Positions 1-64,000 of a stretch of DNA of 64,000 nt are shown here, one piece after another (within the stretch, counting starts at the first letter, position 1; every line of letters begins with the position of its first letter). The notes beneath the pieces were generated by a model, which saw only the letters and a list, made by a program, of their open reading frames with translations, ran no database searches and had not been told where the DNA came from. The stretch comes from Escherichia phage W115. The stretch is from the sequence record ON286974. The stretch is one strand, 5' to 3'. The position numbers were made by a program, and so were the translations under genes.

Positions 1-251
1 GATTGATTTTGATGCTGGATTTATTAAAACACAACAAACAATTCCACCAATTTTCGTAGTAACTGCATGGCAAAGGGACCAATGAATGAAATGAGCGTTC
101 ATGTTGATATTGGGTCGGATAGATTTGGTAGATATACAGATCTGGTGTATGCCGACCTTGTTATGACATTCCAGTGTGACACTAGCGGTAATTTTTGGTT
201 TTGGTACGCTGTTCCCCGAATTAACCCAAAATTCTCCATAAGGAGGAATGC

Positions 252-404
252 ATGAGTAAGAAAGAAAACAGCTATGTTATGACTCGTAAGGAATACAACG
301 AATTGATGTTAGCATTAGCTTATGCAATTATTCGTTCTGATCATGCAATTAATCTGGTAAACAAAGTTAACCGTAGCGTTGATAATGTTTCTAGGAAGAA
401 GTAA
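252..404 (+). CDS. small hypothetical protein (50 aa)
   Basis: ATG at 252 preceded by AGGAGG (241-246); ORF below the track cutoff, read manually; no recognisable domain. Confidence 0.3.
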   Translation: MSKKENSYVMTRKEYNELMLALAYAIIRSDHAINLVNKVNRSVDNVSRKK

Positions 405-443
405 GTTTATTTTTGGAATCCTTTGGATTCCTTTTTCTTTTTG

Positions 444-451
444 TATAAATA
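444..451 (+). promoter_or_regulatory. T4-type late promoter (TATAAATA) upstream of gene 24
   Basis: Exact TATAAATA about 37 nt upstream of the gene 24 ATG; T4 late (gp55-dependent) consensus. Confidence 0.6.
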
Positions 452-488
452 TGATATATCCATTAAGGCAAATACAGGATTCATAAAC

Positions 489-1730
489 ATGACTCATATT
501 TTTACTGAACTGTTGCGGGAATCTACTTCCTCAGTAGCTAACCAGACAGCGCGACCGCAACTATTATCATTAACTCGCGCGGTAAACAACCTGATTTTCT
601 CTGATCTGGTAGCAATCCAGCCAACGGATCAACCAGTATCTGCATTGTACGGCCTACGTTATCTTAATCATGATGGTCAGATGACTTTCCGAACTGCTGC
701 AACCTACGGTGGCGCGGTTGGTGATCGCACAGAGATTGAAGAGTTTTCAAAAGAAAAATCTTATGACGAAGGCGCACTATTCAAATCAGGCGATGTTGTA
801 TACGAAGTTGTGACCGCTGGTACAGTCGGTGAAGATGCCGCAACTCCAGAAGCTGCGATCTTTAAAGGCGTAATGACAAACAAAATTCGTTTCTATAGCG
901 ATTGTGCATCGGTAGAATACTTTGAAGATAAAAACACCGAAATTGCGTCTACCTCTATGCAGTTTGACAAGTGGCAAGTTAATGTAGGTTCTCGTAAACT
1001 GAAAACCTCATTCACGACCGAATTGATGCAGGATCTTGAGGCAAGCCAAATCAACTCTGAAAACTCTGTAATTGATCTTCTGGCTACTGTTGCTTCCGAA
1101 GAGATCAACAAAGATATTATTCAGAAGTTGATCACTGTATCATCTCGCTATAAAATTAAAGGGATCACCCCTGATGGCGTACTTTCTCTCGTTAGCGTTC
1201 AGGATGCACCAACACAAGCGCGTGAACTTTACCGCTACGCGTGCGAGATGAGCAATCAAATGTTGCGGACTTCCTCCTTTGCTGGTACATACGTTTTGGC
1301 GTCTTCTCGCGTGGTTGGCCTCCTGCAATCATCCGGTTGGATGGAAGAAACCGACAATGCTCTAAGCGAAGGTCGTCTACGTTGCGGTCTGGAAGTGTAC
1401 GCAGACACGACAACACCTTTCGATTATATGCTCGTTGGTTGTAAGCACATGATCGGTGATATGGAGAGTGTAGGTTCTCTGTTCTACTCCCCATATACAG
1501 AAGCCGACGGCGCTGGCGCGTATAAGAGCGTAATTGACCCTAATAGCTTCCAGCATCATGTAGCTATTATGAATCGTTATTCACTCTCTGTCAACCCATA
1601 CACATCAAAAGTTGATCAGGAAGAACACCAGGTCATCAAGGGTGACGATTGGGGTAAAATGGCTGGACGTTCAGAAATGTCCTACATTTTAGGAATCGAA
1701 CTGCCACCGCTTGAGATTGACAACGCTTAA
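489..1730 (+). CDS. 24: head vertex protein gp24 (major capsid protein paralog)
   Basis: Track ORF 423..1730; start moved to ATG 489 (MTHIF...). Motif LIFSDLVAIQPTDQPVSALYGLRY resembles the gp23/gp24 family; length about 414 aa fits gp24; synteny with hoc/uvsW. Confidence 0.85.
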   Translation: MTHIFTELLRESTSSVANQTARPQLLSLTRAVNNLIFSDLVAIQPTDQPVSALYGLRYLNHDGQMTFRTAATYGGAVGDRTEIEEFSKEKSYDEGALFKSGDVVYEVVTAGTVGEDAATPEAAIFKGVMTNKIRFYSDCASVEYFEDKNTEIASTSMQFDKWQVNVGSRKLKTSFTTELMQDLEASQINSENSVIDLLATVASEEINKDIIQKLITVSSRYKIKGITPDGVLSLVSVQDAPTQARELYRYACEMSNQMLRTSSFAGTYVLASSRVVGLLQSSGWMEETDNALSEGRLRCGLEVYADTTTPFDYMLVGCKHMIGDMESVGSLFYSPYTEADGAGAYKSVIDPNSFQHHVAIMNRYSLSVNPYTSKVDQEEHQVIKGDDWGKMAGRSEMSYILGIELPPLEIDNA

Positions 1731-2318
1731 CTAAATATCTAACCAAGACAAGTCAGATCCGCCCAAGATTTTTTCGACGGCGGATCTATTTTCTTGATGA
1801 TATAAGTTAAAACATGGTATCCCATGTCTACGGGCAACATAAACAGCAATTCTAGTTCCTCCAGAAACAATCCCATTAACTTCTTTCGCCCAAAATAACA
1901 CACAATCTACAGGATCATCAAGTGTCTCACCTAAGACTTGAGCAACATTTCTAGAAAACAGATTTTGCATGTATAACGGTATAGAACGAGGATTATCATA
2001 AACGTGTTCTAATTCATCCATCGCCAGATTTTTTTGTTCTAAGGTTTGCCATGCAATCACATCATGACCGTTATGCTTGTGGTCATAAAACTTCCAATTT
2101 GGAATGAAAATTTTTCTATAATCTGGATCGTAATACTTCATGAAAGCATTGTCCATACCGTAAGCCCCTCCAGAATGCGCTACAACGCGATTTTCTGACA
2201 ATACCCTCCCAATGGTACTAGCCATTATCAAAATGTCGCTAGGCGCTTTTCTAGAGCCTATTAAAGCACATCTACGAAGTGGTTTTACTCCAAATAGATC
2301 TTGTAACTGGTCAAACAT
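1731..2318 (-). CDS. DprA/Smf-like SLOG (Rossmann) domain protein
   Basis: 195 aa; IGSRKAPSDIL...VVAHSGGAYGMDNAF and ...IVSGGTRIAVYVARRHGIPCF resemble DprA/LOG motifs (GSR...SGxxxGxD; SGGT..A); GGAGG RBS; sits where T4 has rnlB. Confidence 0.6.
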   Translation of the reverse strand: MFDQLQDLFGVKPLRRCALIGSRKAPSDILIMASTIGRVLSENRVVAHSGGAYGMDNAFMKYYDPDYRKIFIPNWKFYDHKHNGHDVIAWQTLEQKNLAMDELEHVYDNPRSIPLYMQNLFSRNVAQVLGETLDDPVDCVLFWAKEVNGIVSGGTRIAVYVARRHGIPCFNLYHQENRSAVEKILGGSDLSWLDI

Positions 2319-2470
2319 AATATTTCCTCCATAGAAAGCAATATCATACTACAAGTTAATAACAAATACAAGTATCCGCGTAGCGGAAGCGAGCACAGCG
2401 AGCAATAAAACACTTCCAGTAATTGATTAATAAATGTTCGAAACAAATTTTTATTATTCTATAAGATAAG

Positions 2471-2645
2471 TCTTCGTTTTGATCATAATTTAATCATACA
2501 TGTAAAAACTACACAAAAGGATATCGCTTCGCGAACTCCTACGGAGTATAACATTTGTGTTACATTATGTAGTGATTAATAATTAACCAAAGATACATTT
2601 TCTATGTTCTAAAGATCTTTCTTCGTTTTGATCATAATTTAATCA
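2471..2645. repeat. pair of 26-nt direct repeats (tcttcgttttgatcataatttaatca) about 149 bp apart in a 413-bp non-coding leader
   Basis: Identical copies at 2471-2496 and 2620-2645, read directly; intergenic between the DprA-like gene start and the upstream terminator. Confidence 0.7.
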
Positions 2646-2700
2646 AACAGTATTAATATTGTGCACATGTAAACTAAAATTATGTCAATAATAGATACAA

Positions 2701-2731
2701 AAAAGCCGCCCCGAATGACGGCTAATGTTAA
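2701..2731 (-). terminator. weak candidate intrinsic terminator
   Basis: gccg...cggc imperfect hairpin following an A-run on the plus strand, downstream of the 2732..3169 ORF. Confidence 0.3.
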
Positions 2732-3169
2732 TTATTTGTTGATAACGATCTGATTTCGGCGAATGGTAACATTACTCTTAGAGATGATCAGATCATCCGG
2801 CACTACGTTAGTTTTGTATGGTTGGAAGCGAACAAGCATCTGATTGCGTTTAGACCCTTCCTTAATCTTGATTTCCATCTGGATATTGTTGCCTACGTGA
2901 GCAACCGCAATTTCACCTTTATTCTCATAGACCCACTTGCTGGTAACGTCTCCAGCAAAAGCCTTAATAACTTGCAATGCTTCGTCGTATGCGGTAGAGC
3001 TGTGAACTTTCAGAAGGCCAGCCGTAGAAAGACGGGAGCAGGTGATCGCCGGAGATTGCCAAACATCAACATTAATTTGCTCAATCAGAGTAACACCGCC
3101 CTGATCAACTGCTTTGAATGCTTCGAACATTGCCTTTTTCATTGCTACGTGGTTTTTACGGAATTTCAT
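2732..3169 (-). CDS. hypothetical protein (145 aa)
   Basis: Track ORF; no recognisable motif. Confidence 0.5.
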   Translation of the reverse strand: MKFRKNHVAMKKAMFEAFKAVDQGGVTLIEQINVDVWQSPAITCSRLSTAGLLKVHSSTAYDEALQVIKAFAGDVTSKWVYENKGEIAVAHVGNNIQMEIKIKEGSKRNQMLVRFQPYKTNVVPDDLIISKSNVTIRRNQIVINK

Positions 3170-3215
3170 AATTAGTCACCTCTATTGATTAGTTATTCAG
3201 AATATTAATTACAAA

Positions 3216-3491
3216 TCAGGACATTGCCCGTTTGAATGCGTCCATTATAACAGTGTTATTTGGCATGTCAACACGTTTTTGAACTTTATTTTTAAATTTT
3301 TTGTTGATGTGGTGTTTACGATAAACAACCTTTTCACGGTTGGCGTAAGCCTCTCGTGCATCTTTTACCATCAACCATGCCTTAGCCGCATCTTGTCCGC
3401 TGATCCCGCCAATCTTTTTAGCAATATCAACAAAATTAAGACCGTGGTCTTCGCGTAGCATGTAAACCATTAACGCTGTTTTCTTGTCCAT
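3216..3491 (-). CDS. hypothetical protein, possible helix-turn-helix
   Basis: Track ORF 3216..3599 trimmed to internal ATG (MDKKTALMV...) which overlaps the stop of the upstream ORF in an ATGA-type junction. Confidence 0.4.
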   Translation of the reverse strand: MDKKTALMVYMLREDHGLNFVDIAKKIGGISGQDAAKAWLMVKDAREAYANREKVVYRKHHINKKFKNKVQKRVDMPNNTVIMDAFKRAMS

Positions 3492-3688
3492 CACTTCGCC
3501 CCATTGACGATTAACAGGATAGTGATCAGCACCGGAAACTGGATCATGATAGTGCCAATAAACCGGATAAACGCATTTTCTGACTTCCACACATGACATG
3601 CGACTAGCTGATAGACCATTGTTGAAACCAGAACTAGGATATAAACCGAAAGCGGTGTAACTTCGATTAGTCGGGAAATCTCATTCAT
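3491..3688 (-). CDS. small hydrophobic membrane protein (65 aa)
   Basis: Track ORF; GAGGTG RBS before ATG; hydrophobic stretch LSVYILVLVSTMVYQLV. Confidence 0.4.
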   Translation of the reverse strand: MNEISRLIEVTPLSVYILVLVSTMVYQLVACHVWKSENAFIRFIGTIMIQFPVLITILLIVNGAK

Positions 3689-3847
3689 ACTTCACCTCAT
3701 ACATTCATAAACACAACAACGAATAATACAGTAACAGTTATCAACGCCATTTTCAACCCCATATTCATAATATTTTCTTCGCCTCACTATGACAGTAGCA
3801 TGTCGATGCGTGCCATTATAGGCATCTAAATCGCTCTGTCAAGCACA

Positions 3848-3888
3848 AAAACAAAAAAGCCACCCCGAAGGATGGCTGATAGATTTCA
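3848..3888 (-). terminator. intrinsic terminator downstream of hoc
   Basis: Hairpin agccacc-ccgaagg-atggct followed on the minus strand by a U-run. Confidence 0.5.
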
Positions 3889-5103
3889 TTAAGCAGGATG
3901 CGTTTCACGAATGCGTAGAACTCGCTCTAACGTCTCTCTGTCCAGCTTATGTAACTCTTTGGACTGATACATGAAACCATTGCGAGATTCCATGCAAGTG
4001 CAATCACTATATTTTTCTTCCGCTGCCGCGATTGTCTCCAGATCTTTGGCGTACTTGCTGGTTGAATAAACTTCTCGGTTACGCCACTCTAACCCAGCCT
4101 CATTGAATTTAACAATCTCGTCAAATACCCACCATCCAATGTAGATAAATGAAGTTTTGCGCCACGGGATCGGGTGTACGTAACGAAACATTTTAACAAC
4201 TTCCATTGAACATTTTCTACTTGTACTTGTTGCAACTTCTACTGTTTCATCTTCGATCTGTTGATATAGTTTAGCAACACACCAGAATTTGGCTGTGTCA
4301 TCGTAAGTAGCACTCTCTTTGAACAGATGACCGTCTGGAGTGATAGAAAATCCTTCCAGTGCTTCGCCAACCTCACTACCGATCAGAGTCGGTGACATTT
4401 GCCCTTCGCGCTGCAAATACCAGTTATATTTGATCGTCAAATTAGGCATACCGCTAGAATCGCCTACAATGTTCTCTGACACAACATAATTAAGTAAGAT
4501 CTCATTACCTAGTGCCACGGTCTTTGATTCCACTACATCCTGATCTACGTTCATTGTTGCCAGCATGATTTTAGTCGATGCGCTATCGGCTGAATCTTCC
4601 GACTCACCCCACACTTTTACAGTATACACGCCGTTTTTATCTGCTGTAAATTTTTGGATCGTAATATCCTGTGTTGTGTCTATAACGTCTTCGCCCTTAC
4701 TCCAACTATAATGTAGTTCATAGTTGTCTGCTGGAGTCTTCCCACCAGAAAATTTTACTGTTGCATGTAATTCTACGTCTGTTTGTGATGATACGTAGAA
4801 ATGCTGCGGTTCGGTGATATTTACGATTAATTCAGCTTCTTCCATGAGGAAAACTTCAGATTCTACTGATTCCATCGTATCGGTATCCTGTACCGTTACT
4901 TTATAGCTACCCGCATTTTCACTTGTTGCACCTACTACAGATAGCGTAGCTGTGCTATTTTCATGTGGTTGGTCGTCTTTTGTCCATGTATATGTCAAAT
5001 TGCTGGGTAATGGTTCGTCACCCGCTACAGTCGCCGTTAAGGTGAAACCATCTCCAGCAAGAAAACATCTTTTGTCAGATTTAATTGATACTGTGAAAGT
5101 CAT
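3889..5103 (-). CDS. hoc: Hoc, highly immunogenic outer capsid protein (Ig-like repeats)
   Basis: 404 aa with repeated Ig-like modules (TYTWTKDDQ..., YELHYSWSKGED..., GSYKVTVQD / GVYTVKVWG) and a C-terminal capsid-binding region; position between gene 24 and uvsW as in T4. Confidence 0.8.
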   Translation of the reverse strand: MTFTVSIKSDKRCFLAGDGFTLTATVAGDEPLPSNLTYTWTKDDQPHENSTATLSVVGATSENAGSYKVTVQDTDTMESVESEVFLMEEAELIVNITEPQHFYVSSQTDVELHATVKFSGGKTPADNYELHYSWSKGEDVIDTTQDITIQKFTADKNGVYTVKVWGESEDSADSASTKIMLATMNVDQDVVESKTVALGNEILLNYVVSENIVGDSSGMPNLTIKYNWYLQREGQMSPTLIGSEVGEALEGFSITPDGHLFKESATYDDTAKFWCVAKLYQQIEDETVEVATSTSRKCSMEVVKMFRYVHPIPWRKTSFIYIGWWVFDEIVKFNEAGLEWRNREVYSTSKYAKDLETIAAAEEKYSDCTCMESRNGFMYQSKELHKLDRETLERVLRIRETHPA

Positions 5104-5368
5104 ATAAAGCCACTCCCATAGAAAATCCGAATTTAATTAATTGAAATAGTTGATTGCCATCAACCAGATAACCATTGCGAGATTCCAATACATGAGTATT
5201 AGAATAGTGATGCAACGAGGCCGAAATAGTATCGATCTCGTCTGGGTATTTGTTCTGTTTGATGTAATACATTGATTTTGTTAGACATGTAGTATCCTCT
5301 TTTTAATTGCATAACGGAACTACAATTAAAATTATAACAAATATTTCACAACTTTTATCACCCAAAAA

Positions 5369-6094
5369 TTACTTGAGTGTGTGGAATTGGCTGTGTTTAG
5401 TCTCTCGCACCTTGACAGACCCATCGCGTTTGATATAATAGATCAGCGACTTGAGGGTGTCGTGTACATACGCGTGCGGGAAACGTTCTGGATACTTCTT
5501 CCAATCTGGAGTATTAACGATCCAGTCGAAAATCCACCACGGGCAGGAGTAGTAACCACGACCGCCACCGATCAAGCAAATGGTCGGACGGAAGCCAGTA
5601 AGATCGCAAAATGAATCAGTGTCATGTGCTGGGGAACGATGCTCTGCTTCGTTAGAGAAAATGTTGGCTACCGGAGATTCCACTTTAACTTCCGGTGCTT
5701 CTTCAACATCTGACTTAACTTCTTCGACCACTGGTTCAACTGCCGGAGATTCTTCTTTTGTTTCTTCAATGACGATCTCAGGTTCTTTCATTGCTTCAAC
5801 CAGAGACGGATCAACTTCGTCGAATACCACTTTATCATCTGCGGTGTCTGCTGCCAGAATAAGATCGTTAATACTGGTTCCTTCTGCCGGAGTTTCTTCT
5901 TCCATTTCGGAAGCCAGTTTAGTTAATTCTGTTTCTACGAACTCGATCATGTTCTCTAGCGAGAGCGTCTTTTTGACCTTTATATCAAATTGTTTTGCGT
6001 AGTCCGCTAATTCTGTTTTAGCGGCTTTCTGTGATTCTTTGTCGTCGGACGCCGCAATAGCGCGGAGTTCTTCGAAATATTCTTTATCAAACAT
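5369..6094 (-). CDS. inh: Inh-like protein (putative inhibitor of prohead protease), acidic N-terminus
   Basis: 241 aa; assigned mainly by synteny (between hoc and uvsW); no motif recognised. Confidence 0.4.
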   Translation of the reverse strand: MFDKEYFEELRAIAASDDKESQKAAKTELADYAKQFDIKVKKTLSLENMIEFVETELTKLASEMEEETPAEGTSINDLILAADTADDKVVFDEVDPSLVEAMKEPEIVIEETKEESPAVEPVVEEVKSDVEEAPEVKVESPVANIFSNEAEHRSPAHDTDSFCDLTGFRPTICLIGGGRGYYSCPWWIFDWIVNTPDWKKYPERFPHAYVHDTLKSLIYYIKRDGSVKVRETKHSQFHTLK

Positions 6095-6120
6095 GTTATT
6101 CTCCTGATTGGGGGTGTTTG

Positions 6121-6128
6121 TATAAATA
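6121..6128 (+). promoter_or_regulatory. T4-type late promoter (TATAAATA) upstream of uvsW
   Basis: Exact TATAAATA about 30 nt upstream of the uvsW start; uvsW is a late gene in T4. Confidence 0.6.
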
Positions 6129-6149
6129 TTTGTATACTGTATTTATTGA

Positions 6150-7667
6150 GTGAGGCTATTCGCTATGCAAGATATTAAAATTCACTTTCTGAACTACTCC
6201 CATGTTCAAATTGAATGTAGCGATTCAATTTTATTAGAAATGCGAGATTATTTTAGTTTTGAAGTCGAGGGAGCGCGGTTTCAAAAAAGATTTAAGTATG
6301 GTGGATGGGATGGGCGTATTCGTCTTTTAGATTACAACGGAAAGCTGCCAATCGGCCTAACTAAAACCGTGGGAATCTTCGCTAAAAATATGGGCTATAG
6401 CGTATGGGTAGATCCTCGCTTATTCGAAAAAGAACAAGTTACAGAAGAAGAAATTACAAAATGGTGTAATGACTTAGAATTATATTCCGGTGCTAACAGG
6501 ATCACCCCGCATTGGTATCAATCAAAGGCCGTCTTTGAAGGTATTCATCATAAACGCCGTATGTTAGTTTTGCCTACGTCCGCTGGTAAATCTGCGATTG
6601 CTTGTATGTTGTCTCGTTGGTACTTAGAGAACTACGAAGGGAAAGTGTTGATCATCGTTCCTACCACGTCGCTAGTGCTGCAAATGCGTGATGACTTTGT
6701 TGATTATCGCCAGTTTCCTTATGAAGCAATTCATACTATCATGAGCGGTACTAGTAAACACGTAGGTGATCGCCTGATCGTTGTTAGTACGTGGCAATCT
6801 GCATGTAAACAACCTCGTGAGTGGTTCCAACAATTCGGGATGGTTATTGTTGACGAATGTCATAAAGCCACTGCTAAAAACCTGCTAAACATCGTTACTG
6901 ATATGGATCATTGCCAATTTAAGATCGGCATGACTGGTTCCCCTCGTGACGGGAAAGCTAACATGATGCAGTATGTCGGGCTTTTCGGTGATATTTCTAA
7001 GATCGTGAGTATTGACCGCCTGATGGAAGAAGGTCAGGTGACAAAACTGAAAATTAACTGTCTTTTCCTTCGTTATACCGATGAGGAATGTAGCGCGGTT
7101 AAGGGGCGAGAATATGCGGAAGAGATCAAGTATATTACGTCTAACCCACGACGAAATAAGTTTGCTTGTAATTTGGCGCTAAAACTCGCTAAGAAGGGCG
7201 AAAACGTATTCCTGATGTTCCGCAATACTAAGCACGGAAAACTTATGTATGACGCGTTACAGAAGGTACACGACAAGGTTTATTATATTGACGGTGGAGT
7301 TAAGACAGAAGAACGTGATGAATTTAAGAAAATGGCGGAGGGTGACACCGGGATCATTTGTGTTGCGTCTTATGGTGTGTTCTCTACTGGTGTTTCAATT
7401 AAGAATTTGCACCATGTTATTTTCGGTCATCCAGTGAAGGAATCAACTATCGTTCGTCAGAGTATCGGTCGTGCATTGCGCAAACATGGTTCTAAGGATA
7501 TTGCAACGGTCTGGGATCTTATAGATCATCTGGCGGTGAAGACAAAGAGCAAGAATGCTAAGAAACAGTTTAGTCACCTTAATTATGCTCTTAAACATGC
7601 CCTTGAAAGAATAAAAATTTACAACACCGACCGATTTGAATATGTCACGAAAACCATCGAGATTTAA
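6150..7667 (+). CDS. uvsW: UvsW RNA-DNA and DNA-DNA helicase (SF2)
   Basis: 505 aa; Walker A LPTSAGKS, DEAD-like IVDECH, helicase C-terminal motifs (RQSIGRALR); synteny. Confidence 0.9.
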   Translation: MRLFAMQDIKIHFLNYSHVQIECSDSILLEMRDYFSFEVEGARFQKRFKYGGWDGRIRLLDYNGKLPIGLTKTVGIFAKNMGYSVWVDPRLFEKEQVTEEEITKWCNDLELYSGANRITPHWYQSKAVFEGIHHKRRMLVLPTSAGKSAIACMLSRWYLENYEGKVLIIVPTTSLVLQMRDDFVDYRQFPYEAIHTIMSGTSKHVGDRLIVVSTWQSACKQPREWFQQFGMVIVDECHKATAKNLLNIVTDMDHCQFKIGMTGSPRDGKANMMQYVGLFGDISKIVSIDRLMEEGQVTKLKINCLFLRYTDEECSAVKGREYAEEIKYITSNPRRNKFACNLALKLAKKGENVFLMFRNTKHGKLMYDALQKVHDKVYYIDGGVKTEERDEFKKMAEGDTGIICVASYGVFSTGVSIKNLHHVIFGHPVKESTIVRQSIGRALRKHGSKDIATVWDLIDHLAVKTKSKNAKKQFSHLNYALKHALERIKIYNTDRFEYVTKTIEI

Positions 7668-7673
7668 TAAATA

Positions 7674-7694
7674 GGGGCTTTAATGCCCCTTTAT
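7674..7694 (+). terminator. hairpin plus T-run after uvsW
   Basis: ggggc-tttaat-gcccc followed by tttatt. Confidence 0.45.
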
Positions 7695-7710
7695 TCTACG
7701 GAGATTAAAA

Positions 7711-7947
7711 ATGATTAGCTTTAAACGTTTTTTGGTTGAGGCCGCTATTGACGGTTTCATGCGTAAGATTTATTCTTGTAATACTATCGAGGGATTAAAT
7801 GAACTTGAGGCATATTATGAGAAGCGCAAGAAAGAAACAGAATTGAAACCTGCTGATGATATTTCGATCCGTGATGCCATCGCTGGACGCCGTAAGCAAT
7901 TGGAAGCGGACAACGAGCCAGAAGATGAGCCGGAAGAGGATTTTTAA
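7711..7947 (+). CDS. uvsW.1: UvsW.1 small acidic protein
   Basis: 78 aa ORF immediately downstream of uvsW, as in T4. Confidence 0.7.
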   Translation: MISFKRFLVEAAIDGFMRKIYSCNTIEGLNELEAYYEKRKKETELKPADDISIRDAIAGRRKQLEADNEPEDEPEEDF

Positions 7948-7952
7948 GATAT

Positions 7953-7980
7953 AAAAAAGCCCCATCATTGATGGGGCAAA
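7953..7980. terminator. bidirectional intrinsic terminator
   Basis: gccccatc-att-gatggggc hairpin flanked by an A-run upstream and a T-run downstream; lies between convergent genes. Confidence 0.6.
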
Positions 7981-8010
7981 ATAAACCAATTAAAATCGGT
8001 TATCAACAAA

Positions 8011-8187
8011 TTACATTAACAGCATTGTTTGCTCTACGAGTTGTTCTTGTTCTTCGCCGTTCGCATCTTCACTAATCGAACGTTCTGTTACTAGCTGTAA
8101 GCAGTAGCCAGTGTGAACAACGCCGTTTTCTGTCTGGACGGATAACGCATCCTCGACAGGTTGTTTACAACAAATACAGATTTTCAT
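8011..8187 (-). CDS. small Cys-rich protein (58 aa), UvsY.-2-like position
   Basis: Manual ORF MKICICCKQPVEDALSV...; AGGAGG RBS; immediately upstream of uvsY. Confidence 0.35.
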   Translation of the reverse strand: MKICICCKQPVEDALSVQTENGVVHTGYCLQLVTERSISEDANGEEQEQLVEQTMLLM

Positions 8188-8208
8188 AAAAATTCCTCCT
8201 GCATGTAT

Positions 8209-8616
8209 TTAGCGACCAGATTCCAGCATACGCAATTCTATAGCATTCTTGATCGCAAAGCCACGAGATTTAACGATATCAAGTGCGCGACCAGCGAAAT
8301 CCATTACCATCTGGTAATATGCAATTTTCGTATCAAGCGGTAAGATCTCGTCGTCTGCTGCCATGACAACTTTCAATTCTGATTTCTCATATTCAGCACG
8401 ACACCAGTCATCACTACGGTTAGTGTAAAAGTCAAGACGATTTTTCATAGCCTTTTTCTTTTTAGCCTCAAGAGCAATCGTCTCTCTTTTCGCCTCGCTG
8501 TAAATCCTTAACCACTTTGAGTATACTACCGGATTATTCAGCGCCTCCCATTGCAACTTAGTCGCATCGATCTTCATGTCAGCTTCTAATTGTTCTTTCA
8601 AATCGTTTAGGTCCAT
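8209..8616 (-). CDS. uvsY: UvsY recombination mediator
   Basis: 135 aa; close match to the T4 UvsY pattern (KLQWEA...YSKWL...KSRGFAIKNAIE...); AAGGGGA RBS. Confidence 0.9.
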   Translation of the reverse strand: MDLNDLKEQLEADMKIDATKLQWEALNNPVVYSKWLRIYSEAKRETIALEAKKKKAMKNRLDFYTNRSDDWCRAEYEKSELKVVMAADDEILPLDTKIAYYQMVMDFAGRALDIVKSRGFAIKNAIELRMLESGR

Positions 8617-8645
8617 AATATCCCCTTATTCACACTAAGACCTAT

Positions 8646-8674
8646 ATCATATCACACACAAAATCACTTTGCAA
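8646..8674 (-). promoter_or_regulatory. sigma70-like promoter upstream of uvsY (TTGCAA-17-TATGAT)
   Basis: Read on the minus strand: TTGCAA, 17-nt spacer, TATGAT, about 30 nt upstream of the uvsY ATG. Confidence 0.4.
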
Positions 8675-9050
8675 GTCTTATGCGTAGTTGTTCAAGATCA
8701 TCTGGGTTATCTATTACTGAAAAGTAGATTGATACTATGATTGAGTTATCGTCGTACTGCGGAGTTACTTCTACTGTCAGGTTTCGGACCCGTGGTTCAT
8801 AGTTTCGGATCGCCTCATTGATGTTTTTTGATAAGGTATCCACCGTCAGTGGGTTCATGTTCTCAAACAGTGATTTATTGAGATCGCATCCAAACAGTGG
8901 ATCAAATGGACGAGATCCCTTGCGAGTAGTCACGATCAGTAGAATAGAATCTTTAACCGCTTTAATCCCTATGTTCTTTTTAACGTCGTTATTCCACGAT
9001 CTGGATATATTGAGATCCAAATCAGTATACATCTGATTAATAGTTGCCAT
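8664..9050 (-). CDS. 25: baseplate wedge protein gp25
   Basis: Start moved to ATG (MATINQMYTD...) with GAGGT RBS; ...TTRKGSRPFDP.FGCDL...RNYEPR...FSVIDNPDD... matches gp25. Confidence 0.9.
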   Translation of the reverse strand: MATINQMYTDLDLNISRSWNNDVKKNIGIKAVKDSILLIVTTRKGSRPFDPLFGCDLNKSLFENMNPLTVDTLSKNINEAIRNYEPRVRNLTVEVTPQYDDNSIIVSIYFSVIDNPDDLEQLRIRLAK

Positions 9051-9058
9051 GTTATACC

Positions 9059-9688
9059 TCAAAGAATTTTAAGGAAACTGGATAGACCTGATAATGAATA
9101 TACACCAGATTCCCCGCATTCGCACTTGATCGGTACTGCCAGCGTGATTTGATTTCTTGTTAGCTCGTCGATCACTTCTTCCACTTTATCCGTGGTAAGC
9201 ATATCCAGCACGCGGTCAAAGTCCTGTGCGTTCAGGTCGTCTATATTGAATTGCTGATCGCCGATCACGATATATTCGATACATGCAATTACCATCTGCA
9301 TAATATCAACATCTTCTGTAAACTTAGGTTGACGAAATTTGATTTTTACTTGCCCTAAGTCCAGAATATACGGTTCAACTTCTGGTATCTGTGTGCGTGA
9401 AACATCAAGAGAGTATACTTTCTCTTTATTGCATACACCACACACCCAAGTAGCATCAATTTTCATCTTATTGAGGCTGTGACACCATAAGAGAAGAAAA
9501 ATATATTCTGCTTCGCATTTCTCTAGCTCTAATGCATTGATCCCCGTACATTCATGTATGATCTCTATAACAACCTCTGACAGCTTGCCAGTCTCTTTTG
9601 CTGCTACCAGTTTTTGAAATTCGCCGAAGGTGAAAGCACGGGCGTGTATCAACTTTTCGCCTAATTGGATCTTGAAAAAGTATTGCAT
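9059..9688 (-). CDS. 26: baseplate hub subunit gp26
   Basis: 209 aa; size and position between 25 and 51 as in T4. Confidence 0.75.
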   Translation of the reverse strand: MQYFFKIQLGEKLIHARAFTFGEFQKLVAAKETGKLSEVVIEIIHECTGINALELEKCEAEYIFLLLWCHSLNKMKIDATWVCGVCNKEKVYSLDVSRTQIPEVEPYILDLGQVKIKFRQPKFTEDVDIMQMVIACIEYIVIGDQQFNIDDLNAQDFDRVLDMLTTDKVEEVIDELTRNQITLAVPIKCECGESGVYSLSGLSSFLKIL

Positions 9689-9730
9689 AATAAAACACCC
9701 TTTATAAACACATAGAATTATTTAGTATTT

Positions 9731-9738
9731 TATAAATA
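9731..9738 (+). promoter_or_regulatory. T4-type late promoter (TATAAATA) upstream of gene 51
   Basis: Exact TATAAATA about 20 nt upstream of the gene 51 ATG. Confidence 0.6.
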
Positions 9739-9758
9739 CCCGAAAGGGGGATTATACC

Positions 9759-10529
9759 ATGAATATTATCCGAATAAAACTACCGGAAGGTGTGCAGAGA
9801 TTTAAACCATTCACGGTAAAAGATTATAGAGATTTCCTTCTGGTGTCAACTGAAATTAAGATGAATCCAGAAGAAGAACAAACGATTCTTGATGAGCTAT
9901 TAGAAGAAATATATCCAGACGTAGATCCGGCATTTCGTGAATATATTTTCCTGAATGTCTTTACTAGTTCAATTGGTAAAACTAAGATACCGCTTTGTTT
10001 TACTTGCCCGACTTGCAACAAAGAAAGAAGAATGTTGCTTAACTTACAGGTTGAAGCACTAAAACCAATCGTTCTAGAGGCCGCAGGGCTTAAAATAACT
10101 TTCCGGTATGTTAAACCATCAACCGACTATGCAAAAACGTTTCTGGATGCGATAGAGCGTGTATCTGATGGTATTAATGACTATCTATGGACTGAATTGC
10201 CGGAAGAAGTTAGAGAACAGGTTATCGATTCAATCTCATTTTCTGAATTTGAAGAAGTTGTTAAGCAGATGCACACAATCAAGATCGAACAAAAGATATC
10301 TTGTTGTGAGAGTCATGACCTGAAATACATAGGTCTTCTTCCATTATTCAAATTGTTGTTGAATCCAGATGAGTTATTCATCTTTTATCGAATAAACCAT
10401 CTATTGGCAAAATCAAATTATTCTATCAGTGATCTTATGGACATGTTACCCGTCGAGAGAAACATTGCACTGACACTGGTCGAGAAAGACGTAAAAGAGG
10501 CAAACAATGCAAAGAACGGGGTTTCCTAA
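9759..10529 (+). CDS. 51: baseplate hub assembly protein gp51
   Basis: 256 aa; synteny 26-51-27; Cys pair CPTC typical of gp51. Confidence 0.75.
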   Translation: MNIIRIKLPEGVQRFKPFTVKDYRDFLLVSTEIKMNPEEEQTILDELLEEIYPDVDPAFREYIFLNVFTSSIGKTKIPLCFTCPTCNKERRMLLNLQVEALKPIVLEAAGLKITFRYVKPSTDYAKTFLDAIERVSDGINDYLWTELPEEVREQVIDSISFSEFEEVVKQMHTIKIEQKISCCESHDLKYIGLLPLFKLLLNPDELFIFYRINHLLAKSNYSISDLMDMLPVERNIALTLVEKDVKEANNAKNGVS

Positions 10530-11616
10530 TGTCTCAATAAAACTTTATCAGGATTATGAGGCATTTCTAAATCATCGCTTTATAGAATTGGGTGCTACCT
10601 TTGTTACAATGACTCTGCGTGATTCGATTCGTGGGGTGAACGAAGGATTGTTGCAATTCTATGATAATAAGGCGATGCATACAAAATTAAACGGGAGAGA
10701 GATCATTCAGATTTCGCTATCCACTGCTAATACAGATGAAGTGTTTAACCGAATCTATGGGATCTCTCATAGTAATGTAACAATTGACCAAAAATCCGAC
10801 AACATTTTAACATTCCAGTTAAAGAGCTATCACGAATCATTAAACCTTAAATTTTCTCGCTCATTGACAAATAACGCGGTTAATAACGTAACTAGCATGA
10901 TTGATGCCATCTATAAGGAAGTTCCTTTATGGAAACCTACTATAAAGGGTGATAACGTTGTTATTCCTCGTTGTCCGTGGGTTAGTACCATAAATGACTA
11001 TATGGATTTTGTGAGGGCATACGGGCAAAGCGTAGAAACCGAGTCTTTCGTGTATTGCTGGGAAGATTTTGATGGTATAACGATCGCTGGACACGATACA
11101 ATATTAAAAAATGAGCCAATACCAGCTATAATCTGTGAGCCTAGACTCATGGGGCAGTTTATTGATATGTCGCCTAATCTGATGGTTTTTAATTTCGAGT
11201 GGCAGACTAAGAGCAATGCTAAAGTTAAAAATTCATTTAGCAATGTAACATACACAACTATTGATTTTGTTACTAAGCAGTATAATAAAATTATTGTTGG
11301 TAATGGGGATAACATTGCACACTTTGCTCATGGTGGCGCTTATGGCGATTTAACTTATAAGAATGCGTTTTTGGAAGGTTCTAAACTTGCCACAATAGAA
11401 CAATATGATTCATATGCTACCGCCGTGTGTCACGGTAATTTTTCGTTGCGCCCCGGTATGGTTATTCGATTCTTTGATGAGAAGCAACAAGCACGCAATG
11501 ATTTTATTGTTGACGAAGTTGTGCATGAAATTAGCCGAGAGCAATCATTAACTCACCTGTATATGATCGGTAACAGCGAAGAATTACAGGAAGTCAAATT
11601 TGAAGGTAAGATATAA
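10507..11616 (+). CDS. 27: baseplate hub subunit gp27
   Basis: 369 aa; N-terminus MQRTGFPNVSIKLYQDYEAF...MTLRDS...NEGLLQFYD matches T4 gp27. Confidence 0.9.
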   Translation: MQRTGFPNVSIKLYQDYEAFLNHRFIELGATFVTMTLRDSIRGVNEGLLQFYDNKAMHTKLNGREIIQISLSTANTDEVFNRIYGISHSNVTIDQKSDNILTFQLKSYHESLNLKFSRSLTNNAVNNVTSMIDAIYKEVPLWKPTIKGDNVVIPRCPWVSTINDYMDFVRAYGQSVETESFVYCWEDFDGITIAGHDTILKNEPIPAIICEPRLMGQFIDMSPNLMVFNFEWQTKSNAKVKNSFSNVTYTTIDFVTKQYNKIIVGNGDNIAHFAHGGAYGDLTYKNAFLEGSKLATIEQYDSYATAVCHGNFSLRPGMVIRFFDEKQQARNDFIVDEVVHEISREQSLTHLYMIGNSEELQEVKFEGKI

Positions 11617-12134
11617 TGACAGAAACTAAACCTATGTTAAAATTTGTTGTTCCTGTAAAAAAATTAGAGATAAACGGGAAACATATCAAGATCCCAAAAA
11701 TGGGGATTAAGCAACATCGATTATTAAAAGATGTTCGTAGCTGTGATGAAACATTAAAGATTCTTCTTGATTCAATCTGTCCTGGGTTAAACGCTGCCGA
11801 GTCTGAATTGGTTATGCTTAACCTTTGTGCGTTTAATGGTAAGTGTCTGGAAGAAAAAGATGGTCTTAAGCTGTCTGATGTGTATATTTGTACAGAGACT
11901 GAATTTACTTTAAATGGTAAAGTCTTTAAATTTAAAAATCCAATGTATACTTCTGACCCCATTATCGATGACGCTGATTTCTTGAGTCATCATTATCACG
12001 ATCCTAGTGTAGACTTCCATGATTTCCCAGCTTTTATTATGGATTGGGCTACAGGATTAAGAAAAACTATTGCACTGGATACACCGGAAGGTACTATCTA
12101 TGGTGGAATTAACATATTGGATCGCCTATCATGA
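11616..12134 (+). CDS. 28: baseplate hub distal subunit gp28
   Basis: 172 aa; synteny; ATGA-type overlap with gene 27. Confidence 0.75.
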   Translation: MTETKPMLKFVVPVKKLEINGKHIKIPKMGIKQHRLLKDVRSCDETLKILLDSICPGLNAAESELVMLNLCAFNGKCLEEKDGLKLSDVYICTETEFTLNGKVFKFKNPMYTSDPIIDDADFLSHHYHDPSVDFHDFPAFIMDWATGLRKTIALDTPEGTIYGGINILDRLS

Positions 12135-13864
12135 ATGACGCATTAACATCATTTCGCGGGATGCGCAAGGAAGCGGAAGAAAACCCGATTGATAAACTTA
12201 ACAAATTAGATAAACTTGATTCTATTGATAATTTGCAAGCCGCTACCGAATTGGTGGCGGAGACAGTAGAACAAAAATCTAATGAAGTTGTTGGTGCGGT
12301 AGAGGATAACACCGCAGCCAATGAATTGACGGCAGAGAATACCCAATCTACCGCTGGCAATACCCAAAAAACTTATGAAGAATTGCAAAAACTCAATAAT
12401 TTCTCTTCTCAGATGAATGAGAAATTACGTGGTTTTGGTGTTATGATGGAACGTAGATTTGGTGTTGTCAGTAAAATGGCTAGCGGTATTGGTGCGATTG
12501 AAGAAGCACTGAAAAAACCGGAACAACCGCAAACAATGCCATCACCTCAGCCAGTTTTGCCTACTGTGCCGGAACAGCCTAATAATGACAACTATCAAGG
12601 TCTTCCAAAGAAAAAACCAGATGTTGAGGAACGGAAGAAAAAGAACGCCACAGATAAGCGTAATGCAGATTCTATGGAAAATCTTCTTAAAGTTGTTCGT
12701 GGAGGATTTAAAGAAACCATAGGTATCTCTAATAAGGTCTTAGGGATGTTATTTAAGATCACCTTGACCGCTATGGCAGAAGCCGCAAAATGGGGCGCTA
12801 TTTTGATGGGTATTGTTTTTGCCATCGACACCCTTATGATTCATTTCAGATATTGGAGTGATTTATTCGAAACAAAATTCGATGAATTTATGGATAAGGC
12901 CGGAGAATGGGCTGGTCCTATTAGCGATATTTTAACTACTGTTCGTCAGGTTCGAGATTATTGGTCTAAAGGCGAATATGGGGAGTTAATTAAATCTCTT
13001 GTTATGGGTATTGGTGATGCATTCTATAAAACCTTTATCCAACTTGATCGAATTATCACTACTGGTATTGCTAAAATTCTTCGCATGATCCCTGGTATGG
13101 GTGATTATGCCGATAAGTTAGAATATGGTGCTTTAAAATCTGCTGTCGCTCAAGGCTATACGCCAAATGAAAGAGAACTCGAATTAATGGATAAGATCGA
13201 GTCTGAACACGAAGAAGACAAATATGGAGAGCGCACAGGATGGACAGGAAAAGCCCGTGATATTGGCGAAGCTATTGGGGATTCTATTAAGGATAAAGTT
13301 AACGAAGGTCTTGTTAGTCTGGGCTGGAGAGATCAAAAGGATGTTGACGCAGAGAAACGACAAGAAGAATTAAAACGCGGGGAATATAAGTCTGTTTCTG
13401 CTGAACAACGATCTGCTAGTCGTAAACTTAGAATTAAAAGCGAGGGCGCGATCAATAATATTAATGAAGTTATGGAGAATTTGAGCGGTGACTATGACAA
13501 AGAAAGAATGGGAGAGTTGAAAAAGGATATTGATGTTTACCGTGAGCAAGTTCAAGATCCTACATTAGTTGAAAGTGATCGTTCTCAGTTAGAGCGTCTT
13601 ATTGAAAAATTTGATGAGATGTATGCTGATAAAACTAAGGGTGTGGTTCCAACTAATCCTGTTCCTGCAACTGAAACGGAAACAGCAAAACAAGCGGAAC
13701 GCACTGAACAAATGCAGAAACAAGCTGCAATCCAGCAACAAACGACAAATCAGACCTCAAACGTAAATAATACACAAATTGTAACAAACAATAGAACTAT
13801 TAAACAGGGTGCACCAACAACTAGAATTGATGCTCCCGGTACAATTAATATGGGGAACTTTTAA
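12131..13864 (+). CDS. 29: baseplate hub / tail length determinator gp29
   Basis: 577 aa; synteny and size as T4 gp29. Confidence 0.8.
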   Translation: MNDALTSFRGMRKEAEENPIDKLNKLDKLDSIDNLQAATELVAETVEQKSNEVVGAVEDNTAANELTAENTQSTAGNTQKTYEELQKLNNFSSQMNEKLRGFGVMMERRFGVVSKMASGIGAIEEALKKPEQPQTMPSPQPVLPTVPEQPNNDNYQGLPKKKPDVEERKKKNATDKRNADSMENLLKVVRGGFKETIGISNKVLGMLFKITLTAMAEAAKWGAILMGIVFAIDTLMIHFRYWSDLFETKFDEFMDKAGEWAGPISDILTTVRQVRDYWSKGEYGELIKSLVMGIGDAFYKTFIQLDRIITTGIAKILRMIPGMGDYADKLEYGALKSAVAQGYTPNERELELMDKIESEHEEDKYGERTGWTGKARDIGEAIGDSIKDKVNEGLVSLGWRDQKDVDAEKRQEELKRGEYKSVSAEQRSASRKLRIKSEGAINNINEVMENLSGDYDKERMGELKKDIDVYREQVQDPTLVESDRSQLERLIEKFDEMYADKTKGVVPTNPVPATETETAKQAERTEQMQKQAAIQQQTTNQTSNVNNTQIVTNNRTIKQGAPTTRIDAPGTINMGNF

Positions 13865-14922
13865 TGAAAATTAGTGTTATCAATGATGCCGTTGATAGCT
13901 TTAAAGCGGGGGTTAAAACCTCCGCTGGTTTTACCTCAAAAAATAAAGGGAAAACATTAACCGCTCAATTCCCCGCTGAACGTGCTAGCGGTAATGATGC
14001 TAGCGGTTATTATATCAACGACTTATATAATAATGGTCTGTTATTCACTGCATACGATTATACATCTCGTACTACTGGTTCGTTGCGTGATTTCAGGAAA
14101 AAGAAAAATGTTGCTAGCGGTTTTGGTGGTAGCGTTAATATCGCTGGTTTTGATTTAAATTTGGGTGGGAGAAATGCTGCATTTGACCGAGAGGCAATTG
14201 CTAATATTCTTCTTCCTCGTAGTCAATCTGACGTTGACGCTGCTAGCCATAAGTTTAATGATGTTGGTGAATCTGTTATTTCTCGCGGTGGTGGTACTTT
14301 AGGCGGTGCTCTTTCTAATATGGCATCTACTGCCGTTTTTGGTGGTATCGAAAGTATTACTGGTGGATACCTTGCCGATCACGGTGAACAGATTTATAAT
14401 ACTGCGCGAAGCATGTATGCTGGTGCTGACGCACGAACTAAAAACTACGTATGGCATCTAACCCCACGTAGTATTGAAGACCTTCGCAATATTCTGATCA
14501 TATACGAAACGTTTTTAGAGTTGTCTTATGGGTCTAGTGGTATTTCCAGCACCGCAAAAGAATTAAAAGCGGAAGTTGATGCGTGGTATAAAAATACACT
14601 ATTGAGAAAATCCACCCCAGAGGAAGCGAAGAGAAATGATACTCTGTTTGAAGGGATCACCGATTTTCTATCAAACGCAATTACTGTATCTAACCCGACA
14701 ATATGGATGATCTCTAACTTCGGCAAGCGTACATCGTTTGAAGGGCGTAGCGATGCATTTGGTCCCGCTCAGATCTCAAGTGTACGTCTGGACAAGTCGC
14801 CTGATGGTAAGTTTAATGGCCTTGCTATTTCTCCTAACTTGCCTAGTACATTTGTTCTGGAAGTATCATTTAGAGAGATCTTGACACTTTCCCGTGGTAC
14901 TATATTTGGGAGTGTGGTATAA
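13864..14922 (+). CDS. 48: baseplate tail-tube junction protein gp48
   Basis: 352 aa; TAQFPAERASGNDA...LYNNGLLFTAYD... matches T4 gp48. Confidence 0.9.
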   Translation: MKISVINDAVDSFKAGVKTSAGFTSKNKGKTLTAQFPAERASGNDASGYYINDLYNNGLLFTAYDYTSRTTGSLRDFRKKKNVASGFGGSVNIAGFDLNLGGRNAAFDREAIANILLPRSQSDVDAASHKFNDVGESVISRGGGTLGGALSNMASTAVFGGIESITGGYLADHGEQIYNTARSMYAGADARTKNYVWHLTPRSIEDLRNILIIYETFLELSYGSSGISSTAKELKAEVDAWYKNTLLRKSTPEEAKRNDTLFEGITDFLSNAITVSNPTIWMISNFGKRTSFEGRSDAFGPAQISSVRLDKSPDGKFNGLAISPNLPSTFVLEVSFREILTLSRGTIFGSVV

Positions 14923-15854
14923 TGTTTGATTTAAATGATTTTAACGAACAAGCCGCTAACCTTGACTTTCAGCGATCTAACTTATTCAGCGTGGCATTTG
15001 CCACCACTCCAAGTAATAAGACACAAGCGATCCTAGAAAGTATGGGCGGTGCGGTATATGATATTATACCAAATGCATTAAATGACTATTTCGGGATTAC
15101 TCGTGGTGATTATACTGACGCATTAACAAATCTTGCTGTACAGGGTGTTAGGCGTGCTGTTGATTCATCCGGTGTCAAAAAGTATCTTTTAGGTGCAATG
15201 TCATCCCGCGTAGTTCAATCTCTTCTGGGGCAATTTGATGTTGGTACATATGCGCTTGACTGGTTCAATATGGCATATAAGACAAGCGGTCTTCTGGTGT
15301 ATGCTGTTAAGGTTCCAGAAAACAGATTGAATTATGAAATGGACCGTAACCACAATGCGCCAAACATTCGAATTACCGGACGTGATTTTGATCCGCTTGT
15401 ATTGAGCTTTAGAATGGACTCTAGCGCATCAAACTATAGAGCAATGCAGGATTGGGTTAACTCAGTAGAAGACCCCGTGACAGGGCTTCGTGCGCTTCCT
15501 GTTGACGTTGAAGCAGATATTCAGGTTAACTTACATAACCGAATGGGAGTTCCTCACACAATCATGATGTTTAATGGTTGTGTTCCTGTTGGTGTGAGTG
15601 CACCGGAATTAACCTATGAAAACAACAACGAAATTACAACATTCGATGTTACTTTTGCGTATAGGACTATGCAAACTGGTGCTGTAGGAGAGCAAGCCGC
15701 GCGAGAATGGATTGAGGATAAGGCAATAAACGCAATAACAAACACTTTCGGCAATAATTTACTTGATAGTGGGTTATCTGCTGCTGGTAATGCTTTATCG
15801 CGTCTAAATGGCGTTGGTGGGCGTGTGGTGAATACTGTCACTAACTGGTTCTGA
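14922..15854 (+). CDS. 54: baseplate tail-tube initiator gp54
   Basis: 310 aa; synteny after gene 48. Confidence 0.85.
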   Translation: MFDLNDFNEQAANLDFQRSNLFSVAFATTPSNKTQAILESMGGAVYDIIPNALNDYFGITRGDYTDALTNLAVQGVRRAVDSSGVKKYLLGAMSSRVVQSLLGQFDVGTYALDWFNMAYKTSGLLVYAVKVPENRLNYEMDRNHNAPNIRITGRDFDPLVLSFRMDSSASNYRAMQDWVNSVEDPVTGLRALPVDVEADIQVNLHNRMGVPHTIMMFNGCVPVGVSAPELTYENNNEITTFDVTFAYRTMQTGAVGEQAAREWIEDKAINAITNTFGNNLLDSGLSAAGNALSRLNGVGGRVVNTVTNWF

Positions 15855-15860
15855 TAAGCG

Positions 15861-15890
15861 AAAGGCGGGGATTATCCCCGCCTTTTTATT
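15861..15890. terminator. bidirectional intrinsic terminator between convergent gene 54 and the alt operon
   Basis: ggcgggga-ttat-ccccgcc flanked by A-run and T-run. Confidence 0.65.
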
Positions 15891-16371
15891 TTGCTAAATC
15901 ATTGCAATATTTTAGTGCCTTAGTTTGAAATTCTGCGCTGTTAAGTTCTTCATAACGGTCATAATCACCGTTTAATGCTGCCTTTCTTGCTTCTTGCTCT
16001 ATCTGCATGTCAGACATGATAATACAGCGATCCCGCGCTTTCATCTTCTCAAGTTGTATAGACTCTTCTTTCTGCTTGCGCAATTCTTCTTGACGCTTCT
16101 TTTCTTCTTGTGCTTTCTCTTCCCGCGCTTCTTTGATTGCCTCCTTGAACATCTGCGTTTGTGGTGCTAAACCAACTTTAACTCGATCTACGTCTCGACG
16201 TTCCATTTTAGAAATAAAGCATGATTCGATCTGATCATCACTTGCATATGCTGCTTTACATTCACGAAGCAAGAAAACCGGATCTGATTTAGCATTCATC
16301 ATAGCTTCCATGTTGGCACAACCAGTAAGCATGAATGCAGCCGCAAGACCAATCAGTTTAATCATTTTCAT
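15886..16371 (-). CDS. putative lipoprotein with charged coiled-coil region
   Basis: 161 aa; lipobox-like LTGC after a signal peptide; Glu/Lys-rich helix; start overlaps the stop of the upstream ART gene by 4 nt. Confidence 0.55.
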   Translation of the reverse strand: MKMIKLIGLAAAFMLTGCANMEAMMNAKSDPVFLLRECKAAYASDDQIESCFISKMERRDVDRVKVGLAPQTQMFKEAIKEAREEKAQEEKKRQEELRKQKEESIQLEKMKARDRCIIMSDMQIEQEARKAALNGDYDRYEELNSAEFQTKALKYCNDLAK

Positions 16372-17192
16372 TTAGTCACCTCACCGAAAATTGTAAATTG
16401 TCTACGATTCTCATCGCCGAAAGATTCTACTACGTCGTTTACCTTGACGCAAGTCCCGCGCGGTAAAATTACTTCACATTCGCAAGGGTTCCATGCAATG
16501 GACCCAACAACAAAACCTTTATGATCTTTTACATCAATCACCCATGATACATTACAAGAATGTTGCATCTTTCCGGTCACGGATTCATATCGATTCTCAC
16601 AATAAAGGCTAGTGCTGTTTGATAGCCAGCCTCCAAAGATGATCGGTGTCATGCTGGTCGATACAAAGTTTTTAAAGGTAAATTCCTTATCTTCAATAAT
16701 ACGCTCTATTGTCTGAATGTCAAGATGTTGACCTCGATAAAGAGTACCGTTTAACTTTTCGGTTTTATCCATGACGCAATCCATCAAATCAACAATTTCT
16801 GATATCTCGTCGGTCATGTCCTCTTCCCCTAAGAGAGCACCATTTACCCATTCGTATTGTTCAGACACATAATCACAGATTGCATTATATTCTGCTGGGG
16901 TTATGTTGTTATGTTTGTAATGTTTGAATACATTATCTCCAAAGTCTTCGGAATGTACTTCATACATCACATTAATGATTTTCTTGACAAATCCATAATC
17001 TTGCGTCTCGCGCTCAAGGAAGCGGATAACCTTCACATAATCATCAAAGTTAATCTGATCGCTGATCATCTCAGTGATCATGTAACCATTAATCCCCTCA
17101 ATGTCATATGTTTCGATGTAATTATCCATACGTTCCATCATTGATTCGCGTGATTCTTCTGAAAGACGAAAATCCTGTAATTGTTTGAACAT
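16368..17192 (-). CDS. Alt-like ADP-ribosyltransferase (short paralog of Alt)
   Basis: 274 aa; R-S-E ART motifs (TLYRGQHLD, FVSTSMTP, ECEVILPRG) co-linear with the catalytic region of the adjacent Alt protein. Confidence 0.75.
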   Translation of the reverse strand: MFKQLQDFRLSEESRESMMERMDNYIETYDIEGINGYMITEMISDQINFDDYVKVIRFLERETQDYGFVKKIINVMYEVHSEDFGDNVFKHYKHNNITPAEYNAICDYVSEQYEWVNGALLGEEDMTDEISEIVDLMDCVMDKTEKLNGTLYRGQHLDIQTIERIIEDKEFTFKNFVSTSMTPIIFGGWLSNSTSLYCENRYESVTGKMQHSCNVSWVIDVKDHKGFVVGSIAWNPCECEVILPRGTCVKVNDVVESFGDENRRQFTIFGEVTK

Positions 17193-17212
17193 TTTAAACC
17201 TCCCATATAACA

Positions 17213-17250
17213 GAAAACGGGGCTAGTATAAAACTAGTCCCCGTTTGAGT
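17213..17250 (-). terminator. intrinsic terminator downstream of alt
   Basis: cggggctagt-ataaaa-ctagtccccg hairpin followed by a U-run on the minus strand. Confidence 0.55.
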
Positions 17251-17270
17251 CAACCATTATTTCTTAAAAA

Positions 17271-19322
17271 TTACATTTTAAATTTATCTGGCATTGCGTC
17301 TACAGATACCAGATCAGCGATAAGCTGACGTAGAGTTGCCTTATCTGCTTTCTTACGTTCGGTTTTAGCTTCGCTAATGAAGCTGGAGAAAGACAGGTCA
17401 GAAGCAGGTTTAACAACACCTTCACGGATGAATGCATCACCGTCCGCGATCATCTCGCCAGATTCTTGTAATGCTGCCAGTTCATTTTTGTTCATAATAT
17501 GTGCCTCAATGTAATAAGTTTCTTGTGAATCCGTCGATGCCGTAGCACGAGTTACCGTATCAAAGGATAACACAACACCGCGAGGAAGTAAAATCTCGCA
17601 TTCTTTGTAAGCAAATGCTTTGTTACCTACTGGCAACACAGGGATGTTTTCCGCGCCAGCAATGGAGAAAGCAACATTAGCGCCACCTTCACCGCGAGAG
17701 CCAGCCATAGAATCAACACCAGCAACGGCACTAGCCACGTTTGCATTCCAGCCGCCAAAAATGTTAGGTTCAAGGGAAGTGCTCACATAGTTTTTAAAGT
17801 AAAACGCTTTTTGCTTACGTGCAGTTTCCCACATTTGCGACCGGAAGTCCATACCACGATACAGAATAGTACCCGGATCAAGTTTAACGCCATAGTTGGA
17901 GAAGGCATTATCCAGTGCATCGCACATCTTGACCAATTCTTCTGGATCTGCGATGCCTTCAAACTCTTCCAGCTTACGGTCGGTTAGGAAGTTGTTCATA
18001 TTGATGTATGCTGCATCGGCATATTCGCTCAACACAAAACCTTCCGCGCCCGGCAGATCAAGATCAATATCTGCCATCATTTCACCCATGTTGCTAGCAA
18101 TTGCTTCAAACATACCGGAAGCAACATTACGTAGGGCATCGGTTTTAATCTGGGTGATATGACTACGCAGCATTTCAGCTTTTACATCTGCTGGCATAGA
18201 CTGGTCTACTCGATCCATTGCCAGGGCGGTGATCTTGTTTTCGAATACTTCCTCGCTCATGATTTCTTTTAAGCGTTTGATTGATGCTGCGATAACTTCC
18301 GCAGACAACGGATCATATTGATCCTGAACTTTTACCAGTTCGCTTACTGCGTATTTTGCATCGGCTTCGCTTTCAAAAATAGTACGCATGAAACCATAGC
18401 GAGTGATAATATCACTTGTCCAGTCATTCAGAGAACGGGCGGTTGAACGTTCTAAGGCTTGACGGTCAATCAGAGTATTAAACTGTTTCTTAGGTTCTGC
18501 TTCGGTGATATCTTCTTCCGGTTTAAGATTAATTTTTTCTGGATGATTCACATAGTCGCTGTTATAGGTCGCTTGAGTTTTCAGCATTTCTTCTTTAGTC
18601 AAACGAGATTTAGCCGCTACGCGTTGTTCTGCTTCCGAGTTTCGTTCTTCTTCTGACACAAGACTAGCCGCATACGCCTCATCTTTAGTCAGAGATTCAC
18701 CAGTAGCCTTAGATACCCAGCGATCACCTAAATCACTTTCTACTTTAGTGAACAAGGATTCATCAAGTTTAATCCCTTTAATCTTATCAATCGCCATCCC
18801 GCGACGCTTGACAACAACTAAAGCGATCTTTTTGCTGGTCATTACTTCCTGCTGGAATACTTCAAACTTCGGTGTACGACGCACCAAACGCTCTATAACG
18901 CGCTTAACCAGTTCGGTCTTACCTTTCATGCGGGATACGTTAAAACGGAACATAACAGCGTCTAATTGCGCTTTACGGGCTGTTTCCATAACCACATCAA
19001 AAGCACTTGCCATAACTGCAATCGGGTTATCTCCTAGACCATTTTTAAGCTGTACAATACGACCGCTTTTGTTCATTTCGCACAGTACAACATGTGCGGT
19101 CTTGTCACCCATACGAATGATTTTAGGTGTTTTGTTGGTGAAGTTACAAAGACGGACAATCACATCTTTATCGCGTGTCTGTACTGCAAAAAGCTGTTTA
19201 GGATTCTGCTTAGGCTTTAAGCACTGTACCGGAGCAATACTACCAAAGTTTTCTTCCTCTTCCGTCAACAGCCATTTCTCGAAAGATTCAATCATTAGAT
19301 CGTCGATTTCTAAGTTAAACAT
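17271..19322 (-). CDS. alt: Alt ADP-ribosyltransferase (capsid-packaged, modifies host RNA polymerase in T4)
   Basis: 683 aa; ART motifs ILYRGMDFRS, YVSTSLEP, ECEILLPRG; size and position after gene 54 as in T4. Confidence 0.85.
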   Translation of the reverse strand: MFNLEIDDLMIESFEKWLLTEEEENFGSIAPVQCLKPKQNPKQLFAVQTRDKDVIVRLCNFTNKTPKIIRMGDKTAHVVLCEMNKSGRIVQLKNGLGDNPIAVMASAFDVVMETARKAQLDAVMFRFNVSRMKGKTELVKRVIERLVRRTPKFEVFQQEVMTSKKIALVVVKRRGMAIDKIKGIKLDESLFTKVESDLGDRWVSKATGESLTKDEAYAASLVSEEERNSEAEQRVAAKSRLTKEEMLKTQATYNSDYVNHPEKINLKPEEDITEAEPKKQFNTLIDRQALERSTARSLNDWTSDIITRYGFMRTIFESEADAKYAVSELVKVQDQYDPLSAEVIAASIKRLKEIMSEEVFENKITALAMDRVDQSMPADVKAEMLRSHITQIKTDALRNVASGMFEAIASNMGEMMADIDLDLPGAEGFVLSEYADAAYINMNNFLTDRKLEEFEGIADPEELVKMCDALDNAFSNYGVKLDPGTILYRGMDFRSQMWETARKQKAFYFKNYVSTSLEPNIFGGWNANVASAVAGVDSMAGSRGEGGANVAFSIAGAENIPVLPVGNKAFAYKECEILLPRGVVLSFDTVTRATASTDSQETYYIEAHIMNKNELAALQESGEMIADGDAFIREGVVKPASDLSFSSFISEAKTERKKADKATLRQLIADLVSVDAMPDKFKM

Positions 19323-19362
19323 TTTATATCCTCTAGTTGATAACCTATAAACCTATATTTAT

Positions 19363-19390
19363 GAAAAAGGGGCTTAACGCCCCCATTTAT
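19363..19390 (-). terminator. intrinsic terminator
   Basis: ggggcgttaagcccc hairpin plus T-run on the minus strand. Confidence 0.55.
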
Positions 19391-19602
19391 TATAATGCAC
19401 CATCGAGCAATTGCTCTAAGGTGTATCCTGAATAGTCTTTTTCAATCAGGGTATATTTTCCTACTCGTTTAATACAGCCACGCATTTCAACGTATTCTGC
19501 GTAGTTGATGGTGCGAGTTGTTCCATCTTCCAGTAATGCAGTACCGATTTCGTTAATGCGGTCATAAGTTACGTCGGTAATGATGATTTCGATGTTAGCC
19601 AT
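19390..19602 (-). CDS. hypothetical protein (70 aa)
   Basis: Track ORF directly downstream of a PeSL promoter. Confidence 0.5.
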   Translation of the reverse strand: MANIEIIITDVTYDRINEIGTALLEDGTTRTINYAEYVEMRGCIKRVGKYTLIEKDYSGYTLEQLLDGAL

Positions 19603-19624
19603 TTGATACTCCTTAGTAGTTCGT

Positions 19625-19670
19625 TTCGGTATGGGTGTATTATGATATACACCATCTGTTATGTCAACAA
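19625..19670 (-). promoter_or_regulatory. PeSL early promoter cassette 1
   Basis: Minus strand TTGACA ... TAATAC with inverted repeat ggtgtat/atacacc around the -10, then CGAAACG leader and GGAGTATCAAA-ATG. Confidence 0.55.
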
Positions 19671-19673
19671 CTT

Positions 19674-19853
19674 TTAGAACATTTTTGAAATTAATTCTGC
19701 TTTGATTTCGCAGAGAACATCTAAAGATTTCTCGTCACCCGCTTTTGCTGCTTCTGCTTGCATTTTTGAAATGGCTTCAATGTCAGTGCAATTATAAGCC
19801 GCTTGAACTTTAGCGATTGCGATGATTGCCGATTCGATGGTTAAGTTTTTCAT
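19674..19853 (-). CDS. small hypothetical protein (59 aa)
   Basis: Manual ORF (MKNLTIESAII...) starting just after a PeSL. Confidence 0.35.
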   Translation of the reverse strand: MKNLTIESAIIAIAKVQAAYNCTDIEAISKMQAEAAKAGDEKSLDVLCEIKAELISKMF

Positions 19854-19879
19854 GTTTGATTCTCCTTTCGTTTCGGTAT

Positions 19880-19920
19880 GTGTGCATTATAGGGGATCAC
19901 CGATCCCCCTGTCAACAATT
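19880..19920 (-). promoter_or_regulatory. PeSL early promoter cassette 2
   Basis: TTGACA - palindrome GGGGGATCGGTGATCCCC - TATAAT, then CCGAAACGAAA leader and GGAGAATCAAA before ATG. Confidence 0.6.
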
Positions 19921-19922
19921 TT

Positions 19923-20441
19923 TTAGTTATTTTTTAATTGCTCATCTTGCAATAGGGCAATCACATGCTGGCGATGTTCTTCCGATTGAGGCACACCGAA
20001 AAAGTTTGTTTTGTAGAAATACTCTAATCGGTCTTCTCGTGTGCTCTCTTCCATCATGATCGCGGGTAGTCCGAGATTTCGGAAACGTCGCTTTTCTGCT
20101 GGCGTAAAATCACTGTAATACAACATAGAATCATCATTACCAGCAATGCTAAACTCATCCTTCATAAAGGAGAATATTGCGTTTAAACGCTGTTTACCGT
20201 CCACGATTTCGATCTCATAGCGAGAGCCATCATCAATCTTAGCCATTGCGATAGCACCAACCGGAAAATCATTAATCAGGTTTTCGATAAACATACGTTT
20301 GTTTTCGGTGTCCCATACCAAAGGACGCTGATAATCTGGGTTCATGTTGATATAGCCATCTTCTAACCATGCATCATAAACAGAGATGACAAAGTTTTTA
20401 GTATTGGTATAGTAACGGCGTTTAGGCGTTAAACGGTTCAT
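19923..20441 (-). CDS. DUF262 / ParB-like domain protein (GmrSD N-terminal-like)
   Basis: Track ORF trimmed to ATG with AGGAGA RBS; NPDYQRPLVWD...FPVGAIAM...EIVDGKQRLNAIFSF matches the DUF262 signature (DGQQR-type). Confidence 0.65.
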   Translation of the reverse strand: MNRLTPKRRYYTNTKNFVISVYDAWLEDGYINMNPDYQRPLVWDTENKRMFIENLINDFPVGAIAMAKIDDGSRYEIEIVDGKQRLNAIFSFMKDEFSIAGNDDSMLYYSDFTPAEKRRFRNLGLPAIMMEESTREDRLEYFYKTNFFGVPQSEEHRQHVIALLQDEQLKNN

Positions 20442-20442
20442 G

Positions 20443-20775
20443 TTATAGTCTCCTGAATGGATCATCACGTAAATCAATATCTTTTAAGAACTCATCCCAT
20501 GAATGGCGGATATTGTTCTTAATTCTCCAGATAAGAGCAGGGATTGAACGCTCTCCCATCTGGAAGTATGGATCATATGATCCGTATGCCCAATATGCTA
20601 CTACAATTCCACAATCAGCGCAATAGTATTCTATTTCACTTGCTGGCGACCAAAGTCCATCAATATGATCGGTGATCTTGCTTTCGATGTTATGGCTATG
20701 ACAATCAGGGCAACGGATGCAATGACCTTGTTTATCGTAATTTGACGTTAGCGAATACTTAAACAATCTCATCAT
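20443..20775 (-). CDS. zinc-ribbon protein
   Basis: 110 aa; CIRCPDC ... CADC (two CxxC pairs); overlaps neighbours by 4 nt. Confidence 0.55.
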   Translation of the reverse strand: MMRLFKYSLTSNYDKQGHCIRCPDCHSHNIESKITDHIDGLWSPASEIEYYCADCGIVVAYWAYGSYDPYFQMGERSIPALIWRIKNNIRHSWDEFLKDIDLRDDPFRRL

Positions 20776-21488
20776 AGATCCTTATTGGCTTCAAATACTG
20801 CCTTTGCGAATCCTCGCGGGGTAAGTGACCTGATAGTCTTTGTTCTGGTTCCTTTCCCGCCTAGCTTAGAATGCTGTTTACTGTACCCTTTATTAATCTG
20901 CAACGGTTTCTTTTCTGGCATTATAAAGCCTTGTCCGGTCCATAAGCAAGTCTTTTTTGGGTACATATCACGGGCGGCAATATACTCAGGAAACGTAGGA
21001 TGTTTATCATCTTCCGGCAAATAACCGCCATATTCCCACGGATGGAACATGTAATCAGGCTTACGCCACATGCTAGAGATAACGCTTACAGGATTCTCTA
21101 TCATGTATGGAACTCCTAGCCATTCACCCAAATAAGCGGTTATTTTAGCTGCCCGTACATCATGAACTTGAATCAATGGTCCTTGTTCTCGTTTCTTTCG
21201 TTCAAAGTGCGCAGCGCCACTAACAGCTAAATTGGTGCACGGTGGGAATGCAAAGATAATATCCGGTTTCCCCCATTCAAGGTCCATTGCTCTTTCCAGC
21301 CAGTTCAAATCAATCCAGGTGTTTACATAGGTAATGTTTTGATGTTCAAATCTGGTATTATATTTTTTGTATGTACCGTGGTCGGCGTCATCCGCATTAA
21401 AGCAGACTACCTTATGACCTGCTTTAGCCCATTCTAGCCCCATTATCCCCGATCCGTCAAAGTTGCAGAATATTAATTTTTGTTTCAT
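20772..21488 (-). CDS. C5-cytosine methyltransferase-fold protein (minimal, atypical)
   Basis: 238 aa; motif I-like FDGSGIMG, motif IV-like FPPCTNLAVSG (PC dipeptide), motif VI-like IENPVS; no obvious target-recognition domain. Confidence 0.5.
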   Translation of the reverse strand: MKQKLIFCNFDGSGIMGLEWAKAGHKVVCFNADDADHGTYKKYNTRFEHQNITYVNTWIDLNWLERAMDLEWGKPDIIFAFPPCTNLAVSGAAHFERKKREQGPLIQVHDVRAAKITAYLGEWLGVPYMIENPVSVISSMWRKPDYMFHPWEYGGYLPEDDKHPTFPEYIAARDMYPKKTCLWTGQGFIMPEKKPLQINKGYSKQHSKLGGKGTRTKTIRSLTPRGFAKAVFEANKDL

Positions 21489-21730
21489 ATACGCCCCTTT
21501 AATCCAACACAGATTTTAGAAGGTTCTTTGCCGTGCCACATTAAGTAAATTCCGTTAGTACGGCCTTGTTTTGTATATGATTCTTTTCTGATCTTCTTAT
21601 AGTGTCGTGCTTCCTCAGCCGATTGTTTAGAATGTCGATCATAAAGGAAGAGGAACAAAGGCCACCCATTAGCGACCTTAATGCAGTTATTCAAAAATTC
21701 CTTATTTCGTTTAATTAATTTTCTTTTCAC
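21485..21730 (-). CDS. hypothetical basic protein (81 aa)
   Basis: Track ORF; 4-nt overlaps with neighbours indicate translational coupling. Confidence 0.5.
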   Translation of the reverse strand: MKRKLIKRNKEFLNNCIKVANGWPLFLFLYDRHSKQSAEEARHYKKIRKESYTKQGRTNGIYLMWHGKEPSKICVGLKGRI

Positions 21731-21978
21731 GCTGCCCCCATTGGTTTGATAGTAACAGAATCTAAAAGACCTTTGTTAGCCAGTTCGCGGCAAGTTTTCA
21801 GATCCGCAACTTCCCAGCCAGCCGCAATCAGGTTATCAATCAGGCTGTTAGCAATTTCTTCGCTCATGAAAGAGCACTGTTTGCCGATGGTGTAGCGTAC
21901 ACGCTGTAATTTCAGTTTACGGAAGCCTTTAACGTTCAGGTCTTTAGCGATTTTCTTTGCGGTTTCGATGTTAGCCAT
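21727..21978 (-). CDS. hypothetical protein (83 aa), first gene of the operon
   Basis: Track ORF directly downstream of PeSL 3. Confidence 0.5.
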   Translation of the reverse strand: MANIETAKKIAKDLNVKGFRKLKLQRVRYTIGKQCSFMSEEIANSLIDNLIAAGWEVADLKTCRELANKGLLDSVTIKPMGAA

Positions 21979-22014
21979 TGTTTGATTCTCCTAAGTGGTA
22001 TCTCGTCTTGATGG

Positions 22015-22050
22015 TTGTATTGTAGGGGAGTTATCCTCCCCTGTCAACAC
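22015..22050 (-). promoter_or_regulatory. PeSL early promoter cassette 3
   Basis: TTGACA - palindrome AGGGGAGGATAACTCCCC - TACAAT; conserved leader and GGAGAATCAAA. Confidence 0.55.
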
Positions 22051-22061
22051 TTTTTATAAAA

Positions 22062-22229
22062 TTATTTGTTAATTTCTGGTGCGTTGCTCGGATAGTAACC
22101 TTCTTTAACACCCAGATATTTTGCAACCATCCCTACAATCTTCTGTGCTACTACAATGTCAAATTTCAGATAATCTTCGCCGTGGGTTTCAATGATATAT
22201 GCTTCACATGCTGCTTTAGTCTCGAACAT
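22062..22229 (-). CDS. small hypothetical protein (55 aa), duplicate of 25849..26016
   Basis: Manual ORF MFETKAACEAYIIETHGEDYLKFDIVVAQKI...; same length and near-identical sequence to the 25849..26016 ORF, by eye. Confidence 0.45.
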   Translation of the reverse strand: MFETKAACEAYIIETHGEDYLKFDIVVAQKIVGMVAKYLGVKEGYYPSNAPEINK

Positions 22230-22259
22230 TTTGATTCTCCTATTTCGTTTCGGTATGTG

Positions 22260-22295
22260 TGTAGTATAGGGGATCTCCCGATCCCCGTCAACAAC
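22260..22295 (-). promoter_or_regulatory. PeSL early promoter cassette 4
   Basis: GTTGAC - palindrome GGGGATCGGGAGATCCCC - TATACT; conserved leader. Confidence 0.6.
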
Positions 22296-22305
22296 TTTTT
22301 TAAAA

Positions 22306-22587
22306 TTATTCGTGATTAGTTTCGATGTTATACATTTTGCACCAGTTCAGCCAATCACCCAGATCCTGATAGTTGATGCTTTTATCTGCTGCCATCGTTT
22401 TTGTCTTGATACCCATATGTGCGTTATGAGTAAGCATTTTTACAGTGAACTCAATTTTATCGCCTTTAGCTTTAACATCAACCAGTTTGGTCCACTGGCT
22501 ACCAGCGCCGCGAATGTTCATACCAACGATGTTTCCGATGTATGCTTCTTTGTTTTTCAGGATTTCGGTTGCTTTGATGAATTTCAT
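22306..22587 (-). CDS. hypothetical protein (93 aa)
   Basis: Track ORF after PeSL 5. Confidence 0.55.
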   Translation of the reverse strand: MKFIKATEILKNKEAYIGNIVGMNIRGAGSQWTKLVDVKAKGDKIEFTVKMLTHNAHMGIKTKTMAADKSINYQDLGDWLNWCKMYNIETNHE

Positions 22588-22614
22588 TTTTGATTCTCCA
22601 GTTCGTTTCGGTAT

Positions 22615-22655
22615 GGGTGTATTATGCTATGTTCTTACTTTGGTGTCAACAACTT
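22615..22655 (-). promoter_or_regulatory. PeSL-type early promoter 5 (no strong stem)
   Basis: TTGACA ... TAATAC, CCGAAACGAA leader, GGAGAATCAAA before ATG. Confidence 0.5.
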
Positions 22656-22660
22656 TTTTT

Positions 22661-22930
22661 TTAGATATTTTCAGAAATAAATTTTAAAACTTGACGTAAA
22701 TGTTTCTCATCTTTGATAGTTGCCGGAAGTTCTTCTTTTACTTCCTGTGCAAGATAGATATTTCCGTTCCAAGTGAAAGATCCGTCTTCGTTTACTCGAT
22801 AGCTGAACATCCACTCGCAATCATTTTCGATTTCATATACACACAGAAGGGTGTAATCGTTAAAGCTATTGATTTCAATGTCGAAGCCGTGACGTTTTGC
22901 AAAGTTGGTAGTGGTTTTAGTCAGTGCCAT
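22661..22930 (-). CDS. hypothetical protein (89 aa)
   Basis: Track ORF after PeSL 6. Confidence 0.55.
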   Translation of the reverse strand: MALTKTTTNFAKRHGFDIEINSFNDYTLLCVYEIENDCEWMFSYRVNEDGSFTWNGNIYLAQEVKEELPATIKDEKHLRQVLKFISENI

Positions 22931-22964
22931 TGTTTGATTCTCCTAAGTGGTATCTCGTTTCGAT

Positions 22965-23005
22965 GTGTGTATTATGCTATGGGCGTGATCTGGTGTCAAC
23001 AACTT
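22965..23005 (-). promoter_or_regulatory. PeSL-type early promoter 6
   Basis: TTGACA ... TAATAC with CGAAACGAGATAC leader and GGAGAATCAAA. Confidence 0.5.
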
Positions 23006-23026
23006 TTTTAAATTTTTGGAAATAAA

Positions 23027-23057
23027 AAGCCGACACTAAGGTCGGCACATTTAAAAA
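23027..23057 (-). terminator. intrinsic terminator
   Basis: gccgacc-ttagt-gtcggc hairpin plus T-run on the minus strand. Confidence 0.55.
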
Positions 23058-23335
23058 TTCTTGCTATATATGCAAGCCTCATAATCTAGAGGATGACCGC
23101 CAATCCTACCAGGCTTAATATTCCAACCGCATCGATATTTGCTGACCATGCTAACCGTTTCGGTTCTTAGAGCATTTCTTTGCAAATCATACCCCCTAAA
23201 TTCTTGTCTATAAGGACAGTCCGCTTTGCAAGTTGGTGGTTCTACGTCATTTAGCGGGTCAGAAGCAGTTGGCTTTATTATCAATTCTTTGTTTGCAATA
23301 ATCATAAGCACATCCCATTGAAGACAATTTAACAT
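23051..23335 (-). CDS. hypothetical Cys-containing protein
   Basis: Track ORF 23051..23368 trimmed to first ATG; overlaps the upstream small ORF in another frame, so the start is uncertain. Confidence 0.35.
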   Translation of the reverse strand: MLNCLQWDVLMIIANKELIIKPTASDPLNDVEPPTCKADCPYRQEFRGYDLQRNALRTETVSMVSKYRCGWNIKPGRIGGHPLDYEACIYSKNF

Positions 23336-23438
23336 CTTCGCAATAAGTGTTGAATCCGTCAAATACAATCACTTCGTATTTGACTCCATCGGCGATAGCT
23401 TTTACTTTATACCATCCATGCTTGTATAAAATCTTCAT
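23259..23438 (-). CDS. small hypothetical protein (59 aa)
   Basis: Track ORF trimmed to ATG with GAGGGA RBS, directly after PeSL 7. Confidence 0.4.
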   Translation of the reverse strand: MKILYKHGWYKVKAIADGVKYEVIVFDGFNTYCEDVKLSSMGCAYDYCKQRIDNKANCF

Positions 23439-23464
23439 CTTTATTTCCCTCAATCTCGTTTCGA

Positions 23465-23505
23465 TGTGTGTATTATGCTATAGGCTAGACCAGGTTGTCA
23501 ACAAC
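23465..23505 (-). promoter_or_regulatory. PeSL-type early promoter 7
   Basis: TTGACA ... TAATAC, CGAAACGAG leader. Confidence 0.5.
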
Positions 23506-23519
23506 TTTTTTAAAATTTT

Positions 23520-23553
23520 ATGCAATAAAAAAGCCGACACTAAGGTCGGCTAA
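23520..23553 (-). terminator. intrinsic terminator (near-copy of the 23027 element)
   Basis: gccgacc-ttagt-gtcggc hairpin plus T-run. Confidence 0.55.
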
Positions 23554-23558
23554 TAAAA

Positions 23559-23867
23559 TCATTTAGACAAATAATCTTTCAGTGCAATCCGGTCGGCATG
23601 TTCCGGCGTTACGTCAATCGCAATCACTTTAACTCGTGCTTTCTTGCGACCTGGGTTTTCTCGTAACCAGTGCTCATGACCGTGAACATTTTTATACTGC
23701 GATGCTTCTTCGAAGGTACGGATCGGACCTGGGTAATCAGCGTAAAGGATCTCTAGATCTTCGGTGATGTAAAAATATACATCGTAATTGCTGTTCTCTA
23801 GTTTAAGCAGAGACTTTCGGAACATTGGGAGATTTTCGCGGGTAAATTCAAAGATATTATCTTTCAT
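23559..23867 (-). CDS. small protein family member A (HxHW ... V-I-A-I-D-V motif)
   Basis: 102 aa; ...VYFYITEDLEILYADY...HGHEHW...VKVIAIDV...; shares its C-terminal motif with five other ORFs in this region. Confidence 0.6.
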   Translation of the reverse strand: MKDNIFEFTRENLPMFRKSLLKLENSNYDVYFYITEDLEILYADYPGPIRTFEEASQYKNVHGHEHWLRENPGRKKARVKVIAIDVTPEHADRIALKDYLSK

Positions 23868-23885
23868 AGTATTATCCTCAATAGT

Positions 23886-23915
23886 TGGATGAAAAGGGGG
23901 GCTTAACGCCCCGTA
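23886..23915 (-). terminator. intrinsic terminator
   Basis: ggggggcttaacgcccc hairpin plus T-run on the minus strand. Confidence 0.5.
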
Positions 23916-23917
23916 TA

Positions 23918-24205
23918 TTAAAACAGTCCTTCCTGTACACCGTAGTAGAGTTCATCGCTGATAATTTCATTAATGCGACGGTGTGCATATTCCTGATTTG
24001 CGAAGTTATCAGCAAGTTCTACTTTAGTTTCTCCGTCATGAGTCCATTTAGTGATAACTTTACCATCTGCAAATTTGAAGTTGAACTCTTTAGCTACTGC
24101 ATCGCGTACCAGACGTGCGAACTTGTTATTACGGATTGCATTATCGGTTTCGTGTGCAGCGTGAGCGAATTTGTTAACTTTCAGAGTGATAGTAATGTAT
24201 GCCAT
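23918..24205 (-). CDS. hypothetical protein (95 aa), paralog of 27215..27526
   Basis: Shares ...RNNKFARLVRDAVAKEFNFK... with ...KNATLIREVRKALAKEFNTK... in the 27215 ORF. Confidence 0.55.
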   Translation of the reverse strand: MAYITITLKVNKFAHAAHETDNAIRNNKFARLVRDAVAKEFNFKFADGKVITKWTHDGETKVELADNFANQEYAHRRINEIISDELYYGVQEGLF

Positions 24206-24244
24206 AATTTGATTCTCCTAGTTAGAAAGTGTATCTCGTTTCGA

Positions 24245-24285
24245 TGGGTGTATTATGCTATACACCCTCTCGCGTGTCAACACTT
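24245..24285 (-). promoter_or_regulatory. PeSL early promoter cassette 8
   Basis: TTGACA ... inverted repeat GGGTGTAT/ATACACCC with -10 TAATAC in the loop; conserved leader. Confidence 0.55.
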
Positions 24286-24286
24286 T

Positions 24287-24565
24287 TTATAAAATAATTT
24301 TTTGATATTTTTCTATGATGTTTGTGTAATCCACATCAACCGCTATCACCGTTGCTTCGAATCCACCGTTTAGCCAATGGCTATGGTCATGATCGTGAAA
24401 GAAACCAAGACCAGTACGAAGACCTTCTTTATATTCGGCGCGTACATTTAGATCATCATCGATAAACAGATAAAACCATGAATTTTTACTAGGATTGATG
24501 ATACAACCTTTCAGATTAGGGAGAATATCACGACTAAGAATAAACTTATCACCTACTTTGAACAT
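24287..24565 (-). CDS. small protein family member B (HxHW motif)
   Basis: Trimmed to ATG with GAGGA RBS; ...WFYLFIDDDLNVRAEY...HDHSHW...TVIAVDV... Confidence 0.6.
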   Translation of the reverse strand: MFKVGDKFILSRDILPNLKGCIINPSKNSWFYLFIDDDLNVRAEYKEGLRTGLGFFHDHDHSHWLNGGFEATVIAVDVDYTNIIEKYQKIIL

Positions 24566-24569
24566 AATA

Positions 24570-24890
24570 TTAGTCCTCATTTATAAGGTCAAACCAATTG
24601 TTTTTCGCATAATGCTTAATGCGTGCTTGATCTGCTTCCGCTGGTGATAGATTCCATGCAACCACTACAACTTCTGACGCATCGTCATCCGTTTCTGATA
24701 CCCAATGATTGTGATTCATACAGTTATTTGCGATCGAGTGAGCAAATGATTTCATCACTGGAGACGTATAATCATAGTAACGGATTTTCAGATTTTCATC
24801 AACGTACAAATAGATCGTATAAGGTTTATATTCAGTAACCAGTAACAGACAGTTACGCAATTCTGGGAAAATCTTTTTAGTTAATTTCAT
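24570..24890 (-). CDS. small protein family member C (HxHW motif, divergent C-terminus)
   Basis: Trimmed to ATG (MKLTKKIF...) with GAGGA RBS; ...IYLYVDENLKIRYYDY...NHNHW...VVVVAWN... Confidence 0.55.
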   Translation of the reverse strand: MKLTKKIFPELRNCLLLVTEYKPYTIYLYVDENLKIRYYDYTSPVMKSFAHSIANNCMNHNHWVSETDDDASEVVVVAWNLSPAEADQARIKHYAKNNWFDLINED

Positions 24891-24891
24891 T

Positions 24892-25110
24892 TTATAATCC
24901 TCGGTCGCGGCTATAGTACACGGTACGCCATACAATTTCATGTTTCGTGTCGCTCCAGCACACGATCTCATTTACTCTTAAATCTTTGTTATCAACAAAA
25001 GATGAACATTGTGACGCTTCTTTCATCATTTTATCTGCTGTTTTCTCATCAAATACAGCACAGATTTCTTTATACACTCGATAATCTTTGAATTGACTCT
25101 GAATACCCAT
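24892..25110 (-). CDS. small hypothetical protein, paralog of 25070..25333
   Basis: MGIQSQFKDYRVYKEI...KMMKEASQCSSF aligns with MSKFKEYKAYQQI...KMMEDASKCPSF; start uncertain. Confidence 0.4.
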   Translation of the reverse strand: MGIQSQFKDYRVYKEICAVFDEKTADKMMKEASQCSSFVDNKDLRVNEIVCWSDTKHEIVWRTVYYSRDRGL

Positions 25111-25333
25111 AATTAACACCATTCCAACCAATTGTTTTTGAGAAAACGTTTATCCACTGTTGAGTGTAACATGTTTCTTTCCATGATACAATACGAGTAG
25201 AATAATGGTTTTTGTTTCCAGAAAAGGACGGGCATTTTGATGCATCTTCCATCATCTTTTCGGCGAACTCTGGTGCGTATACTCGCAGGATCTGTTGATA
25301 TGCTTTGTATTCTTTAAATTTGCTCATAATCAT
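25070..25333 (-). CDS. small hypothetical protein, paralog of 24892..25110
   Basis: Track ORF; tandem duplicate of the downstream ORF. Confidence 0.45.
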   Translation of the reverse strand: MIMSKFKEYKAYQQILRVYAPEFAEKMMEDASKCPSFSGNKNHYSTRIVSWKETCYTQQWINVFSKTIGWNGVNYGYSESIQRLSSV

Positions 25334-25592
25334 TCACTACCTTATCAGCTTCTTTTGTTGTTTTTACATCAACTGCGATAACTCGTAAAGGTTCGTCATG
25401 GTTCCACCAGTGGTCATGAATATCAGCTTGTGATTTATCACCAAAGGAATCACGAATATCATTTTTACATTTATAGCTAATGTGACCTTCATAGTCAACA
25501 TAAAGGTAATTATCGAAAATCGGCGTTTTTAAGATCATACCGAAAAATCTTTCTTTGTGTGTCTTATCCAGCGTTGCAGTAATTCGCATCAT
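25314..25592 (-). CDS. small protein family member D (HxHW motif)
   Basis: 92 aa; ...NYLYVDYEGHISY...HDHWW...LRVIAVDV...; AAGAGGA RBS. Confidence 0.6.
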   Translation of the reverse strand: MMRITATLDKTHKERFFGMILKTPIFDNYLYVDYEGHISYKCKNDIRDSFGDKSQADIHDHWWNHDEPLRVIAVDVKTTKEADKVVNDYEQI

Positions 25593-25604
25593 AATATATT
25601 CCTC

Positions 25605-25784
25605 TTAGAAAGGGATGGTCATTTCTTGAGCTTGTACATTCTCGTTAGGATTAAACTTCATCCAGCCGATATTGTCTACCAGCATATGCACATTTTTATC
25701 ATATCCTACGTGAGTAGTCAACACTAAATGTGCTTTATCTTCAATGATGAGTTCCATGTACTTCTGAACTTCGATAGCTTTCAT
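25605..25784 (-). CDS. small hypothetical protein (59 aa)
   Basis: Manual ORF MKAIEVQKYMELIIEDK... directly after PeSL 9. Confidence 0.35.
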   Translation of the reverse strand: MKAIEVQKYMELIIEDKAHLVLTTHVGYDKNVHMLVDNIGWMKFNPNENVQAQEMTIPF

Positions 25785-25807
25785 TTTGATTCTCCGTTTG
25801 TTGTCTT

Positions 25808-25848
25808 GATGGGAGTATCTTACTACTCCCTTTAATCATTGTCAACTA
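25808..25848 (-). promoter_or_regulatory. PeSL early promoter cassette 9
   Basis: TTGACA ... inverted repeat GGGAGTA-GTAAGA-TACTCCC with -10-like TAAGAT in the loop; GGAGAATCAAA before ATG. Confidence 0.55.
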
Positions 25849-26016
25849 TTATTTGTTAATTTCTGGTGCGTTGCTCGGATAGTAACCTTCTTTAACACCA
25901 AGATATTTTGCAACCATTCCGGTGATCTTCTGTGCTACTACGATATCGAATTTCAGGTAGTCTTCACCGTGGTTTGCTACAATGTACGCTTCGCATTCTG
26001 CTTTAGTCTGGAACAT
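25849..26016 (-). CDS. small hypothetical protein (55 aa), duplicate of 22062..22229
   Basis: Track ORF trimmed: the N-terminal MLTGDHRSPI... is read-through of the PeSL; real start MFQTKAECEAYIVANHGEDYLKFDIVVAQKI... Confidence 0.5.
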   Translation of the reverse strand: MFQTKAECEAYIVANHGEDYLKFDIVVAQKITGMVAKYLGVKEGYYPSNAPEINK

Positions 26017-26047
26017 TTTTGATTCTCCTATATCTCGTTGGTATGTG

Positions 26048-26082
26048 TGCATTATAGGGGATCGGTGATCCCCTGTCAACAA
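26048..26082 (-). promoter_or_regulatory. PeSL early promoter cassette 10
   Basis: TTGACA - palindrome GGGGATCACCGATCCCC - TATAAT; conserved leader. Confidence 0.6.
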
Positions 26083-26084
26083 CT

Positions 26085-26378
26085 TTATAATGCTTTATAT
26101 GCGTATTTCATAAATTTGTCTGCCACTTCATTGGCATGTTCAGATTCTACGCCTGATTCGAGAACAATAGCTAGGTCGGTTTCGTCATTCCCGCCGTACC
26201 AATGATTTGATGTTCGATTTTTTTCAATTGGAAATTGGTCACTTTTATCTGTGCGACAAAATACATCTAAATGCTCGTCGATGTAAAAGATCCAATCTTC
26301 ATAAAGAATAACGGTATTAGCAAGATTTTTATTGCCTTCAACGAAAGGTTCGGCTACAAACAAATTAGTATGTTCCAT
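26085..26378 (-). CDS. small protein family member E (degenerate N-HW motif)
   Basis: Trimmed to ATG (MEHTNLFV...) with GAGGAAAA RBS; ...WIFYIDEHLDVF...SNHWYGG...LAIVLESGV... Confidence 0.55.
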   Translation of the reverse strand: MEHTNLFVAEPFVEGNKNLANTVILYEDWIFYIDEHLDVFCRTDKSDQFPIEKNRTSNHWYGGNDETDLAIVLESGVESEHANEVADKFMKYAYKAL

Positions 26379-26394
26379 AGTATTTTCCTCAAAA

Positions 26395-26586
26395 TTATAC
26401 AGCTTCGTAAACTTCCCAATGTCCAACACCAGCACGCTTAACGAAAAGGTTTTCTTTGATGTTATTCATAAACGTCTGGATGGATTTAATGCGGTTTGAA
26501 GGTTTCCATTCTTCGTTTGCATTGCGTCGATACATCATAACATTACCAGTTCGCTTATATTCAGCAACCATTTTAAGACCACACAT
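26395..26586 (-). CDS. hypothetical protein (63 aa)
   Basis: Track ORF; GAGGATAA RBS. Confidence 0.5.
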   Translation of the reverse strand: MCGLKMVAEYKRTGNVMMYRRNANEEWKPSNRIKSIQTFMNNIKENLFVKRAGVGHWEVYEAV

Positions 26587-26643
26587 AATATTATCCTCAA
26601 TTTGTGGGAGAGTATTACCCCTCCCAATGATTGTTATGTTATA

Positions 26644-26946
26644 TCACACAAAATGGCGTGTCAATGCTTCTTTTGCGGTTCCGCTAAGATTCTCGATCTC
26701 TCCTGGCATAACATCAACCGCAAGAACTTCTACAACATCCTCTGATCCTAACCAGTGAGTATGACCTTTGTAGAACTTGATATCCCATTTATCGCTATCG
26801 CTAGCCCACCACACATCACCGTCGATAAAGTTGATGTAAAGCACACTACGCCACATTGAATTAATTACTTTCAATACTGCGCCTTTCATCTCTTCCACGG
26901 TGTGGTCTTCCATTTTGAAGACCTCGCCTACCTTAACTTTTGCCAT
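26644..26946 (-). CDS. small protein family member F (HxHW motif)
   Basis: 100 aa; ...VLYINFIDGDVWW...HTHW...VEVLAVDV...; AGAGAGGTGA RBS. Confidence 0.6.
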   Translation of the reverse strand: MAKVKVGEVFKMEDHTVEEMKGAVLKVINSMWRSVLYINFIDGDVWWASDSDKWDIKFYKGHTHWLGSEDVVEVLAVDVMPGEIENLSGTAKEALTRHFV

Positions 26947-26963
26947 TTAGTCACCTCTCTTTA

Positions 26964-27143
26964 TTACATAACAATCACGCCAGCCGTTGAAAGTTGATGT
27001 TTCAACTGAGCATTTTCTGCTACCGTCAAATCAATGATTTCTTGTGACGCTGCAATCATATAGCCATTGGTGATATTGTTTTGCATCAGTTCAATGGTTT
27101 CTTCGTTGTAGCGGATTTTAGCGATGATTTCGTTGAAGTTCAT
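26964..27143 (-). CDS. small hypothetical protein (59 aa)
   Basis: Track ORF trimmed to remove promoter read-through (MLTGDHRSPI...); real start MNFNEIIAK... Confidence 0.45.
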   Translation of the reverse strand: MNFNEIIAKIRYNEETIELMQNNITNGYMIAASQEIIDLTVAENAQLKHQLSTAGVIVM

Positions 27144-27174
27144 AATTGATTCTCCTAGTTCGTTTCGGTATGTG

Positions 27175-27210
27175 TGTAGTATAGGGGATCGGTGATCCCC
27201 TGTCAACAAC
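27175..27210 (-). promoter_or_regulatory. PeSL early promoter cassette 11
   Basis: TTGACA - palindrome GGGGATCACCGATCCCC - TATACT; leader nearly identical to cassette 4. Confidence 0.6.
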
Positions 27211-27214
27211 TTTT

Positions 27215-27526
27215 TTAAAGTTTTTCCATGATAACGGTCATAATTATATCTTCTGCGCGAGCGGTCAGATTATCAGCGTCAGCATGTGGGCGGTTGGTTG
27301 TTACAGAGATAACACCGTTGCGCACTGGTTTGATGTTGATATCAAGATGATCCGCGAAACGTTCGCCAGTTACAGAATGAATTTTGGTGTTAAATTCTTT
27401 TGCCAGTGCCTTGCGAACTTCACGAATCAGGGTAGCGTTTTTCAGTTGGTTCTCCGCGCTCATGGTCTTCTGGGTGTTCATGGTTCCGTCGAAGTCAATC
27501 ATTGGCAGCGTTACGATGTATTTCAT
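27215..27526 (-). CDS. hypothetical protein (103 aa), paralog of 23918..24205
   Basis: Trimmed to ATG (MKYIVTLPM...); shared ...VRKALAKEFN... motif. Confidence 0.5.
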   Translation of the reverse strand: MKYIVTLPMIDFDGTMNTQKTMSAENQLKNATLIREVRKALAKEFNTKIHSVTGERFADHLDINIKPVRNGVISVTTNRPHADADNLTARAEDIIMTVIMEKL

Positions 27527-27569
27527 TTTTGATTCTCCGTTTAAGAAAGTGTGTTTCGTTTTGATGTGT

Positions 27570-27602
27570 GTAGTATAGGGGATCACCGATCCCCTGTCAA
27601 CA
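27570..27602 (-). promoter_or_regulatory. PeSL early promoter cassette 12
   Basis: TTGACA - palindrome GGGGATCGGTGATCCCC - TATACT. Confidence 0.6.
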
Positions 27603-27612
27603 ACTTTTTGAA

Positions 27613-28089
27613 TTATTTTTCTTGATGCTCGCGATCGTACTTTTCGAAATAAAATTCTACTGGCTGGTCGTGGATTGACAGCAAGCCAAAGCGTTTAGCC
27701 GCTCGCAATCCCATATTGCGCTGAATGTACTTCTGGAAGTTCTCGCGTATACACTTACGCCAGGATTCTAAGCCCATGCAGCTTTTATAAAGATTGCATT
27801 GCACACATGCCGGATTCATGTTATCAAGTATATCATGCTCCGGTTTATGCATTCCTACAACCTTATACTTCCACGATCCATCATCATTACGGGCAATTCG
27901 TCCATTTTCATCATAGACAACCTTTGAGCGTCGTAATACTGGTTTGATATGGTCTGCGTGCCAGCGATCCCCTAGTTCCTCGCCACAATAGGCACAACGT
28001 CCACCGTATTTCATTTTCAGGATCTGACGTTGCTCTTTCTTTGACAATTTTTTAGGTTTAGGGGCTTTCGCCCCTTCATTATCACACAT
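27613..28089 (-). CDS. HNH endonuclease
   Basis: 158 aa; CAYCG ... HADHIKP ... N ... CVQCN (HNH zinc-finger nuclease motif); start overlaps the ligase stop. Confidence 0.7.
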   Translation of the reverse strand: MCDNEGAKAPKPKKLSKKEQRQILKMKYGGRCAYCGEELGDRWHADHIKPVLRRSKVVYDENGRIARNDDGSWKYKVVGMHKPEHDILDNMNPACVQCNLYKSCMGLESWRKCIRENFQKYIQRNMGLRAAKRFGLLSIHDQPVEFYFEKYDREHQEK

Positions 28090-29578
28090 CGAATACCTCT
28101 TTTACTGTATTTGCAGCGGTCTTGTCGTAGCGAATACGTTTGATGATTGGGAGAAATAAAGAGAACTCCGGTTCATCTTCTTTACGTGATTTGCTGCGGA
28201 TATACCCGTTGCATGTCATCTCAATAACTTTTCCAATCAGGTTATGACGGTCAGCCCATAACATTTCTCGGTCGAGTTCATTTCGACGATCGAACGGAAT
28301 TACACGTTCAGTACCATCATCACCTTTTTCGGTTGTAGTGTCGGTTAATCCCGATCCGGTGTTAGTCATCATTCGTCCGCACGCACTACGGACAGTAAAA
28401 CCGCCTACCTTATTGGGGTCTTTACTATGCGGATATACATCAACAATTTCCGCGTCGAAGTCAATCACTTCTTTAAATTTAACCTGATCTTTACTACGGC
28501 GATCTTCAAATACACCATGTAAATTTTTAAGGATAATACCTTCTAATCCCATGTTTACATAGCGATGATATACTTCGCGAGCTTCGTCGATGTTGTTAAC
28601 TACAGTATTTTCGATTATCTGAACACGAGGATCGTTAAGTTCTTCAACAATCTGTTTTAGTTCTTCGAATCGATCTTTATATTGCTTCGTTGCTTTCTCG
28701 TTTCCGTAATACACATCACGGTCGATAACATCCCAGACAGTGTAAACAATACATTGGGCTTCTTCTTTTGGAATAGTTCCTTTAAGTGATTTGTTGAGTA
28801 TACCATTTCCGGTCTGACGATCTGCAACAACGGATTCTTTCACTGCTTCCGCTACTGGCGTTAATGGCATTTCCTCTTCTTCAAATATCCATGACAGAGT
28901 ACCATCATAAACGCTTTCAACGAAGTTCTGCGCTGGTGTTTGCGAAAGGGTAGGCATATATACCAATTCGCCATCTAGAACAATTCCACGGCCTCGTAGA
29001 CGCTCTAAAACCGCAAACAAATCATCAAGCCCTTGATAGGTATTACCTGAGCGGGTATAGATTGCTAATGTTTCCCCGTCAATATCAGCCATACCACGAG
29101 CGCCATCGCTTTTAAGTTGTGCATACGCCGGATACTTGATATTAGCAATAGTCTTATCAGAACATGACGATGCAAGGTGGCACGGTTGCTGAGGGATCAG
29201 TTTCTTCCATACCTTGTTTGCGGTGGTAGCGGAACAACCGCATTCCAGATCACGATTCAGGACCATCATTGCAACTTTAGCATCATCCTCTGACAAGCAA
29301 GTCAGAGTATCGGTAACTAGCTGTAATGCTGCATTACCAGTTACTTGACGCGTGGCAAGTTTATTTTTAAAGACCTGTAATGCACCGGATAAAGACAATA
29401 CAGACGAATAGCGAGACGGTTTATCGTATTTCTTTACGCCAAACGTAACCTGTTTGCAATATGCCAGATAAAAGCATTCTTTCAGCGTTTCATTGCTCGC
29501 GGATTCTTTCAGAATCTTTTCTTTCAGCGATGTTTTGTCTGTTGCTGCAAGCTGGTTAATGATATTAAGAATTGACAT
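28082..29578 (-). CDS. 30: ATP-dependent DNA ligase gp30
   Basis: About 498 aa; nucleotidyltransferase KxDG motif (LKSDGARG); size and position as T4 gene 30; start set to ATG with GAGGTG RBS (the track start is a GTG). Confidence 0.9.
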   Translation of the reverse strand: MSILNIINQLAATDKTSLKEKILKESASNETLKECFYLAYCKQVTFGVKKYDKPSRYSSVLSLSGALQVFKNKLATRQVTGNAALQLVTDTLTCLSEDDAKVAMMVLNRDLECGCSATTANKVWKKLIPQQPCHLASSCSDKTIANIKYPAYAQLKSDGARGMADIDGETLAIYTRSGNTYQGLDDLFAVLERLRGRGIVLDGELVYMPTLSQTPAQNFVESVYDGTLSWIFEEEEMPLTPVAEAVKESVVADRQTGNGILNKSLKGTIPKEEAQCIVYTVWDVIDRDVYYGNEKATKQYKDRFEELKQIVEELNDPRVQIIENTVVNNIDEAREVYHRYVNMGLEGIILKNLHGVFEDRRSKDQVKFKEVIDFDAEIVDVYPHSKDPNKVGGFTVRSACGRMMTNTGSGLTDTTTEKGDDGTERVIPFDRRNELDREMLWADRHNLIGKVIEMTCNGYIRSKSRKEDEPEFSLFLPIIKRIRYDKTAANTVKEVFDV

Positions 29579-30044
29579 TTTCACCTCGTTTTGTTAAACG
29601 TTCACGAATATCATTGAGGATACTACAAAATTCCGATTCAGTCAATATAGTCTTTAACGGATCAGTTCCACCTATGCTATGACGTAATTTCTTATTTCCG
29701 GTAGCAAGTAATGCTTTACAAAATTCTGGGTTATTCCGTGCCATCGTAACAAATGCCAGATGTACCAGTCTGTAATAATGCTCACTCATTCGATGAATCG
29801 GGCGACCCTGAAAATATAACATGTGATTCTCAATCTTTTCAGTTCTTCCGGTTCTTTTTGCTTTGCCACCGTGCATCAAAAAGATTTCTCTTTGTCTCTG
29901 AGGGTTCTTAAATCTTAGCCCCTGTAAAAATCCTTCTGTGCTGTTAATATCGCAGCCAAATAAACGGAATGGTCTTTTATTGAAATTACTCAATTCACCC
30001 GATGGATAAGGTCCACCCGCATAGATATCAATTTCAGAAGTCAT
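29565..30044 (-). CDS. NADAR (YbiA-like) domain protein
   Basis: 159 aa; IYAGGPYPSGELSNFNKRPF...STEGFLQGLRF...NPEFCKALLATGNKKL... matches the NADAR/DUF1768 pattern (F..G.LSNF ... sEh.fQA.KF ... LL.TG). Confidence 0.65.
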   Translation of the reverse strand: MTSEIDIYAGGPYPSGELSNFNKRPFRLFGCDINSTEGFLQGLRFKNPQRQREIFLMHGGKAKRTGRTEKIENHMLYFQGRPIHRMSEHYYRLVHLAFVTMARNNPEFCKALLATGNKKLRHSIGGTDPLKTILTESEFCSILNDIRERLTKRGENVNS

Positions 30045-30198
30045 TGAAACTAATCTCGCTAATCAGAGAGAACGGATCATAATCGTCATTAGGAATATCG
30101 ATAGTAATCGAATGAGGATTTACCCATACACCAAACTGGTCTTCTTCGGTGAATACTTCGGTATGGATTTCGTGGATGTTTACATTCATAGTTTTCAT
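30034..30198 (-). CDS. small hypothetical protein (54 aa)
   Basis: Trimmed to ATG (MKTMNVNIHEIH...) with AAGGAA RBS. Confidence 0.35.
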   Translation of the reverse strand: MKTMNVNIHEIHTEVFTEEDQFGVWVNPHSITIDIPNDDYDPFSLISEISFNDF

Positions 30199-30244
30199 AA
30201 TAAATTCCTTAATAATCAATAACTTACAAAATCATATAGCCAAA

Positions 30245-30275
30245 ATATAGGCGGGATTATTTCCCGCCGTTTAAA
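30245..30275 (-). terminator. intrinsic terminator downstream of gene 31
   Basis: ggcggga-aataat-cccgcc hairpin then U-run on the minus strand. Confidence 0.55.
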
Positions 30276-30279
30276 ATCA

Positions 30280-30603
30280 TTAACCGTAAACTACCACAAT
30301 ATTCTGTTTGTGCGTTACAGTCCATTTCAGGTCGATCTCTTCTTCCTTCTTAACGCCGTTAATAACGTCTGGATGAGGAACTTTATTCATCTTGCCATGT
30401 GGCAGTAGAACAGTTTTACCCAGCAATTCTTTATCTACCGTCTCGCCAATATCAATAATCTTACCTACCAGCGGAATCTCGCCCATAGTGCGCTTTTGCT
30501 CAATAATGATCCCCATAGAGCTTTTTACTTCTGTCCCTGCGCTTTCTGCTTTAGCTTCAATGATCACATAGTCACCAAGTGCTTTAGGAGTTTTAACGGT
30601 CAT
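30280..30603 (-). CDS. 31: co-chaperonin gp31 (GroES-like)
   Basis: 107 aa; GroES-like pattern (GDYVII...KSSMGIII...); position next to cd as in T4. Confidence 0.8.
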   Translation of the reverse strand: MTVKTPKALGDYVIIEAKAESAGTEVKSSMGIIIEQKRTMGEIPLVGKIIDIGETVDKELLGKTVLLPHGKMNKVPHPDVINGVKKEEEIDLKWTVTHKQNIVVVYG

Positions 30604-30644
30604 AATTTTATTACCTCTTCAAATCAATACAGTTTAATGATGAA

Positions 30645-30965
30645 TTATTTATAAATTTCGACGATCTGCGCTGGAGTCAGCCCGTCTACATTAATCAGAC
30701 TATCAAGCCCAAAACTACGGAAACCTTCAACTGCAATTTCATATACTGGCAAAGATGTTTCTGATTCTTTACGCGGTTTTTCAACATTCGGAACTAACCA
30801 CTTTTCGTATGTTTCAAACGGCATCAGTGCCGGATCTCGCGTGGCGATCATCTCACGGACAGTACCATCTTTCTTAGTAAACTGCAAAGAGTGAGTACCG
30901 ACCGAAAACATTTTCTTTAGTGCTTCACGAAGTGCGATATTATCAACTTGTTCAGTCATTATCAA
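30645..30965 (-). CDS. hypothetical protein (106 aa)
   Basis: Track ORF between cd and gene 31. Confidence 0.5.
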   Translation of the reverse strand: MIMTEQVDNIALREALKKMFSVGTHSLQFTKKDGTVREMIATRDPALMPFETYEKWLVPNVEKPRKESETSLPVYEIAVEGFRSFGLDSLINVDGLTPAQIVEIYK

Positions 30966-31458
30966 TACCCTTCAAATCAGTCAATAATGCTTTTGGAATA
31001 CGAGTAACCGTAATGTCGGCTTTATCCAAAATATCAGCCCAATCACGCCCACCATTTCGATCATATGTGTCGCAATAGTATAGATGTTTAATACCACTGT
31101 TTGCAATTGCTTTAGCGCAATCTGGACACGGTGAAGCAGTACACCACATACTAGCGCCTTCAATCGATACACCGCTACGGGCAGCAAACAAAATAGCATT
31201 TAATTCAGCATGGATCTCGTTTTTCTGTGACCATGCACTATGTTCTGGTCGTTTTTCTGGGATCATTTTTCCGTCATCATCCAGCCAACCGCTTTTATGT
31301 GCATGACAGCTACAATTTACTTGCCCTGCTGGAGTGCCATTAAATCCAGTAGAAATGATTCGCCCGTCTTTTTCGATCAGTGCGCCTACCTTCCACGAAA
31401 CGCATTTAGAGTTCTTTGCGATTAGATAAGCGATCTGCATGTAAGTTTGTGACAACAT
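30952..31458 (-). CDS. cd: dCMP deaminase
   Basis: 168 aa; zinc-binding HAELNAI and PCPDCAKAI motifs; high similarity to T4 Cd. Confidence 0.9.
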   Translation of the reverse strand: MLSQTYMQIAYLIAKNSKCVSWKVGALIEKDGRIISTGFNGTPAGQVNCSCHAHKSGWLDDDGKMIPEKRPEHSAWSQKNEIHAELNAILFAARSGVSIEGASMWCTASPCPDCAKAIANSGIKHLYYCDTYDRNGGRDWADILDKADITVTRIPKALLTDLKGIDND

Positions 31459-31479
31459 AATATAATCCTCACATATTAA

Positions 31480-31683
31480 TTAACCGTATACGCGAAAGTA
31501 TTCTACTGATCCGTCGCTATACTGTTTTACATTGAATGTATTCACGCCATGATCATTGCTCATAATGACATACACACTGCGACGCTCATCACTAAACGGG
31601 TTAACTGGTGCTGGTTCAATTTCAACATTAAAACCACGTTTAGCAAGTGCTTCGCCTAATTGCTTGAGTTTATCGGTAAACAT
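31480..31683 (-). CDS. hypothetical protein (67 aa)
   Basis: Track ORF. Confidence 0.45.
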   Translation of the reverse strand: MFTDKLKQLGEALAKRGFNVEIEPAPVNPFSDERRSVYVIMSNDHGVNTFNVKQYSDGSVEYFRVYG

Positions 31684-32582
31684 TAAAAGTCTCCGTAGTT
31701 AACCTGAAAACATTCTACACCAATTGAGCGATACATGTCAACCACTTGATCACGGTCATCTACTGCCAAAACAACATGATATCGCGGTGCAATTTCAGAG
31801 AAGAAAATCTCTTTCTTTACTTCATGATCAGGACGACGATCATTAGTTTCACGTTGAAAGTGATCACTAGGTTCAATACCCTGTTCACGCAACCATTGCA
31901 GAGTATCTTCTTCGCAAACATCCTCACGACCTGAGCATGTAATGATACGATAGCCATTATCACGATACAGTTTAAGCATTTCGATCACTTGCGGACGTGG
32001 TTTATCTTCTTTGACCTTTGTCCAGTCAAACGGATGACGACCGCCCTTATCCGCTAATGTTCCATCAATATCAAAGATCACTGCCTTTGGCAGCATAGTA
32101 TTCGGTTTGTATACTTCTTGACCCATATATTCCTGCATCAGATAAAATTGGTTGCGCAAATGAGAAAGTGGAATTGCTTTCTCGCCGCGATAGAAATTAC
32201 GTTTCTTTAGTGTCTCAAATGATTCATTGAACACTTGTTCAGTATACACCGCGTTAAATTCTTTTGCAAGTTCTTTGTAGAATACACGATGTTTTTCTTT
32301 CAGGTTGGTATCGGAGATAATGATACTCAATCCGCGTGATAGAGTCTCACGAGCAATCATTCTCTGAATAGACTCTACCAGCTTTTCTTTTTCCTTAGTA
32401 TACTTGTATTTCAAATGTGAGTAAACACCAAACAACATAAGACGAAGATCATCACGATTCACATTACGATAATTACTAAACCGTTTACATGTTTCCATCG
32501 CCCATGTAGTTTTACCGGACCCAGAACAACCAACGGTTAAAATCACTTCACATTTCGGCATTATTTCTCCTTCGGTTTGCAC
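31683..32582 (-). CDS. pseT: polynucleotide 5'-kinase / 3'-phosphatase
   Basis: 299 aa; N-terminal P-loop GCSGSGKT and C-terminal HAD phosphatase motif FDIDGTLA; size as T4 Pnk. Confidence 0.9.
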   Translation of the reverse strand: MQTEGEIMPKCEVILTVGCSGSGKTTWAMETCKRFSNYRNVNRDDLRLMLFGVYSHLKYKYTKEKEKLVESIQRMIARETLSRGLSIIISDTNLKEKHRVFYKELAKEFNAVYTEQVFNESFETLKKRNFYRGEKAIPLSHLRNQFYLMQEYMGQEVYKPNTMLPKAVIFDIDGTLADKGGRHPFDWTKVKEDKPRPQVIEMLKLYRDNGYRIITCSGREDVCEEDTLQWLREQGIEPSDHFQRETNDRRPDHEVKKEIFFSEIAPRYHVVLAVDDRDQVVDMYRSIGVECFQVNYGDF

Positions 32583-33013
32583 CGTTCCTCATTAAGTTCT
32601 TTTCGATAATAACACATGATCAACTTACTTTCAAGTGTATATCTCTTAATATCCGCAAGCCAGACTCTGAATTTTTGGGAGTCCTCCCACGACATAGAAA
32701 CTCTAGGTTTACCGTCTATTGTATCAACTTTCAGGTCAATGTCAACTTTTTCTATTGGTGCTGGTAGTGGAGGATGTAATTTCGGTTCCTGTGAATAATG
32801 GTCCATTGTACACGAAGAAAGCGCAAATACAATAGGCACAGCGAAGACATGGATTATGGCGGTCTGAAAATTCTTATGTGCTTTCTTAAACATCCAGTGT
32901 ATCACGAAAATTGAAAACACCATCAGGATAATAATGCTTGCACCTATCCACAGATAATCAACCAGATTAAAATTGCTTATCTGCTCTTGTGTAGACAATA
33001 TTTCTATGCTCAT
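32561..33013 (-). CDS. membrane protein (two predicted TM helices)
   Basis: 150 aa; hydrophobic segments IGASIIILMVFSIFVIHWMF and IIHVFAVPIVFALSS. Confidence 0.5.
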   Translation of the reverse strand: MSIEILSTQEQISNFNLVDYLWIGASIIILMVFSIFVIHWMFKKAHKNFQTAIIHVFAVPIVFALSSCTMDHYSQEPKLHPPLPAPIEKVDIDLKVDTIDGKPRVSMSWEDSQKFRVWLADIKRYTLESKLIMCYYRKELNEERCKPKEK

Positions 33014-33333
33014 TTAGTAGCCTCCCTTAACTCTTCGGTAAACTCCTTAAATGAATCATTAAGCTGTTTCTCTACCAACTTGGGTTTTTGTGCTACTACA
33101 TAGCCTCGTGTAGCGTCTTTCATTGCTTTGTTTTGTTCTTCTGCAAACTTAGTTCTTATTCCGTACATCTCCTTTTGTAGTGAGTCTACGACCTTCATCT
33201 TTTCATCGGTCTTTTTCTTATACTCTGTAAATTCCCGATTCAGTCGATCTACCTCCTTTTTATTTTCCCACCACATATTGCCACCTACCCCTAGCAACAC
33301 AGAGATGATAACAATGTATATCAGCTTTGACAT
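33010..33333 (-). CDS. membrane-anchored coiled-coil protein
   Basis: Trimmed to ATG (MSKLIYIVIISVLLGV...); N-terminal TM helix then charged helical region. Confidence 0.45.
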   Translation of the reverse strand: MSKLIYIVIISVLLGVGGNMWWENKKEVDRLNREFTEYKKKTDEKMKVVDSLQKEMYGIRTKFAEEQNKAMKDATRGYVVAQKPKLVEKQLNDSFKEFTEELREATK

Positions 33334-33344
33334 ATTACCCCCAA

Positions 33345-33375
33345 CGACAAAAGGCGGGGAACTAGCCCCGCTTAT
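33345..33375 (-). terminator. intrinsic terminator downstream of rnlA
   Basis: gcgggg-ctagtt-ccccgcc hairpin plus T-run on the minus strand. Confidence 0.5.
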
Positions 33376-33377
33376 TA

Positions 33378-34547
33378 TTACCAATCAATCTTATCAGCCG
33401 GAATCAGTTTCTTATAATTCCGTAGATAGTAAGTTTTCATTGAATCCAGAATACGGTCATAATCAAGACCATCAAATGCAATCATCAGACACATGAAAAT
33501 ATATGCTTGTGCATCACCATGTTTACGTGATTCGATAGTCGCATTGGATGCATATGTCTTTCTGTCTTCTCCCGCGTGTGCGTTATAAAATTCTGTTGCT
33601 GTCGTGAAGGCATTGCGAAGAATAGACCTGAATGCCTCCTCGAATAGCTCGATTCGTTCCAGTGCTTCCGGTTCGCCTTCATATGCAGCACGCAAATCAT
33701 CGGTTTCGCTTTCTACGACATAGTAGATCAGATTATTAGGAAACATCGATGTGTTTTTAATGTTATGCACACCAATATACCATTCACTCTTCACTTTGAA
33801 CATTTGACCGTCTTTAGTGCGTGCAACAATTCCTTCGATACCTTCTGCGGTCCGAACTTCATCAAGAATATTGCTAAAACGCGCTGAATCAACCTGTAAC
33901 GCATTTACCAGATGAGGACGTAGGATTGCGTCAGCAAATAGCATTTGATGCGGTACGTACTCTCCTGTGACGTTATGGCGTACATTCAGAAGTGTTAGCG
34001 ACGGTTCAGAATATTCTACAACAATTCGGTTGCTGGGTGCTGTATATTCAAAGTTGAAAGTATAATCAGACCCAATATCAGCAATCTTAGCGCGTAGATC
34101 CGCATACTTCTCTGAATACAGAAGACCGTTTGCTCTCTCTGCCTGGCTTGAGTACAAGGCCGCTTTAGACTTCAACTGAACATAGCCGTTATCAATGTAG
34201 GTGCTTACTAGACTACCGTCCATTTTGTCCATGACCATTTCCACATCTTCCGGCTTAAAGCGAGCGCGATCATTCTCGCCTAAATTAAAAAACTTCTCCA
34301 TAGGACGAGATGCAATGCGGACCGGACGACCTTTATCGTCAATTTCAAACATGATCCCGCGACACTCTAACGCATCTGGTTTATTCCACATTTCCGGTTT
34401 GCTCAAGTACAGATAACTAAAAATGCGCATACGGGTTTGCATCGCCGTAATTTCATCTTTGTAATAGAACGTATCAGATCCGTCACATAGTGCCATCAGA
34501 TTTTTGAACAATGCTAAAACTTTTTTGTTGTTTTCTTTTGTTGACAT
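33378..34547 (-). CDS. rnlA: RNA ligase 1
   Basis: 389 aa; KxDG nucleotidyltransferase motif (MDKMDGSLVSTY); LPDALECRGIMFE..PVRIASRPMEKFFNL as in T4 Rnl1. Confidence 0.85.
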   Translation of the reverse strand: MSTKENNKKVLALFKNLMALCDGSDTFYYKDEITAMQTRMRIFSYLYLSKPEMWNKPDALECRGIMFEIDDKGRPVRIASRPMEKFFNLGENDRARFKPEDVEMVMDKMDGSLVSTYIDNGYVQLKSKAALYSSQAERANGLLYSEKYADLRAKIADIGSDYTFNFEYTAPSNRIVVEYSEPSLTLLNVRHNVTGEYVPHQMLFADAILRPHLVNALQVDSARFSNILDEVRTAEGIEGIVARTKDGQMFKVKSEWYIGVHNIKNTSMFPNNLIYYVVESETDDLRAAYEGEPEALERIELFEEAFRSILRNAFTTATEFYNAHAGEDRKTYASNATIESRKHGDAQAYIFMCLMIAFDGLDYDRILDSMKTYYLRNYKKLIPADKIDW

Positions 34548-34944
34548 AATTTGTGTTCCATTCTGGTTTAAATTTGGTGATCAAAACAGGTTCTTCGATA
34601 TCGGCAGTGCTTATAATATCCTTACCCGTTGGATTCTCGATGTACAACTCAAAGCACTGTCGGTAATAGAATGTTACTGTCTTACCTTCCTCTAGCGCCT
34701 TATGAATATTCTTACTCTTGCGAGTATCCGCTGTTGGTGTTTGTCTGTTAATGCTAGTCCGGTAATAATTGATCCGCTTTCTGAGATTGACAGTCTGACC
34801 AATGTATACCAGTTCATCATCAACAACAATAGCGTAAAGAACATTTAAACGGTTCTTCTGAGGCGGCAGAATCACATCACCATCTTTACACTCTAAACAT
34901 GAATATTTAACGAATCCATAGTTTTCTATTAGCTCATTAATCAT
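34483..34944 (-). CDS. denA: endonuclease II (GIY-YIG family)
   Basis: 153 aa; VLYAIVVDDELVYIGQTVNLRKRINYYRT nearly identical to the T4 EndoII GIY-YIG block. Confidence 0.85.
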   Translation of the reverse strand: MINELIENYGFVKYSCLECKDGDVILPPQKNRLNVLYAIVVDDELVYIGQTVNLRKRINYYRTSINRQTPTADTRKSKNIHKALEEGKTVTFYYRQCFELYIENPTGKDIISTADIEEPVLITKFKPEWNTNYVNKRKQQKSFSIVQKSDGTM

Positions 34945-34959
34945 TATCCTTTCCTCACG

Positions 34960-34992
34960 TCACAACAAAGGCGGGATTTCTCCCGCCCACCT
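34960..34992 (-). terminator. intrinsic terminator
   Basis: ggcggga-gaaat-cccgcc hairpin plus T-run on the minus strand. Confidence 0.5.
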
Positions 34993-34994
34993 TA

Positions 34995-35393
34995 TTAACT
35001 TTCCAGAATATCGCGAGCTTCGTTACGCTCCTTGATGATTTTCAGGACAAATTCCAGTTTTTCTTTGTTCAGTGTTCCGTTTTCCATTGCTTCTTTGACG
35101 GTAAACACTCCGCCACCTTGCCCGTATACAGTGACAGTGATTTCACCTAACATCGTGGTATGAAAACCGCCAATTTTCGGTGATTCGAAAGAAACAATTA
35201 CCTCGCGAACAGTATTACCGTCGTTGATTTCTGAGAGGGTAATGTCGTTTTTGTAGGCGGTTGCTTTAACCATACGGATCAGCATAGTCTGATCTGGGGA
35301 GATGGTCATTTTGTCCATTGCATGTTGCAATGCAGCGTAACCGAAAACTTTAACGAAGTCCAGAACATCTTTGCGAGTTTGAAATTTAATCAT
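34995..35393 (-). CDS. hypothetical protein (132 aa)
   Basis: Track ORF downstream of PeSL 13. Confidence 0.5.
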   Translation of the reverse strand: MIKFQTRKDVLDFVKVFGYAALQHAMDKMTISPDQTMLIRMVKATAYKNDITLSEINDGNTVREVIVSFESPKIGGFHTTMLGEITVTVYGQGGGVFTVKEAMENGTLNKEKLEFVLKIIKERNEARDILES

Positions 35394-35417
35394 CTTGGTA
35401 CTCCTTAGTTGTTTTGG

Positions 35418-35458
35418 TGTGGGAGTATCTTACTACTCCCGTGATATGCTGTCAACTG
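35418..35458 (-). promoter_or_regulatory. PeSL early promoter cassette 13
   Basis: TTGACA ... stem GGGAGTAGTAAGATACTCCC. Confidence 0.55.
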
Positions 35459-35463
35459 CTTTT

Positions 35464-35613
35464 TTATGCAACCGCAAACATCAACATTTGAACATTCTTG
35501 GCTGTCTGGCTTTCAAAGTTCTGACATTCTTTGATAATGTCCTCTACTTTCTCGCCGGAGATCTCCGCGTAAGTTTCGATTGCCATTTTCAGTACCGCGT
35601 CAAAGTTGTTCAT
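35464..35613 (-). CDS. small hypothetical protein (49 aa)
   Basis: Manual ORF between two PeSLs (MNNFDAVLKMAIETY...). Confidence 0.3.
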   Translation of the reverse strand: MNNFDAVLKMAIETYAEISGEKVEDIIKECQNFESQTAKNVQMLMFAVA

Positions 35614-35643
35614 TTGATTCTCCTTAAAGTGTATTTCGTTTCG

Positions 35644-35683
35644 ATGGGGGTATATTACTACCCCCGTTTCATGCTGTCAACTA
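35644..35683 (-). promoter_or_regulatory. PeSL early promoter cassette 14
   Basis: TTGACA ... stem GGGGGTAGTAATATACCCCC; GGAGAATCAAA before ATG. Confidence 0.55.
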
Positions 35684-35899
35684 CTTTTTAATGACAAGTT
35701 CGAATTTTGCTACCTTGCGTCCTCGTTTATTGAAAGCAACCCACGGACGGTTTTCAATGTAGAACAATTCTTCACCAATAATGAATACTGGCTGATTGTA
35801 AAGGCGACCCATCAGGTCACGCTGGCGAATGGTAGTAGATTCGTATACTTCGCCTACTACAAAGTGTTTGCTGATAGAGTCGGTGCAAGTAAATTTCAT
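35681..35899 (-). CDS. hypothetical protein (72 aa)
   Basis: Track ORF. Confidence 0.5.
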   Translation of the reverse strand: MKFTCTDSISKHFVVGEVYESTTIRQRDLMGRLYNQPVFIIGEELFYIENRPWVAFNKRGRKVAKFELVIKK

Positions 35900-35921
35900 T
35901 TTGATTCTCCTTTGTTTTCTT

Positions 35922-35963
35922 GATGGGAGTATCTTACTACCCCCCGTTATTCAGTGTCAACTA
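35922..35963 (-). promoter_or_regulatory. PeSL early promoter cassette 15
   Basis: TTGACA ... stem GGGGGTAGTAAGATACTCCC. Confidence 0.55.
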
Positions 35964-35967
35964 CTTT

Positions 35968-36186
35968 TTACTTGTTGTATTCATTCCACCACTGGGTGAG
36001 CTTATCAATTATTTTTGTGTTTCTATCCAACTTCTCCCACCGTTTTCTAGGGTTTATCAACCGGAATAGGTAAGGTGTACTTGTTAAGTGAACTCGGTCA
36101 ATGTAGTGATTGATGTACTGCTTTTCGATTCTAAGTTTCATCTTTTTACGATGAAAATATGCAATGACTTGTTCTTCTGTTTCCAT
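35968..36186 (-). CDS. hypothetical protein (72 aa)
   Basis: Track ORF. Confidence 0.5.
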   Translation of the reverse strand: METEEQVIAYFHRKKMKLRIEKQYINHYIDRVHLTSTPYLFRLINPRKRWEKLDRNTKIIDKLTQWWNEYNK

Positions 36187-36204
36187 ATGTTCCTCCGTTT
36201 CGAT

Positions 36205-36242
36205 GGGTGCATTATGCTATACCCCGATCCGATTGTCAACAC
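36205..36242 (-). promoter_or_regulatory. PeSL-type early promoter 16
   Basis: TTGACA ... TAATGC, CGAAACGGAGGAACAT-ATG. Confidence 0.45.
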
Positions 36243-36249
36243 CCAATAA

Positions 36250-36286
36250 CAAAAAAGTCGCCACTATGGGCGACTTTGAACAAACA
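36250..36286 (-). terminator. intrinsic terminator
   Basis: agtcgcc-catagt-ggcgact hairpin then TTTTTT on the minus strand. Confidence 0.55.
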
Positions 36287-36763
36287 TTAATCATGACCGT
36301 GATTTGCAATATCCGCTCGCGTCTTATCTTTGTGATTTCCTACGTCAAAGACACGATAACCATTTTCACGCAAAACTTTAATCACTTCTGGGTTATCCTC
36401 AAAGACTCCGACAACTTCATCTTTATCAAAGGATTTAATTACCTCTAATTTTATGTGATAGTCTTTACGGGAATCGGTACGGCCTCTCATAAAGATTTTA
36501 TCAAAACACACCCCGTTAGAAATTAACCAATCAATTGTTTCCATGTAAGCATGTGAACTTCGTCCGGTGAGGATGTAAATCAAATGCCCGTTGTCGGAAA
36601 GAGCATTAATAACACGAATTACATCGTAAATGGGGGAATCACCCCCACATGCCTTGTTATATTCGATCCATGACTCGACTTTATCAAGATTTTCAGTTGG
36701 CATCTTTGCTAGTCGATGCGTTGGATCTGTGATCGTAAAATCTAAATCGACAAAATATATCAT
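36287..36763 (-). CDS. HAD-superfamily phosphatase-like protein
   Basis: 158 aa; motif I FVDLDFTIT (DxDxT), ILTGR, downstream Lys and acidic motifs; 4-nt overlap with nrdB. Confidence 0.55.
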   Translation of the reverse strand: MIYFVDLDFTITDPTHRLAKMPTENLDKVESWIEYNKACGGDSPIYDVIRVINALSDNGHLIYILTGRSSHAYMETIDWLISNGVCFDKIFMRGRTDSRKDYHIKLEVIKSFDKDEVVGVFEDNPEVIKVLRENGYRVFDVGNHKDKTRADIANHGHD

Positions 36764-37920
36764 AGATATTTCCCGAATCGGTTGTAGTCATCGTCTGTTA
36801 AATCGGTATTAACCTGAGATACCAGATACATAATCTCTACTTCCTGCGCTGCATTCTGTACTTCGTCAGAGTTCAACCATTTACGCATCCACGGTAACGG
36901 ATGACGACGAACACTAAACGGGCTTTTCAGTCCGGCAGCACGCATACGGGAATCTGCCAGGTATTCTACATAGGTTTTCAGAATTTCCGGTGACAGGTTA
37001 GGAATTGCCCCCATTGCGAATAGGTGGTCTACCCATTCTTTTTCTTGCTCGACAACATCCAGAAAGATTTTCGTTGCTTCGCCTTCAAGTTCTTCCGCAA
37101 TCTGTTTCCACTCATCACCATCAACCCCCGTTTGCCATTGACGAATAATGTATTGTGTGCCTTTTAAGTGAAGTTGTTCATCACGCGCAATAAATTTCAT
37201 GATCTTCGCGTTACCTTCCAGTAAACCACGTTCGGCAAAGCTGAAAGTACATGCAAAGGACACATAAAAACGAATTGCTTCCAGTGCATTGACGCAGTGT
37301 GCACACAGATAAATCGAAGCCATCAGATCTCGTTTTGTATCTTCAAAAAATCTTCTTGCATCATCTAATGCTGTCTGGTCGTCTCGTTCTTCCCAATAAC
37401 GGAGATCTTCTTTTGCATTCTCATACTTACGAATCCAATAAAGAACATCATCATAATATTTCCCGATAGATTCCGCTCGCTTCATGATAGCAGGGTTATC
37501 GATGATCTGGTCGAACTCACTAGCCGGATCAATGAAACAGTTACGCATAATGTGTGTATAGCTTCGGCTATGAATTGTTTCGCTGAATGTCCATGTTTGC
37601 AACCATGTATCGAGAGTTGGATCAGATACAATTGGACCAAATGCTGCGGACGGTGCGCGACCTTGAATAGAATCAAGTAATGTCTGATACTTCAAGTTTT
37701 CTGTGAAGAAACGCTTTTCGACGTCACCCATATTAAGATATTGAATGCGGTCAGTTGCAAGCGAGATCTCTTCTGGACGCCAGAAAAATGACAATTGCTT
37801 TTCGATCAGTTCTTCAAATACTTGATGACGCTGAATATCATAGCGAGCGATACCCAACCCACTACCCAGAAACATTGGTTCGTTCATAATATCAACATGT
37901 TCGCGGTTAAATACGCTCAT
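36760..37920 (-). CDS. nrdB: ribonucleotide reductase small subunit
   Basis: 386 aa; diiron/radical site context (FIARDEQLHLKGT) and overall R2 pattern; position next to nrdA. Confidence 0.9.
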   Translation of the reverse strand: MSVFNREHVDIMNEPMFLGSGLGIARYDIQRHQVFEELIEKQLSFFWRPEEISLATDRIQYLNMGDVEKRFFTENLKYQTLLDSIQGRAPSAAFGPIVSDPTLDTWLQTWTFSETIHSRSYTHIMRNCFIDPASEFDQIIDNPAIMKRAESIGKYYDDVLYWIRKYENAKEDLRYWEERDDQTALDDARRFFEDTKRDLMASIYLCAHCVNALEAIRFYVSFACTFSFAERGLLEGNAKIMKFIARDEQLHLKGTQYIIRQWQTGVDGDEWKQIAEELEGEATKIFLDVVEQEKEWVDHLFAMGAIPNLSPEILKTYVEYLADSRMRAAGLKSPFSVRRHPLPWMRKWLNSDEVQNAAQEVEIMYLVSQVNTDLTDDDYNRFGKYL

Positions 37921-37935
37921 TAATTCACCTCACTA

Positions 37936-38103
37936 TCACTTTTTAACACAAAAGAACTTAGTATTTCTGTTTATTTCGCTATCCTGCTGCAATTCCTGCA
38001 CAGCTTCAAAACAATTTTGATATGATGAAAACTCTACGCTGGTAACAGTTCCTTTATTATATACGCCTACGCTAACGGAAAGCAATAACCATAATGTAGC
38101 CAT
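37936..38103 (-). CDS. small protein with hydrophobic N-terminus (55 aa), tandem paralog
   Basis: Manual ORF MATLWLLLSVSVGVYNKG...; start overlaps the stop of the next ORF (TAATG). Confidence 0.3.
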   Translation of the reverse strand: MATLWLLLSVSVGVYNKGTVTSVEFSSYQNCFEAVQELQQDSEINRNTKFFCVKK

Positions 38104-38276
38104 TAGTTCACCTTTTGTTTTTCAACGCAATATAGATTCATAAAGCGTTTATTGTCTTCGCGGATAATCTCGCGAACTTTAACGCAATCCTGCTTTGTTG
38201 CAAACTCAATGCTTGACATATTTCCGTAATTATACATTGAATTGCTGATTGCAATCAATAACCATACAGTAGCCAT
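38103..38276 (-). CDS. small protein with hydrophobic N-terminus (57 aa), tandem paralog
   Basis: Manual ORF MATVWLLIAISNSMYNYG...; paralogous to the 37936..38103 ORF. Confidence 0.3.
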   Translation of the reverse strand: MATVWLLIAISNSMYNYGNMSSIEFATKQDCVKVREIIREDNKRFMNLYCVEKQKVN

Positions 38277-38443
38277 TATCCTACAACCTCAAAACATTTA
38301 TCATCAGGAAGAATCGCCCATTCTACACCGTATTCATCCTCGACGTAGTAGCAAGTCCCATCATGTCGAGCATCATATTCATCACCAACAACAAAGCTAT
38401 CAGCTAGCTCAAAATCTACAGCAACACATTTTAATTTGGTCAT
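38276..38443 (-). CDS. small acidic protein (55 aa)
   Basis: Track ORF trimmed to remove promoter read-through; real start MTKLKCVAVDF... Confidence 0.4.
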   Translation of the reverse strand: MTKLKCVAVDFELADSFVVGDEYDARHDGTCYYVEDEYGVEWAILPDDKCFEVVG

Positions 38444-38471
38444 AATAAAATACTCACTTGTTTTTGATGGT

Positions 38472-38506
38472 TGTATTATAGCGGGGATTTCTCCCCGCGT
38501 CAACAC
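38472..38506 (-). promoter_or_regulatory. PeSL early promoter cassette 17
   Basis: TTGACG - palindrome CGGGGAGAAATCCCCG - TATAAT, immediately downstream of the nrdA stop. Confidence 0.55.
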
Positions 38507-38511
38507 TTATT

Positions 38512-40755
38512 TTACAGCTTGCAAGATGAGCACTCGCTAGCGTCTTCCGTACCATCAGCACCGTCGCGAACGTTCGCATAATACAGGGTTTTCAGACCGT
38601 AATATTGAGCAAACAACATATCATCTAACACATCAGCAATATCGACTTTACCAGTCTTATAAGTGCTTGGATCGTATGATGTATTGGAACTAATCGCCTG
38701 ATCCACAAACTTCTGCATGATCGCTGCCAGTGTCAGATAAGGCTTGTTACCTTTCTTGATCAGTGTCCAAAGCAGGTCAATAACATCAGCATTATTCTCT
38801 ACGTTCGGAATAACCTGATTAAATTGCCCTTCTTTCGATCCTTTAACCGATACAATCCCGCGAGGCGGTTCAATACCATTTGTGCTGTTAGACACCTGAG
38901 AGGACGACTCACAAGGCATCAGAGCCGAAAGCGTACTATTACGAATGCCATATTTTTTCAGGTCTTCGCGCAGTTCTTCCCAATCCATCTCATACACCGG
39001 ATCAACCAGTTCATCTACTGTCTTTTTGTACCAGTCGATAGGCAGTTCACCGCGACCATAACGTGTTTCGTGCATCAGTTCGCAAGCACCCTTCTCTTTT
39101 GCTAGCTGCACACTAGCTTTAATCAGAGCATATTGCAAGCGTTCAAACGTTTTATGCGTAAACTCGCTAGCGTCTTCATATGTGAAGAAATTATCCGCGA
39201 GATACGATGCAAAGTTAGTCACCCCAACACCCAGAGAGCGACGTTTTTTGGCTGTCAGAGCTTGCTCTACAGGATAATCCTGATAATCTAACAGGTTGTC
39301 AAGTGCACGCACCATAACCATAGCAATGCGTTCTACTTCTTCCATGTTTTCGATATCGAAATTACCTAAAACATATGCTGCCAAAGTACATAGGCTGATC
39401 TCTGAATCATCACGACCCATCGGTTTTGTTGGCAGAGCAATTTCACAACACAGGTTAGATTGTTTAATCGGTGCTACATTACGAATAAACGCCCCGTGAT
39501 TGTTCATGTTGTCTGTGAACGTTGGGTAGATTCGACCAGTGTTAAAACGTTCAATTGCCACCGCTAAAAACAGGTCTTCGGCTTTAACACGAGTTTTACG
39601 AACACTCGGATCTTTTTCCAGTTTTTCGTAAAGCTGACGGAAACCTTCCTCATCTCGGAAGTATAGATCCCACAACAAGCCACCTGCAACATCTGGACTA
39701 AACAGAGTAATGTAATCCCGTTTAAGGAATCGCTCTACCATCAGGTTATTAATCTGTACGCCGTAATCAAGATGACGAATGCGGTTATCTTCTACCCCTT
39801 TGTTATTCTTTAACACAATCAGACTTTCAAACTCTAAATGCCACATTGGGTAATAGAGAGTCGCCGCCCCGCCACGAATACCGCCTTGTGAGCATGACTT
39901 AACGGCAGTCTGAAAATGTTTCCAGAATGGGATAACGCCAGTATGACGAACTTCACCATGCCCGATCTTAGATCCTTCCGCGCGAATCATGCCAGCGTTG
40001 ATACCGATACCAGCACGCTTGCTAATATACTTAATGATTGCATTTGCGGTTTCATTAATACCCTGCAATGAGTCATCACTTTCAATCACCACACACGAAC
40101 TAAATTGGCGTGTTGGGGTACGCACACCTGCCATAATCGGAGTAGGCAGAGAGATTTGCTTATTCGCAACAGCATTATAAAAATCAATCACATGTTCAAG
40201 TCGATTTTCTGTCTCTTCTTGATGCAAGCACATACCGATCAGCATATACGCAAATTGCGGTGTTTCGATGATTTTCTTAGTGCTGCGATCCTGAACAAGA
40301 TATTTCTCTTTTAACTGCATCGCACCAGCATAGGTCATTTTAAAATCAAGTTTATGGTCGATGAATTTCTCCAGATATTCCACTTCTTCACGGGAATATT
40401 TTTGCAGAATTTCGCGATCATATTTTCCGGTTTCAATATTACGCTCAATATGGCTGTAAAAATCAATCGGTTGGAATTGACCGTATACTGATTTACGAAG
40501 CGCGAACATTGCAAGGTTACTTGCTACATATTGATAATCGGGTGTTTCGACAGTAATGTTATCTGCTGCGACCTTAATCAATACTTTCTGGATATCATTG
40601 GTAGACATACCTTCTGTCAGAAGTGGTTCAACCATATCAAACAATTCATATGGATCAACGTTATGACCTTCGGCTGCCGCTTCCAGAATTTTCATTACTT
40701 TTTCTTTTTCAAACGGAACAGTCAGACCGGAAGACTTAACAACATTTTTAATCAT
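38512..40755 (-). CDS. nrdA: ribonucleotide reductase large subunit
   Basis: 747 aa; ATP-cone N-terminus, catalytic Cys/Asn/Glu context (NLCCEI), C-terminal redox Cys pair; T4 NrdA-like length. Confidence 0.9.
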   Translation of the reverse strand: MIKNVVKSSGLTVPFEKEKVMKILEAAAEGHNVDPYELFDMVEPLLTEGMSTNDIQKVLIKVAADNITVETPDYQYVASNLAMFALRKSVYGQFQPIDFYSHIERNIETGKYDREILQKYSREEVEYLEKFIDHKLDFKMTYAGAMQLKEKYLVQDRSTKKIIETPQFAYMLIGMCLHQEETENRLEHVIDFYNAVANKQISLPTPIMAGVRTPTRQFSSCVVIESDDSLQGINETANAIIKYISKRAGIGINAGMIRAEGSKIGHGEVRHTGVIPFWKHFQTAVKSCSQGGIRGGAATLYYPMWHLEFESLIVLKNNKGVEDNRIRHLDYGVQINNLMVERFLKRDYITLFSPDVAGGLLWDLYFRDEEGFRQLYEKLEKDPSVRKTRVKAEDLFLAVAIERFNTGRIYPTFTDNMNNHGAFIRNVAPIKQSNLCCEIALPTKPMGRDDSEISLCTLAAYVLGNFDIENMEEVERIAMVMVRALDNLLDYQDYPVEQALTAKKRRSLGVGVTNFASYLADNFFTYEDASEFTHKTFERLQYALIKASVQLAKEKGACELMHETRYGRGELPIDWYKKTVDELVDPVYEMDWEELREDLKKYGIRNSTLSALMPCESSSQVSNSTNGIEPPRGIVSVKGSKEGQFNQVIPNVENNADVIDLLWTLIKKGNKPYLTLAAIMQKFVDQAISSNTSYDPSTYKTGKVDIADVLDDMLFAQYYGLKTLYYANVRDGADGTEDASECSSCKL

Positions 40756-40799
40756 ATTACCTCACTTCATATTTTAGCAGGAACAAGTTTATCCTCCAT

Positions 40800-40824
40800 A
40801 TTGGGGGCTTTCGCCCCCTTTGTT
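40800..40824. terminator. GC hairpin GGGGGCTTTCGCCCCC between td and nrdA
   Basis: Perfect 6-bp stem with 4-nt loop; the same element (reverse complement) recurs after gene 34 at about 52291. Confidence 0.4.
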
Positions 40825-42044
40825 TATACTGCCATTTGAGCGGTGATGGCTGGATGGCTTTGATAGTTGTGAATTTTAAAGTCTTTCGGAGTTTTTGTCA
40901 ATACCTCATCTAAAGATTTAAATTCCGGCAACTCAATTGTTGGTTTATCAAACGGAACACGGCTTAACTGTTCCATGACTTGATCAAAATGGTTTTTGTA
41001 AATGTGAGTATCTCCACCAGAGAAAATCAGTTCTCCTACCTCAAGATCACACATTTTCGCTATGATGTGAGTTAACAGCGCATAGCTGGCAACATTAAAG
41101 GGCAAGCCCAAAAAGCTGTCTACGCTTCGCTGAAACCACATACAAGACAGTTTACCTTCATTGACGTAGAATTGTACGAACGGATGACATACACCCAATA
41201 CAGCATTATGTGTTCCTTGTACGTTCCATGAGTCAATAATGATCCGGCGATCCGTTGGATTGTTTTTAATTTGTTCGATCACATTTTGTAACTGGTCTTC
41301 CCAAATCTTCGGGCGATAGACATATTCTTCATCGTCTTTAGTGCTTGATGTGTCTACGTCCATACTAACAAACATCGTGGTATCCGGTGCTATAATATCC
41401 CCACCCAGATAATCACTATCAAGCAGATAACCGAAATAACCGTCATCTACCCATTCCTGGAATCCCCACAAGCAATATGCATCATTAACAAAATTAGATT
41501 GAGTCTTCCAGTGGTCTGCTACCAGAATATAATCAAACTCTTCATAACGCATACCACGCCAGATAGCACATAAACGGTCTTCTGTTTCATTGGTTGGCGT
41601 AAAGTCTTCTACCCACGGGTGTTTAAATGTATGTGTATATTTGCTCTTAACGCGCTTAATTTTGATTTCACCGTGTGGATGAATCGGTTTGCGTCGCCAT
41701 GCCATGCCATACATATTGCCGACATTATAACCATTGAATCGCAAAGGATTCTTTTCTTTCATATCAAGACAGTTGCCGCGCCAAATGTCGAAGGCTTCTT
41801 CGTCAAACTTACCGCGTGTAATTTCCTGTAAGCGACGGCGGTCAAGTGATCCCTCCATAAACCATAGCAACTCGCCAATTATAGAGGCTGTAGCCATCTT
41901 TTTGGTGGTCAGTAATGGAAAACCCTTGCTTAAATCAATTCGCATCTCTGCGCCGAATTTAGAGAGCGTACCTACCCCCGTGCGGTCTTCACGAGGCCAG
42001 CCATTATCAAGAACATCACGCAACAGTTTCAAATATTCTTTCAT
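40824..42044 (-). CDS. td: thymidylate synthase with a roughly 130 aa internal insertion
   Basis: 406 aa; ThyA blocks (DRTGVGT, LLTTKK, YGMAWRR, ...SWNV..., HPFVQFYV, LSC, RSVDSFLGLPFNVASYALL, C-terminal HPAITAQMAV) plus an extra segment between the YG.QWR block and the DQL..VI..IK helix. Confidence 0.85.
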   Translation of the reverse strand: MKEYLKLLRDVLDNGWPREDRTGVGTLSKFGAEMRIDLSKGFPLLTTKKMATASIIGELLWFMEGSLDRRRLQEITRGKFDEEAFDIWRGNCLDMKEKNPLRFNGYNVGNMYGMAWRRKPIHPHGEIKIKRVKSKYTHTFKHPWVEDFTPTNETEDRLCAIWRGMRYEEFDYILVADHWKTQSNFVNDAYCLWGFQEWVDDGYFGYLLDSDYLGGDIIAPDTTMFVSMDVDTSSTKDDEEYVYRPKIWEDQLQNVIEQIKNNPTDRRIIIDSWNVQGTHNAVLGVCHPFVQFYVNEGKLSCMWFQRSVDSFLGLPFNVASYALLTHIIAKMCDLEVGELIFSGGDTHIYKNHFDQVMEQLSRVPFDKPTIELPEFKSLDEVLTKTPKDFKIHNYQSHPAITAQMAV

Positions 42045-42285
42045 CCCACATCACCTTTTTCTTGTTGATTGCTTTCTTACGCAGTTTTGCTACTGTCTCG
42101 TCAATATCGATAAAGACAACGCCACGGTCGAATACAGTTGCAGGTCTTGAGATATCGCTATTTTCTTGCACAGGAAGCCATGATGCGCTCGCTTCATCAT
42201 AGAGATATTGTAAACCGTAATAATCTACGGCTACTGCGTAGTTTTCACTGGTAGCCGTCCATAATTGAATAATACCGACTTTCAT
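42016..42285 (-). CDS. hypothetical protein
   Basis: Track ORF 42016..42312 trimmed to the first ATG. Confidence 0.4.
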   Translation of the reverse strand: MKVGIIQLWTATSENYAVAVDYYGLQYLYDEASASWLPVQENSDISRPATVFDRGVVFIDIDETVAKLRKKAINKKKVMWDERIFETVA

Positions 42286-42378
42286 TATTGTTCCCGTCCG
42301 CAATGTAAGCACCGACTACCAGCAAACATCAAAGATTCACCACAATGTTTGCACTCATAATCTGTCAGAATTTTCATG

Positions 42379-42948
42379 TTACGCCTTCTTACGTTCTAAA
42401 ATTTGTTCGCTGATCAGGTAATCATCAAGGAAGTAATTATGTTCTTCTTTGGTTGCAAAGTCAAAATATAATTCCTGAATCATTTCCTTAGAGATTCCAA
42501 CATCATATTCAAATGGATCGTTGACCCCTGAACGTTGAACATACGTTAACACAATACGGTCCGCAAAGTCAACCGCTTTTTCAATCAGGGAAGGTCCGCC
42601 GATAACACTTACCAAACCTTGCGTTTTCTCTAGGGCTTTTAACAGATCCTTCAATTCAATTCCAGTATACACATCAGGTTGGTCGCCGTTTTTAGCTTTC
42701 GGTTCTGGCTTGCTGGTATCGGTACTAATAACCACATTCAAACGTCCCCAAAGTGCTTTAGGCAGACTTTCAAAGGTATTACGTCCCATTACTACCGCAG
42801 CAAAATCAACCTCGCCAATAGTGCGGATTTTAAAGTTTTCCATATCTTTTTTGATTGGACGCCCCCACGGTAAACCGCCTTTAAAACCAAAAGCCCAATT
42901 TTCATCCGACATTTTAGTGTCACCAATCGCAAATACACATTGAATCAT
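42379..42948 (-). CDS. frd: dihydrofolate reductase
   Basis: 189 aa; DHFR pattern (GLPWGRP...DF, VVMGRNTFESLP, VISTD); N-terminus MIQCVF.. like T4 Frd. Confidence 0.85.
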   Translation of the reverse strand: MIQCVFAIGDTKMSDENWAFGFKGGLPWGRPIKKDMENFKIRTIGEVDFAAVVMGRNTFESLPKALWGRLNVVISTDTSKPEPKAKNGDQPDVYTGIELKDLLKALEKTQGLVSVIGGPSLIEKAVDFADRIVLTYVQRSGVNDPFEYDVGISKEMIQELYFDFATKEEHNYFLDDYLISEQILERKKA

Positions 42949-42963
42949 AATATAAATCTCCTA

Positions 42964-43293
42964 TCAAATCAGTTTAAAGAAGTTTTCGTTTACATTTTCT
43001 TCGGTGATTGCTGTCTTAAATTCTTGACCGTTATCCGGTGTGATGAAATAACGGTCAGAATAATCACGATAACGTTTTAAGTGAGATACACCAACATTAA
43101 CACCATTTTCCCAAAAACGAAAGGTAATCATTTTTGGTTCATATCGATAGTCGCTGGTTAACACAGTACCATCACCGCGACGGGCTTCATAAACCGTAAT
43201 ACATTCACGATTAGCGGCTTTTAGGCATTCTTCAATAGTGCCACATGAGATAATACTTACTTTTTCATCTACGATTTGTTCTACAGTCCACAT
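42964..43293 (-). CDS. hypothetical protein (109 aa)
   Basis: Trimmed to ATG with AGAGAGGA RBS. Confidence 0.5.
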   Translation of the reverse strand: MWTVEQIVDEKVSIISCGTIEECLKAANRECITVYEARRGDGTVLTSDYRYEPKMITFRFWENGVNVGVSHLKRYRDYSDRYFITPDNGQEFKTAITEENVNENFFKLI

Positions 43294-43321
43294 AATATAA
43301 TCCTCTCTTTGTTTCGATATG

Positions 43322-43355
43322 TACATTATACACTATTGCGTTACGCTGTCAACTC
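43322..43355 (-). promoter_or_regulatory. sigma70-like early promoter 18 (TTGACA-16-TATAAT)
   Basis: Read on the minus strand upstream of the 42964..43293 ORF. Confidence 0.5.
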
Positions 43356-44357
43356 TTTTTCAAAAGTTTTTACGATATACATGATAGTGCTCAATTCAGA
43401 CGGCGCGACTGTTTCTGTGTAGCCATCCGGCATATCTTCTTTTGAGATATAGGAAGTTTTACCTTTCATCGCTTCCTTGATCTTGTTCTCTAATTCTAAG
43501 ATCTTTTGACCGTCTTGTAAAGTCAATTCATAAAAGATCTCGTGGTCGAATTTAGATTTCGCTGATTGGTTTCTCATTCGTTCTTGTGTTGTTAAATTGG
43601 TTATTCCAAATTTGATTCCATAAAAACATGATTTTTTAATTAGTTTTTGAATGTATAGTGTTCCGTGTTTTAAAGTGTTGTATCCAAATCTAGCACAACT
43701 TGAACATCTATTTCCTGATAGAAACCCGTTAATTGTTGGTGTAAATGTATGACCATTACAACATTGCAATTTTAATTTTGTTGTATTTCCTTTCCATTCA
43801 CCTATAAATCCATTGAATAGTATGTTTTCTTTATCAAAGATTGGTTTAATTCTAATAATATAGTCATCTTTGGGTATTGATTTTAATTCTTTCAGTTTTA
43901 ACCGGTAGCATTCTTGGCAGCGTCTTCCATTTTTGAAATTGTTAATTGTTGGTGTAAATGTATGTCCATTACAACATTGTAGATTTAATTTTGTCGATGA
44001 CCTTTTCCATTCACCTATAAATCCATTGAATAGTATGTTTTCTTTATCAAAGATTGGAGTTAACTTATGTAGATGTTCATCTTCCGAAAAAGATTTCATC
44101 CTTCCATTCTTTATGTCTGCACATTTATGACAGCGATTTCCAGCGTTGAAATTGTTAATTGTTATTGTAAATGTATGACCATTACAACATTGCAATTTTA
44201 ATTTTGTTGTATTTCCTTTCCATTCACCTATAAATCCAATAAACTTTATATTTTCTTTAAAGAATGTTGGTTTTAATTCTTCGTAGTAATTCACTGGAGA
44301 TTTTGAATTGTGAGCTTTTCTAACCCATTCAATCTCATGTGCTTGACGTACTAACAT
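43341..44357 (-). CDS. protein with three tandem Cys/His zinc-ribbon repeats and a C-terminal T5orf172/GIY-YIG-like region
   Basis: Trimmed to ATG with GGAGGA RBS; three roughly 70-aa repeats (GFIGEWKGNTTKLKLQCCNGHTFT.TINNF..GNRC..C); C-terminus GTLYIQKL...FYGIKFGITNL...R resembles T5orf172. Confidence 0.5.
   Translation of the reverse strand: MLVRQAHEIEWVRKAHNSKSPVNYYEELKPTFFKENIKFIGFIGEWKGNTTKLKLQCCNGHTFTITINNFNAGNRCHKCADIKNGRMKSFSEDEHLHKLTPIFDKENILFNGFIGEWKRSSTKLNLQCCNGHTFTPTINNFKNGRRCQECYRLKLKELKSIPKDDYIIRIKPIFDKENILFNGFIGEWKGNTTKLKLQCCNGHTFTPTINGFLSGNRCSSCARFGYNTLKHGTLYIQKLIKKSCFYGIKFGITNLTTQERMRNQSAKSKFDHEIFYELTLQDGQKILELENKIKEAMKGKTSYISKEDMPDGYTETVAPSELSTIMYIVKTFEKELTA
43730..44275. 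repeat. three tandem copies of a roughly 210-bp coding repeat (high nucleotide identity)
   Basis: Near-identical blocks starting near 43730, 43937 and 44150 (aattgttggtgtaaatgtatgaccattacaacattgcaattttaattttgttg...), by eye. Confidence 0.7.
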
Positions 44358-44384
44358 AATTTTATCCTCCGTTGTTTCTATGGG

Positions 44385-44418
44385 TGCATTATACATTACC
44401 ACATCAGCATGTCAATAC
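44385..44418 (-). promoter_or_regulatory. sigma70-like early promoter 19 (TTGACA-16-TATAAT)
   Basis: Read on the minus strand upstream of the zinc-ribbon repeat gene. Confidence 0.5.
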
Positions 44419-44436
44419 ATTTTCATAAAATTTTAG

Positions 44437-44477
44437 GCAATAAAAAAAGCCTCCCCGAAGGAAGGCTTTAAAATTCA
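44437..44477 (-). terminator. intrinsic terminator downstream of gene 32
   Basis: aagcctcc-ccgaa-ggaaggctt hairpin plus T-run on the minus strand. Confidence 0.5.
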
Positions 44478-45446
44478 TTACATCCCTAACAGAGCGTCAA
44501 GATCATCCAGATCAGAAGCGGAGGAAGTACCGCCACCCAGATCCAGCGATGCCATCAGGTCATCAGCGGAAGAATCTAACGCCGTGCTAGCTGCGTTAAT
44601 ACCAACTACAGTGCTAGCTGCGTTAATACCAGAATCGAATGCATTCATCTGTGCGTCAAAATCGTCAAGCTGGCTGTTAATCGCTGCCGCAGCACTGGAA
44701 GCCGCAGCACCAGCTACCATAGAAACGCCCATAGTTTTCTTAAATTTGGTTTCCAGTTCATCGAACGGTTTAAACTGGCTAGGCGCTACAATCTCACTCA
44801 GGTCAACCATGTTTTCCATCAGATATTTCTGATATGCTTCGTCTTCAATTTTCGGAAGCTGTGATTGCTGCATGAAACGAGAATCATCATAGTTCTGGTG
44901 TTTATCAACCTTCTTAGCTTTCAGGAGGAAGTTAGCACCGGAGAACACACAAGTTACATCTACCGGAACTTCGCCCATGTCGGTATTCACGTTCACCATT
45001 GCAACGATCTTATCATAAATTTTCTGACCGAAGCGGAATTTGAATACCTTACCTTCATTTTCTGGTGCTTGAGGATCTTTCAGTACCAGAATGTTTGCGT
45101 AGTAAGACGCTTTACGCTTAATCAGTTGCCATTCGGTTTTATCGGTATTGTACAGGTCTTTTTCGTTAATATATTTGCACACAGGGCAAGAATCAAAATC
45201 ACCGTGGGTGCTGGAGCAGTTTTCCCAATACCATTTGCCATTAACTTTGAAGGAATGGTTTACCAGTTTCACAATCGGCAGACCGTCTTCTGTCTTCGAC
45301 GGCAGGAAGCGAATCAGGGCTTCACCGTTACCTGCTGCATCAGTCTTAATCTTCCACTCTTTCGGATCTTCTTTGGAGAAACCGTTGCCACCTTTCAGTG
45401 CGGCCAGTTGAGCTTGCAGTTTGGAAGAATCTTGGCGTTTAAACAT
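44478..45446 (-). CDS. 32: single-stranded DNA-binding protein gp32
   Basis: Start at ATG (MFKRQ...) with AAGGAA RBS; LIRFLPSK...[22 protein letters not shown]...[18 protein letters not shown]... nearly co-linear with T4 gp32; acidic C-terminus. Confidence 0.9.
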
Positions 45447-45506
45447 ATTCACTATTCCTTCTTTTGATTGATTTACTAGACTATTATACAGATTTAAATT
45501 TACTTG

Positions 45507-46187
45507 TCAACTATTTGTTTCGGCTTTTAATTGAGATATTTCTTTACACTCTTTAACTACTTTAACAAATAATGCTCTTGCTTTTGCGGCGTCAATAACA
45601 AGTAGTTTCTTGTACGCCTTCATTTTAACACTATAAGTTTGCCAAATCAAGTCTTTGGCTACCTTGTCGTGTTCGTCGATTATATTTAGAAAGCTATCTA
45701 ACAACATAAACGACTCAAACGATATAATCCGATTTTGCAGTAGTTTAAAGATACCGCTAGTTTCGGTTGCGGGATTATATGTAATTAGCTCTTTAAGAGT
45801 AACCCCGCGTTTCTCTGAGAAGTATACAAGACTTTTAATGTCATCGTCAAATCTTGTTGCTGCATCGGTTATCTTTCCTATGTATTCCATATAAAAGCCG
45901 TATGCGTCAACATCAGTGATTTCACCTACCCATGCATCGGTATTAGCTACCAGATTGCTTAGGAATAGGAAGTATAATTCTCTTAGATTGTACTTTTCCG
46001 CTAATTTTGCGAAATAATACTTATCTCTGCGTTTATTGAATGCGGCATCAGACAACCGCATCCTCCAATTGTATTTTACGCAATCATAACGCCCGTTCAT
46101 GTGAGCTTTCATCATGCAATATAACATATACACAGATTTAGCATTAATTCGCATATCTGGATCTGGAGGAAGACGGTTTCTGATCAT
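45507..46187 (-). CDS. 59: helicase loader gp59
   Basis: 226 aa; AKSVYMLYCMMKAHMNGRYDCVKYNWRMRLSDAAFNKRRDKYYF... co-linear with T4 gp59. Confidence 0.9.
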   Translation of the reverse strand: MIRNRLPPDPDMRINAKSVYMLYCMMKAHMNGRYDCVKYNWRMRLSDAAFNKRRDKYYFAKLAEKYNLRELYFLFLSNLVANTDAWVGEITDVDAYGFYMEYIGKITDAATRFDDDIKSLVYFSEKRGVTLKELITYNPATETSGIFKLLQNRIISFESFMLLDSFLNIIDEHDKVAKDLIWQTYSVKMKAYKKLLVIDAAKARALFVKVVKECKEISQLKAETNS

Positions 46188-46196
46188 ACATACCCC

Positions 46197-46466
46197 TTAA
46201 ATATCGAGAGTGTTGGTCGGTTCGTCGATCACTCCCTTCCTGAGCGTTCTATTTACTATACATTCTTGTGTGATCTTGTCAATAATGGACACCGGAATAT
46301 ACTTCTGATAGTGACCATATTCGATAGAGTTTTCCTCTACAAACTGCGTTGTCGCTTCAAGATAAGTCAATCCCTCTTCAACAACCAGTTTTTCGATTGC
46401 AAGACCGTTTGCTGTTTTATTCGCGGCTTTTACCGCATGTTCATTAAGCATTGAACACCCGATCAT
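46197..46466 (-). CDS. 33: late transcription accessory protein gp33
   Basis: 89 aa; ...IEKLVVEEGLTYLEATTQFVEENSI... matches the T4 gp33 core; exact start uncertain. Confidence 0.7.
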   Translation of the reverse strand: MIGCSMLNEHAVKAANKTANGLAIEKLVVEEGLTYLEATTQFVEENSIEYGHYQKYIPVSIIDKITQECIVNRTLRKGVIDEPTNTLDI

Positions 46467-46719
46467 AGAGTTCTACCGCTTCGTCGCGTTCTGCTTCGAA
46501 GGTTTCGCGCTGTTGCTGGTGATACAGTTTAAACAGAATGCCCCACATTTTACCATCTACGCCTAATTCTTCTTTAGCACGCTGTTTGATCTCTTTGATC
46601 TTATCGCCATATGCTTCTTGAATGGTTTTCTGATCGCTGGCTTCTTTAATCAGTTGTGCCAGGGTATTTCCGTGTACATTTTCGTCAAATACTACTTTTT
46701 CTTTTTTCTGTTCAGTCAT
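46444..46719 (-). CDS. dsbA: DsbA-like double-stranded DNA-binding protein
   Basis: 91 aa; assigned by size and synteny between gene 33 and rnh. Confidence 0.55.
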   Translation of the reverse strand: MTEQKKEKVVFDENVHGNTLAQLIKEASDQKTIQEAYGDKIKEIKQRAKEELGVDGKMWGILFKLYHQQQRETFEAERDEAVELYDRVFNA

Positions 46720-46723
46720 AATA

Positions 46724-47323
46724 TTAACCCTCTTTAGTAATTAATTGAAAACCACGTTCAGCTTTTGATATTTCGCTAGGACTTAAATCGTCACCAACAT
46801 ATTCTAGCATCATTTCTCGGATAATGTCAAGTGCTTTTTCATCACCTGATTTTAACTCGAACTCAAGTTCATAATGAGCAGTGTCGCCCAATCCTTCGCC
46901 TACTTTGCCATAATAGAAAGTGTCTTTGCACATTTCCACTATACCACAACCCATATCTAGAGTCAATGACTTGCGATATGTCATTACTTGCATTATTGTA
47001 GTGATATAGTCGGAGTTTACCCCTAGACTATCAATAAAATGGACGAACTCATCCCAATTTGAAAATGTCATTTCCTCGCGGTTGAATAGTCCAGATTCAT
47101 TATCACCCATTTTGACCATGATCTCTGATTTTCTACAGTCAAGTCGTGCATAAATTCCTTTTTGACGTAGCGCATGATCTTCGGTATCATAATAAAATTC
47201 GTGTTTTAATATGTTATCTCGGTCTAAGAGATTGTACCCGTCATACATTACCACCCACAAATCACAGATGGTTTCGACGCCAATTTGTGAGTGTGCATAG
47301 TATTTTAATTCAAGTTCTTTCAT
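46724..47323 (-). CDS. CYTH-domain protein (triphosphate tunnel metalloenzyme; adenylate cyclase class IV / triphosphatase-like)
   Basis: 199 aa; N-terminal ExExK (KELELKYY), HEFYYDTEDHALRQKGIYARLD, and HYELEFELK acidic strand pattern typical of CYTH; no counterpart at this position in T4. Confidence 0.6.
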   Translation of the reverse strand: MKELELKYYAHSQIGVETICDLWVVMYDGYNLLDRDNILKHEFYYDTEDHALRQKGIYARLDCRKSEIMVKMGDNESGLFNREEMTFSNWDEFVHFIDSLGVNSDYITTIMQVMTYRKSLTLDMGCGIVEMCKDTFYYGKVGEGLGDTAHYELEFELKSGDEKALDIIREMMLEYVGDDLSPSEISKAERGFQLITKEG

Positions 47324-47333
47324 GTGTCAACCC

Positions 47334-48281
47334 TTAGAACTCACCAATTTTCTGTAACATTTTAACTAACGCATTTGTTACAAAATAGTTATAAATTTTA
47401 CCGCGTGGTGCTGGTTTAGATTTCTCCCATGCTAACAAAATTTCATATTCGATGTTATCAGGAATAAATTCAAAATCAATAAGTTCGCGGTTTTCGTCAA
47501 AGCGTCGTGCTTCTTCCTCTGTCATCAAAGACTTTGGATCTTCGGCATCGAAAATTTGCTCTAACCATTTGGTTGCAATTGGTTTAGCTCGTTCTCCTTC
47601 CAGTCGTGAGATAATGAAATCACTACGGCACTTGATCGAAGCTACACCGTCTTTTGCGTCACCCTTAACACATTTTACCATAAGGTCTTTGTAAGGGCTA
47701 CCATATTTGCATTTCTTCCATGCTTTCTGTACTGGTGCCCACTGTTTCACATTTTTGTATTTGTGCAACTGTGTGTAGTCACCATCGCCGGAGTTGATTA
47801 GCACCTGGCGACCTTCTACAGAAAACTTTTTAGTTAATACAGCGATTATATCATCCGCTTCAACTTTGTCAACCTTAATAACGTGATAAGGCATGTTCTC
47901 TTTAAACTCTTCGGTGATCTTATTGATCGCAGCAAAGATCATCTCCCAATCACGCGGATCTGCGTCTCGTTTTTCCTTACGGTTGCGTTTATAGTAAGGT
48001 GCGATATCACGTCGCCAGTAACCTTTGCTTGAATCAAAGGCAAGTACCGTAATTGGGTATTGCTCTTTGAATTTTGTCATATTATAACGCATGGTGTCAA
48101 GAATAAGATGACGAATCATGCCTTCATTAATAGGATCTTCCGGTTTAAAGGTATGCGAGATAGTAGCAATCATAAGCTGCGACATATCAATCAAATGCAC
48201 ACCTTCCGGCAGTTTATCTTCTGGATCATCGAAGAAATCATTAAGTGTAGCGGTAGTTTTTGTAAATGGGTTATACGTCAT
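47334..48281 (-). CDS. rnh: RNase H (FEN-family 5'-3' exonuclease)
   Basis: 315 aa; acidic-cluster pattern (FDSSKGYWRR, DDIIAV, SGDGDY) of T4 RNase H; synteny. Confidence 0.85.
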   Translation of the reverse strand: MTYNPFTKTTATLNDFFDDPEDKLPEGVHLIDMSQLMIATISHTFKPEDPINEGMIRHLILDTMRYNMTKFKEQYPITVLAFDSSKGYWRRDIAPYYKRNRKEKRDADPRDWEMIFAAINKITEEFKENMPYHVIKVDKVEADDIIAVLTKKFSVEGRQVLINSGDGDYTQLHKYKNVKQWAPVQKAWKKCKYGSPYKDLMVKCVKGDAKDGVASIKCRSDFIISRLEGERAKPIATKWLEQIFDAEDPKSLMTEEEARRFDENRELIDFEFIPDNIEYEILLAWEKSKPAPRGKIYNYFVTNALVKMLQKIGEF

Positions 48282-48283
48282 AA

Positions 48284-48469
48284 TTAAGTTCTCTCCACTC
48301 TCACAACAACATATTCGCCAAACGAGTTAGATACTTCACGATCATACCCGTATTTCTCCATAACTCGCAGAATTGCATTGTTTAATTCGGCACGGAAATA
48401 ATTGTAATCCTTATCAGGGATTCTGTCAACTACCCATTTTGCACCTTCTGACAAATCAACTTTAACCAT
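48284..48469 (-). CDS. hypothetical protein (61 aa)
   Basis: Track ORF between rnh and gene 34. Confidence 0.45.
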   Translation of the reverse strand: MVKVDLSEGAKWVVDRIPDKDYNYFRAELNNAILRVMEKYGYDREVSNSFGEYVVVRVERT

Positions 48470-48507
48470 AATATATCATCCTCTTTTGTTTCTATCAAGC
48501 CTTATTT

Positions 48508-48515
48508 TATAAATA
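48508..48515 (+). promoter_or_regulatory. T4-type late promoter (TATAAATA) upstream of gene 34
   Basis: Exact TATAAATA about 28 nt upstream of the gene 34 ATG; AAAGGAGA RBS. Confidence 0.65.
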
Positions 48516-48543
48516 TGAACATACTATAAAAGGAGACCCAATA

Positions 48544-51500
48544 ATGGCAGATTTTTCTCAACATTTCAAGGCCACATTTGGCTTTGACGCTGGTAATGAA
48601 AAGGTCGTCAATGTAGCATTGGCTGATAAGAATGTCAACACCGATGCGGTCAACGTTGAATTTTTCAATTACCATAATGGTATTACTCAGTATGACACAA
48701 CTCGCGGTTATGATCAATACGGAACTACAATCTATCAAAACCGTCCGTATTATGCAAAAGAAGATATCACAAAGCCAGCAGGTGATTTTGACCCGACTAA
48801 ATGGCAAGCACTGCGCACGGACCCACGTTGGGATTATATTGCAGCAACTTCCGGTGATACTCCTTTAAAGTCTGGTGATTATATCGCAGCAGATGGTCAA
48901 TTTGCAAACTTGACTTTCTCTATGCCAACTAAACCAGCAGAGGGAGACACTATAACAGTAAAAGATATCGGTGGCAAGTGTGGTGTTAACGAATTATCGT
49001 TCTTGAGTACAGGACATGAGTTTTACCATAATGGTAATGTATATAACAGAAAATGGTATTGCACTACCCCGTATGCAATGAACTATTTCATCTTTGTTCG
49101 GAATCGTTGGCATGTTTATCAGACAGGAACAGAGCCACGCGGTGTGTACGCACAGCCAGCGATTGATGCTATTCAAATGCAGAATGGTGATCAGGTATTT
49201 CGTCGTAGTTCGTTGGGTAATATTACCTTAGTGCTTCCTAAGTTTGCCAACAATGGCGACATGATCCAGACTACAGACCTTGACGGATTAACCGCAACCA
49301 ACCACGTTACGGTTAAAGTTCATGAGCACGCAGAAGAACAATCAATTGGCACGTCCGGTCTAAAAGAGATTATCGGTAAGCGTAGCGGTCATGGTGTATT
49401 CATCTTTGACAAGACGGAAAACTTATGGCGTTTGTGGGATGGTGATCAGTCTGTTCGTCTTAAACCGATCATCAATGACACTCGCTTGCAACCTAATAGC
49501 TATGTTGCTGTATTTGGTGGTCGTGATGTTACTCTGACGCTGCCGACCAATGTCGAGCCGGGTGATCGTATTCAAGTTTCTATGCAGTATATGCACGGAA
49601 ACCAGACTTGCCGAATCATTACCTCAGAAGAGGATACAAAAATCCTTATGCAGAAAAACATGGTTCAGTTTCCTAAGCGTAGCGAGTACCCATTCAATGG
49701 GACCGATACATGGACTGGAGTGTCTGAATTGTCTTTCAACGCTGCAAATGATTATGTACCTTATCTGGAGTTCTCTTATTCAGAAGGTGATGATGGTAAG
49801 AAATACTGGTTGGTGGCACATGCTCACCCGATTGTAGAACGAGTAGATCCGACTCGTAAAGATCGTGTTGGTGTAATTGCACTGGCTACCCAGACTGAAA
49901 CGAATAAAAACCATGAAGAGAATCCTAGCGACGAAGTTGCTGTAACACCAAAAATGCTGGCTAATAAAACAGCCAACGAAACTCGACGCGGTATTGCTCG
50001 CATTGCGACTCAAGCGGAAACGCATCAAGATACTGGTTCCAACTTCCTGGATGATGTTATCGTTACACCCAAAAAGTTAAATGACTGTGTTGCTACCGAA
50101 GCCCGTCGTGGTGTGATGGAAATTGCAACCCAGCACGAAACCAATGAAGGTTTAGACGATACCCGCGCTATTACTCCTAAGAAATTAGAAGAACGTCGCG
50201 CTTCCGAAGATCTAGCTGGTATTGCTGAAATTGTTCAGGCTGGCGGTAGTGCTGCCGCTCGACGTGGCGAAGCTGGTACAGGGATCTATAACATCAACGA
50301 CCATGCTAAAATTGTTACGCCACAAAACATCAACGAAGTCAAGGCGACCGAAACTTCCCGTGGTGTTGGCTATCTGGCAACTGACGCGGAAGTGCAAGGG
50401 GCTACAGAATCAACCCCGCAAGATGCTTTACTAATCACGACTCGCACGCTAACGAAACGTACTGCTACCGAATCGCGCACTGGTATCGCTGAAATTGCAA
50501 CTCAGGAAGAAACAAACTTAGGTCAAAGTGATAACCATATCATCACGCCTAAAAAGCTGCATACTCGCCGCGCAACTGAAACTTTACATGGTTTAGCAGA
50601 AATTGCAACTCAACCGGAGTTTGACGCAGGTCGTGACGATTCTCGCATTTCTACCCCATTGAAGATTAAAACCTTCTTTGAGAATGCACAGCGTTTGAAA
50701 GTAGATCCGACTCAGGGGCTTAACCTTACTGGTGATTTGTGGCAAGGTATCATGATCAGCGGTCTGGATGCAACCGAAGACACAAAAGGTGTCGCTAAAG
50801 TTGCTACTACTCAGCTTACTGACGCTGGTCAAGATGATACTACAATCATCACGCCTAAAAAGCTGCAAGGCAAAAAGGCCACCGAAGGTAAAGAAGGCAT
50901 TATCCGAGTTGGTACTCAAGCCGAAACCGTGGCTGGTATTATGGACAATGTAGCAATTTCTCCGAAGAACTTCAAATATGTTGTTCAGACAGAGGATACA
51001 TGGAAAGCAACCGAAGCGCGTCGTGGATTCTTGAAAGTTGCTACTCAGGAAAACTGTTTTGTTGGTGATAATCTGCAAGGTTCTACTCAAGAACTAGGAA
51101 ACTACCAGCATGACGGAATTGCTGTTACCCCTAAAGGATTAAACTACGCACTTGCTAATTTCTTACCTAAGATGGCAACCGCTCAGAATAGTTTGAAATT
51201 GGGTAACGTAGAGGCCTCTAAATGGGCGCGTAGAGACATTGACCAGACCATTGAGAGCAATTACACGTTTAATAAAAACGTTAACGTGAAGGGCGATTTA
51301 GAGTGCTTAAAATCTGGTTCCTTTGAAACTCTGTCTGTGACTAAGAACTCGACCGATGTTCCGAGTAATGGTCATCTGGTGTTGGGTGAGCGTGGAGTTG
51401 ACGGTCACACCGGAATTACTCTGCATGGCACAACCGCATCGGAAGGCATGAAAAACTCTTGGTCTATTATCGTTGGTGGTACTGGAACAGCGCAAGTTGT

Positions 51501-52284
51501 TGATAGTGATGCTATCGCTTTCGGTAAAATCAATGATGGTGGAGTCGTTGAGCATTACGCCTTTGCTATGAAACACAATGGCGACGCGACAGCATATAGA
51601 GACTTTATTGCAGGTCGTAACCTGTATGCGAAACAAGGCGGTTTATACATTGTTGACCAGTCTAATCCGGCAATGACTCGTTCCCCAGATGGTATGCTGA
51701 ATATCGGTCACGGTGGAAGTGTTAACATCAAGGCAGGGCATCAAACGTTAACTACAGAGATCGCCGGACAGAAATATCAGATCGTACACGCAGGAAACGC
51801 TGACGAAGTTCTTAACCGTCAGTTTGTTAAGAATGCTGGCGATACAATGGTCGGTAAGCTGACTATGGATAATGCGCCTATTGTTTCTGTTAAGCATGAA
51901 GCTAGCGCGGCAACCGCTCCGGCAATCGGTAACATCGGTTTCTGGAATATGCGAGTTACTACCCAGAACATCAAAGAAACTTATCCAGAGAAGAAAAACG
52001 GTACTCTGATGCAATGGGGTACTGACGCGGACGGGCTTACCCAGCTTTGGTCCCCTGATGGTACTCATAAACATTATATCCGTTCCGGTACTGGTGGTCA
52101 ATGGACCGCATGGGGTGAAATTTACACCAAACAGAATAAGCCTACCGCTCAGGAAATCGGGGCAGTAGTTGCAGAAGGTGGTTTAATGAACTCTATGACG
52201 GTTCGTGATTGGATCAAAGTTGGTAATGTTAAAATCATCGCCAATAATCTGACTCGTACCGTAGACTTTATCTGGGAAGACTAA
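48544..52284 (+). CDS. 34: long tail fibre proximal subunit gp34
   Basis: 1246 aa; N-terminus and internal repeats (...RRGIARIATQAETHQD..., ...ATEARRGVMEIATQHETNEG...) co-linear with T4 gp34. Confidence 0.9.
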   Translation: MADFSQHFKATFGFDAGNEKVVNVALADKNVNTDAVNVEFFNYHNGITQYDTTRGYDQYGTTIYQNRPYYAKEDITKPAGDFDPTKWQALRTDPRWDYIAATSGDTPLKSGDYIAADGQFANLTFSMPTKPAEGDTITVKDIGGKCGVNELSFLSTGHEFYHNGNVYNRKWYCTTPYAMNYFIFVRNRWHVYQTGTEPRGVYAQPAIDAIQMQNGDQVFRRSSLGNITLVLPKFANNGDMIQTTDLDGLTATNHVTVKVHEHAEEQSIGTSGLKEIIGKRSGHGVFIFDKTENLWRLWDGDQSVRLKPIINDTRLQPNSYVAVFGGRDVTLTLPTNVEPGDRIQVSMQYMHGNQTCRIITSEEDTKILMQKNMVQFPKRSEYPFNGTDTWTGVSELSFNAANDYVPYLEFSYSEGDDGKKYWLVAHAHPIVERVDPTRKDRVGVIALATQTETNKNHEENPSDEVAVTPKMLANKTANETRRGIARIATQAETHQDTGSNFLDDVIVTPKKLNDCVATEARRGVMEIATQHETNEGLDDTRAITPKKLEERRASEDLAGIAEIVQAGGSAAARRGEAGTGIYNINDHAKIVTPQNINEVKATETSRGVGYLATDAEVQGATESTPQDALLITTRTLTKRTATESRTGIAEIATQEETNLGQSDNHIITPKKLHTRRATETLHGLAEIATQPEFDAGRDDSRISTPLKIKTFFENAQRLKVDPTQGLNLTGDLWQGIMISGLDATEDTKGVAKVATTQLTDAGQDDTTIITPKKLQGKKATEGKEGIIRVGTQAETVAGIMDNVAISPKNFKYVVQTEDTWKATEARRGFLKVATQENCFVGDNLQGSTQELGNYQHDGIAVTPKGLNYALANFLPKMATAQNSLKLGNVEASKWARRDIDQTIESNYTFNKNVNVKGDLECLKSGSFETLSVTKNSTDVPSNGHLVLGERGVDGHTGITLHGTTASEGMKNSWSIIVGGTGTAQVVDSDAIAFGKINDGGVVEHYAFAMKHNGDATAYRDFIAGRNLYAKQGGLYIVDQSNPAMTRSPDGMLNIGHGGSVNIKAGHQTLTTEIAGQKYQIVHAGNADEVLNRQFVKNAGDTMVGKLTMDNAPIVSVKHEASAATAPAIGNIGFWNMRVTTQNIKETYPEKKNGTLMQWGTDADGLTQLWSPDGTHKHYIRSGTGGQWTAWGEIYTKQNKPTAQEIGAVVAEGGLMNSMTVRDWIKVGNVKIIANNLTRTVDFIWED

Positions 52285-52287
52285 TTA

Positions 52288-52310
52288 AAGGGGGCGAAAG
52301 CCCCCTATGG
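52288..52310 (+). terminator. hairpin GGGGGCGAAAGCCCCC after gene 34
   Basis: Perfect stem-loop 3 nt after the stop; weak T-run, so a partial terminator or RNA-stability element. Confidence 0.4.
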
Positions 52311-52317
52311 GGTTATT

Positions 52318-53457
52318 ATGACACAAGATATAGAATTACGCAATACTGGAATTAGGTTTGCGCATTTCGACGAAGACTCTGCGACATTTACCAGCATTTC
52401 AGAAAATAACTCTGTGATGTATAAGCTGGAAGTGCGCGGATCTAATGCGGATTCTACCAAACCAGCAAGGATTAGATTTAATGGAGTGGAGATCGTTGGC
52501 ACTGGCTATGAAAATGGCCTAAATTTTAAAGTTCTTACTCCAACTGGACAACTACACGAAGAAAAGGTATTCTATGGTCGCGGTGCTGTTTTGGCAATGC
52601 GTGATTATCTTTCTTTGCTGAAAGGTGACTATATCATTGCGATGGCAACGCATGGAGAATTGTTTGCAGATCCGATAAGTGATGTTGTATTTTCTAAGAT
52701 GGGATCTGTATCATTCCCGAATCACATTTTGCTACAGCAAATGCCTCGTGTATCCTATGCAGCAATTTATTCTACTAAAATGGGTAAAATTGTGTGCGAA
52801 GGGATGCAAGCGACCAACGGGGAAGGACAAGATTCATCTATACAAATTGAGAAGGTTTATGATACTATAGATGATCTTGCTATAACAGGAACACCACAAC
52901 GATTTTTAGATTATCCGGTTGAGTATGTTAGCGAAGATGCCGAACATTTCGAGCTAATACAATGGCCTCATGATGAGACCAGCGCCCCACTTGAGGATTT
53001 TAACATAAAGGCAGGTGACAAACTATCAATATCCTTTGAATTGTTCCGTGATAGTGCCGCAGCCGCAGCCAACGTAACAGCGCGTTTCTATCACAACTAC
53101 TTCACCGATGGACAATATCAAACTGGTGTTCGATACAATGCCAGCAAAAAAGACCAATGGGAAAAGTTTGAAGCCGTCTATACCGTACCGGAAGGAGTTG
53201 ATAGTGTAGTAACTGGTTGTATCAGATATCCAACCAACTCCAATGAAGGTATTGTTAAAATTAGAAACATACTAATAACGCCGATCAGTGGAGTCGTCAA
53301 AACTACTGGTCCTACTTCATTTGGTGTTAATGGTGTTAGAACAACTCATATTCAGGATAACGGTGATTTTACTAACCCTGTAATGAGTCTTCTTAAACTA
53401 CCCAGAGATAATAAACACATCACATCCAACAACTTTAAAGAGTTCGATGTTGATTAA
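52318..53457 (+). CDS. 35: long tail fibre hinge connector gp35
   Basis: 379 aa; C-terminal FGVNGVR and overall co-linearity with T4 gp35. Confidence 0.85.
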   Translation: MTQDIELRNTGIRFAHFDEDSATFTSISENNSVMYKLEVRGSNADSTKPARIRFNGVEIVGTGYENGLNFKVLTPTGQLHEEKVFYGRGAVLAMRDYLSLLKGDYIIAMATHGELFADPISDVVFSKMGSVSFPNHILLQQMPRVSYAAIYSTKMGKIVCEGMQATNGEGQDSSIQIEKVYDTIDDLAITGTPQRFLDYPVEYVSEDAEHFELIQWPHDETSAPLEDFNIKAGDKLSISFELFRDSAAAAANVTARFYHNYFTDGQYQTGVRYNASKKDQWEKFEAVYTVPEGVDSVVTGCIRYPTNSNEGIVKIRNILITPISGVVKTTGPTSFGVNGVRTTHIQDNGDFTNPVMSLLKLPRDNKHITSNNFKEFDVD

Positions 53458-53465
53458 CATTTTTA

Positions 53466-53500
53466 ACAAGCCGATCCATGTGGTCGGCTTTATTTTTATA
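53466..53500 (+). terminator. intrinsic terminator after gene 35
   Basis: agccgatc-catgt-ggtcggctt hairpin plus TTTATTTTT. Confidence 0.6.
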
Positions 53501-53617
53501 CAGTTGGTTAAATTGTAACCAAAACGAAGAAAGATCTTTAGAATAATAGAAATTTGTTTCGGTTAAAAATTAGTCAGTGCCTACGGCACGTCGCGAAGCG
53601 ATATTTTGTTAACATTC

Positions 53618-53625
53618 TATAAATA
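53618..53625 (+). promoter_or_regulatory. T4-type late promoter (TATAAATA) upstream of gene 36
   Basis: Exact TATAAATA about 33 nt upstream of the gene 36 ATG. Confidence 0.65.
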
Positions 53626-53658
53626 CTCGGAACTATAACTAATTTTTGAGGTTACTTT

Positions 53659-55149
53659 ATGGCAGATTTGAAATATGGATCTACTGTAGGTGGATCGCCC
53701 ATTTGGACGCAAGGAAACTTGACGATCCAGCCAGCGGGGGATCAGCTTTTCTACAAAGGTCATAAAATCTATACCGCTTTTGATAGACCTTCGGCTACCG
53801 ATTTTGATGCTGTTAGTGCATCCGAAGGTGGCACATTTCAAAAGCAAGTTCATTTCGAGGAAGGTTTAAGCGTAGGTAGCGCATCGGCTGGAGAAACCAA
53901 AAAGAATGGTATCTTTAAAGGGCAGAGTGACGCTGCTAATTTTGACGGCGTAAGCTGGGGTTTGCATTCATGGAAGTCAATCGGCTTTGTTAATGCCCGT
54001 GATGGCGTTATCATGGCGTATATTGACACCACAACGGGCGAATTTAAGTCTAAAGGGACTATCGAAGGGACAACCATTAAAGATACAGGTCAACGCGTCT
54101 ATAGCCCTGTTAATAAACCAACGAATAATGATTTGGATTTAGTTTCCCGTCGCGGTGATACTCTCACAGGAACATATAATTTAAACACTGTCACTGTTAA
54201 ACTATCGGTTGATTCGAAATTAATTGCAAGGGAACGTGATTTAATTAATTTTGATGCGACTAAGATCTATTATGGTAACGTTCTTGATACGTTGGTCTTC
54301 CGAAGTAAAGATGAGCCTACCATTTTTGTTAATGGCAAAGAAGGTCGTTTTTATCACACCAACAATAAACCAACTAAAGCCGATGTTGGACTAGGTAATG
54401 TCACCAATGATGCACAGGTTAAACGTGCTGGTGATATTATGGAAGGTAACTTGCAAGCGCCTAGAATGTTGGCGACAAACGATCCTGCTGGTCCTAATGA
54501 ATTGGTTCGTTTGAGCTACTTTGAGAGAAAATCAATGGTAGCAAATCCAACCATCATTGGAAACGTTGATTGGAACACTCTTATTAATCGCGGTATCTAT
54601 CGTGTGGAAAATGCTGGGTCGGGTACTAATAAACCGTCTGATAGCTATTATAACGGCGTTTTGATGGTATATCGCCCAGAAGATGCGGTCGGTACTCGTC
54701 GAATTGTTCAGGTGTATTATCCTGAATCTATTGACCATCCGATGTGCTGGCGTTCGTGTTCTAATGAATCATGGACTGCATGGAACTATGTAGATCACCG
54801 TAAATTAGCCGATATTCGCTATGTTAACGTAACTGGCGATACCATGACAGGACCGTTAACTGTTCCGGCTGCAAATGGCGTTAGAACAGCTAAAACTAAC
54901 TATAACGGGGATAACTGTTATGCGGCGTTAAGCGGTGCTGATGGTACTGCTATGATTCACCGCATTAGTGATATTAAAGGGACCGAAAAGCTGGGGATCA
55001 CCCACGACTCAAAGGTCGTGTTTTTCCGTTCTAGAAACAATACTCAAACCGTGGACCGCTATCAGCTTTATCATGAAGGTAATAAACCTACTCCGGCTGA
55101 TGTTGGAGCGGTTCCACTTAATGCGGTGATTGATTTTGGTACTTTCTAA
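53659..55149 (+). CDS. 36: long tail fibre distal connector gp36 (enlarged, 496 aa)
   Basis: N-terminus MADLKYGSTVGGSPIWTQGN...PAGD..FYKG.KIY matches T4 gp36, but the protein is more than twice the T4 length (221 aa). Confidence 0.8.
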   Translation: MADLKYGSTVGGSPIWTQGNLTIQPAGDQLFYKGHKIYTAFDRPSATDFDAVSASEGGTFQKQVHFEEGLSVGSASAGETKKNGIFKGQSDAANFDGVSWGLHSWKSIGFVNARDGVIMAYIDTTTGEFKSKGTIEGTTIKDTGQRVYSPVNKPTNNDLDLVSRRGDTLTGTYNLNTVTVKLSVDSKLIARERDLINFDATKIYYGNVLDTLVFRSKDEPTIFVNGKEGRFYHTNNKPTKADVGLGNVTNDAQVKRAGDIMEGNLQAPRMLATNDPAGPNELVRLSYFERKSMVANPTIIGNVDWNTLINRGIYRVENAGSGTNKPSDSYYNGVLMVYRPEDAVGTRRIVQVYYPESIDHPMCWRSCSNESWTAWNYVDHRKLADIRYVNVTGDTMTGPLTVPAANGVRTAKTNYNGDNCYAALSGADGTAMIHRISDIKGTEKLGITHDSKVVFFRSRNNTQTVDRYQLYHEGNKPTPADVGAVPLNAVIDFGTF

Positions 55150-55180
55150 TTTTAGCGGGGATTATCTCCCCGCTTTTCTA
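55150..55180 (+). terminator. hairpin after gene 36
   Basis: agcgggga-ttatct-ccccgct followed by TTTTCT. Confidence 0.45.
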
Positions 55181-55219
55181 AATAATATTATTCTAATAAC
55201 CGTTTAAGGATTTTATAAA

Positions 55220-58135
55220 ATGGCAGATTTAAGCAGAATCCAATTTAAACGCACTAGCACTAAAGGTCGTAAACCGGATGCTAGTACGATGAATCCGGGG
55301 GAATTGGCAATCAACCTTGCGGATCAATATCTTCTTACTAAAAATGATTCCGGTGATATTATCAATTTAAGTTGTCCTCCGGTGTATGACCGCGATGTTA
55401 CAATGGCGGGTAAGGTTAAAGGTAATAATTATATCTTAGGTAAAACCGCCAACTATCTGGAAGATCAGACAGCGCGAGATCTTAACTATTTTGGTGCTTT
55501 CCGTACCAATGGTCTTGATGGTTTTCTCGAACTCACGCTAAACGTTCCTCATTCTTCTGGTGTTCAGCATGGTCGAGGATTTACTTTCCAGTATGGACAC
55601 ACAGGAAACCGTGTAGAAACTTATGGTTATAATAAAGAAGGACAAAAAGCATTTAGTTATAAAATGTATCACGAAGGTGATAAACCAACTCCAGGAGAAT
55701 TGAACGTCTATAGCAAACAAGAAATTGACAGAATGTTTATTAAAAACGTTAAAATGTCTGTTCCTTCCGGTGACGCAACTCGTGGTTACTTTAAGATCGC
55801 GACCGCAATGATTCCGCAGAATGGTCGAATGGCATTTTTACGGATTTACGGCGGAAACGGATATAATGTTAACTCCTACGATCAGGTGGATTTCCTTGAA
55901 ATTGTGATTCGTGGTGGTAATAATAACCCTAAAGGTGTTAGTATTGCTGCATATCGTCGTAATTCTTTGAACGTCCATGAAGTATTTGCAATTAATACTT
56001 CCGGTGATAACTATGACATTTATGTTAACTATGGTCGTTACACCGATAACGTTATTGTAGAGTTTGGAAAAACTGTTGATGTTGCATTGACTGTTCATGA
56101 TGTTCCTGAATTTTCGGCGACTAAACCAGCAACCGGAACTAAATTTGATGCTCGTGTTATTACAATGTTCAACACCGAAAACAAAGCCGGAACGTTGATG
56201 TTTGATAATAACGGTCAAGGAACGTATGATATTATCAGCTTGAATAACTCGACTGATAGCAATAAAAAATATCTTCGTAAGTTTCGTAGCAAATCCGCAG
56301 AAACAATATGGCATGAAGTTGTCGAGGGTAGCGTATATCGTTTAGCTACGGGCGTTACTGATCAGTCAGACCAACTAAAAATTGATTTTAATGGGGTTAC
56401 TGTAAATCGTCTTTTCGTTAAGGGAAATAATGCTATCAGAATGGAGCGTAGAGACGGACAAAGTAATTACCTAGAATTTTATGATTATCGTTCCGGTGCT
56501 AACCGCCGTCAAGGTTATCTAGGATATGGTGACGGTACTACTAACACCGTACAGTTAGTAAATGAATTAACGGAAGGTACTAACTCATTACGACTGGATG
56601 ATACTGGTCAGGTTACGCTGTCAGTAGGCAAAACAAAAATTGTATATACCAACGGACAATATTATTCCGCTAACTCTGATGCATTCCGTATGATTTACGG
56701 CAATTATGGCGCATTCTGGCGAAATGATGGTCAAAAAGTATATTTGTTGTCTACTGCCGAAAATGATCGTTTTGGTGGATGGAACGGCAACCGACCATTC
56801 ATTTACGACCTGTCAACTGGTAAAGTTACTTTAGGTGGCGACGGTAACGAAGGCGCATTAGTTCTCGAAAGAGATAGCCGTGCGGCTAGATTTGCAGGTG
56901 ACATTTATGTCGGTAACGGGATGTTAACCTTTGATGCTGGGCGATTAAATTCTCGTGATTACTTCCGATTTAATCATTGGGGCGATAGCAATAACGCTCG
57001 TGATAACATCTTACAGCTTGACGATAGCAAGGGTGCTCATTTTACCACTGAACGTACTTTAGCAACTGGTGCAATTAAAACTAAATTCTTCGGTGATTTG
57101 GAATCTGCTGGTCAAATTAAATGGGGTAAAGGGACCGCCACATCTACGTTTAATATACGTGTGTGGGGTGCTGATGCTCGTAAACAGGTGTTTGAGTGTG
57201 CTGATGAAAGCGGTTGGCATTGGTATACCCAACGTCCGGGCGGTCCAGATACTTCTGCAATTGAGTTTGTCATCAATGGTACTGTTAAACCTCAAGCAAT
57301 CCACACTGGCGGTAATATCACGCTTAACGGTGCTGATATTGAATTTAAACGAAGCGGTAACAAGCATTTATGGTTTAGAGATCCGAACGGCTTAGAGTTG
57401 GGTCTGTTGTACTGCGATGATGCTGGTGTTATGCGTATTCGTGGGGAGAAATCGACCGAAGTATGGAAATTCTCAGCAAAACAGATTCATCTGGAAACTG
57501 GTACTGCCGGAAATGGTGTAGGCTTGCTTCGTGGTGCTGTAGGTGGTGGCGCATGGACTCAATGGCGAGATCGTGGCACTGGCTTGCAGGTTGATTGTCA
57601 GCAATCTGAAAACTCAGCGCATAACGTATGGAGAGCTACGCATCAAGGAAAATACCACATCGCGGCAATGGGTGTACACGTTCCTGGTGGTACTATCGGA
57701 AATGCTATGGTGCGTATTCACGTACACGATGCAACTTTTGACTTTAGCGCAACTGGTGATTTCCAAGCAGGTCGTAACGGTAATTTTAACGATGTGTACA
57801 TTCGTTCTGATGCTCGCCTGAAAATCAATAAGGAAGAGTATAAAGAGAATGCTACCGATAAAGTTAATCGCTTGACGGTATACACCTATGACAAGGTTAA
57901 ATCTTTAAGTGACCGTACTGTCATTGCTCATGAAGTTGGTATTATTGCTCAGGATCTTGAGAAAGAATTGCCAGAAGCAGTAAAAACCTCGAAGATCGGC
58001 GACGGTGATACACCAGAAGAGATCTTAACAATTTCTAACTCTGCTGTCAACGCTCTTTTAATTAAGGCGTTTCAGGAAATGAGCGAAGAATTGAAAGCCG
58101 TTAAAGCTGAACTAGCGGAACTTAAAAAGAATTAA
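55220..58135 (+). CDS. 37: long tail fibre distal subunit gp37 with C-terminal S74-type intramolecular chaperone domain
   Basis: 971 aa; N-terminus MADLSRIQFKRTSTKGRKPDAS...GELAINL matches T4 gp37; C-terminal ...YIRSDARLKINKEEY...AHEVGIIAQDLEKELPEAV... resembles the self-cleaving chaperone domain of endosialidase-type fibres. Confidence 0.85.
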   Translation: MADLSRIQFKRTSTKGRKPDASTMNPGELAINLADQYLLTKNDSGDIINLSCPPVYDRDVTMAGKVKGNNYILGKTANYLEDQTARDLNYFGAFRTNGLDGFLELTLNVPHSSGVQHGRGFTFQYGHTGNRVETYGYNKEGQKAFSYKMYHEGDKPTPGELNVYSKQEIDRMFIKNVKMSVPSGDATRGYFKIATAMIPQNGRMAFLRIYGGNGYNVNSYDQVDFLEIVIRGGNNNPKGVSIAAYRRNSLNVHEVFAINTSGDNYDIYVNYGRYTDNVIVEFGKTVDVALTVHDVPEFSATKPATGTKFDARVITMFNTENKAGTLMFDNNGQGTYDIISLNNSTDSNKKYLRKFRSKSAETIWHEVVEGSVYRLATGVTDQSDQLKIDFNGVTVNRLFVKGNNAIRMERRDGQSNYLEFYDYRSGANRRQGYLGYGDGTTNTVQLVNELTEGTNSLRLDDTGQVTLSVGKTKIVYTNGQYYSANSDAFRMIYGNYGAFWRNDGQKVYLLSTAENDRFGGWNGNRPFIYDLSTGKVTLGGDGNEGALVLERDSRAARFAGDIYVGNGMLTFDAGRLNSRDYFRFNHWGDSNNARDNILQLDDSKGAHFTTERTLATGAIKTKFFGDLESAGQIKWGKGTATSTFNIRVWGADARKQVFECADESGWHWYTQRPGGPDTSAIEFVINGTVKPQAIHTGGNITLNGADIEFKRSGNKHLWFRDPNGLELGLLYCDDAGVMRIRGEKSTEVWKFSAKQIHLETGTAGNGVGLLRGAVGGGAWTQWRDRGTGLQVDCQQSENSAHNVWRATHQGKYHIAAMGVHVPGGTIGNAMVRIHVHDATFDFSATGDFQAGRNGNFNDVYIRSDARLKINKEEYKENATDKVNRLTVYTYDKVKSLSDRTVIAHEVGIIAQDLEKELPEAVKTSKIGDGDTPEEILTISNSAVNALLIKAFQEMSEELKAVKAELAELKKN

Positions 58136-58177
58136 GGAAAAATCCCAGGGAAGGGAAACTACTAAGGAGAAACGGCT

Positions 58178-58417
58178 ATGGTCTATAATATCGTCATTGG
58201 TGCTTTGTCTAGTTTCGGAATGAAACTATTATCAAAGTTAATTAGTGAAAAGATGCTCACTAAAATTTTCTTCTACTGCGCTCGTCGTCTTGCGGCCTAT
58301 ACCAATACGCCAATTGATGATCGTTTTGTGGAAGAACTTTATAAGGAGTTTAATAAAGATCAATCAGAAGATAGCAACGAGCAAGATAAACCTAGTGATA
58401 GTCAAGTACCTAAATAA
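58178..58417 (+). CDS. small protein with N-terminal hydrophobic helix (79 aa)
   Basis: AAGGAGA RBS; sits where T4 has gene 38, but is too short and unlike gp38. Confidence 0.5.
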   Translation: MVYNIVIGALSSFGMKLLSKLISEKMLTKIFFYCARRLAAYTNTPIDDRFVEELYKEFNKDQSEDSNEQDKPSDSQVPK

Positions 58418-58450
58418 GAGTACACTGTCATAGTTATCTTAGGGCATTAT

Positions 58451-59107
58451 ATGCAAGTTTCTGAAAAAGAGAAAGACTTTGCTATCTCAAATGTCCTGCG
58501 CGCTATTTTCACAACTAAAAGCACGGAGTTGCTCGTACTTCGTGTTTTTGCTGCCGTCGTGTTGTCCATATTAGCATTTGTCGTTTATAGTAAAAACGAG
58601 TTATTTGCGCTTTATAAAGAGACTCGTTATGAGACTTATGCTCACGTTCTCCAGGTAGAGAAAGACCGCAATTTTGATAATGCAGCACAGGAGCAGTTAC
58701 AGATAGTTCATGTGTCGGCTGATGCCGATTTTTCTGCTGTTTTTAGTTTTCGTCCGAAAAACCTAAACTATTTTGTTGATTTGGTGGCATATGAAGGAAA
58801 GCTACCGCACACAATCGATGAAAAAAATTTAGGCGGATTCCCTATCAATAAAACGAGTGAAGAATATCGTAGGCATCTTTTAGGTAAATCATATTTTACC
58901 GATAAAGATTTCCAGTATATTCCATCAAGAGAAAAGAAATTAGAGAATATCGATATAGGTTTCATGTATTCTTGTCCTATATTCAATCTCGATAATGTCT
59001 ATTCTGGTAGTATCGCCATTGCATGGAGGAATAAACCAGATATTGACATTGAGAATTTAGATACTCTTTGCAATCAATCTGCCAGAATCCTCGGAAGGAT
59101 TAGATAA
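58451..59107 (+). CDS. t: holin T
   Basis: 218 aa; ...YETYAHVLQVEKDRNFDNAAQEQLQIVHVSADADFSAVFSFRPKNLNYFVDLVAYEGKLP... co-linear with T4 holin; one N-terminal TM segment. Confidence 0.9.
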   Translation: MQVSEKEKDFAISNVLRAIFTTKSTELLVLRVFAAVVLSILAFVVYSKNELFALYKETRYETYAHVLQVEKDRNFDNAAQEQLQIVHVSADADFSAVFSFRPKNLNYFVDLVAYEGKLPHTIDEKNLGGFPINKTSEEYRRHLLGKSYFTDKDFQYIPSREKKLENIDIGFMYSCPIFNLDNVYSGSIAIAWRNKPDIDIENLDTLCNQSARILGRIR

Positions 59108-59143
59108 CTTAAAAGGGGAAGCCTTTCGGCCTCCCCTTCTTTT
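59108..59143. terminator. bidirectional intrinsic terminator after holin t
   Basis: aggggaagcc-tttc-ggcctcccct hairpin plus TTTTTT. Confidence 0.65.
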
Positions 59144-59392
59144 TTATTGGCGCATAGAAGCCCCTGAATCACATTTTGACGCTGTATGATGAAAACATGT
59201 AGCGTACCAGTCATCGGCTTGTTTGTCTTCGTCAGAAAACGCGTAATTTCGTTGTATACCGTTTTCTACTTTGACCAGTGCGATAGCTGTTTCTGGAAGA
59301 TCAATCAATCGGACAAAATCGCCATCTTCCCATTCTACACGAGCAATATCATAGCCCATCTCAAAGTATACAATCGCTTGTTCTAATTTCAT
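59144..59392 (-). CDS. hypothetical protein (82 aa)
   Basis: Track ORF. Confidence 0.45.
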   Translation of the reverse strand: MKLEQAIVYFEMGYDIARVEWEDGDFVRLIDLPETAIALVKVENGIQRNYAFSDEDKQADDWYATCFHHTASKCDSGASMRQ

Positions 59393-59712
59393 TCTGGAAA
59401 CTTCCCGTAAACATTCTCTGCCAACTTACGTGCATCTTTTACAATATCTTTCATGTAATGGCTATAATTTTTAGCTAAATCAATGATGCAATCAACAAAG
59501 AAGTAATAGCGTCGCAGTGCTACCAGCTCAACATCTTCAAGATGACCATTTTCCCCAATCGCTGAAATATGTTTAAATTCCTTTCGGATCGCGTCCATCG
59601 CTACATTAACTTCTTTTATAATATCTTTCGTATTATATGCACCTCGACTAATCAAAATTTTGGTTAGGTCTTCTGCTTTTTCGTGAAAGTTGTCAATTTC
59701 AAACTCGATCAT
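59389..59712 (-). CDS. hypothetical protein, paralog of 59827..60159
   Basis: Trimmed to ATG with GAGAGGTGA RBS; C-terminus ...KDARKLAENVYGKFPE against ...DEARIMTENIFGKF. Confidence 0.5.
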   Translation of the reverse strand: MIEFEIDNFHEKAEDLTKILISRGAYNTKDIIKEVNVAMDAIRKEFKHISAIGENGHLEDVELVALRRYYFFVDCIIDLAKNYSHYMKDIVKDARKLAENVYGKFPE

Positions 59713-59826
59713 AATCACCTCTCATAATTTCACGCTGTTGTGTCAACATTTTTTCGTGGTTTGCTAATTCTATACATTGTAATAGCATAACCAGTGCAAT
59801 TTTCAATGATTCATCATCTTTCATAA

Positions 59827-60159
59827 TCAAAATTTACCGAAAATATTCTCTGTCATAATTCTTGCTTCGTCGATTATTTTCGTCATGTTCATGGTGTAGT
59901 TATGATCATTTAGTGCCTTAATGACAACGAGCAAGGAATCTAAAAACACTCGATACCGGGTATATTCTACGCTATTTGTGAATACCGATGTTTTCTCTAC
60001 TTTATCGATCAGATAGCCTAAAGCCGATAGCGCCTCGTTTACTTCCCTTGTTACTTTATCGGCGCTAAACAACACCGGATAAAGACGCGGTGTGATTAAC
60101 CGCGCTGCCTCTTTCAATTCGGTCGCTTTCCATGATTCATATTTGTCATAGTTAAACAT
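59827..60159 (-). CDS. hypothetical protein, paralog of 59389..59712
   Basis: 110 aa; AAGGAGA RBS. Confidence 0.5.
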   Translation of the reverse strand: MFNYDKYESWKATELKEAARLITPRLYPVLFSADKVTREVNEALSALGYLIDKVEKTSVFTNSVEYTRYRVFLDSLLVVIKALNDHNYTMNMTKIIDEARIMTENIFGKF

Positions 60160-60171
60160 TGTATAATCTCC

Positions 60172-60504
60172 TTACAGATGAAAACCTGTTACGATCACCG
60201 CATCGATCATACCGCTAGGAATAAACGGTTCGCCCTCTTTTATTTCAACTTTGAATTGATGCCATTTCGCTAATACTTCTTCCGGTACACCCAGCGATTC
60301 GGCGTCTGCTTTAGTTTCATCCATAATCCAACTAGGCTGCATGAGAGCATAGTTTACATAGTCCATTTCTGGGGTCATGTCATCAATGTTAATATATTTG
60401 CAGTTGACGCGTTTCAGAATTTCAAATTCTTTATTGTCAACCTGTACCATGTATAATTCAGTAGTTTCTGGAATCAGTTCCCACACAATCAGTACATTTT
60501 TCAT
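60172..60504 (-). CDS. hypothetical protein (110 aa)
   Basis: Track ORF; GAGGTGA RBS. Confidence 0.5.
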   Translation of the reverse strand: MKNVLIVWELIPETTELYMVQVDNKEFEILKRVNCKYINIDDMTPEMDYVNYALMQPSWIMDETKADAESLGVPEEVLAKWHQFKVEIKEGEPFIPSGMIDAVIVTGFHL

Positions 60505-60512
60505 AGTTCACC

Positions 60513-60881
60513 TCACTTAACAAAGATTTTCTTTAATGCTTTCAGGATCGTTGCTTCCGGCGCTTCTTCCGGTGGAGGAAGCAATTCTACCACTTCCTCT
60601 TCCAACTCGATATAGTCTACCAGATATTCTACATAGAATGCAAGTGCTTCCATGAAATTAGATGCTACATCCGATTCACCACAAGCGCCTACATGCATTG
60701 TATAAACATCACTGCGATCAAGTTTGTGGATGCTTCCCAGATAGTTTCGGTTATACCAGACTTCCCACACTTTCAGCTTTCCGGTTTTGGTTGCTGTTTT
60801 ATAATCGGTTTCGTAATGATGCAATTGACGTTGCAAATCATTGATAATAACACATTTTTCGTAATTGTTTTGAATTTCCAT
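60513..60881 (-). CDS. hypothetical protein (122 aa)
   Basis: Track ORF; GAGGA RBS. Confidence 0.5.
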   Translation of the reverse strand: MEIQNNYEKCVIINDLQRQLHHYETDYKTATKTGKLKVWEVWYNRNYLGSIHKLDRSDVYTMHVGACGESDVASNFMEALAFYVEYLVDYIELEEEVVELLPPPEEAPEATILKALKKIFVK

Positions 60882-60891
60882 GATGTAATCC

Positions 60892-61083
60892 TCACTTATC
60901 GTTAAGAAGTTCTAAAACTTTCTGTCGTACTTTGTCAATATTAGTTGATTCAAAAACTGTACGGTATCCCCAGCTTTGACCGTATGAGCGGTTGCAATCT
61001 CCATATCCCCATTGTTCAACCTGGTAGTATTCAAGGAATGGATGCTGCCGAACTATGATACCATCGCGATTAAAAATTACCAT
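60892..61083 (-). CDS. hypothetical protein (63 aa)
   Basis: Track ORF; GAGGA RBS. Confidence 0.45.
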   Translation of the reverse strand: MVIFNRDGIIVRQHPFLEYYQVEQWGYGDCNRSYGQSWGYRTVFESTNIDKVRQKVLELLNDK

Positions 61084-61106
61084 AATATAATCCTCACGTC
61101 AACAAC

Positions 61107-61400
61107 TTATTTTCGGTTGTGGTCGCGATATGTTTTAAAATATCCCTCGTACCACGGTAAAATATCTGGATTTTTACCACTATACAGACCTTTAACCATC
61201 ATGTCAATAAGGCCATCTGGTGTCTGATAGTTTCCAGCTTTTATAAGCTCTCTGATTAAAATCTCTCTGTATATGTCTTTCGGATCTTCGTAATCAACTT
61301 GTATTGTGGTTGTGGTTGTGGTCTCATTCAATTTGGTTTCTGGAGTATCTCGCATTGCATCCCACCAATCTTTTGTGACCTTCATGTTATTGAATTGCAT
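61107..61400 (-). CDS. hypothetical protein (97 aa)
   Basis: Track ORF; AAGAGGT RBS. Confidence 0.5.
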   Translation of the reverse strand: MQFNNMKVTKDWWDAMRDTPETKLNETTTTTTIQVDYEDPKDIYREILIRELIKAGNYQTPDGLIDMMVKGLYSGKNPDILPWYEGYFKTYRDHNRK

Positions 61401-61411
61401 AATTTAACCTC

Positions 61412-62170
61412 TTACTTGCAAACGTATTGATCTACATCAATTGCGCCACCGAATGTAGGATGACGTTTTTCAAATCGAATAGTTCCGTCGTTTGGTTCGA
61501 AAACGGAGTATTCATATAGATCTTTCTTGCCAACATTCTTATAAAACCCGCCTTTAGTCATAACGGTTTCTTGTACGTTTGCTTTGTGTACGTTGTATTC
61601 ATCAATGTATACAAAATCAACCATCTTCCCATTTTTAATGGTTACTTTAAGATCCCCTGGCTGGTTTCCATATTTTGCATACAGTGGAGCCTCTTTAATT
61701 TTGGTGGAAATTCCATCTTTCATACTCCACTCATAACGAACGGTGCATTGATAGGTAAAAGTTTCAACCTTCGGTTCTTCCACCACTTTTTCTTCCTGTT
61801 TCGGTTGTTCTTCGTCAACCTTCACGGAAGTCTCTGAATCGCTTTCTGACGCGGTCTCTTCTTTAGGTAATACATTCATCAAGTTTTGGATTTGAGCGTT
61901 GTATACAGCCTCCAGTGGCTGAATCTGCCCGATATTGATCATTGTATCACGAACAGTTTTATTCCAGTTGCGTTGCTCTTGTTTCAGAGACGGATCAATC
62001 TTAACAGCTTTAACATATACTTCATGAAGTTTAGAGTCCAGTGCGGAGATAGACTCATTAGAACAAATAAACTTCTCTGATTTGGTAGTAGCTTTAGCGC
62101 AATCAAAGGACGCAGCGTTAGCACCGAAAGCAGTAGCAGAAAGAACGATAGCAGCGATAATGTTTTTCAT
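61412..62170 (-). CDS. secreted protein with LprI-like (DUF1311, lysozyme-inhibitor-like) N-terminal domain
   Basis: 252 aa; signal peptide MKNIIAAIVLSATAFGANA; FDCAKATTKSEKFICSNESISALDSKLHEVY...EQRNW matches the DUF1311 pattern; acidic linker; Cys-containing C-terminal domain. Confidence 0.6.
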   Translation of the reverse strand: MKNIIAAIVLSATAFGANAASFDCAKATTKSEKFICSNESISALDSKLHEVYVKAVKIDPSLKQEQRNWNKTVRDTMINIGQIQPLEAVYNAQIQNLMNVLPKEETASESDSETSVKVDEEQPKQEEKVVEEPKVETFTYQCTVRYEWSMKDGISTKIKEAPLYAKYGNQPGDLKVTIKNGKMVDFVYIDEYNVHKANVQETVMTKGGFYKNVGKKDLYEYSVFEPNDGTIRFEKRHPTFGGAIDVDQYVCK

Positions 62171-62195
62171 AATATATTCCTCAGTGTTTTGTCTT

Positions 62196-62236
62196 GATGG
62201 GAGTATCTTACTACTCCCTTAATCCGGTGTCAACTA
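62196..62236 (-). promoter_or_regulatory. PeSL early promoter cassette 20
   Basis: TTGACA ... stem GGGAGTAGTAAGATACTCCC; leader. Confidence 0.55.
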
Positions 62237-62239
62237 TTT

Positions 62240-62395
62240 TTAAATTTCTTCTACAGTAAAGTCTTCAATGTTATTGTGCTCGGAGAACGTTGCCAGACCA
62301 GCATTCCATGCATCATCCTCAGAGAAGAATACACCGTAACGTTCATATCCTTTAGCGCCTTCAAATTTAACCATTAATTTGTGAGTATGTTTCAT
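62240..62395 (-). CDS. small hypothetical protein (51 aa)
   Basis: Track ORF trimmed of promoter read-through; real start MKHTHKLMVKF... Confidence 0.4.
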   Translation of the reverse strand: MKHTHKLMVKFEGAKGYERYGVFFSEDDAWNAGLATFSEHNNIEDFTVEEI

Positions 62396-62423
62396 TTTGA
62401 TTCTCCTTCGTTGTCTTGATGAG

Positions 62424-62458
62424 TTCATTGTAGGGGATCGCCGATCCCCTGTCAACAA
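62424..62458 (-). promoter_or_regulatory. PeSL early promoter cassette 21
   Basis: TTGACA - palindrome GGGGATCGGCGATCCCC - TACAAT; GGAGAATCAAA before ATG. Confidence 0.6.
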
Positions 62459-62465
62459 CTATTTT

Positions 62466-62678
62466 TTAATTTTTACCCGCTCGTGCATTAATACGCATTT
62501 TCTGAATAGCCATGATCTGGCTTACTGCTTCTTCTTTACGTTCTTGCGTGATAACGTGACCAGATTCCGCAAACTCTCCCGCAACTTCTTCTACGATCTC
62601 GCGAACTTGAGAACGTCCAAAGATGCGGTTTCCTTCGTAGCTCATAAACTCGGTTACTACTTGCTCGATAGATTTCAT
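62466..62678 (-). CDS. hypothetical protein (70 aa)
   Basis: Track ORF after PeSL 22. Confidence 0.5.
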   Translation of the reverse strand: MKSIEQVVTEFMSYEGNRIFGRSQVREIVEEVAGEFAESGHVITQERKEEAVSQIMAIQKMRINARAGKN

Positions 62679-62699
62679 GTGATTCTCCTTTCGTTTCGG

Positions 62700-62740
62700 T
62701 GTGGGAGTATGTTAATACTCCCATTTCTTTACGTCAACCA
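62700..62740 (-). promoter_or_regulatory. PeSL early promoter cassette 22
   Basis: TTGACG ... stem GGGAGTATTAACATACTCCC; GGAGAATCAC before ATG. Confidence 0.55.
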
Positions 62741-62744
62741 GTTT

Positions 62745-62987
62745 TTAGAAATTTTTCGCTTCTTCTTCGGTCATCATCACCGCGCATTCGTGCATAACTT
62801 TGAAAACCGGGTCAATCATATCGAATGCTTCGCTGGACAGTTTACGAGAAGCGATTTTGATTGCTTCAACGTCTTCTACTACAGGAACAAAAACAGTTTT
62901 CAGTTCGTCGAGCACGGCAGCTTCTTTTTCATTCAGGAAGATCCCAGCGTCGTACAGTGCAACTTCGATAACATTAACTTTAACCAT
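62745..62987 (-). CDS. hypothetical protein (80 aa)
   Basis: Trimmed to ATG (MVKVNVIEV...) with GGAGGAAAT RBS. Confidence 0.45.
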   Translation of the reverse strand: MVKVNVIEVALYDAGIFLNEKEAAVLDELKTVFVPVVEDVEAIKIASRKLSSEAFDMIDPVFKVMHECAVMMTEEEAKNF

Positions 62988-63017
62988 TTTTATTTCCTCC
63001 AGTTCGTTTCGGTATGG

Positions 63018-63053
63018 GAGTATAATACTACCGATGACCTTTGGCGTCAACTG
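63018..63053 (-). promoter_or_regulatory. PeSL-type early promoter 23 overlapping the 3' end of the upstream gene
   Basis: TTGACG-17-TATTAT; CCGAAACGAACTGGAGGAAAT leader. Confidence 0.45.
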
Positions 63054-63252
63054 CTTTTTTATTATTTTCGTGAAAATTTTTCGTCGCCTCATGTGCTTTT
63101 CGCTGGGCTTCTTGTTGTGCTTGCTGGCGTGCTGCCTCTTGTGAAGCCATAACGGAAGCATTTGCAGCAGTTACAGCCGCTACCATCGCTGCGGTATTAG
63201 CATTTACAGTACATGCACTAGCCAGCAAAGCAATTGCAATCATTTTCTTCAT
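63028..63252 (-). CDS. small secreted protein (74 aa) with signal peptide
   Basis: MKKMIAIALLASACTVNA signal-like N-terminus; AAAGGGGAA RBS. Confidence 0.45.
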   Translation of the reverse strand: MKKMIAIALLASACTVNANTAAMVAAVTAANASVMASQEAARQQAQQEAQRKAHEATKNFHENNKKAVDAKGHR

Positions 63253-63419
63253 AGTTTCCCCTTTAGGTTATCTTCGACCTTCACCCATTCCGCGTATTCT
63301 TGCGCGGCTACTTTTGGATTTAGTCCGTCTTCGTACATTGCTTCAAGTAATTCTTCGTCGGTGGGCTTATACCCTAGATAAGCCTTCACCTGATTTTTCC
63401 AAATTTTATACCAGTTCAT
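63249..63419 (-). CDS. small hypothetical protein
   Basis: Track ORF 63249..63488 trimmed to internal ATG (MNWYKIWKNQ...); start uncertain. Confidence 0.35.
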   Translation of the reverse strand: MNWYKIWKNQVKAYLGYKPTDEELLEAMYEDGLNPKVAAQEYAEWVKVEDNLKGKL

Positions 63420-63423
63420 ATTA

Positions 63424-63696
63424 TCACCAGTCAAGAGCGCGTGTCTCTGCGTCTTCCCATGCTTGATCCATAACAGCCTTGAAAACATATTCTAAAGTAT
63501 CATCTTTAGAGAATCCGAAGACCTTAGACGGAATATCTTCAATTGCTACTCCCGCGACTTCTGCATTACGCGCTTGGCAATAATGCAACTCTAAGTTATC
63601 GAGATAGCGACCGCCTAATTTCTCCATATCATCCCAGCATTTCCAGTAACCTACTTTATTTGCAATCGCTAACACCTTGCTGTTTTCGTTGTTCAT
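63424..63696 (-). CDS. hypothetical protein (90 aa)
   Basis: Trimmed to ATG (MNNENSKVLAI...) directly after PeSL 24. Confidence 0.45.
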   Translation of the reverse strand: MNNENSKVLAIANKVGYWKCWDDMEKLGGRYLDNLELHYCQARNAEVAGVAIEDIPSKVFGFSKDDTLEYVFKAVMDQAWEDAETRALDW

Positions 63697-63721
63697 CTTT
63701 GATTCTCCTTTTGTTTGGTAT

Positions 63722-63760
63722 GTGTGTATTATGCAATGATGGATTTGTGAAGTCAACAAC
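63722..63760 (-). promoter_or_regulatory. PeSL-type early promoter 24
   Basis: TTGACT ... TAATAC; CCAAACAAAAGGAGAATCAAAG before ATG. Confidence 0.5.
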
Positions 63761-63769
63761 TTTTTAAAA

Positions 63770-63806
63770 TAAAAAAGCCGACCACACGGATCGGCTTAAT
63801 AATCAG
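63770..63806 (-). terminator. intrinsic terminator
   Basis: agccgacc-acacgga-tcggct hairpin plus T-run on the minus strand. Confidence 0.5.
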
Positions 63807-64000
63807 TTACTTACTAAATTTCTTTTTGGCTTCGTCTACCGCATGAGATGCCAGTACCGCAGCCGCATGTGCACTTTTATCTGTGTTGCAGAGAACGCCC
63901 AGATAAACATCACGCCAAAGTTTAATCATCTCGTAGATCATATCAATATCATTTTCTTGTTTGTTGGCGATGCTATTCGTCGTTATCTGGTAAGGTAACG
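63807..64000 (-). CDS. partial CDS (C-terminal 64 codons; N-terminus beyond the window)
   Basis: Open frame on the minus strand ending ...SHAVDEAKKKFSK with its stop at 63807-63809. Confidence 0.4.
   Translation of the reverse strand, partial: LPYQITTNSIANKQENDIDMIYEMIKLWRDVYLGVLCNTDKSAHAAAVLASHAVDEAKKKFSK

Follow-up and report, generated by a model that had tools for sequence, protein, structure and literature searches.

The look-alike small genes of this phage are genuine paralogs, in all five of the pairs flagged (a to e). Their duplications are very probably old, predating the sampled genus; the near-identity of one pair, a, is then partly the work of gene conversion, and turnover today is bounded by PeSL (promoter-early stem-loop) elements. 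The window, that is, the whole stretch of 64,000 nucleotides analysed, belongs to Krischvirus, the RB49-like T4-type coliphages. The flagged span (22062..27526) is the hyperplastic region HPR3, RB49 ORF190-ORF211: a single-strand run of short genes, many with a PeSL directly upstream, and plastic among relatives, as its initial description as hyperplastic had it. All ten flagged ORFs are intact and lie on the minus strand:

22062..22229, minus strand: a1, ortholog of RB49 ORF191, 55 aa, phrog_8009, 89% aa identity to a2
25849..26016, minus strand: a2, ortholog of RB49 ORF205, 55 aa, phrog_8009 by family match
24892..25110, minus strand: b1, ORF201 ortholog, 72 aa, phrog_8471, downstream tandem member (BLASTP, HMM match)
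25070..25333, minus strand: b2, ORF202 ortholog, 87 aa, phrog_8471 (BLASTP, HMM match)
23918..24205, minus strand: c1, ORF198 ortholog, 95 aa, phrog_7474, homolog of Gaprivervirus SP18 gp146
27215..27526, minus strand: c2, ORF210 ortholog, 103 aa, phrog_7474
59389..59712, minus strand: d1, 107 aa, phrog_9457
59827..60159, minus strand: d2, 110 aa, phrog_9457
37936..38103, minus strand: e1, 55 aa, phrog_5579, N-terminus hydrophobic
38103..38276, minus strand: e2, 57 aa, phrog_5579, stop overlapping the e1 start by 1 nt

On pairwise alignment every one of these similarities exceeds chance. The two a proteins are near-identical, as first described: they share 49 of 55 residues (89%) and 146 of 168 nt (87%; BLASTP E 9e-35, Smith-Waterman z 52). 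The tandem paralogs b1 and b2 are 40% identical over 63 aa (BLASTP E 3e-14, z 24), and their ORFs overlap by 41 nt; compared with ECD7/GEC-3S, b2 carries a 5-nt insertion, and the frameshift lengthens its C-terminus across the b1 start. Among relatives, b1 occurs as two haplotypes, ~62% identical. The similar tandem pairs pointed out elsewhere in the window are likewise real, d at 37% identity over 43 aa (z 10.7) and e at 36% over 55 aa (z 20). The c pair goes undetected by BLASTP at E<0.01; the common core noticed at the outset comprises 9 of 12 residues, and Smith-Waterman comparison gives z 6.7 (0 of 2000 shuffles as good) and, in a second run, z 6.5; of 300 pairs compared in the region, the best that belongs to none of the four families reaches 3.9. 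Each c protein matches phrog_7474 over its full length, and hhalign of c1 with its Gaprivervirus homologs against c2 yields a probability of 96% (E 4.5e-9, 78 columns). The nearest relative of c1 outside the genus, SP18 gp146, bridges the pair, with a c2-like N-terminus and a c1-like C-terminus. PHROGs, too, places each flagged pair within one family by full-length match (HMM E 2e-33 to 2e-43 for both members in phrog_8009, phrog_8471 and phrog_7474); the paralogy was therefore already implicit in a public resource. The families of the flagged pairs, and the one that contains ORF197 and ORF200, are all annotated there as ‘unknown function’.

The same span holds a six-member paralog family, with the motif H.HW...V.AVDV, that the initial annotation had not mentioned:

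23559..23867, minus strand: member 1 (ORF197), 102 aa, phrog_9345
24287..24565, minus strand: member 2 (ORF199), 92 aa
24570..24890, minus strand: member 3 (ORF200), 106 aa, phrog_9345
25314..25592, minus strand: member 4 (ORF203), 92 aa
26644..26946, minus strand: member 5 (ORF208), 100 aa
26085..26378, minus strand: member 6 (ORF206), 97 aa, the weakest member, from a profile search

Against a profile of the other five proteins, ORF206 scores E 5.5e-5, the next ORF of the window 0.18. PHROGs divides the six among five families (9345, 17255, 15972, 16486 and 15965); judged by pairwise z-scores, the profile search and a shared predicted fold, they are in all likelihood one family. The predicted fold is confident and finds no match among solved structures. 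Copy number varies, from six to seven members. Twelve of the ~21 genes of HPR3 thus fall into four paralog families (a, b and c with two members each, H.HW with six), and growth of the region has therefore been largely by duplication and divergence.

One way to understand the pairs is as recent duplications, copied together with their promoters and recording ongoing gene birth. The identity of a1 and a2 is what such a history would leave, as are a homology that begins in the PeSL and stops at the stop codon, and a private leader motif common to c1 and c2. This account is nonetheless very unlikely. In every pair the two copies hold fixed positions throughout the genus: a1 and a2 are both syntenic in 12 of 14 relatives examined (51 of 58 Krischvirus-like records have two a copies), and pairs b to e are conserved in place across the genus, though c2 is missing in Brandy and SFHK24. 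Close relatives thus possess the second copy that a lineage-specific duplication would have left them without. Nor is there synonymous identity along the whole of pair a: over the 5' two-thirds synonymous sites are saturated, with pS in codons 1-33 of 0.69 in the window and 0.64-0.69 in every phage, whereas orthologs differ there by only 0-0.05. Protein identity is only 36-40% in pairs b, d and e, and it takes profile comparison to detect pair c. It is on synteny, synonymous saturation and the low identity of b to e that ‘recent’ has to be rejected.

The promoters bear on the same question. The PeSLs concerned are as follows:

22230..22303, minus strand: PeSL of a1, with TTGACG, a 17-nt spacer containing the GGGGATCGGGAGATCCCC hairpin, TATACT, leader, GGAG and ATG
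26017..26091, minus strand: PeSL of a2, sigma-70 consensus 12/12, spacer hairpin GGGGATCACCGATCCCC
24206..24292, minus strand: PeSL of c1, long leader with ACACTTTCTAAC
27527..27612, minus strand: PeSL of c2, long leader with ACACTTTCTTAA
21979..22059, minus strand: PeSL downstream of a1, driving ORF190
25785..25848, minus strand: PeSL downstream of a2, driving ORF204; different subclass, hairpin overlapping the -10 box
27144..27218, minus strand: PeSL of ORF209

At their 5' end is an AT-rich tract with the stop codon that closes the upstream gene, at their 3' end a Shine-Dalgarno sequence and the ORFan start codon, and they share the architecture of the RB49/phi1 PeSLs (AT-rich tract, TTGACA-N17-TAnnnT, G/C hairpin, Shine-Dalgarno and ATG). 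GGGGATC(N3-4)GATCCCC hairpins lie in the promoter spacer of a1, a2 and c2, and that of c1 overlaps the -10 box; each of the four is present in the MFE structure. A scan of 19000-28500 for sigma-70 sites (TTGACA, 17-18 nt, TAnnnT) at 11-12/12 found ten, all on the gene strand, eight within the flagged span and two upstream at 19667 and 19915; a2 scores 12/12, c1 and c2 11/12, and a1 10/12. In vivo promoter/terminator activity has been published only for PeSL193/192, 206/205 and 211/210 of RB49/phi1 (Arbiol 2010, PMC2839356); the a2 PeSL is orthologous to PeSL206/205. The promoter consensus, with published reporter assays on other PeSLs, suggests early expression.

That promoters were copied along with the genes remains a conjecture. 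In the tandem pairs b, d and e a PeSL is found neither between the members nor directly upstream; these pairs have no promoter of their own. The a1 and a2 elements, initially called near-identical, are of the same GGGGATC-NNN-GATCCCC subclass and 84% identical; each is nearer to the PeSLs of unrelated genes, ORF209 and ORF186, at 85-91% (91/89% and 87/85%, the a2 and ORF209 elements matching at 87%). Because PeSLs are a homogenised repeat family, the likeness of these two carries no specific signal of co-duplication. Only the c pair has a private leader motif, found with a search pattern derived from those two sequences themselves; its PeSLs are 76% identical against a family mean of 68%, a difference of about one SD.

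If the duplication of a is old, its near-identical 3' third needs an account of its own, and we find it in the exchange of short patches between the copies by ectopic conversion. The window's a1 and a2 differ at 22 nucleotides, 21 of them within nt 1-99 (Fisher p 1e-4). Synonymous differences between the a1 of the window and that of RB49, phi1 and GEC-3S are confined to five sites in codons 34-55; at four of the five the window's a1 has the base of its own a2, and at all five that of a GEC-3S-type a2 reference. These define a tract:

22089..22122, minus strand: minimal conversion tract within a1 (gene positions 108-141), from five diagnostic sites

The maximal tract extends from about 22058 to 22130, its end coinciding with the limit of homology at the stop codon. 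It is specific to the lineage of the window, kaaroe, SAP and MIZ6, and absent in RB49, phi1 and GEC-3S. A table of 25 diagnostic sites in 15 phages contains tracts running in both directions, at least five of them distinct: separate ones in the window and kaaroe, in SAP, in MIZ6, in PTE-Eco09 (5' end of a1), and in Brandy and PTE-Eco09 (middle of a2). Clustered runs of the other paralog's state, varying among lineages, are the pattern of ectopic conversion; the base is one 168-nt gene in 15 genomes, read with the diagnostic-site table and the Fisher test, and some of the tracts that consist of a single site may simply be substitutions.

A second perspective on the 3' third supposes constraint on the nucleotides themselves, for instance from an RNA element or from a signal that shares sequence with the next PeSL. 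The segment does abut the downstream PeSL, and codons 34-55 encode the same residues in every copy. This is hardly credible all the same: the a1 orthologs of RB49, phi1, SFHK24 and GEC-3S have five synonymous differences from a2 there (pS 0.37), which shows that the DNA tolerates change; other phages have tracts elsewhere in the gene and with the direction reversed; and the PeSLs downstream of a1 and a2 are of different subclasses. Ectopic conversion between a1 and a2 resembles concerted evolution in its short two-way mosaic tracts, between copies ~3.8 kb apart, on an older diverged background. It differs from the usual case in that the tracts are tens of nucleotides, the host of the process is a lytic phage, and homogenisation is incomplete. 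The recombination system of such a phage requires <50 bp of homology, a figure cited in Arbiol 2010 (PMC2839356).

A third perspective has the dispersed copies, a1/a2 and c1/c2, arriving separately from other phages, as related alleles that came in packaged mini-circles or as PeSL cassettes. The unrelated ~45-kb siphoviruses swi2, SeSz-2, D10 and Bas81 have homologs of a with 70-72% identity; the mixture of c2-like and c1-like ends in SP18 gp146 would fit; mini-circles have been proposed as transfer vectors (Arbiol 2010, PMC2839356); and b1, H203 and H206 show replacement by divergent alleles. Yet the copies of a are more like each other, at 89%, than like any outside homolog found (at most 83%), and no donor lineage with a lone a1-type or a2-type allele was found outside Krischvirus. 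We consider separate arrival quite improbable, and old duplication within the lineage remains the preferred reading. Pair a is under purifying selection (dN/dS ~0.05-0.08). An a1-type copy alone is present in Cognac and FL04, an a2-type copy alone in MIZ4/5, Brandy, JK32 and UPWr_E1; since single-copy phages of either type exist, the two are presumably functionally redundant.

Turnover itself, the other part of the initial claim, is real: it consists of PeSL-bounded presence and absence of cassettes and of conversion, and the paralog pairs are not the evidence for it. ORF191, ORF210, ORF206-209 or ORF195/196 is absent in some relatives, always with a chimeric PeSL at the junction. Brandy, which lacks a1, has such a junction formed with the ORF190 PeSL; Brandy and SFHK24, which lack c2, have chimeras with different crossover points, one of them in the hairpin loop; PTE-Eco09 has one in place of ORF206-209. 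The ORF209 PeSL is the junction partner in Brandy, SFHK24 and PTE-Eco09. The ORF195/196 module is flanked by a direct repeat of ~110 nt (terminator hairpin and PeSL):

22952..23059, minus strand: downstream copy
23453..23563, minus strand: upstream copy

In phi1 and kaaroe a single chimeric copy of this repeat remains, without ORF195/196. The PeSL thus serves as the crossover site for gain and loss of cassettes.

Cassette shuffling by PeSLs in HPR3 was already described in 2010, for this very locus, ORF190-211, in the same genus (Arbiol 2010, PMC2839356; Comeau et al. 2014, PMC4122927), and the present work adds modest new detail. The outcome of PeSL x PeSL recombination is the same as in RB49/phi1, and the natural deletions of a1, c2, ORF206-209 and ORF195/196 have junctions that fall in the hairpin loop or follow the -10 box, equivalent in type to those of mini-circles, on one of which the c2 ortholog was found as ‘ORFan210’ (Arbiol 2010, PMC2839356). 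Both papers discuss how pairs of phages differ by genes gained, lost or replaced; neither uses the terms duplication, paralog or gene conversion in its biological text. What is added is the paralog families within the array and the conversion tracts of a1 and a2.

How the copies first arose may be pictured as follows. The tandem pairs b, d and e most likely came from unequal exchange, with the operon promoter used in common; for the dispersed pairs a and c, and most H.HW members, a PeSL-bounded cassette was most likely copied to another PeSL, either through unequal recombination between PeSLs or through a mini-circle that was excised and then inserted again. The copies have since evolved under purifying selection, the two of a still trading short patches by ectopic conversion, and current turnover proceeds by PeSL x PeSL deletion and insertion of whole cassettes and by swaps for divergent alleles.

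A broader scenario, which we think rather unlikely, would make HPR3 an integrase-free array of promoter-carrying cassettes in which PeSL recombination also copies cassettes; the families, chiefly H.HW, would be diversifying groups of early host-takeover or anti-defence proteins, and conversion would shuffle the variants. Integron arrays offer an analogy only: there too the cassettes are short, mostly orphan and in one orientation, with circular excised intermediates, a conserved re-insertion site and paralogous cassettes within the array. Unlike integrons, HPR3 has no integrase, attC or attI, and exchange appears to use general homologous recombination over ~70-100 bp of PeSL homology; its cassettes each have their own promoter, whereas those of integrons depend on one Pc promoter.

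The roughly 8 kb around the paralogs matches 63 phage records, nearly all of Escherichia or Shigella Krischvirus (T4-type myoviruses resembling RB49), with a best identity of 97%. Compared gene by gene, the locus is RB49 ORF189-ORF213, that is, the hyperplastic region HPR3, where the PeSLs (promoter-early stem-loops: sigma-70 early promoter, G/C hairpin, leader and Shine-Dalgarno sequence) were described (Arbiol et al. 2010, PMC2839356). Besides about 21 small minus-strand genes for hypothetical proteins, it holds those for a DNA methyltransferase, an HNH endonuclease and DNA ligase gp30. The window is without ORF192 and ORF211, like phi1, and has ORF195/196, like RB49. The HNH gene (27613-28089, minus strand) overlaps the end of the ligase gene and bounds the cassette array on its upstream side; ORF211, in RB49 and JSE, is an extra membrane-protein gene between it and c2.

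The initial annotation had picked out look-alike genes at five places: pairs a, b and c in HPR3, and two tandem pairs elsewhere in the window (d, 59389..59712/59827..60159; e, 37936..38103/38103..38276). All of its coordinates delimit intact ORFs on the minus strand, and the likeness is real at all five places, by pairwise protein alignment and PHROG assignment.

Paralogous genes of pairs a-c in HPR3
a1: 22062..22229, minus strand, RB49 ORF191 ortholog
a2: 25849..26016, minus strand, RB49 ORF205 ortholog
b1: 24892..25110, minus strand, RB49 ORF201 ortholog
b2: 25070..25333, minus strand, RB49 ORF202 ortholog
c1: 23918..24205, minus strand, RB49 ORF198 ortholog
c2: 27215..27526, minus strand, RB49 ORF210 ortholog

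Similarity within pairs (all-against-all BLASTP of window ORFs; Smith-Waterman z against 2000 shuffles)
Pair a: 89% identity; E 9e-35; z 52
Pair b: 40% identity over 63 aa; E 3e-14; z 24
Pair e: 36% identity over 55 aa; E 2e-12; z 20
Pair d: 37% identity over 43 aa; E 2e-5; z 10.7
Pair c: no BLASTP match at E<0.01; z 6.7 (0/2000 shuffles as good)

Among 300 protein pairs of the region, c1/c2 (z 6.5) ranks straight after the ten strongest pairs of a, b and the H family (the H.HW paralogs listed below); the best pair outside these four families lies far below it, at z 3.9. The search for a larger segmental duplication in the gene order (c then H, H then a) brought out no more remote pairs among the 300. 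Tblastn with c1 as query found nothing at the c2 locus at E<=1; the link took a profile-profile comparison, via c1 homologs of Gaprivervirus (SP18 gp146, VR25 and VR26; 42-46% identity). These have a c2-like N-terminus (MK[FY]I..L..[VI]DFD.T.N...AEN) and a c1-like C-terminus (SDELYYGVQE); hhalign of c1 with these homologs against the c2 orthologs gave a probability of 96% and E 4.5e-9 over 78 columns. Both c proteins match phrog_7474 at full length, and for each of the other four pairs, too, a single PHROG takes in both members; paralogy was in that sense already implicit in PHROGs, and for all the pairs it is established directly here. SP18 gp146 (L008 2462-2767), intermediate in sequence between c1 and c2, lies between a tRNA cluster and e.6.

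Every PHROG involved is of ‘unknown function’, and Pfam gave nothing above cut-offs for any protein of the pairs and families examined. A word-indexed homolog search took c2 to its own cluster only and a to four clusters, with no functional names; the AlphaFold model of a (pLDDT 61.5) was too poor for a fold search. Small length changes are also seen. RB49 ORF210 (c2; L001 9774-10103) is 330 nt long, against 312 nt elsewhere, because of an 18-nt in-frame tandem duplication (ERFADH ERFADH), found neither in the window nor in six other phages checked. Relative to ECD7 and GEC-3S, the end of b2 (25070-25140, minus strand) has a 5-nt insertion in the window and RB49, a frameshift that adds about 18 codons and reads across the b1 start; in b1, 9 nt are inserted behind the start codon.

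Six more genes in the span, omitted from the initial annotation and listed below under their RB49 counterparts, share the pattern ...Y.Y[IV]D.D[LV].[IV]...H.HW...V.V[IL]AVDV..E[AE]..., in which the H.HW motif is invariant and the V.V[IL]AVDV strand is also common to the family.

The H family
ORF197: 23559-23867, minus strand, shared H.HW pattern
ORF199: 24287-24565, minus strand, shared H.HW pattern
ORF200: 24570-24890, minus strand, shared H.HW pattern
ORF203: 25314-25592, minus strand, shared H.HW pattern
ORF208: 26644-26946, minus strand, shared H.HW pattern
ORF206: 26085-26378, minus strand, weaker member

A profile of the five clear members finds ORF206 at E 5.5e-5, the next window ORF being at 0.18; PHROGs divides the six proteins among five families. 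With them, four paralog families account for 12 of the span's roughly 21 genes, over half of those in this hyperplastic region. The H family has a narrow distribution: HMMER, run over all 1.84 billion representatives, yielded 19 clusters, and all the named matches are Krischvirus-type phages. Its AlphaFold model is confident (pLDDT 87.6); a PDB search with it gave no convincing match. JSE has two ORF200-like genes at the place of window ORF199 and ORF200 (L015 2588-3261), and both JSE (L015 5112-5378) and FL20 (L016 4994-5260) have a further member, of 88 aa, between ORF208 and ORF209; copy number therefore varies within the genus. JSE has one b gene only. This previously unrecognised six-member family offers functional studies of early ORFans a defined target.

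The pairs had been taken for recent duplications; that dating is wrong, contradicted both by synteny across the genus and by synonymous divergence. In 12 of the 14 relatives compared, a1 and a2 stand where they do in the window, and tblastn finds two a copies in 51 of 58 Krischvirus-like records. Coverage of the tandem region is at least 80% in 52 of 54 matching records for pair e and in 43 of 58 for pair d; most relatives also have pair b and the two c genes (presence/absence matrix). Over the first 96 nt of pair a, paralogs are 78-81% identical in every phage, and orthologs at either locus 96-100%. For codons 1-33 (Nei-Gojobori), pS between a1 and a2 is 0.64-0.69, which is saturated, with pN 0.08-0.10, against a pS of 0-0.05 among orthologs; the a1/a2 split therefore predates the sampled genus by far, and purifying selection has acted on both copies since. 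Still older are b, d and e, whose proteins are 36-40% identical, and c, which only profile comparison detects. That the duplications greatly predate the genus is shown here directly.

The near-identity of a1 and a2 has another source. The window's two copies differ at 22 nucleotides, 21 of them within the first 99 nt and one in the last 69 (Fisher p 1e-4). Nucleotide-level constraint might be supposed to hold the 3' third, but is contradicted by the RB49-type phages: in RB49, SFHK24, phi1 and GEC-3S the same segment carries five synonymous a1/a2 differences (pS 0.37). Window a1 differs synonymously from RB49 a1 at those five 3' sites only, and has there the base of the window's own a2 at four of five, and of the GEC-3S-type a2 reference at five of five. 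The minimal conversion tract in window a1 is 22089-22122; its 3' limit is the stop codon, where homology ends.

State of a1 and a2 at 25 diagnostic sites in 15 phages
Pure a1 type: phi1, SFHK24, GEC-3S, FL20
a2-state run in a1, sites 108-141: window, kaaroe
a2-state run in a1, sites 108-120: SAP
a2-state run in a1, sites 99-141: MIZ6
a2-state run in a1, sites 7-24: PTE-Eco09
a1-state run in a2, sites 51-75: Brandy, PTE-Eco09

Short conversion tracts have thus arisen repeatedly, at least five separate ones among the 15 phages, and in both directions; the near-identity first noticed is therefore in part a conversion tract. In pair a the duplication is old and purifying selection strong, with patches overwritten by gene conversion; high identity of dispersed phage paralogs need not mean recent duplication.

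A second perspective supposes that a1 and a2 are two alleles gained separately by horizontal transfer; a homologs at 70-72% identity in unrelated siphoviruses would fit this, but a1 and a2 are nearer to each other than to any sequence found outside the genus, and we regard separate acquisition as improbable, for c1/c2 as well. The siphovirus homologs of the 55-aa a protein occur in the ~45-kb phages swi2, SeSz-2, D10, Pu29 and Bas81; that of swi2 (L013 1501-1656) opens a short rightward unit, adjoins the large terminase gene and has no PeSL.

Whether old duplications carried their promoters along, as the initial annotation held, is harder to read. A pattern scan places PeSLs before ORF190, a1, ORF193, ORF194, ORF196, c1, ORF204, a2, ORF209 and c2; folding prediction gives the expected hairpins. 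The sigma-70 consensus is matched at 11 or 12 of 12 positions by ten sites in a scan of 19000-28500, all on the gene strand and eight inside the span. From this consensus, and from published reporter assays that include PeSL206/205, the a2 promoter (Arbiol 2010, PMC2839356), the paralog genes would be early transcripts. Homology of a1 and a2 does begin in the PeSL, running from its AT-rich/-35 part to the stop codon, and the c1 and c2 PeSLs (76% identity) share a long leader, ACACTTTCTWAM..GGAGAATCAAA, which a search pattern derived from those two sequences finds in the window in these two only; the shared leader hints at duplication of pair c together with its promoter. The a1 and a2 PeSLs, however, described as near-identical, are only 84% identical, and each is closer to the PeSLs of two unrelated genes, ORF209 (91% to a1, 87% to a2) and ORF186 (89% and 85%); the mean over 253 pairs is 68 +/- 7%. 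The a1 PeSL hairpin also differs among phages, for example between JSE and the window. PeSLs are a homogenised, mosaic repeat family, and so cannot prove that a promoter was copied along with its gene. No PeSL lies between the members of a tandem pair (b, d or e) or directly upstream of it.

The 114 nt between d2 and d1 (59713-59826, minus strand) contain no promoter region and a short overlapping putative ORF, MKDDESLKIALVMLLQCIELANHEKMLTQQREIMRGDYDRV. The two proteins of pair e (37936-38276, minus strand) are each ~55 aa long and hydrophobic at the N-terminus (MATLWLLLSVSVGVY / MATVWLLIAISNSMY); their genes have a 1-nt stop/start overlap and adjoin the nrdB gene in relatives.

The claim of active turnover stands for cassettes, although not as recent duplication of the pairs. 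A presence/absence matrix and the junction sequences of relatives directly establish gain and loss with crossovers inside PeSLs. In Brandy, which is without a1, the 5' part of the a1 PeSL is followed at the junction by the 3' part of that of ORF190. Neither Brandy nor SFHK24 has c2, and their junctions combine the c2 and ORF209 PeSLs at different crossover points; that of SFHK24 gives a hybrid hairpin loop, the crossover position also of RB49 ORF210 mini-circles (Arbiol 2010, PMC2839356). PTE-Eco09 (L018 3480-3552) is without ORF206-209 through a crossover between the ORF209 and a2 PeSLs (87% identical in the window), which leaves c2 directly upstream of a2. The ORF195/196 module of the window is flanked by a ~110-nt direct repeat (22952-23059 and 23453-23563), an intrinsic-terminator hairpin, GCCGACCTTAGTGTCGGC, with T-run, followed by a PeSL; phi1 and kaaroe have no module and a single chimeric repeat copy. 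The site between ORF193 and a1 holds ORF192 in RB49 and JSE_00199 in JSE. The latter, considered as a truly recent c2 copy (same length, adjoining a1), was ruled out: it is unrelated to c2.

The PeSL recombination model came originally from one phage pair and inverse PCR, in which ORF192 and ORF210 were excised as mini-circles through PeSL x PeSL recombination (Arbiol 2010, PMC2839356). It now has natural confirmation at the population level: cassettes were gained or lost in four or five independent events with junctions at PeSLs. The dispersed paralogs most likely came from the same PeSL x PeSL recombination, via unequal exchange or mini-circle re-insertion, and the tandem copies most likely from unequal exchange. 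Earlier papers (Arbiol 2010; Comeau 2014, PMC4122927) have described the locus, its PeSLs and the part that these play in shuffling cassettes, and the known picture of T4-type genome plasticity is unchanged: the finding is sound but ordinary, a further instance of a known system. New here are the duplication dating, the a1/a2 conversion tracts, the natural chimeric-PeSL junctions in newer genomes and the six-member family. The biological text of the two papers never uses duplication, paralog or gene conversion, and no account of these paralog families turned up in literature searches.

Some genes of the region have divergent alleles in phages otherwise ~95-99% identical: b1 at ~62% identity in SFHK24, MIZ4, ECD7, GEC-3S and Brandy, ORF203 (25314-25592) at 58% in GEC-3S, and ORF206 (26085-26378) at ~70% in MIZ4, GEC-3S and Brandy. 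This points to replacement through recombination with more distant relatives. Phages with an a1-type copy alone and with an a2-type copy alone are both found, which suggests that a1 and a2 may be functionally redundant.

Follow-up and report, generated by a model that had tools for sequence, protein, structure and literature searches.

The gene directly upstream of the DNA ligase gene in this Krischvirus raises the question of what a 159-aa protein resembling the NADAR proteins does in a lytic phage, and whether its target is ADP-ribose on phage DNA. The window (the whole stretch of DNA analyzed, 64,000 nucleotides) comes from a phage with 99.1% identity to phage kaaroe and 97.8% identity to RB49 (over 6 kb). 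The best explanation, which is held here at a probability of roughly 0.78, is that the gene encodes an RB49-type (Krischvirus) AdfN, which would serve as an orphan antitoxin by removing DarT1-installed ADP-ribose from guanine in phage DNA. By homology to its T4 ortholog, the product of gene 30.3, guanine-ADPr in DNA may be ascribed to the window protein as its substrate, along with a role against DarTG1. The features on which the argument draws are listed in Table 1.

Table 1. Positions of the features discussed, numbered from the first nucleotide of the window.
Feature	Position	Strand	Evidence or remark
Second ADP-ribosyltransferase, 274 aa	16368..17192	minus	PF03496, E = 5.9e-16; RB49p183, annotated as resembling the C-terminal portion of T4 Alt
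Alt-like ADP-ribosyltransferase, 683 aa	17271..19322	minus	PF03496, E = 2e-9; RB49p184, annotated alt
Near-consensus sigma-70 promoter, TTGACA-17-TATACT (11/12)	27572..27600	minus	Immediately downstream of the HNH gene
HNH endonuclease	27613..28089	minus	PF01844; PHROG 2118, E = 1.2e-54; RB49 annotation
ATP-dependent DNA ligase, gene 30	28082..29578	minus	PF01068, E = 2.8e-22; PHROG 114; 41% identity to T4 gp30
gp30.3/AdfN ortholog (adfN), phage-type NADAR, 159 aa	29565..30044	minus	ATG-to-stop open reading frame
C-terminal helix of AdfN, residues 136-152, TESEFCSILNDIRERLT	29589..29639	minus	Intact; predicted helix with high pLDDT
His122 codon (CAT)	29679..29681	minus	Last-strand His marking phage NADARs, in place of YbiA Glu/DarG1 Asp
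Arg44 codon (AGA)	29913..29915	minus	Equivalent to phosphate-binding K43 of AdfN-T4, K50 of PnNADAR, and K95 of E. coli C7 NADAR
Glu37 codon (GAA)	29934..29936	minus	Equivalent to catalytic E36 of AdfN-T4, E43 of PnNADAR, and E88 of E. coli C7 NADAR
RB49 ‘31.-1’ open reading frame, 54 aa, ATG at 30198	30034..30198	minus	PHROG 15277, unknown function
GC-rich hairpin GGCGGGAAATAATCCCGCC followed by a T-run	30250..30268	minus	Directly after gene 31

The 159-aa open reading frame described in the first-pass annotation is borne out: it runs from ATG to stop, and its translation includes the strings GGPYPSGELSNFNKRPF, STEGFLQGLRF, and ALLATGNKKL. The protein matches PF08010 (“Phage_30_3”) at profile positions 2-138 of 138 (E = 1.2e-38, with 132.5 bits against a gathering score of 36 bits) and PHROG 652 (E = 2.5e-45). 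RB49 gp30.3 has the same amino acid sequence (100% identity), and the five nucleotide differences between the two coding sequences are all synonymous. Homologs of the protein were found by tblastn in 1509 phage records and, at E ≤ 1e-3, in 973 representative clusters of a library of 1.8 billion proteins. The open reading frame is a genuine conserved gene, far beyond what chance would produce.

The relationship to NADAR proteins was established by fold and profile comparison because the window protein has no direct match to the Pfam NADAR family. PF08719 did not match it at E ≤ 0.01, the NCBIfam NADAR anti-phage model gave only a sub-threshold match (E = 0.023), and a single-sequence search of PDB sequences returned no NADAR. 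A match to DltA in that search (E = 3.8e-4) was considered spurious and was superseded by the profile and fold searches. On the other hand, a profile built from 86 members of the gp30.3 family matched E. coli YbiA (2B3W, E = 5.6e-4) as well as the Phytophthora NADAR (8BAU), with the SNF motif, the Glu, and the Lys aligned in register, and 22 of the 86 members match PF08719 individually (best E = 1.1e-6). The AlphaFold2 model of the window protein (pLDDT 94.2, pTM 0.89) matched 2B3W (E = 3.5e-6) and 8BAU (E = 3.9e-3) in a Foldseek search of the PDB, in which every other match had E > 1. The matches in a viral structure library were gp30.3-type models (TM 0.87-0.92), followed by dozens of annotated NADAR proteins. 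The modeled structure and the family profile make a solid case for the YbiA/NADAR three-dimensional fold, a link that is remote yet firm. The first-pass annotation had read a NADAR/YbiA-like pattern from the sequence and proposed PF08719 as the check; the pattern stands at the level of the fold, the family profile, and the relatives that reach PF08719, but not as a match of the window protein itself.

Several long members of the gp30.3 family (P0019, P0021, P0058, P0070, and P0061) contain either two tandem gp30.3 domains or fused domains, the partners being a calcineurin-like (metallo)phosphoesterase, thymidine kinase, BspA-type LRRs, and Lgt. These fusion partners were considered as a clue to function and set aside, being heterogeneous as well as uninformative; some may be fusions of gene calls.

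Gene 30.3 of T4 now bears the name adfN, which stands for anti-DarT factor NADAR (Johannesman et al., Nat Commun 2025, PMC11825919), and “phage NADAR (gp30.3)” is one of four NADAR families, its hallmark being a His at the position occupied by Glu in YbiA and by Asp in DarG1 (PMC11125620, PMC12945103). T4 and T2 mutants that lack adfN no longer form plaques on DarTG1 hosts, and expression of AdfN-T4 rescues RB69, whose own allele is shortened by 15 residues (PMC11825919). Transposon sequencing (HIDEN-SEQ) likewise found T4 30.3 to be conditionally essential on DarTG1 hosts. Purified AdfN-T4 strips ADP-ribose from DarT1-modified DNA, an activity that is impaired by E36A and K43A, and it neither binds DarT1 nor acts on DarT2 (thymidine) damage (PMC11825919). 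In vitro, the T4 enzyme hydrolyzes guanine-ADPr and leaves thymidine-ADPr intact (PMC11125620). An anti-DarTG1 role has been demonstrated only for T4/T2 AdfN and two unrelated phage NADARs, and a literature search found no test of RB49 or any Krischvirus against DarTG.

The window protein shares PF08010 with AdfN-T4 and aligns with it almost from end to end (residues 3-150 against 2-152, 38% identity, BLASTP E = 2e-30). The core-only NADAR fold, the catalytic Glu, the phage-type His, and the C-terminal helix are common to both proteins, and the two genes are syntenic orthologs that occupy the same slot in the cd-31-30.x-ligase (30) block of the T4-like genome. Glu occupies the Glu37 column in 158 of the 161 representatives of the family, and the profile search placed this residue opposite the corresponding Glu of both YbiA and 8BAU. 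His122, within the motif LRHSIGG, falls in the model at a predicted strand (residues 119-121) and the residue that follows it, and is His in 159 of the 161 representatives. Arg85 and Glu138 are near-invariant as well, such that each of these four residues is kept in at least 158 of 161. The C-terminal helix aligns with the end of AdfN-T4, and the open reading frame continues for seven residues past the T4 end. In RB69, loss of this helix correlates with DarTG1 sensitivity (PMC11825919). The first-pass annotation had suggested that the protein erases ADP-ribosylation of guanine as an anti-defense function, and this suggestion gains support from the activity of AdfN-T4, to which the window protein is probably a functional counterpart as a full-length homolog that retains the fold, Glu37, and His122.

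The window enzyme would be a minimal, core-only ADP-ribosyl-glycohydrolase of the NADAR fold. Upon infection of a DarTG1 host, DarT1 would move ADP-ribose from NAD+ to the N2 position of guanine in phage DNA, and replication would be blocked. The phage enzyme would bind the ADP-ribose moiety, with Arg44 and Arg85 likely contacting the diphosphate and Glu37 and His122 flanking the distal ribose, and would hydrolyze the N-glycosidic bond between ribose and guanine, which would yield unmodified DNA and allow replication to proceed. As an orphan antitoxin, it may act without binding the toxin.

It counts against this explanation that the window protein on its own does not reach PF08719. Two differences from the characterized AdfN-T4 also count against it, namely the identity of only 38% (62% of the residues of the window protein differ) and the presence of Arg44 in place of the phosphate-binding Lys43. 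Among the 161 family representatives, the position is Lys in 147, Arg in 10, and another residue in 4. The substitution is worth flagging because the K95R mutant of the E. coli C7 NADAR (DarG1-type) hydrolyzes G-ADPr in vitro but does not rescue cells from DarT1 in vivo. The K43A mutant of AdfN-T4 rescues only in part (PMC11825919). Together with the minority status of Arg, these mutants speak for an alternative, which we regard as unlikely, that the Lys-to-Arg change leaves the RB49-type allele attenuated or ineffective against DarT1 in vivo, either as a weakened counter-defense or as one tuned to a different DarT-like toxin. However, Arg at position 44 recurs in several sub-lineages, among them Krischvirus and the T4-like phages of Acinetobacter, where the Arg-bearing proteins are otherwise fully conserved and interleaved with Lys-bearing relatives. 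Such recurrence among Lys-bearing neighbors points to a tolerated, recurrent polymorphism, and its independent appearance in otherwise conserved proteins argues that the variant is tolerated under selection. The purely synonymous divergence of adfN between RB49 and the window phage also argues against attenuation.

The AdfN reading must also accommodate the genomic background of the gene. AdfN-T4 is fully effective only during T-even infections (PMC11825919), and RB49 DNA contains unmodified cytosine, unlike the glucosyl-hmC of T4 (PMC4041780). Moreover, the window adfN directly abuts the ligase gene without 30.1 and 30.2 in between, and no homologs of T4 30.1, 30.2, 30.4-30.9, or rIII were detected within the 64-kb window. 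For the internal T4 gene 30.3’, no minus-strand open reading frame of ≥ 40 aa was found in another frame inside the window adfN. The T-even dependence of AdfN-T4, set beside the unmodified cytosine of RB49 and its lack of 30.1/30.2, counts against the AdfN reading, and the RB49-type AdfN might behave differently from AdfN-T4 through Arg44 and the unmodified-DNA background. Given the unmodified cytosine, the missing 30.1/30.2 neighbors, and Arg at the phosphate-binding position, a tentative and somewhat doubtful reading is that the RB49-type AdfN works on ordinary DNA without the T-even-specific potentiating factor needed by AdfN-T4. If so, it would, for example, counteract DarT1 in E. coli cells that are not infected and rescue phages outside the T-even group, and a comparison with AdfN-T4 would show whether the T-even dependence lies in DNA modification or in a protein partner. 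For dissecting this dependence, a phage whose DNA is unmodified and whose AdfN naturally has Arg in place of Lys provides a convenient comparison.

The window protein also differs from the NADAR antitoxins of DarTG1 systems. With 159 aa, it is shorter than DarG1 proteins such as the Geobacter lovleyi NADAR (8BAT) and the E. coli C7 NADAR (~230 aa), as it lacks their N-terminal extension, and it has His122 at the last-strand position where DarG1 (BC4488-type NADAR) has a catalytic Asp. There is no adjacent darT1; the gene is an orphan in a lytic phage, with 31.-1 and the ligase gene as neighbors. In this respect, it resembles AdfN-Bas32 and AdfN-Bas60 (from T5-like phages and Vequintavirinae), which are phage-encoded orphan NADARs that counter DarTG1, although those proteins belong to other, independently acquired NADAR branches and need no phage co-factor, whereas the window protein falls within the gp30.3 branch.

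The protein could instead be a competent NADAR whose main substrate is not DarT1-modified DNA, an improbable alternative in which it would act on G-ADPr RNA or on soluble ADP-ribose derivatives generated by host immune systems or by the phage’s own NAD-consuming enzymes. Every NADAR family tested, including that of T4, removes G-ADPr from RNA in vitro (PMC12945103), and two ADP-ribosyltransferases are encoded approximately 10-13 kb away in the same orientation. Both enzymes, already reported in the first-pass annotation, match PF03496 and are annotated as such in RB49, and the theme is not new, as the co-occurrence and early co-expression of NADAR proteins and ADP-ribosyltransferases in T4-like phages were noted in 2022 (PMC9503650). 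However, loss of the T4 ortholog abolishes growth specifically on DarTG1 hosts and leaves growth on K-12 unimpaired, and the gene has no conserved adjacent partner for salvage or RNA repair. Alt-type ADP-ribosyltransferases, such as T4 Alt, modify arginines in proteins, and the literature examined does not report the protein-arginine linkage among NADAR substrates.

A YbiA-like N-glycosidase acting on riboflavin-pathway intermediates, which the first-pass annotation had offered as its alternative, is very improbable: YbiA (2B3W) is the best profile and Foldseek match among solved structures and has a similar size and only the core domain, but its identity to the window protein is approximately 20%, and the reading is disfavored because the last-strand Glu that defines the YbiA subfamily is replaced by His122, as in nearly all gp30.3 members, while the biological context also differs (a lytic-phage gene with riboflavin genes absent nearby) and the T4 ortholog has a demonstrated role in DNA de-ADP-ribosylation.

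Gene 31 (co-chaperonin) ends at 30280 on the minus strand and is followed by the hairpin, which is similar to the stem-loop half of the promoter-terminator elements (‘PeSL’) of RB49/phi1; no good sigma-70 promoter was found after the hairpin, and consensus matches in the region scanned upstream of adfN were no more common than in shuffled sequences. The stop of 31.-1 overlaps the start of adfN by 11 nt, the ligase gene begins within the 3’ end of adfN (RBS GAGGTGA and ATG at 29578, 14-nt overlap), and the HNH gene overlaps the ligase stop by 8 nt. These overlaps suggest that 31.-1, 30.3/adfN, ligase gene 30, and the HNH gene (27613..30198, minus strand) are translationally coupled. The next early transcription unit probably begins at the promoter that lies downstream of the HNH gene.

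Functional coupling of AdfN to the ligase was considered and rejected. The adjacency of adfN and ligase was seen only in the T4-like synteny block of T4, RB49, and an Acinetobacter T4-like phage, the last of which also has an ADP-ribosyltransferase beside the ligase, whereas it is absent from Aeromonas phage AS4, Sinorhizobium phage phiM12, and Shewanella phage Thanatos-2. The ligase uses ATP rather than NAD, and the adjacency is not conserved; therefore, the neighborhood adds nothing to the functional inference. The adjacency is inherited T4-type synteny and not conserved coupling. The location directly upstream of the ligase gene, with the HNH gene next, is thus as first described, but it does not carry the functional weight that had been placed on it. 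In Aeromonas phage AS4, the gp30.3 homolog (3001..3450) lies inside a cluster of 15 tRNA genes.

The function of gp30.3 and its NADAR branch have already been published, and the window gene is a member of a known family. The value as a discovery is small, as the branch was recognized bioinformatically years ago and the T4 member has been characterized both genetically and biochemically. The value lies in annotation, as a probable AdfN can now be named where RB49-like phages, and approximately 1500 phage records, have a “hypothetical protein 30.3”. Such labeling is useful for choosing therapeutic phages against DarTG1-bearing strains.

Several other observations concern the wider window. Next to the Alt gene, a 184-aa open reading frame (19923..20477, minus strand) matches the N-terminal domain of GmrSD type IV restriction enzymes (PF03235, E = 6e-20). 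This GmrSD_N/DUF262 domain stands alone in a lytic phage and is flanked on its other side by an open reading frame (20772..21488) that is annotated in RB49 as a DNA methyltransferase and has no Pfam match at 1e-3. Around the ligase, comparison of window positions 27000..33000 with RB49 positions 121700..129045 revealed that this stretch is 1.0-1.3 kb shorter in the window and in kaaroe than in RB49 and several relatives, which indicates an indel of small open reading frames in a hyperplastic region. Furthermore, two small open reading frames with TTG starts (25849..26082 and 26964..27209, minus strand) share a near-identical N-terminal string (MLTGDHRSPI[M/L]HTY..), a similarity suggesting that the hyperplastic region on the downstream side of the HNH gene contains a repeated sequence of intergenic or leader type.

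What the first reader, a model, noticed from the sequence alone, without database searches (positions are those of the whole stretch)
41301..41690. Thymidylate synthase carries an in-frame insertion of about 130 aa between conserved blocks
The td ORF is 406 aa against about 264-286 aa for E. coli ThyA and T4 Td. Conserved ThyA blocks are intact and co-linear, but an extra segment of about 130 residues lies after the YG.QWR block and before the helix DQLQNVIEQIK..P.DRR. The insert has no stop codons and ordinary protein composition, so it is not the group I intron known in T4 td, and it lacks intein terminal signatures (no N-terminal Cys/Ser, no C-terminal HN). Inference: a novel surface domain grafted onto TS, possibly for interaction or regulation.
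Basis: seen in the sequence. Interest (0 to 1): 0.55.

Follow-up and report, generated by a model that had tools for sequence, protein, structure and literature searches.

The report
Dead homing-endonuclease module inside phage thymidylate synthase
The thymidylate synthase of this RB49-like E. coli phage carries a 132-residue extra domain in one surface loop. The domain is the eroded, almost certainly inactive remnant of a homing-endonuclease-like module that inserted in frame into phage thymidylate synthase genes with no intron or intein to remove it.

Summary
The td ORF (window 40824..42044, minus strand, 406 aa) is a complete ThyA with all catalytic residues. It has one contiguous 132-aa block (residues 118-249, window 41298..41693) in a loop that is 5-33 aa long in ordinary relatives.

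The block is not an artefact: all 58 full-length Krischvirus matches have it. It is not an intron (no Rfam match) and not an intein (no Hint domain, no terminal signatures). It folds confidently as a separate domain.

It is not a new fold invented for TS. It is homologous to larger (245-284 aa) inserts at the same site in other phage TS, and through them to free-standing phage proteins filed as 'HNH endonuclease' that carry AP2, NUMOD or HTH DNA-binding tails (hhalign probability 97%).

One full-length insert sits in a TS whose core is 86% identical to an insert-less TS. The module therefore entered this site more than once, which is homing-like behaviour.

The copy in the window has lost both flanking modules and every near-invariant polar or Cys residue of the family. 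It has become acidic (net charge -10) and evolves about five times faster than the enzyme core, though still under constraint (dN/dS 0.23).

Best reading: a fossil mobile-element domain tolerated on an active TS. A new role for it is possible but unsupported.

The parts
40824..42044 (-). td gene: 406-aa thymidylate synthase (ThyA type), stop codon included
   Evidence: ORF list. PF00303 283.9 bits. TIGR03284 284 bits against a cut-off of 108. 96-98% nucleotide identity to td of Krischvirus phages.
41694..42044 (-). N-terminal ThyA core, residues 1-117, ending in the block NMYGMAWR
   Evidence: Aligns to E. coli ThyA 1-82 and onward. dN/dS 0.04 among 13 Krischvirus td genes.
41298..41693 (-). 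In-frame insert, residues 118-249: degenerate homing-endonuclease-like module
   Evidence: Sits in a loop of 5-33 aa in ordinary TS. tblastn E=1e-11 and 5e-7 to larger inserts at the same site in phiKp_21 and Vibrio phage D69 TS. hhalign probability 97%, E=1.1e-10 to the core of the free-standing family. All 10 significant hits among 1.84 billion representatives are TS; the 8 new ones scanned with Pfam have the PF00303 match split at this same site. AF2 of the insert alone: pLDDT 93.1, pTM 0.85.
41655..41693 (-). Insert, first long beta strand (residues 118-130, RKPIHPHGEIKIK): outgoing arm of a two-strand stalk
   Evidence: DSSP on the AF2 models. The border motif is conserved in other insert-bearing TS.
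41445..41588 (-). Insert, helical part (residues 153-200). It corresponds to the family motif W..M..RCY...VC..W..F.NF, with the RCY...Y loop deleted and the R, C, Y and C residues replaced.
   Evidence: Column-by-column comparison with 76 free-standing homologs. Alignments. Helices 153-171, 177-189 and 195-200.
41364..41429 (-). Insert, beta-beta remnant (residues 206-227, YLLDSDYLGGDIIAPDTTMFVS). It corresponds to the family signature QLDKD..GNKIYSPDTCxF....N, with K->S, Y->I, S->A, C->T and N->D.
   Evidence: Strands 206-209 and 224-227.
41295..41324 (-). Insert, returning long beta strand (residues 241-250, YVYRPKIWED), running into the ThyA helix DQLQNVIEQIK
   Evidence: DSSP. The YRPKI(Y/W) border is conserved in nearly all insert-bearing TS.
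40827..41297 (-). C-terminal ThyA core, residues 250-406, with R266/R267, catalytic Cys286-His287, R306-S307-D309, N317 and H347/Y349
   Evidence: Aligns to E. coli ThyA 110-264. These columns are invariant in alignment A1 and conserved in A3.
42379..42948 (-). Context: frd (dihydrofolate reductase-like ORF) upstream of td
   Evidence: ORF list. The DHFR-td-nrdA order is seen in related contigs. The ORF itself was not scanned against Pfam; it was recognised by eye.
38512..40755 (-). Context: nrdA (ribonucleotide reductase large subunit) downstream of td
   Evidence: ORF list. Synteny in related contigs.

Best explanation
The td gene is translated as one 406-aa polypeptide: a normal, active ThyA core with a 132-aa domain projecting from one surface loop. 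The loop lies between the YG.QWR block and the DQL... helix (E. coli ThyA residues about 100-108).

The domain is a fossil. Its ancestor was a complete homing-endonuclease-like module with three parts: an N-terminal beta domain, a Cys-rich core with the signature R-C-Y...V-C...QLDKD...Y-S-P..T-C.F....N, and a C-terminal helix-turn-helix-like tail. This is the kind of module that also exists as free-standing phage genes with AP2 or NUMOD tails. It inserted in frame into this loop of phage thymidylate synthase genes, with no intron or intein to remove it.

In the T4-like lineage that includes Krischvirus the module was trimmed to its hydrophobic core. It lost every signature polar or Cys residue and both flanking modules, and it turned acidic. 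It can no longer bind or cut DNA. It persists because it folds on its own without disturbing the enzyme, and because a clean deletion is rare.

Shown here: the anatomy; the homology; the loss of signature residues; an independent insertion at the same site in another TS lineage; relaxed but real purifying selection; and the absence of intron or intein features.

Inferred: that the ancestor was an active nuclease that homed; that the present domain has no activity; and that TS is active.
For: Anatomy and TS integrity.

Present in 58/58 full-length Krischvirus td matches.

Homologous larger inserts at the same site. Klebsiella phage phiKp_21 (517 aa) and Vibrio phage D69 (477 aa) match at tblastn E=1e-11 and 5e-7 with conserved borders. 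Further TS of 401-613 aa were found. All 10 significant hits of the insert in 1.84 billion representatives are TS; the 8 new ones scanned with Pfam have the PF00303 match split at this site.

Link to the free-standing family. The profile search gives about 76 free-standing proteins of about 160-350 aa. 22 of 76 carry AP2 and 4 carry I-HmuI NUMOD-like domains. The full phiKp_21 insert hits phrog_2081 'HNH endonuclease' at 1.7e-33. A reduced-insert profile against the free-standing core profile gives hhalign probability 97%, E=1.1e-10.

Decay. The family-invariant or near-invariant residues R, C, Y, C, K, Y, S, C, N are E, E, F, A, S, I, A, T, D in the window. The N- and C-terminal modules are deleted. 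Net charge is -10 and pI 4.8, against +2 to +14 for full-length TS inserts and a median of +5 for free-standing proteins.

Mobility of the family. P0096 (284-aa insert) has a TS core 86% identical to insert-less P0184 but only about 52-59% identical to the other insert-bearing TS compared. NJ bootstrap is 50/50 for the main insert clade without P0096 and 0/50 with it.

Vertical retention of the relic. Reduced inserts occur in three T4-like lineages with frd-td-nrdA synteny.

Selection. dN/dS is 0.23 in the insert and 0.04 in the N core. Non-synonymous:synonymous variants are 20:19 against 8:40 (Fisher p=0.001) and below the neutral expectation (p=0.0007).

Folding. pLDDT is 93.9 for the whole protein and 93.1 for the insert alone.

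No intron. No intein domain.

Against: The relic is not drifting freely. It shows dN/dS 0.23, has a conserved block DAYCLWGFQEWVD...APDT..F across lineages with only about 62-68% core identity, and gets a very confident predicted fold. This fits a retained role as well as a mere folding constraint.

Within Krischvirus there is no presence/absence polymorphism, so nothing shows recent mobility.

Most insert-bearing TS form one clade. The case for repeated insertion therefore rests mainly on one sequence (P0096), plus the very divergent D69 and P0020 ThyA-like proteins.
Confidence: 0.65

Rival explanations
1. Exapted domain. The module descends from the same endonuclease-like ancestor but now has a new, selected role on TS. 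Candidates are docking TS to other proteins of the phage nucleotide-synthesis or replication machinery, acting as an acidic decoy, or modulating access to the folate site.
For: Purifying selection is present (dN/dS 0.23, below neutral at p=0.0007). The domain is retained, with a conserved sequence block, across T4-like lineages whose TS cores are only 62-68% identical. It is confidently folded. There was a systematic shift to an acidic surface in the reduced clade (net charge -11 to 0).
Against: No partner, motif or genomic association points to any specific function. The conserved residues are mostly hydrophobic or aromatic, as expected for a fold that merely must not misfold inside an essential enzyme. 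The domain evolves about five times faster than the core and tolerates a 4-aa indel. Close T4-like relatives work with a 5-aa loop.
Confidence: 0.25
2. Still-active homing endonuclease. The TS-embedded domain cuts insert-less td alleles of co-infecting phages and drives its own inheritance.
For: The family to which it belongs has homing-endonuclease-like architecture and entered the same TS site at least twice. A divergent sequence patch in some Krischvirus td genes starts within 5 codons of the insert junction, which superficially resembles a co-conversion tract.
Against: All nine near-invariant signature residues of the family are replaced. Both putative DNA-binding modules are deleted. Net charge is -10. 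All 58 Krischvirus matches already carry the insert. A single-sequence search no longer detects any free-standing member.
Confidence: 0.03
3. Removed intervening sequence. The block is an intein, or an in-frame group I intron as in T4 td, and is absent from the mature enzyme.
For: td is a classic host gene for mobile introns (T4 td/I-TevI; PMC2988022). Inteins are in-frame and often carry endonuclease domains (PMC3943268).
Against: There is no Rfam family at E<=1 in 40500..42400. No Hint/intein Pfam domain is found in the window protein or in the full-length relatives. The block starts with R-K-P and ends with I-W-E before D, not Cys/Ser...His-Asn followed by Cys/Ser/Thr. The borders are conserved as protein sequence and are predicted to be long beta strands.
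Confidence: 0.02
4. Ordinary lineage-specific loop expansion or assembly artefact, unrelated to mobile elements.
For: This TS loop is naturally variable (5-33 aa in relatives).
Against: The same block appears in 58 independently sequenced genomes. Homology to a large free-standing protein family is significant. The block is four times longer than the longest ordinary loop seen.
Confidence: 0.02

Closest known systems
Inteins carrying homing-endonuclease domains (e.g. PI-SceI; HNH-containing phage inteins)
   Same: A selfish endonuclease module is inserted in frame into a conserved, essential gene. It is translated together with the host protein. It is found sporadically in different host-gene lineages at one site and decays after fixation (mini-inteins) (PMC3943268; bioRxiv 10.1101/2025.01.02.630785).
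   Different: There is no Hint splicing domain and there are no splice-junction residues, either here or in the full-length relatives. The module must stay in the mature enzyme. It sits in a tolerant surface loop rather than at a catalytic motif.
Free-standing phage homing endonucleases that split or abut host genes (T4 mobE; the 'genes in pieces' nrdA of Aeromonas phage Aeh1, cited from memory)
   Same: The relatives of the insert are free-standing phage genes with a nuclease-like core plus AP2, NUMOD or HTH tails. A contig related to this phage group even shows nrdA split by a canonical HNH gene.
   Different: Here the module is fused on both sides, in frame, to the host protein. The gene is neither split nor flanked by the element.
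T4 td group I intron with I-TevI
   Same: Same host gene, and the same logic of a mobile endonuclease colonising td (PMC2988022).
   Different: It uses a different insertion site, different chemistry (an RNA-spliced intron) and a different nuclease family (GIY-YIG). Nothing intron-like is present here.
Defunct or decaying homing endonucleases (e.g. I-TevIII in T4 nrdB)
   Same: It is at the end stage of the homing-endonuclease life cycle: a fixed element with inactivating changes and deletions (PMC2790892; PMC13619312).
   Different: Those relics are dispensable ORFs inside introns. This one is part of an enzyme and is therefore held under folding constraint (dN/dS 0.23).
PacI-type His-Me finger (HNH) nucleases
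   Different: The match is weak and is not reproduced by Foldseek or by sequence profiles. The window copy lacks the Tyr, Lys, Asn and Cys residues.
Known length variation in ThyA loops (50-aa small-domain insert of Lactobacillus casei TS; the two short 'eukaryotic inserts' of human TS, cited from memory)
   Same: Surface loops of the ThyA small-domain region tolerate insertions without loss of activity. From memory, the loop used here is the one that carries the second eukaryotic insert.
   Different: Those inserts are 8-50 aa of TS-specific sequence. The L. casei insert lies before the YG.QWR block, not after it. Neither is a foreign, autonomously folding domain.

Membership tests
Thymidylate synthase ThyA (PF00303 / TIGR03284) | Whole-protein score above the curated cut-offs | tested here: met
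   PF00303 283.9 bits (cut-off 24.3). TIGR03284 284 bits (cut-off 108.35).
Thymidylate synthase ThyA (PF00303 / TIGR03284) | Catalytic and substrate-binding residues: Cys146-His147, Arg21, Arg126'/127', Arg166, Ser167, Asp169, Asn177, His207, Tyr209 (E. coli numbering, from knowledge) | tested here: met
   Window C286-H287, R21, R266/R267, R306, S307, D309, N317, H347 and Y349 fall in the conserved columns. Asn317 (not Asp) argues for dUMP rather than dCMP as substrate (from knowledge).
Thymidylate synthase ThyA (PF00303 / TIGR03284) | dTMP-forming activity | not testable with these tools
   Needs an enzyme assay.
Intein | Hint splicing domain with N-terminal Cys/Ser/Ala and C-terminal His-Asn followed by Cys/Ser/Thr | tested here: not met
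   No Hint/intein Pfam hit at E<=1. The insert begins RKPIHPHG and ends RPKIWE|DQL.
Group I intron (as in T4 td) | Match to a group I intron covariance model; interruption of the reading frame or of exon continuity | tested here: not met
   0 Rfam matches at E<=1 in 40500..42400, both strands. The frame is open, and the borders and interior are conserved at protein level.
Phage homing-endonuclease-like family (PHROGs 2081/953/374, annotated 'HNH endonuclease') | Significant sequence similarity of the core | tested here: met
   Directly weak: phrog_2081 E=0.067, and no free-standing hit with the single sequence. Met through profiles: hhalign probability 97%, E=1.1e-10. Also met through the homologous phiKp_21 insert (tblastn 1e-11; phrog_2081 1.7e-33).
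Phage homing-endonuclease-like family (PHROGs 2081/953/374, annotated 'HNH endonuclease') | Family-invariant or near-invariant residues (R, K, D, D, Y, S, N and three Cys in 76-100% of 76 members) | tested here: not met
   The window has E, S, I, A and D at the R, K, Y, S and N positions, and E, A and T at the three Cys positions. Only the two Asp of LD.D and the hydrophobic W/W/F/L/F positions remain.
Phage homing-endonuclease-like family (PHROGs 2081/953/374, annotated 'HNH endonuclease') | Attached DNA-binding module (AP2, NUMOD-like or HTH) and basic charge | tested here: not met
   The C-terminal part present in the full-length TS inserts is deleted here. Net charge is -10 against a family median of +5.
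Phage homing-endonuclease-like family (PHROGs 2081/953/374, annotated 'HNH endonuclease') | Site-specific DNA cleavage | not testable with these tools
   No member of this family was found with experimental data in the searches made.
His-Me finger / HNH nuclease fold | Beta-beta-alpha-metal motif recognisable by structure or profile | tested here: inconclusive
Mobile (homing) element | The same element at the same site in unrelated host-gene lineages | tested here: met
   Met for the family, not for the window copy. The P0096 core is 86% identical to insert-less P0184 and about 52-59% to the other insert-bearing TS compared, with bootstrap 50/50. The module is also present in the divergent ThyA-like proteins of phage D69 and contig L015.
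Mobile (homing) element | Presence/absence polymorphism among close relatives | tested here: not met
   58 of 58 full-length Krischvirus matches carry it. Among jumbo phages, insert-bearing and insert-less TS differ by more than 35% in the core.

The most novel reading that the evidence does not exclude
The full-length relatives (phiKp_21/KP13-7/UE-S1, P0086-P0096, D69) may represent a class of mobile element not yet described. It would be a complete homing endonuclease that lives in frame inside an essential enzyme with no intron or intein. It would be expressed as a domain of thymidylate synthase, cut insert-less td alleles and copy itself into them. On this reading the Krischvirus block is the domesticated end-product of that life cycle, and the mosaic td segments that start at its junction are scars of past homing.
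Probability: 0.25. Interest if true: 0.8.

Novelty: new variant of a known kind. Interest (0 to 1): 0.55.

Why it matters
Homing endonucleases are thought to enter conserved genes only when sheltered by a self-splicing intron or intein; otherwise they sit between genes (PMC3943268). This td gene and its relatives show a third way. The module is simply tolerated as an extra domain in a permissive loop of the host enzyme, and it can then erode into a harmless or reusable protein domain.

That gives a concrete, testable series running from full-length to trimmed forms. It can be used to study how selfish DNA becomes ordinary protein sequence.

It also explains why a well-known phage group (RB49-like phages) has an oversized TS. 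It flags mis-annotations: the phiKp_21 TS is called 'hypothetical protein' and the D69 TS-like gene is called 'HNH endonuclease'. Finally, it identifies a loop of ThyA that accepts inserts of up to about 280 aa, which is useful for protein engineering.

For the window itself the practical consequence is modest: td is an ordinary functional gene carrying a fossil.

Tried and rejected
1. Intron: the Rfam scan at E<=1 over the gene found nothing.

2. Intein: no Hint domain and no junction residues.

3. Artefact: rejected by 58 independent genomes.

4. Pfam, NCBIfam and PHROGs on the insert alone: no Pfam family; phrog_2081 only at E=0.067; NCBIfam (run on the whole Td) named only ThyA families. 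Recognition needed the larger TS inserts as stepping stones.

5. Assigning the parent module to HNH:
- hhalign of the family profile against I-HmuI (sequence recalled from memory) gave nothing.
- A core-only profile against PDB sequences gave nothing.
- The whole-family profile against PDB hit only the AP2 tails.
- Foldseek against the PDB gave nothing.
- The AFDB library was unavailable.
The fold assignment is therefore left open.

6. A 'missing link' split gene. Contig L015 shows a ThyA-like N-fragment ending in a stop just inside the insert's first strand. This is followed by an ORF fusing the module to the ThyA-like C-half. A 10-N scaffold gap lies between them, so this is not usable evidence.

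7. My early note that the insert occupies the L. casei small-domain site was wrong. That insert precedes the YG.QWR block; this one follows it.

8. A link to the unexplained cytosine modification of some Krischvirus phages (PMC13390438). Td keeps Asn317, and both modified (SAP) and unmodified (TB34) phages carry the same kind of td, so I dropped it.

9. Literature searches for a prior description of this insert found none. The RB49 genome paper itself (PMC135041) is not held.
Full report
**1. What is there**

The window is a Krischvirus (RB49/Phi1/JSE-like T4-related coliphage). The td region is 96-98% identical at nucleotide level to 46 records, and 58 records match full length.

td is the ORF at 40824..42044 on the minus strand and encodes 406 aa. 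It lies between a DHFR-like ORF (42379..42948) and nrdA (38512..40755).

Pfam PF00303 matches in two pieces. NCBIfam TIGR03284 scores 284 bits against a cut-off of 108.

Against solved structures, residues 1-82 align to E. coli ThyA 1-82 and residues 250-406 to ThyA 110-264. T4 Td aligns 250-406 to its residues 120-286.

In a 73-sequence alignment the stretch between the conserved WR (R117) and DQ (D250) is 132 aa here. It is 5-33 aa in 53 ordinary relatives.

The catalytic Cys286-His287, R21, R266/R267, R306, S307, D309, N317, H347 and Y349 all sit in conserved columns. The block is residues 118-249, window 41298..41693.

**2. What it is not**

- It is not an assembly artefact. All 58 full-length Krischvirus matches carry it, as 1221-1236 nt genes.
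- It is not a group I intron. There is no Rfam match at E<=1.
- It is not an intein. There is no Hint domain in this protein or in its longer relatives, and the termini are RKP... and ...IWE|DQL.
- It is translated. Among 13 Krischvirus td genes the insert has dN/dS 0.23, with 20 non-synonymous against 19 synonymous variants. This is significantly below the neutral expectation (p=0.0007) and significantly above the N-terminal core (8:40, Fisher p=0.001; core dN/dS 0.04).

**3. Where it comes from**

A tblastn of the insert against 50,697 phage records found two significant matches outside Krischvirus: E=1e-11 in Klebsiella phage phiKp_21 and 5e-7 in Vibrio phage D69.

Both hits lie inside thymidylate-synthase(-like) genes of 517 and 477 aa. 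These carry larger inserts at exactly the same place, with conserved borders (MYG.xWR..P.P.G..I.R ... YRPKIY.DQLQ).

The wider protein searches show a whole set of TS of 401-613 aa with inserts of 127-284 aa at this site.

In an exhaustive HMMER scan of 1.84 billion representative proteins, all 10 significant matches of the insert are TS. The 8 new ones, when scanned with Pfam, have the PF00303 match split at the same profile position.

A profile of three TS inserts also retrieves about 76 free-standing phage and metagenome proteins of about 160-350 aa.
- 22 of them have a C-terminal AP2 domain, 4 have an I-HmuI NUMOD-like domain, and others have HTH-like tails.
- They belong to PHROGs 953, 374 and 2081, all labelled 'HNH endonuclease'. 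The full phiKp_21 insert hits phrog_2081 at 1.7e-33.
- A profile of only the reduced inserts (Krischvirus, P0005-7, P0085) aligns to a profile of only the free-standing cores with hhalign probability 97%, E=1.1e-10, over 72 columns.
- Within the 64-kb window the td insert is the only strong and recurrent match to that family; a few short, marginal hits (E 0.013-0.04, 13-19 aa) fall elsewhere.

**4. State of the copy in the window**

The full-length TS inserts have three parts: an N-terminal beta-rich domain ending in GVGYLG, a core, and a C-terminal segment (LNGGG...Y.S...L....G..R) that resembles the helix-turn-helix tails of the free-standing proteins. That resemblance is by eye and is supported only for the free-standing members.

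The Krischvirus insert keeps only the core, and the RCY...Y loop inside the core is also deleted.

In the 76 free-standing proteins the columns R, C, Y / C / L-D-K-D / Y-S / C / N are 76-100% conserved. The full-length TS inserts keep most of these: LDKD 100%, Y and S 100%, N 80%. The window has E, E, F / A / L-D-S-D / I-A / T / D. Only the hydrophobic W, W, F, L, F, the G, P and T positions and the two Asp of LD.D survive.

Charge changed as well. The window insert has net charge -10 and pI 4.8. The reduced clade as a whole ranges from -11 to 0. Full-length TS inserts are +2 to +14, and free-standing proteins have a median of +5.

AlphaFold2 predicts the whole Td at pLDDT 93.9 and pTM 0.91, and the insert alone at pLDDT 93.1 and pTM 0.85, with the same secondary structure in both. 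There are two long strands (118-130 and 241-250) that I read as a stalk. They carry a head of four helices (153-200) and a beta hairpin (206-209, 224-227).

The head is therefore a compact, independently folding remnant with every candidate functional residue removed.

**5. Was the ancestor a mobile nuclease?**

Architecture and annotation say homing endonuclease, but I could not confirm the nuclease fold.
- Foldseek against the PDB, a core-only profile against PDB sequences, Pfam HNH models and hhalign against I-HmuI all gave nothing.
- PacI is a His-Me finger that lacks the catalytic His and uses a Tyr, and it has a helical DNA-binding part before the motif (PMC5714182). The family's invariant Tyr, Lys, Asp, Asn and three Cys would fit such an enzyme. 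This is a lead, not a result.

Mobility has better support. In a neighbour-joining tree of TS cores the insert-bearing proteins form one clade (bootstrap 50/50), with one exception, P0096. Its core is 86% identical to the insert-less P0184 and only about 52-59% identical to the other insert-bearing TS compared. Yet it has a 284-aa module exactly between WR.W and IDQ, replacing a 33-aa loop. The same module also sits at this loop in the very divergent ThyA-like proteins of phage D69 and of contig L015. The module has therefore entered this site more than once.

Within the main clade the reduced forms group together: Krischvirus 132/136 aa, P0005-7 137-140 aa, P0085 127 aa. They lie in T4-like contigs with frd-td-nrdA synteny. 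The trimming is therefore old, and the relic has been inherited vertically since.

**6. How it most likely works now**

td makes one polypeptide. The ThyA core does the chemistry. The insert is a passenger domain on a stalk, emerging from the loop after the YG.QWR block (E. coli ThyA about 100-108).

I consider it a fossil held under folding constraint (65%). An exapted role is the main rival (25%), supported only by the moderate purifying selection and long retention. A live endonuclease, an intein or intron, and an artefact are each very unlikely.

**7. Comparison with known systems and novelty**

The nearest analogues are:
- inteins with endonuclease domains, which are in frame but spliced;
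- free-standing endonucleases that split genes;
- the T4 td intron with I-TevI, which uses the same host gene but a different mechanism;
- decayed endonucleases such as I-TevIII.

None of these describes an endonuclease-like module that remains as a domain of the mature host enzyme. I found no description of this td insert in the searchable literature, although the sequence has been public since RB49 was sequenced.

I rate it a new variant of a known kind. The copy in the window is a dead relic in an otherwise ordinary gene. The family it reveals is the interesting part.

**8. Limits**

- The tree is neighbour-joining on 270 columns.
- The case for repeated insertion rests chiefly on one metagenomic protein.
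- dN/dS rests on about 40 variable codons.
- The nuclease activity of any family member is untested.

Noticed in passing
window 41007..41285 (td codons 254-346); loci L005, L006, L007, L012: The td segment just after the insert exists in at least three divergent alleles among Krischvirus phages. They are 75-78% identical at protein level, with dS about 1 against the window. In GEC-3S, JSE and KFS-EC the divergent patch runs from codon 254 to 346. In GoldenSnicker it runs from codon 254 to about 290. All start within 5 codons of the insert junction, while codons 202-253 are identical. The donor was not found. This could be co-conversion scars or a homology barrier at the insert.
   Followed up: partly
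window about 41530/41531 (between td codons 171 and 172): There is a 12-nt indel polymorphism (four residues, SEYN) among Krischvirus td genes (406-aa against 410-aa forms). It lies exactly in the scar where the family's RCY...Y loop was deleted.
   Followed up: partly
window 43341..44402 (minus strand): A 353-aa ORF upstream of frd has three tandem repeats of about 65 aa. They match the CapR homology domain (PF21817, E=1e-22) and treble-clef zinc-finger models, and are followed by a C-terminal domain of unknown type. An older paper lists an RB49 ORF (RB49ORF239c) as a weak DUF723 match; whether that is this ORF was not checked.
   Followed up: partly
L019:4689-7840: In a T4-like metagenome contig that carries a reduced-insert td (P0006), nrdA is split into two ORFs by a 237-aa canonical HNH gene (motif HHVIP...N...H) with a NUMOD-like tail. 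This is the 'genes in pieces' arrangement known from Aeromonas phage Aeh1 (from memory). The intervening protein does not belong to the td-insert family.
   Followed up: partly
L015:2450-4152: A divergent ThyA-like gene appears split at the same loop. A 128-aa N-fragment ends in a stop just inside what would be the insert's first strand. It is followed by an ORF fusing the endonuclease-like module to the ThyA-like C-half. A 10-N scaffold gap lies between them, so the split cannot be trusted.
   Followed up: yes
L001:2455-4008; L002:2638-4071: Annotation problems in public records. The 517-aa TS of Klebsiella phage phiKp_21 is labelled 'hypothetical protein'. The 477-aa TS-like gene of Vibrio phage D69 is labelled 'HNH endonuclease', evidently because of the embedded module.
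   Followed up: yes
whole td gene, window 40824..42044: A 2026 paper (PMC13390438) reports that some Krischvirus phages carry glucosylated hydroxymethyl-cytosine although the genus lacks dCMP hydroxymethylase homologs. Td is a thymidylate-synthase-superfamily enzyme, but it keeps Asn317 (dUMP-type). It is also of the same insert-bearing kind (same length and match score) in the modified (SAP) and unmodified (TB34) phages, so no link is apparent.
   Followed up: partly
window 42016..42044: The td start codon overlaps the end of the upstream 98-aa ORF (42016..42312) by 29 nt. A perfect 6-bp GC hairpin (GGGGGC TTTC GCCCCC, 40803..40818) lies between td and nrdA.
   Followed up: no
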